From Utricularia gibba (Eukaryota > Plantae > Magnoliophyta): a stretch of 64,000 bases of DNA. Of the stretch, positions 1-64,000 are shown in pieces. The translations under genes were made by a program, and so were the position numbers. Within the stretch, counting starts at the first letter, position 1. Each line of letters opens with the position of its first letter. The notes beneath the pieces are model-generated. The model saw only the letters and a program-made list of their open reading frames with translations. It ran no database searches and was not told the DNA's origin. The stretch spans positions 1,178,001-1,242,000 of the forward strand of contig NEEC01000011.1 in NCBI GenBank assembly GCA_002189035.1, written 5' to 3'.

Positions 1-3000
1 GTTGTTGTTTTAGATGCTATATCACTTTCAAATCATTTGACACTATGAGCATATCATCAACATAAATCATAAGAAAAATATGAGAAGTGTTTAGATTGCC
101 CTTGAAAAAAATGTGCTAGAGCCATATTCACTTCTTTGAAAGCTAAGTTTTAACATGAGCATAGCAAACCTTTTATACCATTGTCAAGGGGGTTGTTTTA
201 AACTATATAAAGCTTTATTTAACTTGAATACCATGTGTTCCTTCCCCTTGATAGTGAAGCCATTAGGCCATCTTGTCATCCTTCTTGCGCAGTTCAAGGT
301 CCATGACTACAACCATACTCAAAACAAATTGAATTATAGTGAGATTAATAATTGGTGCATAGACATCATTGAAATCTATTCCAAATATCTGGCTGAATCC
401 CTTGGCAACTAAACATTCTTTGAACCTTACATCCTCTATTTTAAGGATTCCACGCTTAATTGGGTAGATCCATTTTCCTTTTATGACCTGTTTACCCTTT
501 GATAACTTCCTCAAAATTCATGTATTATCTTTTTTCATTGAGTCCATTTCATCCTCCATTGCAATTCACCATCTTTTAGCATGCTCGCATTTTATAGCAG
601 CCTAGAAACTACTTGGTTCATTATTATATTATGTTGCATCGACTACACTCAGTGCAAAAGCGAAGCAGTCTACATCGACATGTCATCTTGGTGGATGTAT
701 TGTCCTTCTTGGTCTACAAGTTGAAATGTATTTTGATTCTATGATGGTATGTTATGTTTCTTGAACATTTGAAGGTGGTTGTTGACTAGTTTCTGGTAGT
801 TAATGATTGTTATCAAAAGTCAACTCAATTTCTTTATTTTTTTTTATTCTCGAAATTTAGATTGTCTATATCTTCATAAATCGTTTGAAAATACTCTGTC
901 AGCATATATTCTTCATTAAAGAATGACTCTCCTTAACACAAGACACCACAACTTGTATCCTTTCACTCCTAGTTTGAAACCAATAAATACACATTTGAGG
1001 GCTCATGACTTGAGTTTGCCATTGTCAAGAAGAACATATACTGAAGAGCCAAATATTTTGATGTTCTCATAGTATCTAGCTTCCCCTTTCCATAGGTCCT
1101 AGGGTGTTTTACAATCAATGGCTGTTGAAAGTGCCCTATTGATTAGGACAGTTGTATAAGCAGCAGCTTCTGCCCAGAATCTATTAGGCAATTTGACAGC
1201 AAAAAGCATGCACCTTACTTTTCTCCATAATTGTTTTATTCATCCTTTCTACCACTCTGTTTTGCTGTGGAGTATGCAAGTTTGTCTTGTCTCTAAGAAT
1301 CTCTTATTTCTTGCAATATCATTCAAATTCAAAGGAGCAAAACTCCAAATCATTGTTTGTCCAAAGCTTCTTTACTTATAGGTCAATTTGTTTTTCAAAC
1401 ATATTCTTTTAGTCCTTGAAAGTTTGCAGAGCATCTGATTTATGTCTTAAGAAGAAAATCCACACCTTCCTTGAGTAACCATCTACTATGCTCATGAAGA
1501 AGGTTGCCCTAGAAAATGAAGGAGTAGTTGTACAATCTCACAAATCTGAGTGAACATAAGCAAGTAGACTTTGTGTATTATGTATTTCCTTCTCAAATCC
1601 AACTCTCTTGCTCTTTCCCATAACACAGAGTCACAGAATTCTAGATCGCCAATCTTTTGTCCATTGAGTAGACTACGTATGCTTAAGGTTTTTAGCCCTT
1701 GCTCACTCATGTGACCAAGTCTCAAGTATCAAAATAAGGCATTTTTTTTCATCACGTGGTGTGCTACCTATCATTGTATTGATTTATCTCACTTTAATTA
1801 TACCTTGCAGAATGTACAATTTAAAAGGCTACCTTACTCCTGTCATTACTATCAATGAGCCATTGCTCACTTAAAGTACCCATTGCTACTACTGAAAGTG
1901 AATTCCTTCTCTAAACTACACAAAGGGATGAGATTTTTCTTGATTCCCGAAACATGTCTGAGACCTTTTAGAGTTTGAGTTACTCCATCATGCATTTTTA
2001 TTCGAATGGTTCCATTACTTGCTAATTCTTTTGTAAAGTTATCACCCATAAACACTGAACCTCTAGTATGAGAAGCCTAAGTGGTGGACTCATCCTTGCT
2101 TGAGCATACATGGAATGCACATGCACTATCCATAATCCAACAGTCTTTAAACTGGTCTTGCTTTTGAGCCATATATAATAGTTCAGCCTCTTGTTCCATT
2201 TCAAGCACTAATAAATCACCATCACTGTCTTCGACTACATAGCTAGCTTCCCAATTAACAAGTTTCCAAATTTTCTTCTCATCCTTTTCCTTTTCCACTT
2301 CCTTCTTTTGTGAGTTCTACCATTTGTAGCAATCCTTTTTAATATGACAATTTATCTTACAAAAATTTTATACCTTGTTTCTATGTCTAGACTTGGATCA
2401 GTCCCACTTCCTTCTCACCAAGATTTTGTTTCTCAATTGTTCTCCCAAGGACAAGTAGACTTTCACCATGTATGATTGATGTTGTTGTGATGGTTTTTGC
2501 AATCTCTTTGGAGTAAATCTTCTCATACACTTCTTTCAAAGTCAAGGTGGTTCTTGTATACAAGGGTGTATCTATGAAGTGTTGTTCATATCAGGTAGGT
2601 AGAGAGCATAATAGTAAAATACTTAGATCCTCTTCTTTATATTTAGCTCCCACTACATTTAAAATAGCAATAAGTTCCTTGAATATTTTGAGGTGAGTTT
2701 CCAGACCGCCTCCCTCAACTAATCTATGATAATACAATTTCTTTTTTAGACTTAATTTTTTGGAGAGTGATTTAGCCAAATAGATAGCTTTCAAAGCATC
2801 CCAAAGCTCTTTTGTACTTTCATAGTCTTCCACTTCTTCTCCAACTCATCCGGTAGATATAAGTAGATTTGAAATCTTTCCTTTCTATCTCTTGCCTCAT
2901 TTTCCTCCCTTGAGTAGACCTTGCTCATTTTCTCGATTCCATATATGGCATCATCTAGATCAAGATGCATCAATATGGGCTACATCTTAAGCTCTCAAAC

Positions 3001-3650
3001 CTTAAAGTGTGCTCCTCTATCTAGAATGAGGATATCACATCTTAAAAAACCATAGCTTATTAACTGAATGATATTTTCAAAATAGAGTCACACATAACAC
3101 TTGAGAAGTCCAAAATATAGAGATAAATCAGAAAACCAAAAGTCTAAAATACCATAAAATCCAGAAGACCAGAAAATACAGTGAGGTTGAGGTTGAACTC
3201 CAACTTTGATACCACTTGTTATATAATGAGTGTTAGTTTGCATTCCAATTTTCTTTTTAATCGTTTTGTGTGTGAGGAAGTAAAAAAAGAACATGATGCT
3301 TACATGGAAAATCCAAAGGGAGAAAACCACAAGCAAGGAAATGCCATTCACTAGAGAAATATCAATGATGAGATAACAGTTTCTACTAGCTAAGTTAACG
3401 CTATGGATGAATAAGATGAACACTTATGCATATATAGAGCACAAAGCTTCTACCTTTTTTTGCCTTGCATTTTGACATCAACTTCCTTTTGAAAAGGAAA
3501 GAATGGAGGCCTATAGTTTAGGCCTTCCCAAGGTGCATCTCTATGCGCAACGTGGATGCCTGATGGCTATCTTGACCTTAGCCCAAACAATGGGACTAAT
3601 TGGTACAATAATAATACACACGAACCCATGTCATAATTAATAGGTTGATT
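1..3650 (-). mobile_element. Degraded Ty1/copia LTR retrotransposon (5' LTR, PBS, gag, PR, INT, RT; runs off the window start)
   Basis: Met-type PBS TGGTATCAAAG on - strand at 3204-3214, with the LTR edge at 3217. Gag (LWDALKAIYLAKSLSKKLSLKKKLY, 2591-2833), protease (WIMDSACAFHVC, 2077-2298), GAG-pre-integrase (RLGHMSEQGLKTL, 1492-1725), integrase (FWAEAAAYTTVLINR near 1150-1190) and RT (GKWIY..CLVAKGFSQIFGIDFNDVYAP, 263-514) lie in copia order. Many stops and frameshifts. The outer LTR end is approximate. Confidence 0.9.
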
Positions 3651-4208
3651 ATTCAATACCCATTAATGATATTATGGTCCATGATGAAAAGATGTATTGT
3701 CTCACAAGTCTCAAGGATTGCTAGAGTGCTCACCATATGCTTTGTGGTAGAGTGCTCTCATGTAACTCATACTTGCAGGTCTTGAGAGCTAATCTTCATG
3801 CCTGATGAGGTTCATCAGGTGTTGTCACATTTTGAAAAAAATAAGATGATCTTTTTCATCCAGCAATTGGATTCCAAGTCTATTTCAAGATACCTATAAA
3901 TTTATCGCCATGGACTTGTACAAGGTTGATTTCAACTTGATGCTTATCCCTAATCCTCACAAGAAATGTCCCATCTTGGATATTTTCGATGGTGGGTCAC
4001 ATCTTTGCCAAAATATCGAAAACTTGGTTTTACTTACAAGGGTGTTCTACAAAAAATTCCTATTGCTTTCAATTTTTGCAAGTATGCCACCAATACAAGT
4101 TCTTAGGCCTCTAACGTTTCCATTAAAATGGAAAAGCTGATAGCACATATTTCATAAAATGGGATGTAAGAATCATTGGGTTCCAGATCACCCCAAAGAT
4201 AAAAAACT

Positions 4209-5456
4209 TGATAACACGCATTTCGTTCATGTTTCAATATTGTAAATTTAATATATTTAGTAGTAAAATTAGATGTTTATATTTTGGTAATAATATTTAT
4301 GCTTTTATGTGTCAAAGTAGATTGATTTAATCTAACTTATGTTTTTTTAATATTTATCCATGTATTAGCATCAGTGTTACAAAATAAGTCAGGCTTAGTT
4401 TACATGCATAAAGTCAATGGAATGCAATACATACGGAGAGTGGCATGATGGATTATCCTACAACTAGCATTTTGTAGGTTCAAGCCATGAGAATTCAGAA
4501 GAGTGATGTTTTGGAAAAGTGAGTGAAACAAAACTCATGGAAGATATTTCTCAAACATTTAAAACAAAAAAAAAAAAAAAAGACATGGACCGAAGGGGAG
4601 GAAGAAGCTGATTTGAGGATGGGACTTCAACTTGTAGCTCTTCCATCCCAATACTCAATTTCAGTGCTATTGTTTCAAGTTGGGTATAATAACTAACAGA
4701 GAAAAACAATGGATCTCTATTTTTGTCATGCTTTTCAAAAATTCAGTGTTGGGTCTATTATGCAAATGAATATTACTCTATCTTTAGTTTTAGTTTATGA
4801 AGATAAATTTACTATTTCAACATGTATGTCTAAATTGCATAACTGGGACTTTGGATTTGCAAAGGTGTTATGGTGACTTTAGTTCTTCTTTTTTGTTTAC
4901 GTTTTTGTATGTTTTGTTATTTTACCATATATTGGGTAAACCAAAGGGTAGGTGAATAGTAAACGTAACTTAGAAATTCGATTTGGAAGTAAACTAAATA
5001 AACATGATAGGTATAATATGTGATATTCTTGAGTAAAAACAATAAAATCGAATAGATCTAGTTATATTAATTTCATGAAAGATCTAAAGTTGTGAAAGGG
5101 TAAAAACATGGATTAGATTTAAAACTTGATTTTGCCACATCAATGGAGTTATCTTAGAACATCATTGTTTTACTTTGTATCAAACTTGAATTTTATTACT
5201 TCATTAGTTTGTATTTATTTATTTATTTATTTATTTTTGTTCTATATTCAGCCTTTAGTTTAAGTTAAGATTTAAAATATAATTATTCTATGACTCTAAA
5301 TCTAGAAGTTACACTACAAATAATAACTCGTCATGTTGGACTTCGATTTTTCTATGTATATTTTGAATTGTATTTTATTGTAAATTACGTTCTATAAATT
5401 TTATTTGATATAAAGCCTTTGAATTTTTATAATAACGAAAGAATTTTTGTTTACCA
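4209..5456 (+). mobile_element. Solo LTR, family X copy 1
   Basis: Starts TGATAACACGCATTT and ends GTTTACCA. Flanks AAACT/AAACA (4/5 TSD match). Shares the internal motif TTCAGTGCTA(C/T)TGTT and the 3' block with the copies at 13190, 16263, 29725 and 33589. Confidence 0.7.
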
Positions 5457-6914
5457 AAACACACCTATTAACACTATTTAAGGAAGATTCTCTCAAATCA
5501 AACTATGAGATTTCATGGAAAATGCATAATTTATGGAGAAAGTTTGGGATGTGTAAGAAGATCTAGGAGTCTTATTTATGTTTTTCATTAAACAAGTTTT
5601 GCACGGTGAGTGATGGAAGAACAATCATCTTGTCCAACCATTTTTCCTCCTATCTTGTTTTATTATGATTTTCAAGATTACAGCAACTCCGACGATGAGG
5701 ATGGTGTCGTGTCTTCAGGGACTATGGAGGTTTATTAGATTTTTGGTCACTGCGTTTTCACTGTGTAAGATTTTTTACCACCCCAAGTGATAAAAATTGG
5801 TTTTACTGTGTGAGAGAGGGAAGGTAAATGGCCAGATTTCTAAAAGTCCGCGTTCGCGTCGGAGTTCTTATGCCTGTGACTTTAATTAGTAACGGATATA
5901 GGGAAAATCAGATAAGCCAATTCATCAATAAAATAAATTTAAAATAGGCACACTTCTAGTATTAGTTTAGCTAAAATAAGTAAACGAATATGATAATCCA
6001 AATATTAATTTCCGATAATCCACTTTGATTTGTTGTGTGATTAATTATAGAAGCTTTTTTAGAGGATCCAAGGTAATTAACCAGTGAAAAAGGGAATGTA
6101 AATTTGAGTTTCATGAAATTTTAGTGACGGCCCACCTCAACTTCAGTGTGCCGGCCCATTTTAATTCTATTGAAATGATTAAAAAAGTTTTTTTATAGAG
6201 GATTTAAGACATTCGGCAATGAGAACAAAAATGAGATGATGCTGAGAGTCCTGAAGACATCTTATTCAAAACCCGCTTGTGTCGTTGAACTAGAGATCCT
6301 ACAAGTTCCTTATCCTAAAAATTGATTGAGATGAAGATGAGTGTTCGGAGTTGTTACTCATTTAGTCTATTTTTCGACAATGCACCAGGGAGAAATGTCA
6401 CTGTGGCTCATGGCTTGAGCCCATTTTGCCTGGATTGGTGAACTACATTTCATGATAGGATAAGGATGCTTTGGTTGGTTTACCAAATAGATGAACCAGC
6501 TGCAGCTGTAGATAAAGGCATAATCTTTGAAGACAAGATAGAAGAGAGAAACGGATTTCCAAAGCTCGAATGCTTTGATTCGTAGCGACGATCGGGTATT
6601 CAAGGCCTGCATCAATTGGTAGAGCCGAAGTGGAGAAACAGATGGTTCTGTTCACAGTTGGAGAAGGCCCCAATCTCAAAGACCTCAAGATAGTTTCTGA
6701 GAAGTCCATGTATTAGTTACTCTTACAGTACAATCGATTCTTTTCCAAATTCTTTCTACTCGTAAATTTCAGAAACGTCAATACAAGCAGCACAATAAGA
6801 TTTATAGTCATTGCATTTCCATGTACAATTTCTCAACCAGATGATAACTTCCCCTCCACCACAACGTCACAAGAAGTCAAGCGCCAATATTCAGATGGGA
6901 AACAAAATATTGTA

Positions 6915-7246
6915 CTAAAGCACCTTAAGTTTTCCCCTTGCTATGGTTTCTTTTGCCATCTTCAATCTGCAACTTGTCTTCTGAGCCGCTTCCAATCCTG
7001 AACACACATTCCCATCCCCGAAAGTCACGGCAAAGTACAGATAAATGGAGCATAGAACTCCAGGAGAACAAGTGCTGTTAGCAGAAAATAATGTCTCTTG
7101 ATGAGAGTAGAACAGTCTCCCATTTCTCCTGGCTTTGGCGATAGTTTCTTCAATGACTCTGGTGGAAATGCTATCTGCTGCGGCTGAGATCTCTGGCGAG
7201 GTGAAGATATCACGCTTTCAATAGCCATATCTAACACGCAGGCCAT
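6915..7246 (-). CDS. Small (~110 aa) single-pass membrane protein of unknown function; one -1 frameshift at about 7055
   Basis: MACVLDMAIESVISSPRQ...GDCSTLIKRHYFLLTALVLLEF, then, after restoring one C at about 7055, LCSIYLYFAVTFGDGNVCSGLEAAQKTSCRLKMAKETIARGKLKVL* (TAG at 6915-6917). It has one hydrophobic segment. From memory it resembles a conserved uncharacterised plant family (CSTL..RHRFLL..L..LC.IYLYFA.TLG..C.GL...C...GKLK); not verified by search. Confidence 0.65.
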
Positions 7247-7739
7247 AACAACAATAAGTTTCAAGTTTAGGGAGATAATATACAGTAAACGCAAGATGTA
7301 ACAACATTTCCTGTCAGAAGCTTCAGAGAAATAACTAGGGGAAGAATGCTCCAGTAAGCCTTTTGGTAGATTTTTCAGTTTTAGAACAACGCATAAAGAA
7401 AACCCACAAACAATAGGATAACCAATAATCAACAAGGGAAGAAACCAGAAATTCGTTTCTTTCACAAGCATGAGATTGCTATTAATTCCTGGACAGCATC
7501 TCGTTTAGTGTTTACCACCTCATCAGATACGGAATTCAAGGCACCAACTCAGAATCTAAGCCTAATAAAAAAAGCTTCACCAGCACCTTCAATGGAAGAA
7601 ACTCGGTAATCACAAAATCTCAAACTTGATCCCAAATCAACGCCACACTTTAACCTAACCTACTTCATGCTTTACTAAAAGCAAGGCGAAAACACAACAG
7701 ATCTGTGAGCAATCGGGGAAACAAGGGATGAGCACTCAC

Positions 7740-7860
7740 CTTGGCTGCGGGAAAGAGCCCTCGACACCTTGGCTGGAGGCGGGTTGTTAGTTACCACGCG
7801 CTTTCTTCCACCAAACACCACGTACTTTCCATTTCGGCGCACCTCCAGAATCCAGCCTTA
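7740..7860 (-). other. Probable non-coding first exon of the 6915-7246 gene, with a 13-codon uORF (7791-7832)
   Basis: GC-rich block ending in a strong donor AAG|GTGAGT at 7740/7739. Candidate acceptor TGACAG|G at 7311/7310. The ATG at 7832 gives MESTWCLVEESAW*. Confidence 0.45.
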
Positions 7861-8245
7861 AATGGTAATTGCCCATTGCCCATTGCCAATTGCCAATTGT
7901 CAATTGCCATGCATTTTTATTTTATTCATATTAAAATAAAATCGAGCTGTCATGGAATAGTATATTTTTTCCCGAATGAATCCTGTATTAATTCTAATTC
8001 TCACACACAAAATGACACCATGATTTAAAAATGCTGACCACGAATACGATATCCTTCCTTCCTTTATGTGTTTGAGTACCCTGTTGTTTCAATTTCTTAT
8101 TTTTACATTAAATTTGAGTCACTCACGACACACCCCATTTGACTTGGAAGTCAAAATCCATTCCGCAATTGAAATTGACGTTTGCTGCTCCAACACATCT
8201 TGCTTGTTCCACCCTCATGTACATTAAATTACTGTATATGTATGA

Positions 8246-9163
8246 AGTGTGTGTTAGTTTTTTAGTAATCTCATAAGAATGATGTTGATTTTCTTGTACA
8301 TTTTACATGAATTGGTGTATGTTGTTTTATGGAGTATTATTGATTGGAGTGATTAAAGTGAGATAGAGTAGAAGAATAAAAAAAAAAAAAGAGGAATAAC
8401 ATTATATCTCAATCAATCATCAACATTCTATTTATCTCATTCTCAATAATATAAAAAATAGAAAAAAAGAGGGAGGGAGCGAGGGGGATCTTGGACGATA
8501 TCAAGAAAGGGAAAGGAGAAGAGTTATTGTTTTAGAGGAAGCAGCAAGCAACATTTCCAGTGAAAATGGGTAATTAATTAAATTGATTTCGCTTTCATTT
8601 CTGCATTTGAAATTAGTTGCTTACTAATTTTCATGTGATGCTTTAGGGATTGAGGGATTTGATTAAATTCGGATGCTTGGGAGTGTTTTATATGATTTTT
8701 TTTCATCAATAACAAGATATATCTAAAAAGTGGAATGAAAAAACACTCAATATAGGATACCCAAGTTGGAAGTAGACCAAATAATAAGGATAGTAGAATT
8801 TCTAGATTTTTTCACATAGGGATTAATAGGAATAAGTAGACTTTATTGTATTTTTTCGACTTAAATATAAGTATGGTTTTCAGATCATTAGGAAGAAAGA
8901 AACAACAACAAAAAAAAAACAAATAGAGGAATCCTTGATAGATCTATCTAGACCATTTCACATTGACAATCATTTTCAAGTTTAGAATAAAAAGCCAAAT
9001 TAATCCTCTTGTAAAATTCATGAGAGTGTTTTAATTTAATGAATTTAACATTTAGATTTCAGTGTATTATTTTTTGCGATTTGGTGTCCATGATGTTAGT
9101 GTTAGTTGTGAATTAAAGCTAAACTTAACGTCGAGTAATGAATGAATCAAATACACTACAACA
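8246..9163. mobile_element. Candidate old solo LTR
   Basis: TATGA flanks both sides (8241-8245 and 9164-9168). The right end is ...ACTACAACA; the left end reads AG instead of TG. LTR-like purine-rich core, no ORF. Confidence 0.35.
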
Positions 9164-10122
9164 TATGACCTCGTTATGTTCTCAGAATCCATTATGCACT
9201 TTCTTTTAATTTGTATTTTGTGTGAAATATTTACAACAAATTTGTGAAAATTCCCCTATTATCGCGCACAAGTGCAATGGATGTTGCAGCAGCCTTTTTT
9301 GCGGTGTGGAGGAGATCACCTGATCTGTGACTCCTTGGTTTTATGGTTCACGTTTTCATTGAAAAACTCTCAAATGAATTGCAAGTCAAATCCCATATAC
9401 GAGATCAATATGTTGTGCTCGGGAAAATGTATATTCACAATCAACCCAATTTAAGTTCGATTTTTTAGGTTGTTCTTATTCAAATGTATGAAAATGAATG
9501 ATGACATGGAAAATAAGAAAAATGGAAGTGCAAATAACATTAGAGAAATTTCCAAAAAAAAAAAAAAAAAAAACACTACTCGACATCTCTACAACTCATG
9601 GATGCTGATCGTTGGTGGCATATCCCTACCCAACGCATCTCTTCCTGTAATTACAAGACTAGAAGATCCCACCAACTTTGTCCACCATCGGTGCTGGTGG
9701 GGGCCGGGCGGTCTGGATGCCGCATTACAAGTCGAGCTTCTTTTGTTGCGTGTCCAATGTTTTCTTGATTACTCGAATTATTGCCCCTATATTGACACTT
9801 AAGGCTTTGGGGCGTTCGTCCTTATCGATAAATTCTATGGGGCGATATCGAGCTCTATAGTGATGCCCTTATATTGACACTCACCATTGGCTGATGTTTG
9901 GAGTGTTTTTAAGTTGTCATCCAATCGCTCACTATGCAGTGTTCATGCGCTCCTCTTTAGGTCTCCCTTCGAGCATATGCCCTCATGAGCCATCCGAGTA
10001 TCCCAGCCTCTACGCACTATTTAGGGCAGTTGCCTTTTGTCTCTTCATCCTATCTTACATGGGAGTTGATTGTCACTAATGTTGATTGTTCTTCCAATGG
10101 CTTACAGCTAATAAGGCTCTAT

Positions 10123-10190
10123 TGTTATGTTGTTGGATTTGTGAGCATGTCACTGGCTGCATAGAGTAAGAAAAGGGTAGGAACTCAACT
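10123..10190 (-). repeat. LTR fragment homologous to 15788-15850
   Basis: TGTTATGTTGTTGGATTT(G/T)TGAGCATGTCA..TAAGAAAAGGGTAGGAAC occurs at both 10123 and 15788; the second copy adjoins a PBS. Confidence 0.7.
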
Positions 10191-12145
10191 AGAAAAGAGG
10201 TGAAATTGGATACATTACTAGCAATACCAGGATTATTAAAGGAAGTTAAAGAAGGCTCAGAAAAGATGATTTGTGACTACCCAATCTTAACTATAATACT
10301 AGAATTTAGGTTGTTTTTCATAACGTGATCCATTGTCATCGAAGTGGGTAAATATGTTAATAAACTATAAATAATGCTCTATCCAAGTGTTTTTGTCTAA
10401 CATAGTTCATAATCAAATAGATTCAAAATTTAGTATATAGTAAACAAGCTATGCTACTATGCATGCATCCATACAACTCGGAGAAATTTGGTTGATCACA
10501 GAACCCCTATTGAATTACTTCATCCCCTAAAATAAATAAAAGAGTAGTCATGTTTTTGAATTTTAAAACAAGTCAAAACCATAAAATATAACAAGATAGA
10601 ATATAAAGAGTTTATAAAAGTAACTTGAAGCATATTGTGAGTTCCCAAAATTATCTTTTACTACTTATCATGACCATCCAATCTTAACACTACTATCAAA
10701 TTAAGATAGGTGAGACGAGACATAAGGTGTCCTTGCCCATGGTTCCATGCTCAGGAGATCCACCTCTGATCATAGAACCACAAACTCAAATTATAAATAA
10801 CATATCTTATCATATATTTCTTGCATAACCTTCATACGTTTTAACCTTCCATTTGTACATGGTGCCTCATATATGCATGGCATATTAGCTATAATGTCCC
10901 TGGTAAAATCACGTTGCTAGAGATATGTGTCCATACCTCCTCCATTGATTCCTAAATTGTTTATCACGTAATACATAAAGATACATACCGCACAAGCTAC
11001 AATAAAAACATGACATCTCAAAAGCAATAGAGGTGATTATTCTTAGTAAAGAGAATCATATTTTTGAGACTCAAAAATAATTTTCCGAAACAACATGAAA
11101 TAACTTACTCCCTTTTACAATTTTTAAACAATGTAAAAAGTTTCAAAGAGTAGCCAAAATCACATTCAAGATAGTGGAAAATCAAGCACCAACACCACAT
11201 AGGCACATAAGTTTGCATAAATTAGTTTCAAGATAAACAAAACTTCAAAAGCAATCATCCTATTTATTTGACACCTTAGACTCCAAATCATCTTTAACTC
11301 TTCATTCACTTTAGTTATTGTAACCTTTCCATCCAACCTCTTCTCTTTACCTTTTTAAAACTCGAAAAATGAGTGAAATAAACCTAAATTTCATTATGTA
11401 TATTCCCTTTTACACCTTATCTTTATTTTACGTGCCACAACAAGTGGCATACATATAAGATGAATATGTGATGCATATGCAAGATCAACATGTGGCACGC
11501 ATGCAAGATCAACATGTGGTACCACCTCATGGTTATACTTGGATACATCTGATTAGTTGGGTCATAATCCATACATAGACGTCATCCCCCATCTTTCTTT
11601 GGGATAAGAATAGCTGGGGCATAGAATGGTGGGGTGTTGTTCTCTATCCATCCCTTTGCGATAAAAACTCATACTTGATTTTCGATCTCATTTCTATGTT
11701 TTTTTTGGATCCAGTCATCAGATGATTTTTGTGATCATAGAAACAATGGAGTGATTACTCAATGGGTTCTTCAAATATCGATTGGTGCTACTCAATCAAT
11801 CCTTTCATTATTTATCTCCAGAAATTGAAGTCTACTATCAATGTAACTCTAAGTTATCTTGCGAGGGGGTTACTCAGGGTCTAGTACCCTTGAATTCGAT
11901 GTTTTTGATTTCGGTCTATAAATGTCATCTCTTGTTGTTTGAAATCCCATGTTATTGGTCCGACCATCCTGAGTCAATCATACCCCAAAACTTGTGAGAA
12001 TCCAACCAATGACAATAAATGGAGGTTCATGACGAAATGATAACTGCCAATCACTAGTGGAATCGTTAGAAAAGTCTTGGGCAGGAGAGTGATTCCCCAT
12101 GTCCTATCATGGCCCTCATCCTCTTTATGTGAGAGGTGAGCATTT

Positions 12146-14701
12146 TGATAGCACCATTTTTATTGCATTTTTGTATGTATTTTTAGGGGTGTTTTGTATG
12201 GTAAAAGGTTGTTTCATGAGTCTAATTGCTTTCTTTTTGTGTATCTAATTGGTAGGAATGTGTTATTTTGAAAATAGGCTCAATTGGCAACAATTGAGCT
12301 GAGAACTCTAATGTTTCTTTCTAGTTTGTTTCTAAGTTTTAACAGAGTAGGAGTTAGTATTGACAGCACACTTTGTGCGTTGACGAGTTCAAAGAGATAG
12401 AAAAGTTGCGAAAAAGTTACTTTTCATCGAAAGTAACCATCTTCTGAAAAGATAAGATATGGAGCATAGATTTTCCTTCTATAACTCATGGTAAAGACGG
12501 AGATACCCTTCATTGAGTGGGAAAAGAATAGAGGAAGCAAGGGAGAAAATAGCAAACAATAAGGAGTGGGAGTAGAGGAGGACGGTGGTTCTCTTGCAAA
12601 TGGCTCCGACAGCTCTCAAATCCACACTCCCAGACCTTATTTTCGCTCAAAATCTCCAGATTCAGCAGATCTACAGCTTAGAGGACCCAATGGACATTTT
12701 ATTTTAGCTTTATGCACTTCCATTTTTGTTGTTGAACTTGTTACTATTATTTTCTGCATTTCCACGCTTTCCTTTACGTTCTTGGTGCTTGGTTGTGAAC
12801 AAGAAACATCATATAGACCTTATTTTAACTTATGAACTTATTTATGTTTATCCTCAGTATTTATTTTTTGAGTTTAGCATGTCTACTGTTCACGCCATCT
12901 TTTACATTATTTTTGGGTATGATAAAGTTGGGTTTAAGTCTATGGACTCTCTCTAGTAACACAAGAGCTAGATCCTAGTGTAAATCCCAACCAAATCACC
13001 TTTGCTTTACATTTTTATACATGCCCGTTATTTTATGAGCTCATTCACCCCTACACTCTTTTTATTTTAATTGCTATTATTTTATGTCTCACATGTATAA
13101 GAGCTAAACCCCTCAAAAACCCCCTATTTTATAAAGGACTTCAAGAAATTACAATTATTGCCTGTGGATTCAACTCTTACTTGTCACACTAATAAACGGA
13201 AATTCCTAATGTCGTTGCAAAAATAGAAAATTCTTTATCAAATAAATTTATAGTCCCTAATCCTCACAAAATACATATTAAATTGAAAATGCACAGTGGA
13301 ATTCGGGGTCGATCACAAGGAACTTGTGCTTGTCTTGTATTTCAGCAAATGCAGAATTCAAAGTAGGTAAGTCTTAGTCCAAGCTCGGACCAACAGTGGT
13401 AAACAAGTTCGGTAAACAAGATCGGTAAACAATATCAGGTCTTAACGCTAAAGTAATAGGTACCGGTTTTGTCTCAGAATAATACTAACGTGCCTTAAGG
13501 ATCTACAGGTGGTGTGGTGCCAAAATTCCTAATTTAATCTACCATGTTCCTATACTCACAACTTCAAATAACCTAAGTCTACCTAGGTCATTCACCATAT
13601 TTTCGACTAAGCTAGTCCCCCATATCATCACCAACATTGTAATTAGGTCTACCCGCATGCAAAGCATATAGAACTAGGTCTACCCGGTTCTACCCCGGAC
13701 TAACACCTACTACTTCCGTCTTGATTTGTTGGTCTACCTCTAAATCAAGCATATAAGTTGTAAAGCTACTTGTTCCCCTCCTTAGGTTTACCCATGGTTT
13801 GATAGAAACAGGAGCTAAGAAACTAAGGTCAATTTTACTAAGACTCCTAGATCCACACCACCATGCTTCAACTTAAGGCACTCCTAGGGTTTAGCTACTC
13901 ATGTTTTGAAGGTAAAATGTAATGTCATTAATATAAAATAACGAAAATATTGAGAACATCGTGCAGAAGTTTAGTGCAGAAACTAAAGACATCAATAAAT
14001 TAAAAGAAAGCAGTAAGAAGTCTGGTTTCCGTCTGCTACTGTTCTGGGCTAGAACAGTAGCGCTGAACTGGGTCTTGATCTTCTTCCTTCACGCTGGAGG
14101 TTCTTCTCCAAAAAAATCCCTTTTCTTCTTCCTTCTCCTTTCGTGTTCTTCGTGTTTGAGTTGGGGTTGGGGGAGAAACCCCCTCGTGTGTCCTCTCTTA
14201 AAATTCTGGGGTGAACTCCCTTTTTTTGCGATTCTCTCTCAGCTTTCTCTTGCCTCCCACTTCCCAAGGCAAGTACATTCTCTGACAGATCTGCTGCTCC
14301 AGGCCCTAACTTGCAGACTGTCGCCGTGACAGTGTACTCATTGCCCCCTGCACCCTGGTGACTTGCACGAAATCCAGATTTCCTTGATTCTTGGGCTACT
14401 GCTAGACTCCAAAATCGGGTTAGACATGGGGTGGGCTAAATCAAAGGATTTAGCCCATTAATCACACCAAAAATCATATTTTCCCTAATCAAATAAAAAT
14501 ACTTAAAACTATAAAATTAACACTTAAACATAATTAAAATCTATGATTTTTCTTATCCTAAAACATGAAAATTTGTGTGTTATCACACACTATATTAATT
14601 TTTGTGAATTGTGTAGTAAAATAGCTAGATTTTATAAATTTCTTTTGAAACACTGAACATGCTAGGCCGTGACATTTAGCATCGAATTACAATGTGCATC
14701 A
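12146..14701 (+). mobile_element. Solo LTR (~1155 bp net) inserted in the gypsy protease and itself carrying family X copy 2
   Basis: Termini TGATAGCAC...GTGCATCA. Exact TSD CATTT (12141-12145 and 14702-14706). Removing it restores the host reading frame. Confidence 0.85.
13190..14585 (-). mobile_element. Solo LTR, family X copy 2 (1396 bp)
   Basis: On the - strand it starts TGATAACACACAAATTTTC and ends CCGTTTATTA (CA mutated). Exact TSD CACAC (13185-13189 and 14586-14590). High similarity to 29725-30450 and 33589-34494. Confidence 0.9.
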
Positions 14702-16181
14702 CATTTCTAGCTTTTGTGCCACATACTCCTTCAAAAAACTATGATTACTCTCTAAATCTAACAACAAGAGAAGTTGGCCTCTCATATTGACTTCTACGAG
14801 CATCAGCTATTCTGTAGAAGATTGGTTCGATTGTCCGGTGAGAGAATTGAGTAAGACTCGAATTTCTACCTCTACTTTATTGTCACTTTCTGTGAACTTG
14901 ATTAAAAACAATTTCTTTAACTTATATCTATGGACTAACCTTTTGTCAAAATGAAAATAGAGGCTTTTAGCCTGCCTTTCCTCAAACTCTTTCTGAGGTA
15001 ATCACCTAACAAGACGTGAAGAGCATTTACTACCAGAAGGTTGTTTTCCATCAAATTGATCCCTTTTAACTTCCAAGTTTTCTCTTCATCTTCATGTACC
15101 CCTCTCCCCCTCTAATTTTTCAATTGTCATCATTGTTACTAGATTGCTGATCTTGCCTTCACATAACATGGTTGCAAGACTCATCGCATCTGTTGTGTTC
15201 AAGGGGTTTCGTAATTTGATTAACATCAAGATTTGTGGTTGGAGACTTCCTAGATAAATCCGCGACTCGTGTTCCGGATGAAGATTTTCTATGGTAAGAG
15301 CAATCTCCTCTAAAAGTTGATTATAGTCCTCTAAATCCTTATCTATCTTCAGATGAGTCAATCGTTCGAGTGATGAGCCTCAATGTCACAGTCCAAATCT
15401 TAGGTTGCATTCTTATTTGAAGCTCGAGTTGTCCCTTTTGAGTTTCATAAACCAGCATTGTGGAATGCCTTCTAATTGTGCTGCCATGACTCATAGCTTA
15501 TCATCTTCTAAGGTTTGGTGATACTCAAAGATGTGTTCGCAATGATTAATCCTTTCAGTGGGTTGGATATACCATTGAGCTTCAGAATCTCTAGTTTCAT
15601 CATTTTATAGCCGTCCTCATGGTTCCCGTCATTGTCTTTAAACAACATATAGGTTGTTTAAAGCATTCCATGTTCTCAAAGCATTTTTCCATGTCGCTCA
15701 GATATTGGTCTATTTTATGTTGCATCTATTTCAGGACATTCATTAACTCTTTCATCCATGGGATCTAAAGTTGCTCTGATACCAAGTTGTTATGTTGTTG
15801 GATTTTTGAGCATGTCATTAGCCCCGTAGAATAAGAAAAGGGTAGGAACACATCCAGATCATTCAAGATGGGTTGAGGAATTCCACACTCTTCTTTCTAC
15901 CTATTTTGAAAGAAGATAACAAAAGTGTGTTGATTTTCAAAAACTACACCTACTGTTCCGAATGTCTTTCATATAGGACATTCTTGAAAAAAGTTAGCAT
16001 TAGGCTCTACTTCCAGGTTGGTTATTCCTTCCTCCTTGTATAGACCTTATCTTGTAGATGGCCCTAGTTACTTATCTGGTCTCCTTCCTTAGATGCTATC
16101 GACTCTATTGGGCAACTAGCAATGCTACTGTCTCATTTGTTTCCTGATCGGTGTTCATGCTATTTCTAGTGGGAGTCTTGA

Positions 16182-19100
16182 TGTTGTTGTTATTGTTTTG
16201 CTCCTTGGCATTCATCACATCTGTCCATCTCTCCTGATCTCATGAAACTCATTATTGATTAATGATAACACACATTTCATTAGTGTTTTTAAGTTATAAA
16301 ATTGATATGTTTAATGATAAAATTATGTATTTTAATTATGATTTTTAATATTTTATTAATTGTAGTGTTAATTATATTTTTATGCATAATATTAATTAAA
16401 TCATTGATTTAGTCTATATTATGATTTCTAATATTTTTTCAAGTGTTAGCAGCAGCATTATGGATCATATTTAGCTAGTTTATGAGCACAATTCAATGGG
16501 GCACAAGACACAAGGAGGAGACATGATTAATATTCAGTCGTCTACAGTCTGCAGATTCAGGCTAGGAACAGTACAGATGTCAGGAATAGTGTACTGACCT
16601 TGGAAAAAGAAAAGAAAAGAAAGGAAGATATTTTTTGGAGAGAGGAGATGGAGGAGAACATGATCAGACCCTAGAAGGGGGAGGAAGAACATGAAAGCAA
16701 GAAGATGAAGTCGATTTCTCTAGAAGAAAGACCAAAGACTTGAAGAATAACATCAAAGATCCAATTCAGTGCTACTGTTCTGAGTAGTGAACAAGAGTAG
16801 ATCGCGAACAAAACACTCTACTTTATCTTTAGTTTGCTGGACATTTCGTTACTTTGACGGTTGCTTTACAATGTCTTTAATATTCTCTTCAATTTATCTT
16901 AATGATATCATGCTTTATCTTTCATATATGAGTAACTAAAATCTTAGGGATGCTTGAAGAAGTAGAATGATGATGTGGAGGCTAGGGTTTATAATATGCT
17001 TTGTCATTGTTTCTTAGCATTTGTTTCTATCATTCCATGGGTAGACCTAAGGAGAGGTAAGGAACAAGTAGCTTCACAACTCTGATGCTTGATTTAGAGG
17101 CAGACCAACAAATCCATACAGGGATAGTAGGTATGTCTAGGGTAGAACCAGTGGAACGGGGTAGACCTAGTTCTGTATACTTTGCATGCAGGTAGACCTA
17201 ATTGCGGGGTTGGTGATGATATTGTGGACTATATTAGTTGAAAACATGATGAATAACTCGGTTAGACTTAAGTTATTTGGAATTGTGAGTATAGTAACAT
17301 AGTAGATTAAGTTAGACATCTTAACATCATATCAACTACACACCCTTAAGACATCTTAGTATTACTCTGAGTTAGAACGAGTACTTGTTACCTTTAGCGT
17401 TGAGACCTGATCTTGTTTACTGAATTTGTTTACTACTGTTAGTTTGAGCTTAGACTAAGAACTATTGTCACATCGAATTTTGCATCACGAAAAACACATT
17501 GCAAGCACAAGCTCCTTGTAATCGACCCTGAATTCCACTTTACATTTTGTGTTTAATTTATATCTTATGAGAATTAGGGCTTATAAATTTATTTGATACA
17601 AAATTTCTATTTTTACAACGACATTAGAAAATTTTTTCGTTTATCAATTAAAGACATTAGAGTTCATTACACTCCTCACATTGAAGTCAATATTCATTTT
17701 CGTACTATTAGTTAGACATTGTCTATTTATTTATATTGTTGTGCCAATGTAATCATCTTGTTTTACAATATATTGTTTATTATATATTGTTGTATCAATA
17801 TCCAAGTTTTAAATTTTCCTTTTGTTTACAAAGTAGCAGCAAAGCACGATAGTTAGGTTTTTGTTATTCTTATTCAACAAGTTGCATTGAAGCTTCGTTC
17901 AATCATGGATACTGCTCAATCAAGTGTTATGTGGAAGTTCAATGGCAAGGACTGTACTATATTGGCTGCTCAAATGATTTCTTATCTCCAAGCAATGAAA
18001 CTATACTAGACGGTTAATTCCAACCTATCTAATCCTCTAGAAAAAAAAAACCTCTAAAGCAAGCAAAAATAAAGGGTGGAATAGAAAGGACAAAGCAAGA
18101 TTCCATCGATTCTAGTATGTAAGAAAAAAGTGTTATCAGAGAAAATCACATTTTGAGAGTTATTGTTTTTAAAGGTCAGATGCAGATTGCACAGTATGCA
18201 ATCAATTAGGTCATGTGGACAAAGTATGTAAGAAAAAAAATCGATTACCACAAGTTTAGGCTTCTGTTGTTTGAGTAGTTAAAGATGGTGGCACTGAAAG
18301 CTTATTTGCTACCACTTACTCTATCTGAGAATTTCTAGAGGCAAGCCTCAGATGGAAGGTTCTACAAAATATGAGTTTCTATTTGCAGGAAATATTCTAA
18401 GATCCAAAATCATTCCACATGCAAGTTGGCTGGTGGACTCTAGTGCTCTACTCATATGATTGGTGATGCAAAATGCTTTACAATGAAGTACTCGTAGACA
18501 CCAAGCATAAGGCTTGGAGATGGTGAAACGCTAGAGGTCATCACCAAAGGTTCAATTCTAGTGCAAACACCAAAATGAATTCTGGTGCAAGTACCACAAT
18601 GAATTGAGAGATATGAGGATGTTTATTCAGTTCCTAGACTCAACATCAACCTATTGAGCGTTAAAAATTTAATGAAAAAGGATTCAAAATCCTTTATGGA
18701 GGTGGAATATGCATAATCGTAGATCTGTTAGGAGCTGAGGTGATCAAGATATCAGTTGTAGGAGATAATTATCATCTGCTCTCACCCATGATGTTATTGA
18801 GTTAGATAATGTTGTTACGGCTTTGAATCACTCATGATGATACAAAGTTTTTGGCTATATCAGTTATAATACTCTGGAGCTTATGTCCAAAAACCAAATC
18901 TACGGAGATCTACCACAACTTCACTCATATGTCATGCTTAAATGTGCTATTTGTCTACAAGGTATGACGAAACAAGCCTCTTTTGAATGACTTGGAGGCA
19001 GCAAGTATTTTGTAAGCTTTATTGATGATATATCCAAGTACTGCTGGGTTGTCTTTATGAAATACAAGAATTAAATTCTAGACAACTATATAAGCTTCAA

Positions 19101-19407
19101 AGCCTTAGTCAAGAGAAGTTATTGTTGTAAGGTGACATATCTCCAACACCCAATGGCTAATAAGTCTCGGCCATCTCTTTTGGTCTCAAGTAAATCGTTG
19201 TTGATCAAAGACATTAGAGTTCACTCCACATGCTGAACTCGATTTGCATTTTTGTGCTGTTAGTTAGGCATTGTTACTTATTACATATTGCGGTACCGAA
19301 GTAATCATCCTTTTAATAGCAATACACATCCAAGTTTTACATTTTTCTTTCATTTATAAAATAGCAGCAAAGCTTAAAGAGTCACACTTTTGGTATTCTT
19401 AAAAACT
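16182..19407 (+). mobile_element. Internally deleted Ty1/copia element with both LTRs (~290 bp) and a ~1.25-kb interior (gag, PR and INT scraps, no RT or RNaseH)
   Basis: LTR homology between 16182-16262 plus 17647-17878 and 19123-~19407 (e.g. TTGAT(T/C)AAAGACATTAGAGTTCA; AGCAGCAAAGC). The interior has MDTAQSSVMWKFNGKD (ATG 17905), WLVDSSA, DVYSVPRLNINLLSV and KYFVSFIDDISKYCWV. Outer ends are approximate. Confidence 0.75.
16263..17646 (+). mobile_element. Solo LTR, family X copy 3 (1384 bp)
   Basis: TGATAACACAC...CGTTTATCA. Exact TSD ATTAA (16258-16262 and 17647-17651). It splits the 5' LTR of the 16182-19407 copia. Confidence 0.9.
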
Positions 19408-19979
19408 AAGGCTTGGAGACTTGGATGTTGTTGCTCTTGAGCTCTCCGTGACTGTGATTCTCTTCACTCCACTCCATGAGTGCACTGCTAGGTCACCCTA
19501 CTCCATGGATGCCACAGTCCTTCTATTTCCCTATTGGGGCACTTGCTTAATAAGCATTACCTTTAACGTGCAAGTGACTCTTCTCGAGTGTTGGCCTCTT
19601 GAGAACTTCCTTATGAGGGCACTATTGAGTTTGGGTAGTTTCTATCCAAGCCTTAGGCATGTAGGAAGTACTTCTCGGTTTCTTACTACGTGAGTAGCTC
19701 TTCCCGAGCACTTCTCATTTGAGCTTCACCCTACAGTCATATCTATCCAAACATTTCCTCAACAGGCCTATAAAGGGTATAACTTTCTGAACACTGCCTA
19801 CTTGGATGTTCCCTTGCACGAACTGATTTTTCCATGGTATTCCTACTTGGGTTTCGGCTATGCAATCCTACCTATGTATGCATTTCTTATCCAAGAGCTC
19901 CTCTGCCCAGGCACTATTTTAATGATTTCGTTCTGCCACAAATTAAGTTTATCTCTCCATGCTATAGAAATTCTTCTTG

Positions 19980-21380
19980 TTTAATGTGATTTAACATAGA
20001 CTTAACACTTTGTAATATCATGAAATTTAGTATCTTTGACTATACCTTGTTCATTTTATTTAAATAATATTTATTTACATGACCAAGTCTTGGATGCAAA
20101 AGCTTATATGAATCCACAAAGTAAATTGAAGAAGTTTCATTCACATTGGAATTAGCATTAAGTACAATGAAGCCATTGTACTTACTATTTATTTAAAAAT
20201 TGTTTTGACATTTTTCTCCAATAAGTTTATTCGAACTCCATGATTACAATTATGTCTTTATATCCTCGTACATAATTGGTTTTATTAGGAGTCTTCTTTT
20301 CCTCTTTTCCCAATGATGCCCCTCTGATCGCATTAGGCGATATAATGACCAACTCTGTCACAAACATAGCACTCACCTTTTTTTTTCTTTTTTAATTTCC
20401 CACTAAAGTTGGCTTTATGGGGTTTCCCCTTCAATGTATTGAAGTTTGGTTTCTTTTGCAATTTTTGTGTCTTTGCTTTATGCTCAACAAAATTAGTCTT
20501 CTCTTGGAGCTCTTTAATCACATTTTGGACCTTGTTGTAGTGCTTGTTCTCAATTATAATATACTTCTAACCTCTTTGAGATCAATCCTTTTGTTTTTGT
20601 ATTTGAATTGTAATTTGTAATCATTTCAAGAGATGGGAATCTTCTAAGTAACAAGTTGGTATCAAATTCATCGGGTAATATTACACTCTAGTATTTAAGA
20701 AGTAGTTGCAATAATTCATTAATTTTCTCTTGCACATCTTGATTCTCCACCGTCTCCCAATGGAAAAAGCTGTTACAACTGAATTTTTGTTTAATCACAT
20801 CGTTGTCCATATGCTTTTCCATAATTGAATCCCTAATTGCTTCTGAAATTCTATAATAACCATGCAAATCAAAGAGTCAGTTTGCTAAAGTGGAAATAAT
20901 AGTATGTCTGATATATTTTATTCATTTGATCCAATTGGGTGTAGTTTATCTGATTAGTAAAAGAGTGTTCTAGATTATTTTTTAATATTTTTTTTATTTT
21001 TGAAAAAATAATAAGTCGAAGTAAAATTTTTTTGAAGAAATACAATAGAAATGATGTGTTATGAAAAAAATTACAGTAATGAAGATCATGAGGCTGAGGT
21101 TAAAAAATAAAATAAGAAGTAGAAATAGTTGTTTTATTATTTCTACTTTGTCAAAAATAGAAATATAAATAGGAAGTGTTTTTATGTAAAATTATTTTTG
21201 GTAAAAAAAAAAAAAAATAGTATCCAAAAATTTTTCAGAACACAATTTAAGTGAAATTGATAGCATCCAAGCCACCCCATGCATGTCAAAACCTTCTCCT
21301 TCGGACACTTGTAGTTTATCGCATTGAATTCTTCAACCTTTAGAGGCATAGGATTGAAAAGAGGGTTGATATGCAAAATT
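19980..21380 (-). mobile_element. Ty1/copia gag to GAG-pre-integrase fragment
   Basis: PLKVEEFNAINYK (gag N-terminus), UBN2-like region at 20600-20820, zinc knuckle CYVCDRVGH (20333-20521) and LHPRLGHVN near 20080. AT-rich interruption at about 20960-21245. Confidence 0.75.
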
Positions 21381-22204
21381 TTAATATCAAGGCCGATTCA
21401 ACATGTGGACCAGGGAGGGACTCAGCCTCGCAAATCCTTAAACCGTAGGAGCACATCCATTAAACAAGTGGACTAAAGTACACCTAGTGGCGCTACTAAG
21501 CATAGGCTCGATCAGCTAGAAAGATTAGGTCTGACAAGGACTTAGTTGCAACTAACCACTCCCCAAGACATATCTAATGGGTCCACCAACATCCTTCATA
21601 AGAAGGATAATGCATACTCAACAAACATTAAGAAAACCAAGTGAGTTGGATAACCAAACGTCCCCCTTGAGATATTCATGTCATATCTGACATCAGATAG
21701 CTGCATTACATCTCCCATCGAATCTTTACTTAATACTTAAAGAAACAAAATAACCAACTAAATATCATCTACACATACCTAAAAAAGAAATCTCCACCAC
21801 CATATGAGGGGACCCCAAGTTCAAAAGACAATCTTATTTCCAAGAGAGCAACCTCATGCTCAACACAACATTGTCTCAAAAAGCATTGCTCTTGAGAAAG
21901 TTTCATCTTCTTTCTTCCATTCAAATTCTGGTGGATTTCATAAAAATCATAATCCTCAAGTGGTTTTCTTCTAACACTCACAGTGTCTCTTGAGCAAATT
22001 CCTATCTTTACTGATTCTAAACACACAAACCTAAAATATAAAGTTGCTCGGAATCAATCCTAAAAGGAGTTTTTGAGAAGTAGTTTTGATTTGACGGCTC
22101 AAAAGGATTAGAGAGATTCTCACTGGCCAAGATTTGATATGACTCTCATCAATAAGGTGACTGAAGTCAAGATCATCATCTCTAAAGTAATTAATAATCT
22201 CTTA

Positions 22205-23074
22205 GGGTGTGTTTGGGTATGAGATTTAAATATATTAGGAAATATTTAAATAGGGATATGTAAATGGGAGAGGGACTTATGGATGGGATGAGATATGTTT
22301 GATTAATAAATTATAGATATGATATTAAATATGTTTTGGAGGTTTATGTTTTTGAAAAAGACAATTACACACATATTGTTGTGTAAACTAAAAACTAAAA
22401 AACAAAAACGCTATATTATGGTTCCTTTTACCTCCCAGCCCCACTTTGTTGTTTCGAGTATCTCCCAACCTTTGGGTACAATTCTAGGTTGAAAGATCAC
22501 AATGTATTCAAGATATTAGAATCCTTTGTTTTGCTGAAAAGAAACTCAATTGAAGAAGCACAGGAGATTTCGAAGAAGGGGAAGGGAATTGAGACTAAAA
22601 CGTCAAAGGAAATCCAGGATAAGTGAATCTTATCTCACTAAGGTGAGATGTTTAAATCCTAAAAATTAAGAATATAAAATTCTAATACTAATCCTACATA
22701 AATTTCATTCTACTTACCAAACTCAGAATTTTAATATACTCATGAATATATTACACTTAATACCATTACTGAAACACACACTTAGGCCATGTTTGATATA
22801 TATATAAAGGATTAAATTCACAAGTTTAGGAACCAAGACAATAGGAGAATTTTGACTCCGTTGTGCAACGTTCGTCTGAATGAAATACTCATCATAAATT
22901 CCCAACGTTCAATTAGGAAACAAACAATTGGCTTTGGTAAACATGCAAGTTTTTCTAAACCTACGTAAAATCCCTACCCAGTGATTTATCCCTAAACCTT
23001 CATTTATAAATACTTCTACCAAAGGTACATTTCTCGTGAATCCAAATAATCACAACTAAACTACCAAACACCCC
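22205..23074. mobile_element. Tourist/PIF-Harbinger-like MITE(s), possibly two abutting
   Basis: TTA|GGGTGTGTTTGG at 22205; ...GAAACACACAC|TTA|GGCCATGTTTGA at 22771-22796; CCAAACACCCC ending 23074. GGG..GTTTGG termini with TTA target sites are typical of Tourist MITEs. Confidence 0.5.
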
Positions 23075-23768
23075 ATGACAAATAAACAATTGTTTCACAA
23101 TTTATCTAATCCAAATAGTTTAAATCTTATTAATTTTTTACTAGGATGCCAAACCTAGTAAGAAAATTAATCTACAACGGCATGTAAATTATGTTCTTAT
23201 ATCTTGTATACACTTGGAAAAATAGAATTTAAACTAATTTAACTTCAACAATTAAAATATGCTAAGAAAGTGGATACTAACCAATTGTTCTTAAAATCTA
23301 GTAAAAGACATTAAAATGGAAAAAAAATTCGAAAAACACAAAACTAGTTGAACGCTCACATGGGGAGAAACTCTAGAAGCTAGAAAATAAGAGAATAAAT
23401 TTGGAGAGCATATCAAGAATAATTGCAAAAAATGTTTTTTAAATAGAAATAAGAATTTATTTTAATATTTAAGAATGAGAAATTTATTTTATTTTTGAAA
23501 ATGAATATATGCAAAAGATATCCTAATTATGTCATGTCTTATTAATAGTAAGAGGATTCCCTTTACATGCACATGCAAATCTCATTTTTTCCTTCACATT
23601 AGTTGCGGGGAGGCCTGGAATCATCAATCCGTTGACCCAACAAGACTTCACAAGTTCAGACAGGGATGCAGAACTTCTAACAAGGCATTTCAAACAATAA
23701 CTCCCAACAATCATGAACAATAACGCGGGGCTCATTTTAGAGGAAGAAACACACACACAGACACACAT

Positions 23769-26371
23769 CTATGAGTCCTCAAAGTCACCAGAGTTCTCCA
23801 GCAGGTAGTTCACAGCCAGCTCCTCATTCCGCTCGCATGCTAAGAAAGCCTCGATCACGAGGGCTCTGTCGAAACCCATAGCTTCCATCTTCACACACCC
23901 AGAGGACATAAACATGAAACTTAGGAAGAGTGGGGAACAGAGCAAACAAACTATTAAGGAGAATGATTTTAAGTACCCTTTCGATGGCTTCCTGCTCTGC
24001 TGGTGTGACACTAACGGCATGAGGCATTTCGGCCTCACCCTGCTCGAATATATCACTGTGGAAAGGTAAAGGTAAATGGCAAGGCCCTTTCTGAAAGTGG
24101 AAAACGGAATGCACCTACCCTTCAGGGCCATCAATGGGTTCGTTGATTAACTGGAGAAACTCCTGATGATTTTCTTGTATGAGTCTAAGAAGTGATGGAT
24201 TCTGCTTCCCAAGCTCCTGAAGCATGGGCTGCAACCAAAATACATAATTAGTTGACAACGGAAAAAAGTGTATGTTACCTACGGCATGAATAAAAGAAGC
24301 TAACTAATAACTTATATTTCACCTGTAGAATTTGTGGGTTAGTATGGACCAGGGAACGCAGCGTTTGGAACTGCATCAAAAGGAAACATTTTCAGATACA
24401 TTCTTCCACACGAAAACCAATATTCAGAGAATGAAATGTAAGCATATTTGCATTTTCACCTGTGGGTTGTTCCTGAGAAAGTCAAGCGATCCAATGCCAG
24501 TGCCACCGGTGGCACCAGACACAGTCTCCTGGGGGTAGTAAAATAAGCATATTAGCAACAGCAGCAAGGGCATACAAACAAATCATCAAGATAGATGGTG
24601 AAAAACCCGAGGAAACAAATTCAGTGGAGATGTGTTTGGTGCTCCTGAAGCAAGTGAACTAGGATCTGCAGGATCAACGGATGGTTGGGATAATGGAACT
24701 AAAATTTCTGTACTTTCAGGAATCCCCTAGCACATAATAGAAGGATAAAAGGTCAATTTCATTAGCTAATCACAAATTGGAGAAAGTAAGATGAATCATA
24801 CTGAATATAAATAGTCAACAGCTCGCTCTGGATTGTTATATGCAGCTCGAAGAGCACAGATCACAGTCTCCCTGCTCCAGCTGCCACCACCCATATCAAT
24901 TAGTTGCTTAATCGTTGCCTCAATATTTTCACCACCGGCAACCATATTGGAGGCAGCATCCACATATGAAGGTGGGGGTTCACTGGTAAGAGGTTGTAAT
25001 GAGATTACCACAGGACCTACTTAAAACTCAGAATAAAGCATGAATACTGTAAAGCAAACTACATACTTAGCAATGGCAGCGGAATCTTGTGATCCACTAC
25101 TCTTAGGTAGCCTTTAATAATCAAAAGATCATATACACATTAGCAATTTATGTAATTTGGGCATCAAGTAAGATTTACAACTCACGTAGAAACTGGCTGA
25201 TCTTCAGCTGCAACAGGATTAGATGGTGTTGCAGCAGGAGCGGGCTGTCATACAAGAGATGTTATGACACATGAGTATGAAAAATTCAATAACATGTGTG
25301 CATATAGCATCGCACCTGGGATGAACTTGACCACTCGACGCCAAGCTTTTGCTCTACAATTAAAAAACCATGCTTATGAGCAACATATCAATATTGAAGC
25401 ACCTTTAAAATATAAGAGGCACAAACAGTGGGAACATGATTTTATAACAAGGGGAATTTTTGATTATGGAATAGAAAAAATTATACAAAAGTTGCAAGGG
25501 AGAACAAAAAAGTCCGTTTATTGGATAACACTGCACACAAATTTCAAAGAATAGTATGCACGAGATAGAAGGCACCTTGCTTAGCATGACAACAAGAAAT
25601 CCATCTTCAGAGACCTTGTTCTCAGCCAAAGTGCTGCCATCTTTCAACACTTTCCCATTATGGATTAATAATTGCTGACCACATGGATAGCTACCTTTTC
25701 CTTGCGCATCTTCTATGCTTTTCTTTACAGCCATTATCTAGTATCACAAAACATTCAAATTTACATCGGTTACGACAAACCATATCAACAGTATCCTAAA
25801 TCTCAACCTCGAATTCCTTCACACAACACACAGCCTACAAATCCATGAAGCGGTAAGATCACACACAATCTTTCCATTTTGTGTAAAAGAAGAAAGTGTG
25901 ATTAATTACATTGAATACCAAGACTAGGAAACAATTGACATTTTAAGTTCGCAAAACCCATAACTTTAGCTCAATAACACGTGAGAATCAACAAAACGCA
26001 TCAGACAAACTAGTGTTGTCTACATACGAAAAAAAGTCTTCACTCATTGGTCAACCTCACACCATTTATTGCCCTAAACCCATTACCTTAGCTCAATAAC
26101 ACGTAAGGATCACTAAAACAAGCATACAGTATCCAAAAAAAGAGAGGGAATTCGAATCCTCCCGACAAGGAACAAAAATACCTTGGAAACCAAAACACAA
26201 ACCCATCACGCCAAATGATTCCATCAGAACTACCCATTGTAGACATTGAGAAAAAAGAGCCGAAAAAGTGAAATAATCCAGACACCGGAAGGAGAATGGC
26301 ATTACCGTGTCATTCGGCTGGACTGTGATTTGGAATTGGCTACCCTTCAGGGTCTTCACTGTAAGTTTCAT
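23769..26371 (-). CDS. RAD23: Ubiquitin receptor RAD23 (UBL-UBA1-STI1/XPC-binding-UBA2)
   Basis: Exons (-): 26371-26306, 25737-25576, 25353-25316, 25244-25186, 25111-25067, 24982-24802, 24726-24607, 24528-24460, 24370-24323, 24228-24119, 24055-23977, 23888-23769; all introns GT-AG. Motifs [55 protein letters not shown] and [31 protein letters not shown]. Exon 3 is 38 nt, one base short of phase. Confidence 0.95.
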
Positions 26372-27783
26372 TTCAATAAAATTAGAAAACACTCCACAAG
26401 ATCCGAACTTTGCTACAGAAAATGTCTAGGAATTGTGAGTGCAAAAAAGCAGTTAGACACAGATCTCTCTCAGAACTCGAAAAACTTGAAGAAGAAACAT
26501 GACCGCTGGGTTGTCGCCTTTATTACCAACACTCACGTTGGGCCTGCATCTTCATAGGATCTTGCCCAACAACCAATCGGAAGGAATTCAGCCCACCTCA
26601 TTCTTAATCCCTGTCCACGTCTATGCTTAGGATATTATTTGTTCATTTATTTATTTATATATTATTTATGATCCTCACTCGTGAGAGAAACTCCATATGC
26701 CATGGTGATGATGTCCCCTAAGCAATGATTTCAAATCTTTTATTAACCCTAAATCGATAGATAAAAAAGTGATCGTCTAATTTAGTAATATGATTCTTGA
26801 TTTAGATTTGGAGTGCGCCTAAAACACCTAATAAATACCCAGATGCATTTGTACATAAGAATCCTTTTAAGATATATGCAAATATGGTAAATATAAAATT
26901 AGACATTAATTACCATAAATTAAAAGACTAAAAATTTGTATAAATACAATAGTCTTTGTAAGTAATTAATGAAGTAAGTTTTCCAATTTTTTTTATTTCT
27001 CAATATGATTTAGAAGTATTAAAAATTCTCTTTCAATTTCTTACTTTTCTCTCCTCTTCTCCATGGTATTAAAAGGAGTGCTCGGCTCATCTCCCTTGAT
27101 TTTGAATTATTTGAAGCAGCAAAAACTATGTTGGTTGGTTGAAAATGCTTTGTCTTACTTTGGATGGATTGATATTCCTGACCATATTATAGATATGAGG
27201 AATTGTCCTTTGTTCTTAAGAAATTATATGATCAAGATGAATATTGCTTTGTACTTACTTTTTGGTATATGACTTCTAAGGCAGCGCATGAATGACAAAA
27301 AATGGATTTTCTTATTATGGCATTGGTTCTCGATTATATGGATTCAAGTTGAATATTGGTTTGATGCCTATGCAAGCTCCAAATCTTTTTATCTTTAGAG
27401 TGAGTTATATCAACTCACACTGGGCTTAGGCTCTATAATTGTCTATTACACTATATTAAAGTAGATTTGAAGTGAACTAGAATTTTTACGTCCACTATCA
27501 ACACCAACTAGCAACATAGGGAAGTAATTTCAACGAAGGAGGATAATGATGGAATGCAACATTTCCTTTTTGGTCTATATAATTTCTATGATCCACTTTG
27601 GATTCAAATTATTGGAATTGACACATTTATAATTGATGATGTCTATCACATGGTTGCTTATGGTTGAACATCACCATCCCAACGATGTCTCTATTGTTGA
27701 TCCAACTTTGGATCCTATCAGAGCTCTTTACATTGCTTCTACGATTACACATGTACATAAGCTTTCACTAAATCATGGTTTTC

Positions 27784-28949
27784 TGTTAAGTATCATTTTC
27801 TTACTATCTTTTAGATTGTTTTTATATCTAAATGTAATTAAACTTGTTTAGTTAGAAGTTCATAATATAAAATTTAGGTTTTTATCTAGTTTAGGATAAT
27901 TTTCCTAAATCTTATATTTTATTTAATATTTTTGTTAGTTTTATTTAAGTTTTTCTAGAGGTGCACACGGAGTAGAAAGTGTGAGAAAGAAGACAGCAAA
28001 TGATGACAAAATATATTTTTTCGAGTTGACATCTCTTTGATTTCTAGAAGACTGCAGACGCCTAATGATGAGCCTTGACGTGTGGTACACGAGAGTATCT
28101 GACAAATGAAATCATTAGCGTACCAATGCCAAAGCAGACGTTTTATTGCAAGTCAATCCAGTAGAACCACAAGGACACGAAAACTTAGATAAAGTAGTTC
28201 AGTTTAGTTCAGTTTGGATAGCTGAGAATTCACTTTTCAAGTTTTAGTTTTATACTTAGTTTATCTCTTTAGAGGATTTTACTCTAGCTTCTCTCTAAAA
28301 CCTTGTTTTCATTTCCTTAGTTTGTATGGCCATTCGGGGTAAGAAACTCCCGTTTCTGGATTGGGATACTCTCAGATCTATATTTCGTTAGTTTATCTTT
28401 ATCTCTTCTTTGAATCCAAATGGGTTTTATATGTCTTCGCGCAACTATGTTACAATCTTTCGATAATAGTTTCATTATTCAAGATTCATGGTTAGCTGAT
28501 CACTAATACCTGCGAGTTTTGAAGAGGAGCAAGGTTGAGAGCACCAACTCATGCCGTTTTGGCAGGAGGGAGACAACCTTTTGTCTATGGCCGTACTTCA
28601 AGATCAATGGACAGATAATGACCTCGTATCTGGACTCATTGGATCATTGAAAACACTTGTGCACATGTGCGCAATTCAATCGTGAGGATACGTTGGCAGA
28701 ACCTCTTATCTTCACGTTTGTCTAAGGAGGAGCAACATCGGGCTATTCCAGTGCCTTTTTGCAAGAGAGTGTAAAGGAATGTAGGTAATTGCTTACTCCT
28801 ATAACCGAGTATTTGAATCATGACAGTTGTATTCAATGTAACCTCACATTTCACTAAAAAAAAACTCTGTGTTCGACACCCGTACTATGCTTTTATGTTT
28901 TACGAGTTTTAAAAATATTTAAAACTTTTTATGAAAACGACACGCATCA
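27784..28949 (+). mobile_element. Solo LTR (1166 bp)
   Basis: TGTTAAGTATCATTT...AAACGACACGCATCA (degenerate inverted termini). Exact TSD TTTTC (27779-27783 and 28950-28954). The GTTCGACACCC motif near the 3' end resembles 13163-13182. Confidence 0.75.
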
Positions 28950-29724
28950 TTTTCCAATCAAGCATAAATAGTTTTTGTGTAGGAATTCCATCAATATGGC
29001 TGTAGACATTGAGTTCACTTTTGTTCAGTAGCAGTAAACTCTTTCCGATGGCTAAGTGGTTGAACATTATAGCTGCTAGATGAATTCTGTTGCATGAGTT
29101 TTGTAGACCTTTCGGATACCTGTGAGCATGTTTTTATCTTTTTATTTTACGAGAGCATGTGTATGACTAGAGGAATCTAAGGAGTGTAATCTAGATTGTT
29201 TTTTTTATGAATTGTTGAACTTCATGGTCATTGCGGAACAAGTTGCCAACCACAAAAAAAAAAAGAAGAGAGGTGTATGAAGGAGCCTAACGTAGTGGAA
29301 GGGTCAGCAGGGATAGACTAATCCGGAGGAGTATGAAGGAGCCTAACGTTATAAGGTGTGAGTGCTTAGCCAACACTCTGATATGGAAAAGGCATTGACT
29401 ATGTACCCGGATTACTCTGGAACAAGCTGCTCCTTCACTGCCCAAAGAAAAAAAAAAGAAGAGAAAAAAAATGGGTTGGCAATCGTGGTCTTAAGTGACC
29501 TTGGAGGGATCGATTCTATGAGGTATGATCTTCGAAAACACTCCTCAAGAGGAATCTACTCATGCATATTTGAGTGATGAAATGACATGCACACTTGCAC
29601 TTCTGTAGCTCATGCACCGAAATTTACTCTTAGTTTTATGTTCATCCATGATGCTGAAGGAACCAGTTCTCTGCTAGTCTTAGGTAGGACTTGGGGACAA
29701 GTCTAATATCGTTTTAGCATAGTG

Positions 29725-30450
29725 TGATAGCACACAAATTTTCATGTTTTTAGGATATGAAAATCATAAATTTTTAATTATGTTTAAGTGTTTATTTTAT
29801 ATTTTTAAGTGTTTTTATGTAATTTAGGAAAATGTAATTTTTGGTGTGATTAGTGGGCTAAATCAAAGGATTTAGCCCACCCCATGCCTAAACTGATTTT
29901 GGAATCTAGCAGCAATCCAAGAATCAAGGAAAAATCTGGATTTCGTGCAAGTCACCAGGGTGTAGGGGGCAATGAGTACACTGTCACGATGATAGTCTGC
30001 AAGTCAAGGCCAGGAGTAGCAGATTTTTCAGAGAATGTACTTGCCTTGGGCAGTGGGAGGCGAGAGAAAGAGGAGAAGGAGAGAGTTGCAAAAAGGGGAG
30101 TTCACCTAGAATTTTCAGAACACACACGAGGGGGTTTCTCCCCAACACGAACACGAAGAATACTGAAGGAGAAGGAGGAAGAAAAGCGATATTTTTCTCT
30201 GGAGAAGAACCTCCAACTTAAAGGAAGAAGATCAAGACCCAGTTCAGCGTTACTGTTCTGGACTGCGAACAGTAGCAGACGGAAACCAGAACTCTACTGC
30301 TTTCTTTTAGTTTGTTGATGTCTTTAGTTTCTGCACCAAACTTCTGCACAATGTTCTTAACATTTTCGTTGTTTTATGTTAATGACATCACTTTTTACCG
30401 TCAAAGCAAGAGTAGCTAAACCCTAGGAGTGACTTAAGGTGAAACATGGT
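29725..30450 (+). mobile_element. Family X LTR copy 4, 3'-truncated
   Basis: Starts TGATAGCACACAAATTTTCATGTTTTTAGGATA and is collinear with the reverse complement of 13855-14585. Homology stops near 30450; no TSD found. Confidence 0.85.
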
Positions 30451-30451
30451 G

Positions 30452-30861
30452 CATCCTAACTTCAATAAAGGCATCACGATTTTCGTTGATAGGACCCTAT
30501 TGGGCTTAGGAGCAAGACTGAACCTTGGGCCCGGACAAAGCTCCCAACGACAGCACCTGCCCTAAAACGGCAAGTTGTAGCTTGAAAAACGATGTAGGCA
30601 GCCGCCGACAACCCAATGTTAATAAATGCATCACTTTTTTTGTCGGGCTACAGCTGACTTGGGGCCCAAGCTCGACCTGATTTCGGACCCGATCCCGGTG
30701 CCCCCCTAGAGCGCCTCCTCATATATAAAGCATGTTGTTGAGAAAACCATTTGGGGGTGCTCATGACATTCTAACTTCAGTAAATGCATCACGATTTTCG
30801 TCAAGTAGGATCCGATTGGGCTCAGGAGTCACACCGAACCTTGGGCCCGGACGAAGTTCCC
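30452..30861. repeat. Degenerate tandem repeat, ~157-bp period (3 units)
   Basis: 30452-30545 and 30767-30861 align closely (CTAACTTCA.TAAA.GCATCACGATTTTCGT...AACCTTGGGCCCGGAC). A more diverged unit lies at about 30618-30680. Confidence 0.7.
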
Positions 30862-31889
30862 CTTGGCAATCTCTATCTCGTCAACTCTATCTTACCCTTT
30901 CGGTGTTCATCATGAGGAGAACTACTAAGATATATGTAAATATGATAAGTTTACAATTAAGCTTTAGTTACAATAGATTAGAGGGATAAAAATTTGTATA
31001 AAAAATAATAGTCTTTTTTAATAATTAATAAATAAAATTTTCCAAATTTCTATTGCAAATCATGTCCAGAGCCCAATAGATATGAATTATGAATGTCAAG
31101 TCTCAACCAATATCAAAACATAAGGTTTCTTAACTCTTCTAATACATATGAAAACAAGATACGATAAATTACAAATATATTGTAACACAACCTTTATAGA
31201 CATATGAAGAGTTAGAGCTAGTCCAGGAGCATGATTGACTTATATATTGTGTTTCACTAAAGTGTTTTCAAAATCCAGGATTGGTACTTGTTTTATAGAA
31301 AAGTTACAATCTAAGCAATAATTCAAAGATTATTATGTGATGAAAGATATTGAATGGAAGTTTACGAAAAATAATGAGTGACAATTGATTTTGATTTGTA
31401 AATTCAAGGGTTGTTCTTGGAAAATTGTTCTTAAAAGGAAAGACCATTGTTGTTGGCTTGCTGAAGAGGTCTCTAATCATTGTGATGAGTGTGTGTCTCA
31501 ATCAAATAATAGATCAATAAGAATACAATGGATTGGAAAAAAATATTTTCAAAACTTATGAACCAATCAAATTATTTGCTGAAAACTTTTTGTATGACAT
31601 TAAAATAGATCTCACTCTCCAATGTGAACCTCACACAATAAAAAGATATAAGTATTATCCGTGGAAGTTAGGTGCAGTTTTTGAGGTTTTAGAATTTTTT
31701 AAATTATGTTTTTACGTGACCCAATATAAGCAGTCAAATCTTGGAGCAGTGGCTGAAATCTTGGAGTGATGGGTTATTCTATTGATTGATTAATATTTGC
31801 AGGAGTTTACTTTTGTCCAAAGGTTTTTTTTTTTGTAATAGACTAAAAATATAGATTGGTTTTATTCAAAATTTGTTGTTCACAAATTA

Positions 31890-33190
31890 CTTCAATATAT
31901 ATTAAGGGAGAGGAAAGTAATTGGGGTTGATAGATCGCACTTGTTGTCTAATATACAAGGAAAGTTGCTAGTGGCCACCACATTTGACCCAAACAATGGA
32001 GTTTTTCCCTTGACATGGTGGATAATCAGAGGGGAGATATAGAATAGATGGAAGTGATCTTTTCGATTGTTCATCAAAGATTATGATATAACTAATGAGA
32101 ACTCATCAACACTCACAATAATCTATAATCAACGAACATAAATTATTCCTGCTATTTACCAAGTAATGCCAAGAATGCATGTAAAGTTTTTTGTTTTAAA
32201 TAATTATTAGGGGATATATTTGGTTTTTCATAACATATATCTTTGTGGAATAAAGTTCATTATTGTGTATTTCATTTGCTAAAAAGCATGAGAAGATATG
32301 TGAAGGTTGAAATATCTAATAGAGTTCGAAAACTAGTATGGAATACAACACGATCAACAACTCAAGTAGAATTCAAGGAAGTAATAAGTTAGAGGGAATT
32401 TGACCTAATGATCATACTTATCTTTCAACACTAAACCCCAAGCATTAAGCATGAGCATATTTTTAGAGGAGCAACAATTGTTCTCTGCTTACAAATAATA
32501 ATTCGAAATCTCTGAACTCTATATTAAAGGAAGTGCATGGCTTACCCTTCATCAACATGTTGAACAATATCAACCCTACATTTGTAGAGTGGTTTATTGA
32601 GAGGAGGCAAGGATCACATAAGTGGCCTGGATGATTTGGGGATTGAATTTGATGCAATTTTAGCAAGAAATGTTGCAACTGGAAGAGATGGGTGGATAGA
32701 AATAGATGATTGAGATAACTTCAGATGGTCCCATGCCAATGACATCGTGATATTGAGACTCAAAAACTATTCATGTGATTCCAGAAAAAGACAAATCTCA
32801 TATTTGATTCTTTTTTTATCAGTTTTTCCATCTTCTTTGAAATTTTATTATCTATTATTCTTTCACATCCTAGATATACCATGTAAGCATGCATGTTAGA
32901 CTATTTTTCACTTACAAGGAACATTATCAGAGTTCATGCATCCTTATTTCTTCAAAGTCAATTATGTAGCAATGTATGATGGTAATATTTATTGGTTACC
33001 ATATGCCAAGCATTGGCCTCTAGATGATCAACCATTGCTACCGCCACTTTGGAAGTATAGGAAGCTAAGATGTCCAGCTAAAAAACAAGCTTCATGGATG
33101 AAAAGTGTGTTTTGCAATGATTGTGATGAGAAAGGGCATAATTGTAGTAAATGCCCCAACAAAAAAAAGACGACAATACTAATGATGTTA
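31890..33190 (+). mobile_element. Degraded Mutator (MuDR/MULE) transposase
   Basis: GVDRSHL..GKLLVATTFDPNNGVFPLTW (MULE DDE N-part, about 31925-32020), RKLVWNTTRSTTQVEF, SWIM-like IPCKHAC (about 32875), HPYFFKVNYVAMYDGNI, PLLPPLWK and knuckle CNDCDEKGHNCSKC. Stops and frameshifts throughout; no TIRs found. Confidence 0.8.
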
Positions 33191-33588
33191 AATGATTTTA
33201 CTAAGGAATCATGCAACATTGATCAATTAGTGAACGATGGATCTTGTCGACAGCAAGGAAAGTGAAGGAATTGACATGAACCATATGTATCTAAATAAAT
33301 GATTACTTAATTTTAGTCATTAATGTTCATTCTTGTACAATCATGAACAAGTAGAATAACCAAAACAAAATACAATCAAATGACGAGCCACCAAGCCCCC
33401 AAAGAAATCCAATGTCACCTTTCATTATAATTATGTTAAAGGGAGGGTTGTAAATATGAACAATGAGAATAAGCAAGATGTATAGATTGAACAAGGCAAA
33501 ATGTTAAAATTGAAAACTGCATGGATGGAGCAAATCACACCACATTTAAGAGTATATGGTTGTTTGTGGGTGATATTGTTTGCTCTGT

Positions 33589-34494
33589 TGATAAATTGTA
33601 ATTTTAGGAATGTCGTTGCAATAAAGCAAATTTCCGTATCAAATAAATTTATAAGCCCTAATCTACATAAAATTAAAATTTAGAAAACTTATATAGTGGA
33701 TTTTGGGGTCGATCACAAGGAGCTTGTGCTTGTCATGTGTTTCAGCAAATGTAGAATTCGGAACAACAGTGGTCTTAGTCTAAGCTCGAACTAGCAGTGG
33801 CAAGTAAGTTCTGTAAACAAAATTATGTTTCAATGCAAAAGGTAACAAGTACTGGTTCTAACTCAGAATAATACATAGATGCCTTAAGGGTTTGCAGGTG
33901 GTATAAGCTGCAATGCCTAATTTAATTTACCATGTTCCTACACTCACAACTTCAAATAACCTAAGTCTACTCAAGTCATTCATCATATTTTTGGCTAAGC
34001 TAGTCCTTAATATCATCACCAACATTACAATTAGGTCTTCTCCCTTCTGGTCGGTGTTCTTCGTGTTGGGGAGAAGCCCCTCGAGCACTCTGCGTTCGTG
34101 TCCATTTTTTTTTCACTCTACCCCCTTTTTCGAAAAACATCTCCCTCATTTACTCCATTGCACTGTTCCTAACACCAGCACTGTTTCCAGCCTGAACTTG
34201 CAGACTGCTGGCAGTAGAACAATGCTATTTGTCTCTCTTCGGCTGCTATGCCCTTTTCTACTCGTTCCACACATTTGTGAGTCTGATTTTGTTGCTAATC
34301 TCTCTGCTGAACTCAGTCAAACATTAGCACAAAGATGGTGGACTAAATCGAAGGATTTAGTCCATTTTTCAACATAAACATACAAAATTAATATAAACAC
34401 CCCATAAACATGAAAAATTACATTTACATAACCTAAAGCACAATAAAATATAACTATTTTATATTATAAAATTCAGAGAAAATGTGTGTTATCA
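33589..34494 (-). mobile_element. Solo LTR, family X copy 5 (906 bp, internally deleted)
   Basis: TG at 33589 and TGTGTGTTATCA ending 34494. Exact TSD TCTGT (33584-33588 and 34495-34499). Homologous to 13190-14585. Confidence 0.9.
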
Positions 34495-37400
34495 TCTGTC
34501 ATAAAGTAAGTAATGAGAAATAGTATATGGCTGTTTGAAGTCAAGGATATGTGGAGTAGTTATTCTTGATGTGTTGTGGTTTGAGAATGCATTGGAGTGC
34601 AATTTTCAACATAAACTAATGTTGAATTGGCTTTAAAGAAATGAAGCATGGAATAAGAACTGCATATTTATTCCAACATGTATGAAGTAAGGCTTACGAT
34701 TTAGCCATATTCTGTCATTTGGGATGCAAATAAAATTGGTGTGATCTTATGCTTTATTTATTGCACTTAGACTATTAAAAGGAGAGTGAAGCTGCCATTC
34801 ACATGTAGTTCTTGGTTAGGATGATCCTAAATGACATATAGCTTGAATATCTAATTAGTTTCACTTAGGTTGCTTTCTGTGATCCTCATTGCAAATTGGA
34901 AAATTGAGGATGCTTTAGAGGTTCTGATCAATTGGTCTTTGGTGAGTAACATACAATGATGTTGTTTTGGTTCCTAATATAAATGTTATTGTTGTGTTGA
35001 TTTTAACAAGTGACTTAACAAGAGGGGGGTTTGAGCATGGGATTTATAATTTGATGTATTTCAACTTTCATAGCAGAGAAATTGAAGGAAGAGAGACTAG
35101 ATGGTTACCCTCACTTTGTAAGTAATGACTTCTCATAAGTATGTTTAGGATCATTTCATATCATCTAGTAATTTGACTCTTATTTTGTAAATTGTTCTCG
35201 CGGCCGAAATGCGGTAGTGTGAAGGTGGAGTACGATGGGGTTTGTGGTAGGCTGCAAAATAAATGGACAGTGAATGCTCGTCCGAAGGGCGGAATGGTTT
35301 ACAGATGATGAAATTCGAAAGTTTGCATAGGATATGCAAATTCCACACCATAGCGGCAAGATTTCAGATGTGGGAACACAATAGAGTGAAGAATGGAATC
35401 GTATCTTTAAGTCATTAACACTGCAATTTCATTTTTGGGAACATATAAAACATAGACCTCTTTTGTTCAAGTGATATATATGTTAGTAGCAGCAAAAGCT
35501 CATGACTTGAATAAGCTATAATCAACACATATCCTAATATGGAAGTAAGCATTACAATGTGAAAGTTAAGTCAATAAAAACTTTATAGTGGTATCTTAAT
35601 CATAATAATAATTGTCAATATACTCATACAAATAGAATATTATTGAACAAATCGAACAATATTTGAATACAAAAAAAGGGGCACAACATGATGAAAAACA
35701 AGATTTGATATTCATCAACATCAATATCAAAATAAATTGACAATAGAATTCTCAATGGACGTTGCGTGATTTAGAACAAAATGAAATGTGGGTCAATATA
35801 GAACAAAACGCATATGATGGTTGGGTCAAAACAGCCAAAAAAAAGTAACCATAGTACCTCTATCTATAAGAACATTAGGGCCAAAATCTCATAAATGAAA
35901 ATGTGAATTGGGTCAAAATAGTTTTAAATAAAATTCATTAGATTAAAAAATTATAGATAAATAATTGTTGGATCAAAAGTGTAGAGCACACGGGTCAATA
36001 TAACTGGATCAAGAAAATAATGTGTTATACAAATTAGACCGATTCAAAATATGTGGGTCCAAATTGACAATCTAAATAAACAATGAAATTAAAACTACCA
36101 CCACCCCAGAAAGCAACCAACAAGGATACATATACTTTATATGATAATTATTAGAGCTGATTTACCAAGGACATTAAATATTTTAAACTCATTGTGTGAT
36201 TAAAAAGCAACAAAATAAATATTATTTCAAGAATCATATATCCAAGATAACAAGGAAATCGTATAAGTATATAATTATATTTGTTTTGCAAAAATATATG
36301 AAAGTTGGTTATTATTTCAAACAATAATATTTATCTCAACTATCTTATTCTGTTATTGCATAACATCTTTTTCTTACAGTTAAAACAAACAAGGTATGGC
36401 TCATCTTACTCTCCTACTATATCCTTTACTTATCTTCTTTTGCAACTTTACATCTTGATGTATCCCTTAGTCCTTTCTCACTAGTAATTATTTAGCTACA
36501 TGAGTCATAAACCATTCTACCTAAAAGTTGGTATGTAGATTTGCCTATAAATTATACTGGCAACACCACTATTAGTTGTTTTTAGTATCTCACATATTGG
36601 TGTTGTAATTGTACTTTTACTCGTATTGTACATAAAGCAAAATCATTTGGACAAACATATTGTTTTGTTATATATACCACATCCCTAATCTCTCATGTAG
36701 GTAAATCACTTCACAATTGGCAAATCATTTATTGTTTTTTTAATAAATCCGCATGGATCCATCTAGAGTCATTAATGAAAACCTTGATATTGCGAGTTTT
36801 CTAAATCTTGTTTTATAAAAGAAATCCTTTGAGATTTGTACAGTTCCTATCCACGAAATCAAGTGACATGTTAGGTTTCATTAGTCATATCAAGGCTTAA
36901 CTTCAAATCATGATCCACTAAACCAACCCCTCATATTGATTGTGCTATTCCACCAGAGTATCCAACTGCTACGTATTTGATCAAATGCTTTAACACGGCC
37001 TTTTAAAAACATATTTCTCAAGTTGGATTTGGTGTAATAAACATTTATTCATTTGGTTTTGTTCACAAAATAGGGAATTGGGGACGACCAAAGCATTTAC
37101 AGTGATATAATTATGTTGTAATAATATGTGAGATTCACAAGAATTAATTGCATTGCATTGAAGGGAGAGACTTGAGAACTGAACTATACTATTTGGATGC
37201 ATATGATGGTGACACCGTGTGCTTTCCATTTTATGCTTCATGGGATGACGATGATCCCGGCACACCGTTTTTCATTTGCATTTTTCTAATCGGGCGACTT
37301 TTCCAAAAGACAACACATGCTGAAAACACCAGTCGGAGGACACATGGTTTGAAGCATCCGGTAACTTCACAGCTATGGAGCCCGCGGGACCCACGACCCT

Positions 37401-38364
37401 GGACTCTGTGGGGCCCGCACAGAGGCGTCCGAACCAGGCTGGATGATTGTTTTTATTATTATTATTCATTTTTAATATATGAATAATGATAATCAAGTAC
37501 TCAAGGGGGGGAAGTTGGATTTGAAAGCGAGTCGGCCCACCTTCCATTTTTATCTGAACAACCGATCATGCCTTAAGTACAATTCATTCAATGGCAGTCC
37601 TCTCTACGCGACGCACGTCTTCCTCACTTGGGCTTCCGTATCATTTTCAAACACGATTCACTTTTTACCTTTATATTTTGAGCTAATTCAATGGGAACAT
37701 TTCGAAACCAATGCGAAAACAGGTACTGAATCCAGGCTTTTGCTTTTTTTAATGTTCAGGTGGGATCATTGTGGTACAACCCTTTTTCCTTGAAACACTG
37801 AAAAAGCAGTGAATATATTGGATTTCCTGTGGTTGTGTTATGCAAGGGATGATTAGTGTGTTATTAATAATGTAGGTTGATTCCTAACATTTCACTGATG
37901 TCTGAGGTGAGGATAGGAGAGGGGCGCAGCTGCAGTGTAGTGGTGACTGCAGGAGCCTGGGGAGTTGTAGACGGTAAGAAGCAGTTGGGTACTAAAACAA
38001 TGGGAGATATTGGAAGGAGCAGCCGGCTGCGGATTAAACAAGTGGAGTTTATCTTCCAATTTGCATCTAACTGCCATCTCACCACCAAACATCCCAACGA
38101 ACCAGAGAACAAGTAAAGACCTCGCATTTAATACCTTTTCTGCAAGCACCAGCTGTGAGAGGTATAAATTGTTGCAAGGCATACATCTGCTATGTCCGCT
38201 TTTAATGCTTCAGGACCATCTTCACCGGCCACCTACATTTAGAAATAGTCAAAGTTGGAATTTTATTTTAATGTTTTTCCAGCACACCGCCATGGATGTG
38301 TATTTAACGGCCCTTGGGAAGTTATCAATCCCTTGTTCTGTTGAGTATTGCCCATTTCTCCCGA

Positions 38365-41063
38365 ATGGAGCAGACGAGTTGGAGTAGGAATGCACCTTTG
38401 TTTTCCTGGCCATGGGGGATCTTGGAAATTCCAAGGCAAATCCACATTTCTCTTCATTGTTGTCATTCCCGTTCTTGTTTTGGTTCTTAGTGCCCAATCT
38501 GATTAGCAGTGTTTGTTTGTATGCAGTATTTGCTGTATGGTCCTCTGATTGGAAAAGCACTTTATGGGTTGTACAATGGGAAGCTCATTGATGAAGCCTG
38601 GTGTTGGCATGTTCTCATTTTGCTTATTCTCAGAGCTTTTGTTCACCAGTTTTGGAGCTCATATTCTTGCATGTATTTTGTCAATCGTACACGAAGAATC
38701 AATGAGAGCGGCTATGAGTACAGCCAAATCGACGCAGAATGGCATTGGTAAATGATTTGAACTTTGTTAAGTTGAACCTTTAGCGGAACATTATCTTTTG
38801 TTATTGCTTACAGGGATAACTTCTTGATCCTTCAAACTGCGGTTGCTTCATCACTCTTCTTGAGTTTCCCATCCCTGTTTCAGCTTCCCCTGTGGGATCT
38901 GAGAGGAATTTTCTGCGGCTTCATACTTCATGCATTAATATCAGAGCCCCTCTACTATTGGCTCCACAGATTGTTGCATACCTCTGATCTGTTCGAAAAG
39001 TATCACTGGCTTCATCATAGCTCTAAAGTTCTTCATCCATTCACAGGTAATGAACGAGAAACTCCTCACTAAATGATGACAGGTGTGAGTTTTTATTGCT
39101 GATTCTTTTTTCTGAATGTTCTGTTGATGCAGCTGAGCATCTGACCTTCTTTGAGCATCTGCTACAATGTGTTGTGATTGGAATTCCGATCATGGGAACT
39201 GTTGTCATTGGGTATGGCTCAATAAGCCTGATGTATGGCCATCTTTTGGTTTTTGATTTTCTTCAGTGTTTCCGGTATTCGAATGTTGAAATTTTCCCTA
39301 GCCAGATGATTGCTGCTCATCCTGTTCTCAAGTATTTCATCTGTACACCAACGTGAGATATTCTTCTATGGCTTTGCTTGAATTATGATCACGATTTTCT
39401 TGTTATGGAGCAGAAGAAATCGAGTTTGATATGTTTGTGTTTGCTTAATGTTGCAGATATCACGCACTTCACCACTCAGAGATGGATAAAAACTTCTGCT
39501 TGTTCATGCCTCTGTATGATGAAATATGGAAGACAACAAACACAAAGTCATGGGAGCTTCATAAAGTGAATGATTCACGGAAAAGTGAGTTTCTCTTATT
39601 CATATGTCAACATCTACGAACTGGAATTCTCTAACTCTTCACAAATATTGAAATGGCAGCTAGCCGAGTACCGGATTTCGTGTTTCTAGCTCATGTTGTT
39701 GATGTTATGTCGGCCATGCATGCTCAGTTTGTGTTCCGGTCCTTCAATTCTACATCCTTCTGCGTTAGGTTCTTCTTGCTCCCACTGTGGCCAATTTCAT
39801 ATTGTGCAATGATCCTGATATGGGCAAAGTCAAAGACATTCTTGTTCTCCTTCTATTATCTCCGTGAAAAGCTGCATCAAACATGGATTGTACCAAGATA
39901 CGGCTTCCAGGTAAAGGTTTTCATCTTCCGCATTTACAGAAAAACATGAAATCAGCCAGCAAATCGGATGCCCCTTTTTGCAGTACTTCTTGCCTTTCGC
40001 CAAAGAAGGCATCAACAAGCAGATAGAAGATGCGATCCTCAAGGCAGATAGGCTTGGAGTTAAGGTCATCAGTCTTGCTGCTCTGAATAAGGCAAGGTTC
40101 CTTTCTGTTTCTTGCTTTCCAGGATTTTCCATGGCGGATGTCCTCCATTTATCGAAACTATGGAGAATTTGACTGAGAAGCTATTTGATTGCAGAACGAA
40201 CCTCTCAACGGAGGTGGAGTACTTTTCACAAATAAGTATCCAGACCTTAAAGTGAGAGTATGCCATGGAAACACCCTTACAGCTGCTGTGATCCTGAAGG
40301 GAATTCCTCAAGATGCCGATGAGGTTTTCTTAACCGGGTCAACTTCAAAACTGGGAAGAGCCATCGCAATCTATCTTGCTCGTCGAAAGGTTAAGGTTAT
40401 GGTAAGAGCTGGAGCACCTAAACGATATTCAAAGTCATCCAGCTTTCAGAGATATTCAAAGTGTCTGATGTTATTTATTCCATCGTAGATGCTCACGACG
40501 TCTTCAGAGAGGTTCATGAAGATCCAGAAAGAGGTGTCGCCGGAGTTCCAGACGTATTTAGTACGAGTTACCAAGTATCAGGCAGCCAGCAATTGCAAGG
40601 TAACGAGACATGAGCTTAGCATAGTGTACAGACATCTGCAACTCACATATTGCTGTCCTCAGACATGGATCCTTGGTAAATGGGCAACACCACAAGAGCA
40701 ATACGCTGCTCCTCCAGGAACACATTTCCATCAATTCGTTGTCCCTCCGGTGATCCAGTTCAGGCGAGACTGCACGTATGGAAGCCTTGCCGCGATGAGA
40801 TTGCCCGATGATGTTGAGGGACTGGGCTCCTGTGAGGTAAACGCAACCCACAATTCCTACTTCGCACCATTAAGATCCGGTCGAGTTACCATCTTGTTGT
40901 TTTTCAGTACACGCTGGGTAGAGGAGTGGTTCACGCCTGCCACGCCGGAGGGATGGTTCATTTCCTGGAAGGATGGCAGCATCATGAAGTCGGAGCTATA
41001 GACGTTGAGCGGATTGATCCTGTTTGGGAAGCTGCTCTGAGACATGGCCTTAAGCCTGCATGA
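38365..41063 (+). CDS. CER3: ECERIFERUM3/WAX2-like very-long-chain alkane/aldehyde biosynthesis protein
   Basis: Exons: 38365-38435, 38527-38747, 38814-39046, 39133-39352, 39457-39584, 39660-39910, 39984-40091, 40195-40401, 40489-40599, 40663-40836, 40908-41063. His boxes HRLLH, HWLHH and HALHH; [19 protein letters not shown]; [10 protein letters not shown]; [12 protein letters not shown]; [12 protein letters not shown]. These match CER3 rather than CER1. Two GC donors; -1 frameshift in the G-run at 38414-38418. Confidence 0.93.
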
Positions 41064-41360
41064 TCATCTTCTACAAAGAGATATGGAGTTGATTTCGGAT
41101 CGAATTTGGATTCGGAGCTTCTCCCAGGCACTGGTATGGGAGTGCACCGATGTCTATCGATGGACAAAATTCCATTCCACGTATATAACGTATCCACCAT
41201 TGTTGTGTTCAAATCGATAGATGAAGAAGCACAGCCACTGGTTTCATGTGCCCATAAAAGTTTCCACCATTGACGAGTAACAGTTGCTCCTGAATTCTCG
41301 ACGTGTGCTCCTCTAAATAGACACGCCTCCCGAGCGTTGGCGTCGTCAATTTGAAGAGCC

Positions 41361-42170
41361 ATGATGCCGTGCCTCTTGTTGGTTGCCTTCTTCGTTTTTT
41401 TCCGGTCGATCGCAGCCTTTAACATCACAGCAATTCTTGAAAATTACCCAGATTTCTCAACATTTAACAGCTTTATTTCTCAGGCCAAATTGGCATCTCA
41501 GATCAATGGTCGTCAAACTATCACCGTTCTCGCCGTCGCCAATGGCCCCGCTGGTCAACTCTCCGGCATGCCGCCGGAAATGATGAAGGGCATTCTCAGC
41601 ATTCACGTTGTGTTGGATTATTACGATATCCCCAAGCTTCAGAAATTGTCTAAAAAGACCGCGATCCTGACCACACTGTTCCAAAGCTCCGGCTTGGCCC
41701 GGGGTCAACAGGGATTCCTTAACGTGACTATTGAGTCAGGGGGTAAAGTGGCGTTCGGCTCCGCCGTGGCTGGGGCACCTCTAGGGGCCGATTTGGTGAG
41801 ATCCGTCGACTCGCAACCCTACAATATATCCGTATTGGAGGTGAGCAGCTTGATTATTCCACCCGAATTCGATGGCCGCGCCACAAATTCCACCACTTCT
41901 CCGCCAACTCCAAACGCGACCCAGTCGCCGGCACCATCGGCAGCGTCACCCGCTGCGGCGGAGGTTCCTTCCTCGGCAGATACCCCTGCGGTGGATGACT
42001 CCCCGGCTCCCACGGCGGCTTCACCGGTGGGTGATGCCCCTCCGGCTGACACGCCGGAGGCCAGTGCCCCTGGGAGTGACAGTCCGAGTAGCAGCGGCGG
42101 GATTCTTGGGGGTGGATTCACGTTGGCGTTGGCGTTGGCGGCAGAGTTGGCCACTCTCTTCAAAATTTGA
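41361..42170 (+). CDS. Fasciclin-like arabinogalactan protein (single FAS1, GPI-anchored; FLA3/FLA5/FLA14-like)
   Basis: Intronless 269-aa ORF: signal peptide, AFNIT..YPDFSTFN, ITVLAV, HVVLDYYD and QPYNISVLEVS FAS1 motifs, an AP/SP/TP-rich AGP region and a hydrophobic C-terminal GPI signal. Confidence 0.92.
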   Translation: MMPCLLLVAFFVFFRSIAAFNITAILENYPDFSTFNSFISQAKLASQINGRQTITVLAVANGPAGQLSGMPPEMMKGILSIHVVLDYYDIPKLQKLSKKTAILTTLFQSSGLARGQQGFLNVTIESGGKVAFGSAVAGAPLGADLVRSVDSQPYNISVLEVSSLIIPPEFDGRATNSTTSPPTPNATQSPAPSAASPAAAEVPSSADTPAVDDSPAPTAASPVGDAPPADTPEASAPGSDSPSSSGGILGGGFTLALALAAELATLFKI

Positions 42171-43287
42171 GCTTCTCGATTATTTATAATTTTTGAGTAT
42201 TTTTTTTTGAATAAAAGAATTTATTTTTATCCTTTTTTTTGTTAGAATAGCACAAAATTTTGAAAATTGGTGATTTACCTGAATTATTCGGTTACCTAAA
42301 TAATTTGCTAAGAAATTGGAGACGTCTGCGGCTGCGGAGATAAGTTCGTGGGCGAGAGACATATCTTGTGGTTGTGTGTGGCGGTGCACCGTGGCGTCGG
42401 GGAAGGGAAGGTTCCCCAAACATCCACGTAATTTTAGGGGAGCATAAGAGACGCTTTGCGTTCACATTTCTCTTCCGAGCGCCCCATTCGGTTAAACTTT
42501 CAGCCACTGCCGTGTTCTAGGAATTCGGTTGGCCATTCTAAGGTCTCTCTTCTTTCTCTGAGCTAAAAAGCTTCCGTCTAAGGGTTCCTCTTTTTTTTCC
42601 ATAAAAATTTATCCCAATTACGTTCGGCAATATGATTTCTATCTGGGTTTTCGTTGCTTTCCCCGAATTTTAGGTGGGGTATTTTTTTTTCGCTTTAGAA
42701 TGTTAATTCATGAGGAAACTCGGAGACAAAATTTCGCGTTTCTTATGTTTGCCTTATCTTTGCGTTTGCGCAAGTGCTTCCCTTTTGCATTCTTTATCTA
42801 GCAATTGCTGTAACTTCACAAGGAACTATATTTGAATGGTGCCACAGCTTTCATTCGTTCTGTGACGGTTAATCTGTTCAGTTGATTAGGGAAACTAATT
42901 TATAAAGAACTCAGCGTTCATTTTACATGTTTGGTCTTTTCATGTTTCGGTGCTGACATATTTGATTTGTGGATTCTTCTTTTCTGATAGCGGGTTGTGG
43001 GTGTTTATGCTAAAAGTAAGTTGCTGTCTTTTCACTGTTTTTTGAAGTAAGCTTACTATCTTTTGTTGAATCTTTCATGCTTCTTATGTTAAAGGTTTAA
43101 GAATATCTTGTAGTTCATGTTAAATCCTCCTGAAATGGAAGTCTTATTGAGATGACAAGGTCCTAGATTTCGGGCATACCCTCACTTTGAGTCTTTTCCC
43201 AACAGTTAGCTGTTACTTTTTTTTGGTGGATCCATTTATCTTATGTCTATTATTCTGATTATTGAGTTGCTTGGCAGATTCTTCAAT

Positions 43288-46200
43288 ATGGCGTACACAA
43301 TATTTCAATCAACAAATTTGCCTTCTACTTTTGGCTACAATGGACTGTTTGAGGCATCTACAAAGAACAAAAAGGCTGCGACAGCACTTTTATGCTCAAG
43401 ATCAGCTACTTCTAGAACATGGAGCTTCTGTGGATTGCGTGGAGTTAATGCCTTGGACATGATGGTGCACAAAAGTGGCCAGCCATTGCAGGAAAAAGTA
43501 GCAGCTATTACCTCCACCAGGCCAAGAATAAACTCAAGAATGGCACCACGTGCCATGTTTGAGCGCTTCACTGAGAAGGCCATTAAGGTCATAATGCTTG
43601 CACAAGAGGAGGCAAGGAGACTCGGCCACAATTTTGTTGGAACGGAACAGATCTTGCTAGGACTTGTCGGTGAAGGTACTGGGATTGCGGCTAAGGTTCT
43701 CAAGTCAATGGGAATCAATCTTAAAGATGCGCGAGTTGAGGTTGAGAAGATAATAGGGCGTGGTAGTGGATTTGTTGCTGTGGAGATACCTTTTACTCCT
43801 CGTGCTAAGCGTGTTTTAGAACTGTCACTCGAGGAAGCCCGTCAACTTGGTAATGATTTCATCTTTTTTGGTTCTTTTTTTTCTGTTTGGTATGATTGAA
43901 TTCGTACTTTCAATGATTAAGAAGTAGATTTACTTTCTGATTGTATTCATCGTTGGAGATATGGCTGCAATGACCCGTTTTGTTTTTGCTCTGTTCCTCC
44001 CTGATCTTCACCTTCCTGAATCAGTCACATACAGAATGCCTAGCTTCCTTGATGCTCTTTATATTTCGAATTTTCTCAGGCCACAATTACATTGGGTCTG
44101 AGCACTTGCTGCTGGGATTGCTGCGTGAGGGTGAAGGTGTGGCAGCTCGCGTTCTTGAAAACTTAGGGGCGGATCCTAGCAACATTCGAAACCAGGCACC
44201 TCTGTCTTCTTTTCCCACTGGATAGTGATTCTATTACGTGGGCATATTTTAAACAAGCTTTCTGGCGATCAGGTTATCAGGATGGTGGGCGAAAGTGCTG
44301 AGGCTGTGAGTGCTGGTGTTGGAGGGGAAGCTCAGGCAACAAGATGCCTACCCTTGAAGAGTATGGTACCAATTTGACGAAGTTAGCAGAAGAGGTAGTT
44401 CTTAAATTGTACTTCCTTTTCAAAGATATGAAACTGATCTCCTTATTGGTGATCTTCTCTTTGTTTAGGGCAAGCTGGACCCTGTCGTTGGAAGGCAAGA
44501 ACAAATCGAGCGTGTGACTCAAATTTTGGGAAGGCGTACTAAGAATAACCCTTGCCTCATTGGAGAGCCTGGAGTTGGGAAAACTGCCATTGCAGAGGGA
44601 CTTGCTCAGAGAATTGCCAACGGGGATGTTCCTGAGACTATTGAGGGGAAAAAGGTATTGCTCTAGGCGTTTTTTTTTTTTTTTTGATGATATTGAGGCT
44701 ATTAAGATCTATTTTTCCTATCAAGTGATGGGTATTAGTTAGCCTTTTCTTAACCAATACTTTCTTTCCAAAATTACAGGTTATTACACTTGACATGGGC
44801 CTTCTTGTTGCTGGGACGAAGTATCGTGGCGAATTTGAAGAAAGATTAAAGAAACTGATGGAAGAAATCAAGCAAAGTGACGAAATTATACTGTTTATTG
44901 ATGAGGTTCACACCCTAATTGGTGCTGGAGCTGCCGAGGGAGCCATTGATGCTGCAAACATATTGAAGCCTGCTTTGGCTAGGGGGAGCTACAGGTACCA
45001 TTGATAGACAGTGTTTTTCCTGAATTATTTGTCATGTGTCATGCTAATCTACTATCCTGTGCTTCATTATTTTTTACTTTGATTTACTTCCAGTGCATCG
45101 GGGCAACAACTCTGGATGAATACAGGAAGCATATCGAGAAAGATCCAGCACTGGAAAGAAGGTTCCAGCCTGTGAAAGTCCCTGAACCCACAGTAGATGA
45201 AACCATTCAAATTCTTAAAGGGCTTAGAGAACGTTATGAAATACATCACAAGCTTCGTTACACAGATGAAGCGTTGGTGGCCGCAGCTCAATTGTCTTAC
45301 CAGTATATCAGGTGACAAAAAAACTCATTGCAATTTCATTTGTTGGTGCATATACTTGGTCTCTGTTCCTTTTTTTTTCAGTAGGCAATATTCTTGTTCT
45401 CATTTTGAAATTTTCATTTTTTTGGTTTTCTTTGCTTTAAAAATATTCTCCATTGCTGTGTTTTAGCGACCGTTTTTTGCCTGATAAAGCAATCGATTTG
45501 GTTGATGAAGCTGGTTCCCGAGTTCGACTCCGCCATGCACAGGTACATGCATTCATGTGCAGATGGCAAATGTTATCTTTGCTGCGTTTTTATAGTTTTA
45601 TCTTTTCCTGTGCCAGTTCCCTGAAGAAGCAAGAGAACTGGAGAAAGAGCTTAGACAGATTACCAAGGAGAAAAATGATGCAGTCCGTAGTCAAGACTTT
45701 GAGAAGGTGGTTGGCATCCTTCGCATGCATAAAGATGTTCTGATTCATGAACCTCGGATCTATTTGTGCATTTTCTACTCAGCTTTTGTTGGTAATTGAC
45801 TCTTTGGATATCCAGGCTGGGGAACTTAGAGACCGTGAAATGGATTTGAAAGCGCAAATATCCACTCTTGTGGACAAAAGCAAAGAGATGACCAAAGCAG
45901 AAGATGAAGCAGGCGATGGAGGTCCTGTTGTCACAGAAGTCGATATTCAGCATATTGTCTCTTCTTGGACAGGAATCCCAGTGGAGAAGGTGTCGACCGA
46001 TGAATCTGATCGCCTTCTAAAGATGGAAGACACCCTTCACAGACGGGTCATTGGTCAGGATGAAGCTGTGAAAGCCATTAGTCGTGCAATTCGCAGGGCT
46101 CGCGTGGGGCTTAAGAATCCTAACCGCCCCATTGCGAGCTTCATCTTCTCTGGTCCAACTGGAGTTGGGAAATCTGAACTTGCAAAAGCACTTGCAGCTT

Positions 46201-46997
46201 ACTACTTCGGCTCTGAGGAGGCCATGATCCGGCTTGATATGAGTGAGTTCATGGAGCGTCATACGGTTTCGAAGCTAATAGGGTCGCCACCTGGTTATGT
46301 TGGTTACACAGAAGGTGGACAGCTGACGGAAGCTGTTCGTCGGCGTCCATACACGGTTGTGCTATTTGATGAAATCGAGAAGGCTCATCCCGATGTTTTC
46401 AACATGATGCTTCAGATTCTCGAAGATGGGAGGCTCACGGACAGCAAGGGTAGAACCGTGGATTTCAAGAACACCCTTCTCATCATGACATCGAATGTTG
46501 GAAGCAGCGTCATTGAGAAGGGAGGAAGGCGGATTGGCTTCGACCTCGACTATGATGAGAAGGACAGTAGCTACAACAGGATCAAGAGCTTGGTGACGGA
46601 GGAACTGAAGCAATACTTCCGTCCTGAGTTCTTGAACAGACTGGATGAGATGATCGTCTTCCGGCAGCTGACAAAGCTCGAAGTGAAGGAGATCTCTGAA
46701 ATCATGCTGAAGGAGGTGTTCGACCGGTTAAAATCTAAGGACATTGAACTCCAGGTGACAGAGAGGTTCAAGGACAGAGTGGTGGAGGAGGGATACAACC
46801 CAAGCTACGGTGCCAGGCCTCTCCGGAGGGCCATCATGAGACTCCTGGAGGACAGCATGGCTGAGAAGATGCTGTCTCGGGAAATCAAGGAAGGGGATTC
46901 AGTGATCGTGGATGTGGATTCTGAAGGCAATGTGATAGTCCTGAATGGGAGCAGCGGGACGCCACCCGAGCCCGCACCAGAGCCAATGCTTGTGTAG
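43288..46997 (+). CDS. CLPC1: Chloroplast ATP-dependent Clp protease ATP-binding subunit ClpC (Hsp93)
   Basis: Exons: 43288-43849, 44080-44195, 44273-44394, 44469-44654, 44780-44994, 45094-45311, 45467-45542, 45617-45706, 45816-46997. Transit peptide, then [32 protein letters not shown]; Walker A GEPGVGKT and GPTGVGKS; Walker B LFIDEVH and LFDEIEK; [12 protein letters not shown]. Two -1 frameshifts in G-runs (44324-44327, 44982-44986). 5'UTR intron acceptor at 43277. The C1 versus C2 assignment is not resolvable here. Confidence 0.95.
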
Positions 46998-47239
46998 GGT
47001 AGGAGGGTGCAAGCACCCGAGGTTCGTGGGCCGCATTTATTTAGGCAGATGCCACCTGATACGTGGTTACCAACATTTCCTCTGGGGTTGTACTCTCTGT
47101 ATCACTATCTGTATTTGTATTTTAGCGGGTGCAGTAGAGCGAGACCAGGTGCTTTTCTTTAAAAAAACATGAAGATTTTGGTTATGGGGGTGCATGGTTA
47201 TAAAAACCATATTAATTTTATTTGCAAAGATTGACACCA

Positions 47240-47311
47240 GTCGTTGTAGTATAGTGGTAAGTATACCTGCCTGTCACGCAGGTGACCCGGGTTCGATCCC
47301 CGGCAACGGCG
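47240..47311 (+). tRNA. trnD-GTC: tRNA-Asp (anticodon GTC)
   Basis: GTCGTTGTAGTATAGTGGTAAGTATACCTGCCTGTCACGCAGGTGACCCGGGTTCGATCCCCGGCAACGGCG: full cloverleaf, A-box TAGTATAGTGG, B-box GGTTCGATCCC; matches the plant cytosolic tRNA-Asp consensus. Confidence 0.97.
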
Positions 47312-47317
47312 TACTTA

Positions 47318-47323
47318 TTTTTT
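47318..47323 (+). terminator. RNA polymerase III terminator (T6)
   Basis: TTTTTT run 7 nt after the tRNA 3' end. Confidence 0.75.
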
Positions 47324-48322
47324 CCACTCATCACTACACTTTCATGGGCCAAATCTATATGTACAGCTCATACCATCAATTACGTTGCGCGAGTTCTATT
47401 TTATGTAAATTTATGTATTCGGCTCATTGATTAAAAATATAATAAAATATCTTAACATATACAAAAGATTGTAATACAGGTGACAAACTTTACATAATTG
47501 CATTTATATAAAATATACAAAATTTCTAGGGTTATTTATTAGTTTTTTTTTCATGTATTTAGATCATCTATGTTAAATAATTATGAATTATTTATATAGG
47601 TTTTTTCAATTCCATGTATCATACATGTATTAAATTTACATTGAAATATATATTTTCACAACAGAATGATAAATTTGAATAAAATGCTCTTAATTAATGA
47701 TGTTTTAAGTAGCATTGTAACTATTATCTATTTTAAAATATTTCATGATATTTTTAATGTTTAAAAATCACTCATCTTTAGAACTATTATAAATCATATA
47801 CACTCACTTTGCATCTCGGTGTTAGTGTTCGAAAGGTTTAAGAAATTAAAGATGATATTGACTAATTTGGTGATTTATTATGAATGGTTTACTTATCCAT
47901 CTTTTAGTGTGCAAATAATAGATATTGTTTCCGAAAAAGTATAAAATGGTGATTTTGGGGATTGAATTGATTTATTCTTGCTTTCATCGAGACTAAACAT
48001 GTTATGATTATAAAATATAATATTGATATACCTTACTTATATTTGATTTATAATATATAGAGTATTTTGATAATAAAAGTAAAAAAACAATGTATACATA
48101 TAATAAAATTTCATAATATGCATAGCATTACTCTTAAATGCATATCAACTTTCTCTTAATGTTGATGTTGAATTTCTATATTTGAAAAAGAAATTGATAG
48201 AATTTTTCTTTTTTGATGAAAATGCTCGAGCAATTATAATAATGAAGTTTTTTTTCTTTAAGTGAATATGAGGATTAAACAATTATATCTTGTATATGTA
48301 AAATAGAGGCCATTAGAATGAT

Positions 48323-51300
48323 TGACAGTTTATGAGGTACAATATCTCATCTTCAAATCGTTGACATTAGAACAAATGTCATATGTTGAAAAAAAAATGT
48401 TGTAAAGCCACAAAGTAGATTCAAAAGTTATTACCCAGTATAGCAAGTTCAATGGATATTTATAAACAACAAACTATCCACTAGTTGACCATTGAGAAAG
48501 AGTTTAGTGGGCTTCAATTGATCGATCTAATTGAGTTTTCCAGAGTAATGTTGAGTACTGGCATTTGATCAATCCAACTATTCTTCTACTTCATTCTTGT
48601 TACATCTTTAGGAGGAACTTGTACATGATTACAAAGCAAAACCCTTCATACTCAATCATGGATGTAGCATAGTTAAACACGCTCCCTTGCTATGAAGTGT
48701 TGGTGTAGGGCATTGTTTCATTCCAACTTTATCTCTCAAATTCATCAATGTGAATACGCTTGAGTGCATGGTAGCAGACTCTGATATACTTACTTTTTCC
48801 GAATTGAGTTGGGTTTTCTCCTAAGTCAATTGCAAATTTGTTGACAATCCATAGGGTTGTCACTTTATTGATTGATATATCAAGATCTTCTAATATTTTC
48901 TACAACCATATTACATGTTTAACAACTTCAACTCCAATTATATATTCTTGGATGAGAGTGCAACAACGTCTTGTTTCCTAGAAGCCCAACTAGATGTCCT
49001 ACACCCAAATGTAAACAAATATCGAATCATGCTCTTTGAGTTCTCAATCCTTCCTACATAATATGAGTCAATAAAACCCATTAGATTTATACTTATATCT
49101 TTCTTGAAAGCAAATCCATAATCATTGGTTGACTTGAGACTCGATATTCAACAAGAAAGTCCATGTGCTCCTTGATAAGTCATCAACCACTCTTAAAAAA
49201 TATTTGGATCCTTGAAGTGTGACAACATTATATAATCCCCATAAATCACAGTGTATAAGATGGAAAAGGCACAATGAAATCGAATGACTTGGAAAAAAGG
49301 CTAATCTATGAAACTTGACGAATTCACATATATCACATGGTTGTCCAGAGAGACTACAACCAACTATAAAATGTTTTGCCTTATTTTCATATGGATGTCT
49401 CAAACGACAATGTCATAAAAGCGTAAAATTTAAACCATTCACAGAGGCACAAAACAGAGATAATTTCGACCATTTATGATTTACCAAATTACTCAACGCC
49501 AAGGGATCAGGATGAAATGGAGCCTTTTATGTAGCAGCAAGGAAATGAAGCCACCAAGATTCACTATCCAACATATATAAGCCATCACGAATATGTCCAA
49601 CAGCTAGTAATTTATGGGAGACTTGGTCCTGCATCACCCAATGATTATTGTATAGATTAAAAAGGACATTCATATCCTTCAGCATATACCTCACGAATAG
49701 AAGATTAAATATAAAGTTGTGAACGAATAGAACATTGGATAAATGCATATCATTCTTAAGTGAAACATTTCAAAGACTCTTAACCCGTATAGATAAACCA
49801 TTTGGTAAAGACACAGTGACACAGTCAACAACACCTATAACTTGAAAATTGTGCATGAAGCATGTGATATGAGTAGTGTCTACAGAGTCAATAACCCATT
49901 CCCAAGGTTCACAACTAAAAGACAGATCAATTTTGCTAGTCATCAATAATTCAGAATGTAAAATACCTACAAAGTGGTGGGTCATATTGGACATATGGAC
50001 TTGAGAATCATAGCCGGTGAAAGATGATGGCAAGTACAATTGTCAAGGTCCTTGATTTGCAAGAAGCTGCTCAACTCTTGTTGTATGATGTGGAGGGAAG
50101 TTTCAAAGCCAATAAAAAGCATATATGTGTCATTCAATTGTGTGTCCATGCAATGTGCCATGGAATGAGAAGTCATTCTATGATAGTATTGAGCCACCAT
50201 GTTCCTATTTGTAGAAATACCCATCAAAACTTGAGTGGATTGAGAGTAACAACCAGCATGAGTGTAATGTGGAGAGTAGCCATCAATGGGAGTAGAGGTT
50301 TGATGATGGAAAGGGACACCGAAAGATGTATTAGTCTTCTTTTTGTTCCACTATGATGGGTAATTCCCAATGAGGAGATAATGATTTTTACACAAGTATT
50401 CCTACTTCTTACAATAGTCATAGTAACGACCATCTTTCTTTTTCACATTTCCTGTAAATGAGTTATTCATAGAGACATAAAATGCAGATTCATCATGTCT
50501 CCCATCATGTGACTTAGCACTCATGGCAGCATTTGCAAATATGTCTAATGGTTTCTCAATGGTAAGGCCATTCATAACAATAATTTGATTTTTCGTCAAC
50601 TCAAACTTCTCACTCAAACCACGTAAAAAGTGAATCAACTTAGTAGGAACAAAGATTTTATCAAAAGGAATAACTGTCTCGCAAGAATCACATTTCATCT
50701 TAGGAGTAACGATATCAAGATCTTTCCATAAACCATTCAATCTAGTATAATAATCAGCAATGGTCATATCACCTTACTTCAAATGATAAATGCCATGCAG
50801 GAGTTGATAAAGCAAACTATTATTAAGATATCCATGATGATTTTGCGAGGTAATCCACAATTCTTGTGCGCACAAAGCACCACTAAAGCTTGCAACCAAT
50901 GATTTTGAAATAGAACTGAGTATCCACAATTAAATCATGCAATCATTAAAAATCCATAAATTGTAACCAGGATTAATGACAAGAGACCAAGAAATATCTC
51001 CATTGATAAAACCTAAATTATTCTTTGACCCTAAAGCCAATATGGCAATTTCTTCTCCATTCAAAATAAATCATAATTGTGAGAGGAGAATTCACAAGTG
51101 CAATGTTAGGATGTTCAAAACCACTCATAACCAATGGATTTGATTGTTCTAAAATAATAGGAAAACCTAATTCTGGTCCTTACAAGGTTTCATCACTCGA
51201 TGTCATTTCTACACGTAGCAATTGCTCACCAACAAGTCGGTTCTTTCTTTTGAGATGTCTCCACGCTCACTACACCATGAACAATTACGCTACCAGCGTT

Positions 51301-54300
51301 GAGAGTTGGCCAAATGGAAGGAAACATAAGGTAGTTCCATGAACGGTGAATCGCAAAAGCAAAAAAAAAAAAAAACAACGTTCATGCACATTTATGCATG
51401 TGATAAATTGTGCAGTACAACTAGAAGTGTAGAAGTTGTACTGCATAATAGTAATAACATTCGTTCTTCCTTCCAAAGTTCCAATGTCTATTCAACAAAA
51501 TGCTGCTGCTTCGTTCATCATTGAGTTCCAGGTGGAGAGCATAATCCAAGTTATCTAATAATGTTTTGAAGGGTAGAAGACATCCATCAATTGCTTATTG
51601 GATGGGAACTGAGGAATATGAAATCCTCATTTGTATTTCTCCCGTACAATATAGCAATCTATTTCAATATGTTTGGTCCGTTCATGAAATACCAAATTAG
51701 TAGTAATGTGAATAGTAGATTTTTTGTCACACCAAAGAGGAATCATGGCCAAGCTACGATATTCTGCCTTTGCTGAATACTTTGACACTATGCCTTGCTT
51801 TTTTGTTTTCCAGGAGATCAAACATCCTCCTAACATGACACAAAAACTTGTGATAGATTTCTGGGTGAGGGAACAAGCTCCCCAATCCAAATCACAATAT
51901 CTATCGAATAGAATGAGTTCCCTTGTTGGATAGAGAAGACCATGAAAAATGAAGTTAACAAGATAGGCAACAATGTATTTAGCAGCAAGCCAATGCTCAA
52001 GAGTCGGTGCATGCATGAATTGAGACAACTGCTGAACTTAAAAGACAATATCTAGATGCATAAAACTCAAATAGAGCAGTCGACCAATAAGAGCCTAGTA
52101 TTCATTTGAAGAGAATAAGATCTCAATATAAGATGATGGCCCAATATCTTTAATACTAAATTGAGCATGTAAAGCTTGTTTCAATTTGTTGATGGCAAGG
52201 AGAGAAGGACCAACTAGGAGAATGTCATCACCATAAACCGCTAAAGCAAGAAACGTGGTTGCAGTTTTCTTCATAAAGAGACATGAATCGGATAAGAATT
52301 GTTTAAAATACAATGAGCTAAGAAAACCATTGTCTACCTACTTGCTTTAAAACATAAAGTGATTGTTTGAACTTGCATACCTAACCGGCGTTTACATGAT
52401 ATACCGGAGGTGGTTCCATGGAAATGTCTTCGTCAATGTGATCGTGGTGGAAAGCACTATTAATATCTATTTGGTGTAGATGCCAATCCGGTTTCGCCGT
52501 CAGAGCAAGCAAGATTTGTATGGTAGTAATCTTGGTCAAAGGCGCAAAGCGCATAGTGAAGTCCACACCTTCCACCTAAGTGTATCTTTTAGCCACAAGG
52601 CATGCCTTATATCTAGAATGATACCGTTAGGATGCTTTTTGATTTTGAAGATCCATTTGCAACCAACAGTCTTTTTTCTAGAAGGTAGTGTCGTCGTTAT
52701 CCAAGTGTGGTTATCCACCAATGATTGAATCTCAAGAGTCATGGCATCTTGCCACACCTGTATCTCTTTAGCATGCTCATAAGTAGGGGTTCCTTCAACA
52801 TGAAGACTTGAATGGGGTTTGGAATCCTTAACCTTTAATAATGCAGTTTGGAGTGCAACATAATCCAGTTTCCAATATAGAGCTCATCGTATTCTAGTGC
52901 TCCTTTGGATGAGATCATTACTCATGCTAGGATGCTCTCTCAAAGACTACTGGTCTGCGTCATTACCTATAGCATGCTCATTGGAAAAATGGTGACCTGA
53001 AGTGGGCACACAATTTTCTAATTATTGAGACTTCATAGTAAGTGTGCCACTAGAATGCTCACCACTAGTTTCATAACCTACATAAATAACGTTTTCAAGA
53101 CTAGCAATAGCTTGAGGACCTGCAGCAATAATGGAAGGATGGAGATAGTCAGCATCATAATGGTCATCTAGACCATTGAAATTGTCATCAAGATCACAGT
53201 TGTCATTATCAGTTAAGAATGACAAAACAATATCAAAATTCTGAATGTAATCATCAACTCCCTTCCAAGGGAAAATATGCTCATAAAACTTGACATCCCT
53301 ATTAATAAAGATTTCCTTTGTAGTTAAATCATAACTCTTATAGTCTTAATGATCAATGGAATAACCCACAAAAATGCATTTTCTGGTACATGGTGTCAAT
53401 TTATCTACTTGTGGGTTAGAGACATCTGAGTAGCACAAACAACCAAAAACACATTAGTGATATATCAAAATCCATAATCATTGGTTATATTGAGATACTT
53501 TATGACTTGTTTTATAGCATCCATGCGTGTCTTGTGAGATTTTCTCAAATACCTAGAAAAATAGCTCATAAAAGACAGATATTAGGTCTAGTAGTAGATA
53601 AATATATAAGTGAATTAATCATACTATTTAATGTTTTTTCAACCACAATGTCTTCATCATTTGCTAGATCAGGTTGCAAGTAGACTAGTCGACTTTGCAT
53701 TGCTCAAATTATACTTCTTGATGATGTCTACCGTATATTTTTTTTTGGCTCAAGTAATTGTATTTTGATGAATGCTTAATCTCTAATCCAAGAAATTAGT
53801 CCATCATTCCCAAATCAGTCATTTCAAATATAGTCATAACTTTTTTTCTTGTCACAATAGGTGATTGTTGTTGCTTGTAAAGAGTAAGTCATTTACATAT
53901 AGTGATACAATGAAGTATGCTCCTTCCTTCATCAGTGTACATAGAATTGTGTCATTTTAGCTCCTTTGAAAATCCCTAGATTAAAATTGTGAAACAATTC
54001 TAGTATACCAAGCACGTGATGTTTGTTTAAGGCCATACAAGGCTTTATGGAGCAAAAGGACTTTTCTTTTCTATCCTATTTAACAAAGCTTGGTGGTTAT
54101 TGAATGTATACTTCTTCTTTTAATTTTCAATTTAAGAAAGTACTTTTAACATTTGAATGAAATATATCCTAATGATTGCAAGCCACTAAATCAATTAGCA
54201 GCTTTATGGTGTACAAGCATGCAATAGGAGTAAAGGTGTCATTGAAGTCAATTCTAACTACTTGTGAATACCCTTGAACAATCGAGCGAGCTTTCAACTT

Positions 54301-57000
54301 GTTGACAATTCCGTCTAGATTTGATTTGGTGTGAAAAGTCCACTATTATCTTCCAGTTGTTAGGTTTGAGAATTAATTTCCATGTCTCATTCTTTTCAAT
54401 GGACAGAATTTTAGATTTCATTGCTACTTTGTAATTAGGATCTTCTTAGGCTACATCCTAAAGTGCTGGTTCTTTTGCAGATAAGCATTTCGCATATATC
54501 TTGCTTATATCTCTATAACCCTCTACAAGTACTTCCCCATTGTTTTATATCATTTTCAGGAGGCTCTACAGGTTCAATTTCAACTTTCTGCTTAACTTGT
54601 CCAAGTTGTTGCTCCTCATCCAATTGAGCATCATCAGTAGTTTTAAAGGATTCTTTAAATATGTCATTCCATGAGTATGAGGTAGGAATAGTTTCAAAAG
54701 TCCGATCCCAACATTTTTTCTCATCTACAAGAACATCTTTGCTCAAAACTATTTTCTATGTTTCCAGATCCAACACTCTATATGTCTTTGAGATACTACT
54801 ATAACCCAAGAAGATTCCTTTTTCAGCCAATTTATCAAGTTTTCCTTGTCTCTTCTCTTTTGGAACATATATAAAACAAAGACTCCCAAAGACTATCAAC
54901 TGATTTACTTGATAGCACATCGATTCACAAGGTAAATCAAGGTATTTACTGCTTCATCTCAGAAGTAAATTGGTAGGCTTTTCTAAAAAAGCAGACATCT
55001 AGTCATGTTTATAACTATTCGGTTTTTTCTTTTCAAAGTCCCATTTTGATGAGGTGTGTACGGTGCTATAAGTTCATGCGCTATGCCCTGGGATATACAT
55101 AGTGTAACTAGCTCGATTGGTGAGTATTCAACTCTATTGTCTATTCTTATCTTAAGAATTTTTTCCATATTTTCATTTTCCATTATAGCCTTGAACTACT
55201 TGAAGTAGTTGAGAATCTGTGATCTATGGTGCAAAAGAAATATCAAATTATATTTAGTGAAATCATTAATAATTAACAGAAAATAATGGTTACCACTCAA
55301 CGTTTTATAGCTCATTGGTCTACACACATTTGAATGTACCAATTCCAGTCTTTTAGTGTTTTTCCAAGTTCATGTGTCAAAGGGAAATTTGTTTATTTTT
55401 CCTAACTGACAAATTAAACATATTTATTAGTGTTTCAATTTAGAGATTCCTTCAATTAGATTGTTTCTCTTCACGTTGAGGAGATTTTTCTGGTAAATAT
55501 TCCCGAACCCTTAATGCCACATATTTTCCATCGTTAGGCTACTCAAGCATGTATCTTTCCTAGTCTCAATGACAAATGTGATAGGATATGCAATTTATTT
55601 GTATAGTAAATATCTTAATCTTGTAGTTGTCCATTGCTAATAAGGTTATGGTGAGCTCTTGGAACAAGGAGGGGTTTTAGGGTTTTGAAGCAGGTGATTT
55701 CATATATCAAGTGATTATTGTAGCCACTATCTGAATACCGGTGTTTATCTTTTGTAATTGATTTTTCAACGGCAGATAAGCTAGCATGAGTTTTAGTAAC
55801 AACAAGAACCATATTACTCATATTTTGTGAAAGTTCATAAATCTCAACTACAGTCAATAATTTTTAGCTTTCTATTTTTCAAGCAAACCATCTCTTTGTC
55901 CTGTAACTTAATAGTGTATGCATATGTTCCAAGAATTCTAGAAGCAATCTTTTCTTCATGTTTCTCTTGCTCTTCAAATATGGTTATCCTTTGTACTTCA
56001 TCTCTCATGGTATTTAATAATTCTGAAGTTTGTTAGGCTTCTTGTGATGGGGCTGAATTTTGAGGGCATGCTTGTACATATTGTGTTGCTAACCCTCTTA
56101 TCTTCTACTATTCCTCTCAACAACTTGATCTTGCTTCTAGGTTTGTACGAGTTATCCATGAATGATTGAATAGAATCTAAGTTTGACATTTTCACCAAGT
56201 CGAATTCCTTCTAAAGATTCAACCTTTCTGCTTTCCATGAGTTTTTAATTTCAGAAAATTGTGTCTCAAGTATTTTCCATGCTTCTCTAACTATTTCATA
56301 GCTTATTACCATCAGGAAGACGTCATCGTTGAGAGAGCCATGCATAGGAGCAAGTGCTTGAGAGTTAATCATTGTTTCTTCTTTTGTGAATTCTCTAGAT
56401 TTTCCATCATTATCTATTGGTGAGTTTTTAGTCACTGTGTCATATAGACCCAAAGCTTGCATGTTTCACTTTATTTTTTCTACTCAGATAAGGTAATTTT
56501 TTCCATCCAATTGAGATGGTTGTAATGATATGAAGTTGTTGGTTTTGTTATTCATTTTTTTCCTACATGGTTAGTGAGGTAATGGTATATATGTGAGGTA
56601 GCGTGTTGTGTTATACTTGATTCATTAATTGAAATCGCTTTGATACCATGACAACGTTTATGCCATCGAAATAAAAGATTGATGAATTGAAGAAACTTGG
56701 AATGAGAACAAAGATCAGATGTTGAAGAAAATATTGTAAAAGCACATAGTAGATTCAAAAGTCATTACCCTGCAAAACAAGTTCACTGGGTATTTAAAAA
56801 CAACAAATTAGCCATTAGTTGACCATTAAAATAGAGTTTAGTGAGCTTTAATTAGTTGCTCTGATTGAGCTTTCCACAATAATGTTGATTTGGTCAGTCC
56901 AACTATTCTTCCACTTCATAATTGTTATATCTTCAGGAAGAGCTCATACATGGCAGCAGGGCGAAACCCTTCATTGATAATCTCGAATAGTAAATCTTTT
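48323..57000 (-). mobile_element. Near-complete degraded Ty1/copia (element B) hosting element A
   Basis: LTR pair 56649-~57000 and 48323-48679 (e.g. AGTAGATTCAAAAGT.ATTACC; AAACCCTTCAT at identical offset 315). PBS TGGTATCAAAGC at 56637-56648; PPT-like CAAGGGAGCG next to the 3' LTR. Gag 56462-55830, PR about 55750, INT 55300-54750, RT 54480-53470, RNaseH (SSWASRKQDVVALS..NPTQFGKSKYI) 49110-48750. Confidence 0.85.
49131..53467 (-). mobile_element. Circularly permuted Ty1/copia (element A, probably Ale/Retrofit-like) with one central LTR
   Basis: Order on the - strand: VFGCLCY..CIFVGYS (INT C-terminal part, 53460-53280), RT (52757-52095), RNaseH (52028-51560), candidate LTR 51520-51278, degenerate PBS 51265-51277, gag (51060-50402), PR (WVIDS, about 49870), INT N-part (CDLWG..VVDDLSRSTWTFLL, 49403-49131). 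Flanked by AAATCCATAATCATTGGTT at 49112-49130 and 53468-53486. Confidence 0.75.
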
Positions 57001-57629
57001 CTCCTAATCTTCTCATTCAACAAGTTTTCAATGACCAGTCACGTTTCCATAGCATCTTTGGTTCAATTATTTAAGGATAGAATTATAGTGTTTTAGTAAT
57101 CACTTCAAGTCCCAAGAAAAAGCAAGCCCTAAACTTAATCGTCAAAAATCAATTTCACAGCATTCAATTAATGAATGAGCTTTCTTAATTTATTGGAATT
57201 CTCAATCACAAGCGCTCACCAGCTTTTTGATGAGAAAGGTCTTGTTATGCACTCTTTTCAACTCAAAAGTTTGCTCTAATAGCTTCCATAGTGTCATAGT
57301 ATTTTTAACATCACTCGCTTGATCATGGTGTCATAGCATAGGATCATGCGCCTTTCTATCCATTCTCTTTTCATTCCTTAGTTGTTATCCCTTCTCATTT
57401 TCTTGCCTCATCAATTGATTCATGGAGATGCTTACAATACAATAGGTCTTTTCATTTTACTCTTCCATAAAGTGTAGTTTATAAGCATTGAGGTTTATCA
57501 CGGTTGCAAATCTATGATCCATTTTGGAACAGAGAATTTCCAACAGTGATAGCCACTCAAGAATCGAACAAGCAACATGCAAAATGTTTTAGAAGATGGG
57601 GTTTGGAGCAAACCAAATACCCTATCAGA

Positions 57630-58060
57630 TGATGTTAATGGAGGAGCAAATCTTCAATTATAGAAATTCTCGTCGGATTTTGAAGAAGAGTAATAGATTT
57701 TAACATGGAAAAATTCCAAAAATTGGGACGAAAAACCACAAACGCAAAGTATATCCCTCATCGAAAGAAAACAAGGTCTTACAACTCTTTTGCAATAACA
57801 ATCTCCAACATTATAAAACAAGCAAATAGAGAGAAAACACTTCTTTTCTATTGACTTCTTCTCATTCAGGTTTCGTCAAGTCTCACCACAACAGTGCATC
57901 TCTCTCATTATATATAGAGACAAGACTCTTATTTTAACAGCACATAGCCTCCTTCGAGTTCGAGCCAAACACAAAGTTGTACTTTATTACTATATCCCGA
58001 GAATATTTTCTTCATTGGACTTCTCGTTCTTTTCTAATGGATCAAGTCCATTAGTTTCCC
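57630..58060. mobile_element. LTR-like fragment resembling 3217-3450
   Basis: CATGGAAAAATTCCAAAA..GAAAAACCACAA and TATATATAGAG blocks echo the LTR at 3300-3440. Ends not defined. Confidence 0.4.
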
Positions 58061-58830
58061 TCTCATGCATTGGACGTGGGCTCACCCATTTCATCAAGGG
58101 AGGGATTTGGAGGGAGATACAATCAGCAGTAGCATCTTATTGTTGGATATGATATATCTCTGATATCTGGGTATGACTTTTTTTTCTTCTTGGGGTTTCG
58201 CATTTGTGGGATTTATAGGTCGTTCTCTATCGTTTTTTCAGGTGTATTCATTATAGAATCCACTGGCCTCGAATTGAAGATATCCAAGTTCTTATTATTA
58301 TCTCTCAGACGAATGAAAACATGGTGTTTCCCAAGGTTTGGGGCATCTTGTTTTCCTTTTCCTTGAAGATTTGTAGTTTCAATTTACTGTTTATATCGTC
58401 AGGGTGTTTGGGAACTAGACGAAAACATTGAATTGGCAGCTTCTCGAGAGACTTTAGAGGAAGCTGGCGTCAGACGGTTACAACCGAGCCGAGTATTTGT
58501 TTCTTAGAGTGTAAGAGCCTTGATTCCTTCCTCTGTCCCTGTGCACTTTGATCAACATTTATTTATTCCGATGAAAGCATATGGTGAAAGGACTTTCAAG
58601 AGAAAAGTCAGGAAAAGTTTCACAAGAGTTCCGCATCCCCTTTGTTGGTCACCCAAGAATTGGACGTTTGGCCGGAAAAAGATCTCCGTCAACGAATCTG
58701 GGTATGCTTATCTTTCTTCTAATGCTTTTCTCAGTCTTGCCAGACATTTTATATATTAACAGATGCTCGTTCACATATCTGCAATGCAACTGTCGCTGAT
58801 ATGGGACGGACTTATGCTTCGCTAGATGAC
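58040..58830 (+). pseudogene. Nudix hydrolase pseudogene (NUDT4/17/18/21-like DIPP-type group)
   Basis: Exon remnants: ..RYNQQ*HLIVG (TAG 58130-58132; donor reads AT at 58147), CIHYRI..IQVLIIISQ..MVFPK (58242-58335), Nudix box GVWELDENIELAASRETLEEAGV (from 58403), and FK/SQEKFH..PLLVTQELDVWPEKDLRQRIW (frameshift near 58605). Confidence 0.8.
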
Positions 58831-60347
58831 AGTTATAGAAGCCAAGGATGCTTGTATTCATGTGTCAACTGACTCGCCCACCTGAGCGACCGGGGATCCA
58901 ACCTTCGGCCTTGTGCAGAACCAAAGGTGGACTTCAAACTCCATGTGAGCCCTAACCACAGATGAAGAAGCAGATGGGTCAAATGATTAACTAGGAAGAG
59001 ACATGATCAGATACCAAACTGCCATTTTCTTCCTTAAAAAAGCTCATCTGCACTGTGTCTGGTGGTCGTGAATAGTACCACTGATCCGATAGGACTTGGG
59101 TAGAGGATGAAATAAGAAACGGAAGTCTGCAGCCTTGTCGGTTGATGGCATTCAATTCTTACAGGCTCTTGAGCAACCTTGCGTAAGAATTGAATGGTGG
59201 GTGGTAAAGATGGCCCTGGACTTCTGATTCCATTGTTCTGTTTGGTGTATTTCTTGAATGGGGACAAAGGGGCTATTGGTCCATGGAGATGACCGCTCAC
59301 AGTCCCTCCTCTCTCTCTCCATGTTCAGAACCTAATGCACAAAGAATTTTTTTTTTTTCCTCTTTTGTTTGTTTCTTATCAACATAGTTCTGCAGAACAA
59401 AAAATGAAAATGGGCGTTGGGAGTCTGATCATATAAACCGAAAACTTGCGAAGCAGCAGCAGTAGGATGGGTTTCCTTTCCTTGGTTTGAGTTTGGGGAA
59501 ATTGGGCTCCCTCCTTGTGTTGCTGTCAAGCATCGCTGGCCTGGCCTGGCCTAGTCTCCCAACACTAACACAGAAGGGGGTTTTTAGGTAGCCCACTTGA
59601 TTTGGTCCCAGTTCCCATTTTGTACCCATTGCATTTTTAGGTAGCATGTAGCTAGCTAGCTAGTAGCTACCCCTCCCTCTTTGTGCCCACATTTTCTTAC
59701 AATAAAACATGCAGGCATGCCGCACATGTTGGAAATTCCGATGAATTCGGAAAACATTTTGAAATTAGTTTAGTAAATCAAAAAATGATCGAAATTTCAA
59801 ACATGAAATTCCTTTGCATTGGCAATGCCTGGATGTTGGAGGCGCGCCCATGTCAGGAGCATGTTGGCGCATCCTGAAGAAGCATAATCAGAATAATATA
59901 TTTGAAATAAAAAATGATTGGGTGGGCCCCCGTTGGAAGGTCATTATTAAATAAATCCCGCAATTATTCAATGTAATGAATGTTGAAGGGAAGGGAAGAG
60001 GAGGGAGACAAAGAAGACGACCATCTCATCATCCATTAATCCCCTCCCTGCTATTTATTATTTATTTCATCATTAAAAAGAGAGAGAAAGAGAGAGAGAG
60101 AGAATTCTGTTCTTCTGTCTTCCTTCTTACACTTCGCCATCTTCTCTCTTGTCGTACGGCAATTTAAGACCCCGGATTCCCCTTCCCCCTACCATTACAC
60201 ACGCCCACCTTAAAAACAAATATAATAAGAGAAATGTATTTAAAAAATTGGTATTATTTACGAGATATTATAATATAAAATAATATAATAACTACTGTAT
60301 TACTTTTTTTAATATAAACGATATTTTTATATCATAAATCTTATAAA

Positions 60348-60350
<3 letters not shown>

Positions 60351-60378
<28 letters not shown>
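60351..60378. repeat. (AT)14 microsatellite in a very AT-rich tract
   Basis: Read directly from the sequence. Confidence 0.95.
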
Positions 60379-62342
60379 CTAAAATACATAATTATAAAAA
60401 TAACTTTAAAATATAATTTATAATTTATTAATAAAAAATTTAATATTAAATTTGTTACAAAATTAAAAAATTATTAAATTCGATTGTTAAAATAACAAGA
60501 GAATTGGATTATTGTAAATATCTGAAAATTTATTAAATATAAAACATAAATTGGATTAAATTTTCATTCTTTTTCATATTCTAATTATATATGTTATAAT
60601 ATATTTTTTATAAAATATATTTAATTTAAGATATTAGAAATATTAAATAATAATTCCATAATTAGAAAAAGAGTTATTAACATATTTTAGTTATAAAATA
60701 TTTATGATTATAATATAATTAATTATATAAGTATTAATATATTCAATTTGATAATATTATTATTTATATTTAAAATTTTTAACATTTAATTATATTATTT
60801 TAAATATTTATATATAATCTTACATGTAAAATATCAACGTTTTTAAAGCTTCTTTTACTTTGCAAATACATTTTTTCTCTTTTCTCTTTTCTCTATTTTA
60901 TTAATTTCCCTTTAGTTAAAAGGAAGTTGATGAAATATACAATTGAAAGTGATGAAACATCACATTATAATTTATTTTAAATTCACTAATTTTCATATCT
61001 CACTTTTAATTTAAACAAATTTTAAGTTAATCATATATAGTCATTTAACAAATGATTTTGATAGGAATTTGGAAAATGTAAATTGAATAATTAGAAAAAA
61101 AATTAATAAAGAAAATTTTGTATTATTTTACTTAATTGTATATGCTTCGTTTTATGTTTTAAGGAAATCAGAAGTAGGAAATTCAAACATATGTTTTTAA
61201 TTTAATTAGAAAAGTAGTATTTTATTTAAATGCATATGAAATTTTTTTCATAAAATACCAATTAATTACTACCGAAGTAAATCTATAGAGTCGCAACTTT
61301 AATGTTTTTTTGGTATATAACAGACGGAAGAAACGTTTTGGAAATGAATTTTTTTTATGAAATTTCTATGTAATCAGTTTAAATAGTTCAATTATAATTA
61401 TTTAATACATATAAAATAAATCAAGATAAATGCACACGTATTTAAATAAATAATTGTTCAAATAATCTTTTACAATTCCATGAAATTCTTGCCACCATTC
61501 ATATTGAAAATTTTTACTTTTGTAATATTTTCAGCGTATTGCATTTACATATCATTTAGAAATTAAAAAAATATAAATTTTGCTATTGAGAAAAAAAGCA
61601 GAAGCTGAGCCATTAAATATCCATGAGGATGCTTAATGAATCTCTATGATAGCATTTGGTTTGTTTGGATATTTTGAATCCAAGTCTATTTTGTTTGAAT
61701 TTAAATTAATACATCTTAAGCAATTAATATTTATTTCTAATTTAGTGAAGAATATGATTTGTGTTTCAAATCATAATTTACCTTTCACATGCAGGTGAAA
61801 AAAATATGGATTTATTGAATTTTTATATAAAATTATACAAATATCTCTTAACTTATTAAAAAAAGAACCCAAAAATCAATTATATGTCAATTATGGTTTT
61901 CAACTCCACCACCTATTCCCATATTTTAGCATCTTCTTCATGAACGCAATGCTGATGCTGGAGCTTCTCTGGATTTTTTATAACAACAAAATCTGATAAG
62001 TGGGATTTTGAAATATGAAAGAAAGGCGTTGTTGGTTTGCTTTTTAGTGTGATAGGTTTAACAAGGGTATTGCATTGTTTTCATCCTTGGCAGGTGGTTT
62101 GGGTTATCAAGAGAGCTTGTGTTGTGTGTTGGGACACTACATACGATGTCATTTTCAGAAGTTTCTTTTTATTGAATACTATTAACATGCATATCCAAAT
62201 GATATTGACGAATTTAGCAAAAAAAAAAAAAAAATGAAGTGATTCTAGAAGCTCGATGGGTTAACTAACATATTTAAAACGTGGATGTCCCAAAATTTTA
62301 AGAGAGTTTGCTCATTGCAGATTCGATCTTATAATTTGAAAA

Positions 62343-63315
62343 TGATAACTAAGTTGAGATAGATTATGTTTATCCAGACAAATGTCTATGTTTTTTTTCA
62401 GTTTTCAATTTTCTGAAGTTTTTTCTACTATCTTGCACTTAAGTCTTTCATTTCATAAAGTAAATAAGAGTAGGTTTACATGGCATTATTAGTCTATACT
62501 TAAGACAATCACTCATGAAAATACATTCTACTTATTTGGTAACTTCTAAACTTGGATATATTAAGTTAGTTGTGTTATCAGTTTTTTTGTTCATATAAAC
62601 CTTCACAAGTTTTCAGATCATCTGATAAAATTATATTTATTTCCCTTATTATTTAAAGCATACCACACAATATCTAGCCACTCATTCTAAAATAAAGAAA
62701 AAATAATATATGAATATATCCATAATTAGAAATTTAAAAATAAGTATAAAAAGAAAGAAATATCGAATCTTATAAATGTTAAATAATTAAGTATGTTGTC
62801 ACGTTACTGTTCTTGATATGAAGTAATAACACCTAAGAACTGAAACAAGTTCTTCAATTAGGAAGAAAATTTTTCTTGTTATTCTTTTTAGTTCATCCTC
62901 TTCCCCTCTCATAAGGTGTTTGGTTTCGTATCTTATTTGAATGCTTTCAAAATTAATATATCTTTCTTGTGTTTTTTCATTTATCTAAGATATTTTATTT
63001 ATTGCATTTTATATTATTCATAGCCAAAATGTAAAGATTGTATGTAACCTAAATAATCTATCATGTGTCCCTTCTTGTATGATATGCTCGTCAATTAATT
63101 ACATATGAATTAGATATGATTTGTTTCATACTACTACAACTAACACATAGGTAAATGTTAGAAAATATAATATGGATTAAATTGCATTTATGCATAAAAT
63201 TGTAAAAAAATACTAAAATTATTAAAATATTAAAAATATCATATAAAACAACTAATTTAGTTACAAAATATCTTAATTCTATAATAAAAAAATGATTAAA
63301 AAATGTGTGTTATCA
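62343..63315 (-). mobile_element. Diverged family X-like solo LTR
   Basis: TGATAAC at 62343 and AAATGTGTGTTATCA ending 63315 (same terminus as copies 2 and 5). Flanks GAAAA/GAATT match only 3/5; the interior is poorly alignable by eye. Confidence 0.45.
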
Positions 63316-64000
63316 GAATTTTGTGATTAATACAAAGTGTAGGAAGCACTATGTAAAGAGCAATACGCAAGTTCAACGCAGCACCGAGTATAGCAATATG
63401 AGGTACTGTGTGCCTCCACAAGTTTAATGTCGCATTGGATAGTGCAGATAGCCACACTTGATAGAAATTGTACTCTTCTGCAAATCCAATGAAATATCGA
63501 ATAGTGTAGATCACGCTATTTAATTGAAACTATATTCTTCTGCACTTTCAATAAAAGGTGGTGGATTTATTCTTATTCATTTGGTGAATCAAAATCCACA
63601 CAAAACCCTAACCAATTGCCCTCTAAGTGCCATCAATGGTATAATTTTAGTTAATAATATCAGGTTTTGAAAAAACTTAAATATAGCATTCTTACATTAA
63701 AAATGAATCATTTTAATCTTCCTGAATGATATCATTTGTGCTCCACCCCGGCTACTGGACTCAGGTGTCCAAAATATATGAAAGTAAGTCTAATTCAGGG
63801 TATTTTAGATAAATGGCCCCTGTTTCACTTGTATCTAATAAAAGTAGACATTGTGTGACTTTGGTTACAAAATTGATCATGATCTAATTTTAAATAATAA
63901 TAATAATACAATCGTTTTTTATATGATTATTTTATTTTATATATAAACATAAATAAATAGTTTTTAATAAAAAATATTATATATTCTATAATATATTAAT

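Follow-up and report, generated by a model that had tools for sequence, protein, structure and literature searches.

A 4.3-kb block with the circularly permuted domain order of a Ty1/copia retrotransposon was found inside another copia element in a 64,000-nucleotide stretch of the Utricularia gibba genome (contig NEEC01000011.1, positions 1,178,001 to 1,242,000; hereafter the window), bracketed by an exact 19-bp duplication of host sequence. On balance, it seems probable that a permuted piece of a degenerate copia element, shorter than one element unit, entered an older copia at the DNA level and without integrase.

Domain order and ends of the inserted block

The features of the block are as follows (positions are those of the window).

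49131-53467, minus strand: inserted block of 4,337 bp, a circularly permuted degenerate Ty1/copia element without approximately 357 bp of the integrase core
53259-53467, minus strand: integrase C-terminal SH3-like part (Pfam SH3_retrovirus, tblastn and frame reading), starting at approximately amino acid 530 of P0008
52098-52883, minus strand: reverse transcriptase (RVT_2; Pfam and tblastn), with stops and frame breaks
51450-52097, minus strand: RNase H and pol C-terminus, approximately amino acids 975-1218 of P0008, lacking two internal stretches present in P0008
51232-51497 (limits approximate), minus strand: single LTR-sized non-coding region, beginning TGTTGAA after a purine-rich tract
51284-51295, minus strand: PBS-like candidate A, TGGTAGCGTAAT, a 7/12 match
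51220-51231, minus strand: PBS-like candidate B, TGGTGAGCAATT (TGGT..GAGC), four bases fewer than TGGTATCAGAGC; compared with the PBS of L001
50405-51206, minus strand: gag, with an ATG at 51206
49413-50042, minus strand: protease/Pol beta-barrel region and linker, amino acid 171 to approximately 300 of P0008
49131-49412, minus strand: integrase N-terminus, comprising the zinc-finger region and the first ~47 rve residues, with ..NIESQV ending at the junction

In the minus-strand coding sense the domains run INT-C, RT, RNase H, approximately 0.28 kb of non-coding DNA, gag, PR and INT-N, and the permuted order and length given for this block in the initial annotation were borne out. Pfam matches were obtained to SH3_retrovirus (53025-53345, E=9.5e-5) and, twice, to RVT_2 (52384-52575, E=2.4e-12; 52098-52337, E=1.2e-8), together with weak matches to Retrotran_gag_3 (50933-51070, E=0.0017) and gag_pre-integrs (49125-49412, E=0.11). 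When the full-length copia polyprotein P0008 was used as a tblastn query, 53447-53259 corresponded to its amino acids 536-598, 52754-51450 to 705-1218 and 49898-49131 to 171-410; as these segments map out of linear order, the permutation is real. Copia-type pol domains are present (RVT_2, the SH3-like integrase C-terminus and RNase H), and at E<=0.001 the RNase H piece retrieves 25,554 relatives, copia polyproteins being the best of the full-length ones. The linear copia layout (LTR-gag-PR-INT-RT-RH-LTR, with two LTRs and a 5-bp target site duplication, TSD) was not seen in the block, and an exact look-up of a 121-amino acid gag open reading frame from it returned no record.

Coding homology reaches both junctions, the final INT-N residue corresponding to V410 of P0008 and the first INT-C residue to approximately amino acid 530. 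The integrase stretch absent from the block (P0008 amino acids 411-529, ~357 bp) comprises most of the rve core, with domain limits in P0008 taken as 364-464 for rve and 524-596 for SH3; this agrees with the earlier description of a break in integrase with 0.35-0.4 kb of the core missing. The length of the block equals one element unit minus those ~357 bp. The block abuts the host directly at both joins, without filler bases and with microhomology of <=1 nt, and no outer LTRs belonging to the inner family were found, the sole repeat pair between 47 and 58 kb being that of the host LTRs. Neither end of the block carries poly(A), on which ground a LINE-mediated retrocopy was rejected; carriage by a DNA transposon or Helitron was rejected because there are no terminal inverted repeats at the block ends, which are in-frame integrase codons. 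The reverse nesting, with the host inside the inner element, would give another domain order and was also rejected.

The distance from the end of pol to gag amino acid 14 is 303 nt in the block, and the geometry of L001, the nearest intact relative, leads to an expectation of 283 nt with one LTR and 551 nt with two. The central gap thus fits one LTR plus a PBS on the geometry of that relative, and it is too short for a two-LTR circle, which was rejected. The LTR termini and the PBS of the block are motif-level candidates; the LTR-sized region contains a T16 run and has an alternative 3' end at ~51301 (51301-51497). An LTR had initially been placed at 51278-51520; a single LTR-sized region is indeed present, but motifs and geometry favour limits of approximately 51232-51497 or 51301-51497. 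No second copy of the block's LTR was found in the window, and the L001 LTR gave no alignment to the central region above chance (63 of 300 shuffles scored equally well).

As regards the unity of the two halves, the gag, PR-INT-N, INT-C, RT and RNase H of the block all match the same relative, L001, whose gag matches block positions 51040-50678 (34% identity, E=5e-21) and has no match to the host gag. When 14 references were ranked by score against each half, the two rankings correlated at rho 0.16, a value that is uninformative because the references are unequally truncated. The loci of the closest representative proteins, all from other species (P0008, P0009 and P0005), showed no usable nucleotide similarity to the block, the only match being a stretch of 124 nt in RNase H with 69% identity. 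The limits and completeness of the LTR and the common origin of the halves are therefore provisional, being judged from geometry and from a relative that is 31-52% identical.

The host element and its 19-bp duplication

The host sequence on either side of the block comprises the following features.

56698-56974, minus strand: 5' LTR of the host copia
53487-56465, minus strand: host gag (Retrotran_gag_2), integrase (SH3_retrovirus, E=2.8e-17) and RT (RVT_2, E=5e-10), strongly decayed and in the usual order
53468-53486: right copy of the 19-bp host duplication, in the host RT-RNase H linker ending ..KYLNITNDYGF
49112-49130: left copy of the 19-bp host duplication, read on the minus strand as TNDYGF of the host RNase H
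48659-49111, minus strand: host RNase H, its frame continuing from 53487 over a single 19-mer
48362-48649, minus strand: 3' LTR of the host copia

The host is a Ty1/copia element in which an LTR pair surrounds gag, INT, RT and RH, with RNase H resuming beyond the block; its rve match in Pfam is weak. The two LTRs are 81% identical (p-distance 0.19, K2P 0.23), and no recognisable 5-bp TSD was found around them, an absence of little weight at the age of the host. Both copies of the 19-mer align to identical residues in P0008 (1028-1033), and likewise in P0066; since both represent the same host RNase H residues, one continuous host element has been split. The flanks are exactly contiguous, so that the proposed rejoining of host RT to RNase H within one LTR pair holds. 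A word search for empty or filled sites, made with a 69-amino acid host piece across the left junction, gave no candidate.

The window contains just two exact copies of the 19-mer, AAATCCATAATCATTGGTT (plus strand, 49112-49130 and 53468-53486), which confirms the identical pair reported at the outset as bracketing the block, and none of 100 shuffles had two matches. Only three exact direct repeats of at least 19 nt lie within 10 kb of each other in the entire window, namely this pair, one that opens an ordinary LTR pair, and a local repeat of 56 nt. The initial annotation also described an additional microhomology, TCTCAA. A 6-nt match (TTGAGA) is present at one junction, but it lies 3 nt past the 19-mer, away from the join, and a role as simple annealing microhomology was rejected. 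The repair-based reading gives no account of this match, which counts against that reading.

Both junctions were recovered in independent sequence data. Contigs assembled from X1 at k=31 span the two of them (48400-50227 and 51713-54300), a contig from a second sample, X3, crosses the left junction with no mismatch (48987-49325), and contigs from X5, which belongs to another study, extend over both at 93-98% identity (53321-53521, and another ending at 49161). The concern that the locus might be misassembled is thus answered by contigs from three samples and two studies. That two copia copies were falsely joined at a common 19-mer can hardly be credited, even though the region is rich in repeats and the best-matching runs are possibly related to the source data of the window: contigs cross the junctions in X1, X3 and X5, and a 19-mer, falling short of the 31-nt assembly word, is unable to cause such joins.

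Age of the donor and competing origins

In-frame stops occur at approximately 1.3 per 100 amino acids in the block compared with 2.3-3.4 in the host, and in simulation 1.3 stops per 100 amino acids corresponded to approximately 0.11-0.16 substitutions per site since the element was intact. Against full-length references the block contains 10-14 in-frame stops, in addition to frame breaks and two internal deletions. Had the two 19-mers been diverging for as long as the host LTRs, identity at 19 of 19 positions would have a chance of 1.7%, and identical 19-mers are expected in ~0.5-3% of cases if all decay of the block postdates its insertion. Because no difference has accumulated between the 19-mers on either side of a decayed block, most of this decay probably predates the insertion; the block appears much older than the event that placed it here, and the donor was probably already degenerate genomic DNA, from a dead copy, rather than fresh cDNA. 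This argument draws on small counts (11 stops and one 19-mer) and assumes similar rates in LTRs and interior. A degenerate cDNA, made by mobilisation of a defective element in trans, could also have served as donor. The view that the donor circle was a normal by-product of retrotransposition is weakened by the density of stops in the block (~1.3 per 100 amino acids) when set against the identical 19-mers.

The position of the ends in integrase, a duplication of 19 bp and not 5 bp, and the lack of filler, terminal inverted repeats and poly(A) indicate a real insertion that was independent of integrase and took place at the DNA level. The characteristics of filler DNA captured at breaks are all found here (non-LTR ends, no TSD of integrase length, direct joins). 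The inserted piece would have been linear, running INT-C, RT, RNase H, PPT, one LTR, PBS, gag, PR, INT-N, and the host RNase H coding region would have been opened with 19-nt staggered ends; alternatively, a repair polymerase may have re-entered 19 nt behind its departure point. Fill-in would then have produced the 19-bp duplication. In the donor molecule the pol 3' end, one LTR, PBS and gag must have been contiguous, as in a one-LTR circle or a tandem array with a shared LTR. It may have come from a circle released by recombination between LTRs, an event reciprocal to the formation of a solo LTR, or through copying of a tandem element. Of the re-integrated one-LTR circle put forward in the initial annotation, the integrase-independent insertion of a permuted piece with one LTR-sized region into an older copia stood, and the circular form of the donor is one possibility among several, as a one-LTR circle is here indistinguishable from a tandem shared-LTR array, from run-on cDNA across the R-R transfer or from template switching within the particle. 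The specific reading of the block as the fossil of a re-inserted one-LTR circle, likely excised from an old copy by LTR-LTR recombination, then opened within integrase and inserted at a staggered break, is tentative and somewhat doubtful.

The block has the same orientation as the host, which is a 50% coincidence under capture of DNA and obligatory for a chimera formed by reverse transcriptase.

A fresh one-LTR circle from an active element, broken in integrase with loss of ~0.36 kb and ligated into a double-strand break, is an improbable source. It would be in keeping with the permuted order, the single LTR-sized centre, a length below one unit, the non-LTR ends and the 19-bp duplication, and one-LTR, two-LTR and truncated circles of the plant copia EVD are abundant during activity (PMC10462705); however, cDNA of an active element should be near intact when inserted, whereas this block has 10-14 stops, frame breaks and two deletions between identical 19-mers. 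Moreover, one cut in a circle would not lose 357 bp, and TE-derived circles are generally considered unable to re-integrate (PMC10462705). Nested copia elements or a tandem array could also have been reshaped by serial deletions and duplications, or the host halves could derive from different copies, as both elements are old with internal deletions and nested or complex LTR elements are frequent in plant genomes (PMC1950507). This is very unlikely given that the two host halves meet at a common residue, overlapping by exactly 19 bp, that deletions are unable to produce a host duplication on both sides and that neither outer LTRs nor a 5-bp TSD of the inner element can be traced.

There is also little probability in a chimera made during reverse transcription in a virus-like particle, for which copying of host RNA would have switched at INT-N to a co-packaged RNA of another family and proceeded to the 5' end of that RNA, the R-R transfer to its 3' end would have rebuilt one U3-R-U5, copying would have continued to INT-C and a jump would have returned it to the host RNA 19 nt behind the point of departure, the composite then integrating with the host LTRs. 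The shared orientation, the presence of exactly one LTR and the filler-free joins are all accounted for, and the missing integrase segment would reflect two independent switch points. In retroviral reverse transcriptases the polymerase and RNase H sites are 17-20 nt apart, and the 19-nt overlap is near this spacing. Shared-LTR complexes arising by template switching have been proposed for plant copia elements (PMC1950507). Against this, the duplication would be as old as the host LTRs (p=0.19), for which 19/19 identity is expected in ~2%, the stop density of the block is about half that of the host, and heterologous co-packaging plus two non-homologous switches would be required in one cycle; the lack of a visible 5-bp TSD around the host LTRs is a weak point given their age.

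Significance and comparison with known systems

Entry of the block by DNA-level repair would mean that integrase is not needed for plant chromosomes to take up retroelement DNA in which pol, LTR and gag are contiguous and, were the circle reading true, TE circles would not always be a dead end and might seed integrase-independent insertions. The locus supplies exact junctions which can be genotyped across accessions, along with a signature by which similar insertions can be sought (one LTR in a permuted element that has non-LTR ends and lies between long duplications), and a genome-wide count by that signature could tell apart circle, tandem-array and template-switch origins. It also calls for caution in LTR annotation and insertion dating, as there is no LTR pair in the block and its insertion is probably younger than its decay would suggest. 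Capture of Ty1 cDNA at double-strand breaks was reportedly described in 1996 by Moore and Haber and by Teng et al.

Circles formed by LTR-LTR recombination in the genome are documented for Ty elements in yeast (PMC4751563), and capture at breaks is known for retrotransposon DNA in mouse zygotes (PMC4516963) and for linear fragments in yeast (PMC1976456). In plants, complex elements in which two internal regions have a common LTR are "not uncommon" (Sabot and Schulman 2007, PMC1950507), and LTR-retrotransposon circles are abundant but mostly regarded as dead ends, re-integration of plant TE circles not having been demonstrated (PMC10462705). As in one-LTR circles (EVD in Arabidopsis, PMC10462705; Ty, PMC4751563), the pol 3' end, apparent single LTR, candidate PBS and gag of the block are contiguous and its length does not exceed one unit, truncated forms being known among circles; unlike them, it is chromosomal, linear, opened in integrase with loss of ~357 bp and flanked by a 19-bp host duplication. 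The internal-LTR-internal arrangement, apparently of one family and in a single orientation, is that of complex or tandem LTR elements, but these keep their outer LTRs and, in the template-switch class, also a 5-bp TSD (PMC1950507), neither of which the block has; lacking three LTRs, it is not itself a complex element, although it could be a fragment or repair copy of one. With retroelement DNA captured at breaks (PMC4516963, PMC1976456) it shares non-LTR ends, the lack of an integrase-type TSD and scant microhomology, while being much longer (4.3 kb), permuted across an LTR, flanked by a 19-bp duplication and the product of an old, fixed event in a plant. Finally, template-switch capture by LTR retrotransposons (PMC13317346) likewise places foreign sense-oriented sequence between the LTRs of an element; here, in contrast, the cargo would be a second copia that was copied through an R-R transfer of its own, and the age indicators argue that the block was inserted later than the host integrated.

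Structure of the interrupted host and the permuted block

The sequence AAATCCATAATCATTGGTT was found exactly twice in the window (49112-49130 and 53468-53486), and two matches to it were obtained in 0 of 100 shuffles; the pair is one of three exact direct repeats of at least 19 nt lying no more than 10 kb apart in the 64 kb, and of the remaining two, one marks where an ordinary LTR pair begins and one is a 56-nt local repeat. The minus strand is the coding sense of every retroelement part in 48.3-57 kb.

Features of the host copia element and of the inserted block (P0008 and P0066, copia reference proteins)
48362-48649 and 56698-56974 (-): LTR pair of the host, sole long repeat pair in 47-58 kb
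49131-53467 (-): inserted block, 4,337 bp
53447-53259 (-): block, P0008 residues 536-598
52754-51450 (-): block, P0008 residues 705-1218
49898-49131 (-): block, P0008 residues 171-410
51497 (-): candidate LTR start, TGTTGAA after a purine-rich tract (motif level)
51231-51220 (-): PBS-like candidate TGGTGAGCAATT, the canonical PBS minus four bases (motif level)
51295-51284 (-): alternative PBS-like candidate TGGTAGCGTAAT (motif level)

The host LTRs differ by a p-distance of 0.19 (K2P 0.23) and enclose domains in normal order, namely Retrotran_gag_2, a weak rve, SH3_retrovirus (E=2.8e-17) and RVT_2 (E=5e-10). Host coding sequence stops at 53486 and RNase H takes up again at 49130; both 19-mer copies correspond to P0008 residues 1028-1033, in a register identical in P0066, so that the host RT-RH linker (..KYLNITNDYGF) joins RNase H (TNDYGFAFKKD..) exactly, 19 bp being present twice. 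An origin from two independent host copies, each truncated so as to leave an overlap of precisely 19 bp, is not credible.

Along the minus strand, Pfam identified SH3_retrovirus, two RVT_2 matches, a weak Retrotran_gag_3 and a weak gag_pre-integrs in the block. As six of its ten pieces were unassigned, full-length references were sought in a representative search with a 136-aa RNase H piece, for which the best full-length match was P0008 (1,218 aa; Pol_BBD 171-246, gag_pre-integrs 302-350, rve 364-464, SH3 524-596, RVT_2 719-959). Coding homology, read in frame, reaches the final base at both block ends (..NIESQV against P0008 ..HHKSQV410 at 49131; IYH*CVFGCLCY against Y530THLRSFGCLCY at 53467), with no filler bases at either junction. 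The block lacks P0008 residues 411-529 (~357 bp) and with them the greater part of the integrase catalytic core. Compared with P0008 it has also lost ~50 aa of the RT-RH linker and 22 aa of RNase H through two internal deletions, and it contains numerous stops. The paired 19-mers, permuted order, integrase gap and host continuity described in the initial annotation were thus all confirmed by exact repeat search, tblastn and Pfam order and the shared host residues.

P0008 derives from an intact 4,805-bp element in another species (locus L001, 3081-7885) with identical 268-bp LTRs (TGTTGAG...TTCTACA), the PBS TGGTATCAGAGC and the TSD TTTAT, in which pol ends 37 nt within the 3' LTR and the gag ATG lies 2 nt past the PBS. 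From pol end to gag residue 14, this geometry gives 283 nt with one LTR and 551 nt with two; the same interval in the block is 303 nt (51450 to 51146), so by this measure the block centre fits exactly one LTR plus PBS. No second copy of the putative LTR was found in the window, and the relatives fetched were too distant to confirm the candidate.

The L001 gag matches the block gag at 51040-50678 (34% identity, E=5e-21) with no match in the host, whose gag is, unlike that of the block, of the Retrotran_gag_2 type, and the best full-length match for the other half of the block is the L001 pol. This shared nearest intact relative, distinct from the host, supports a single lineage for both halves, short of proving a single element; a score-rank comparison of the halves across references was uninformative. 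A 500-nt contig from run X4, 93% identical to the N-terminal integrase of the block over 49145-49233, continues past the breakpoint region and reads uninterrupted integrase beyond 49145 (..KSLVCDHMQ..), indicating further copies of the family in the genome.

Junctions in independent sequencing runs

Logan contigs (k=31 graph) from four runs were placed on 48400-54300. Both junctions are spanned in X1 (contigs 48400-50227 and 51713-54300; 1 and 5 mismatches), and the left junction also in X3, a different sample of the same study (48987-49325; 0 mismatches). In X5, from a different study, a 201-nt contig (53321-53521) reads across the right junction with 14 mismatches and a second contig crosses the left, its end being placed at 49161 (distances to end of 68 at 49093 and 51 at 49110). 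Misassembly was therefore rejected, and the junctions hold in assembled contigs. X5 differs from the window by ~3-7%, alike in host and block, so the insertion is older than the split of these haplotypes or copies.

No X5 contig at 90% identity or above covers the block RT and most of RNase H (51739-52982); one contig links 51738 to 52983, skipping 1,244 nt with just 24 nt on one side, and X5 may represent a haplotype or copy with this deletion. An X3 contig begins exactly where the right 19-mer does (53468) and continues into the host RT flank. This may be the k=31-graph signature of a second flank context, such as an empty-site allele or uninserted paralogue, or alternatively a coverage gap (~5x, the preceding 200 nt uncovered).

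Other features of the window

A distance of 1.4 kb separates the host copia from a ClpB/Hsp101-type chaperone gene (40489-46997, +).
45747-46997 (+): 416-aa ORF, AAA_2 (E=5.9e-70) and ClpB_D2-small (E=4.1e-25)
Three further ORFs (40489-41001, 41361-42170 and 43243-43899) are possible upstream exons of this gene. A further LTR retrotransposon (10122-15858, -) has LTR starts at 10122 and 15787 (72 nt, 86% identical, first 19 nt exact) and, at 15775-15786, GCTCTGATACCA, complementary to the canonical PBS; matches to copia pol were not found inside this element, which may therefore be non-autonomous or belong to a different superfamily. A long inverted repeat (13372-13850 and 16982-17460) has arms of ~480 nt divided into several blocks that are 74-88% complementary and separated by 3.1-4 kb; it may be a TIR element or a foldback that overlaps the right end of this retrotransposon. 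The window edge (2-1789, -) holds a third fragment of copia pol, to which the reference set gives 80 tblastn hits and which does not resemble 47-58 kb at the nucleotide level.

Donor form and route of insertion

Integrase-mediated insertion is excluded by ends lying within integrase and a duplication of 19 rather than 5 bp, and DNA transposon and LINE-type retrocopy origins by the absence of TIRs and poly(A) at the block. The donor molecule would necessarily have held the pol 3' end, one LTR, PBS and gag contiguously, as in four possible sources: a one-LTR circle, a tandem 'complex' element that was cut or copied, a linear cDNA started within integrase that then crossed an R-R transfer, or template switching between co-packaged RNAs, the chimera arising as part of the host element.

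RT active sites are spaced 17-20 nt. Template switching would predict an overlap near this spacing, requires block and host to lie in one orientation, as they do, and accounts for the single LTR and missing integrase segment with no additional steps; the duplication would, however, be as old as the host integration, for which 19/19 identity has an expected frequency of just 1.7%. In-frame stops in the block number 1.3 per 100 aligned residues, consistent across five references (host 2.3-3.4), which is equivalent to ~0.11-0.16 substitutions per site when calibrated by in-silico mutation of the intact L001 pol. Were all of that decay post-insertion, the 19-mers should have stayed identical in ~0.5-3% of cases; probably, then, the block was already degenerate when inserted, which argues against fresh cDNA, whether linear or circular, and points rather to a dead copy in the genome as the DNA source. 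Both timing arguments are moderate evidence and not decisive, given small counts and rate assumptions.

The favoured donor is accordingly either a circle released from the genome through LTR-LTR recombination, a process documented for Ty (PMC4751563), or a tandem array that was cut or copied, such elements being not uncommon in plants (PMC1950507). Of the re-integrated circle initially proposed as a normal by-product of retrotransposition, the permuted structure with one LTR-sized centre and the non-integrase insertion stand, while its fresh-cDNA origin is disfavoured and the circle becomes one source among four.

The block differs from both a normal copia insertion and a complex three-LTR element in their defining features. 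Whether plant TE circles can re-integrate is still open (PMC10462705), and this locus is a good candidate for such an event, not proof. The block behaves like filler DNA captured at breaks (PMC4516963, PMC1976456), but with a source of circle or tandem topology.
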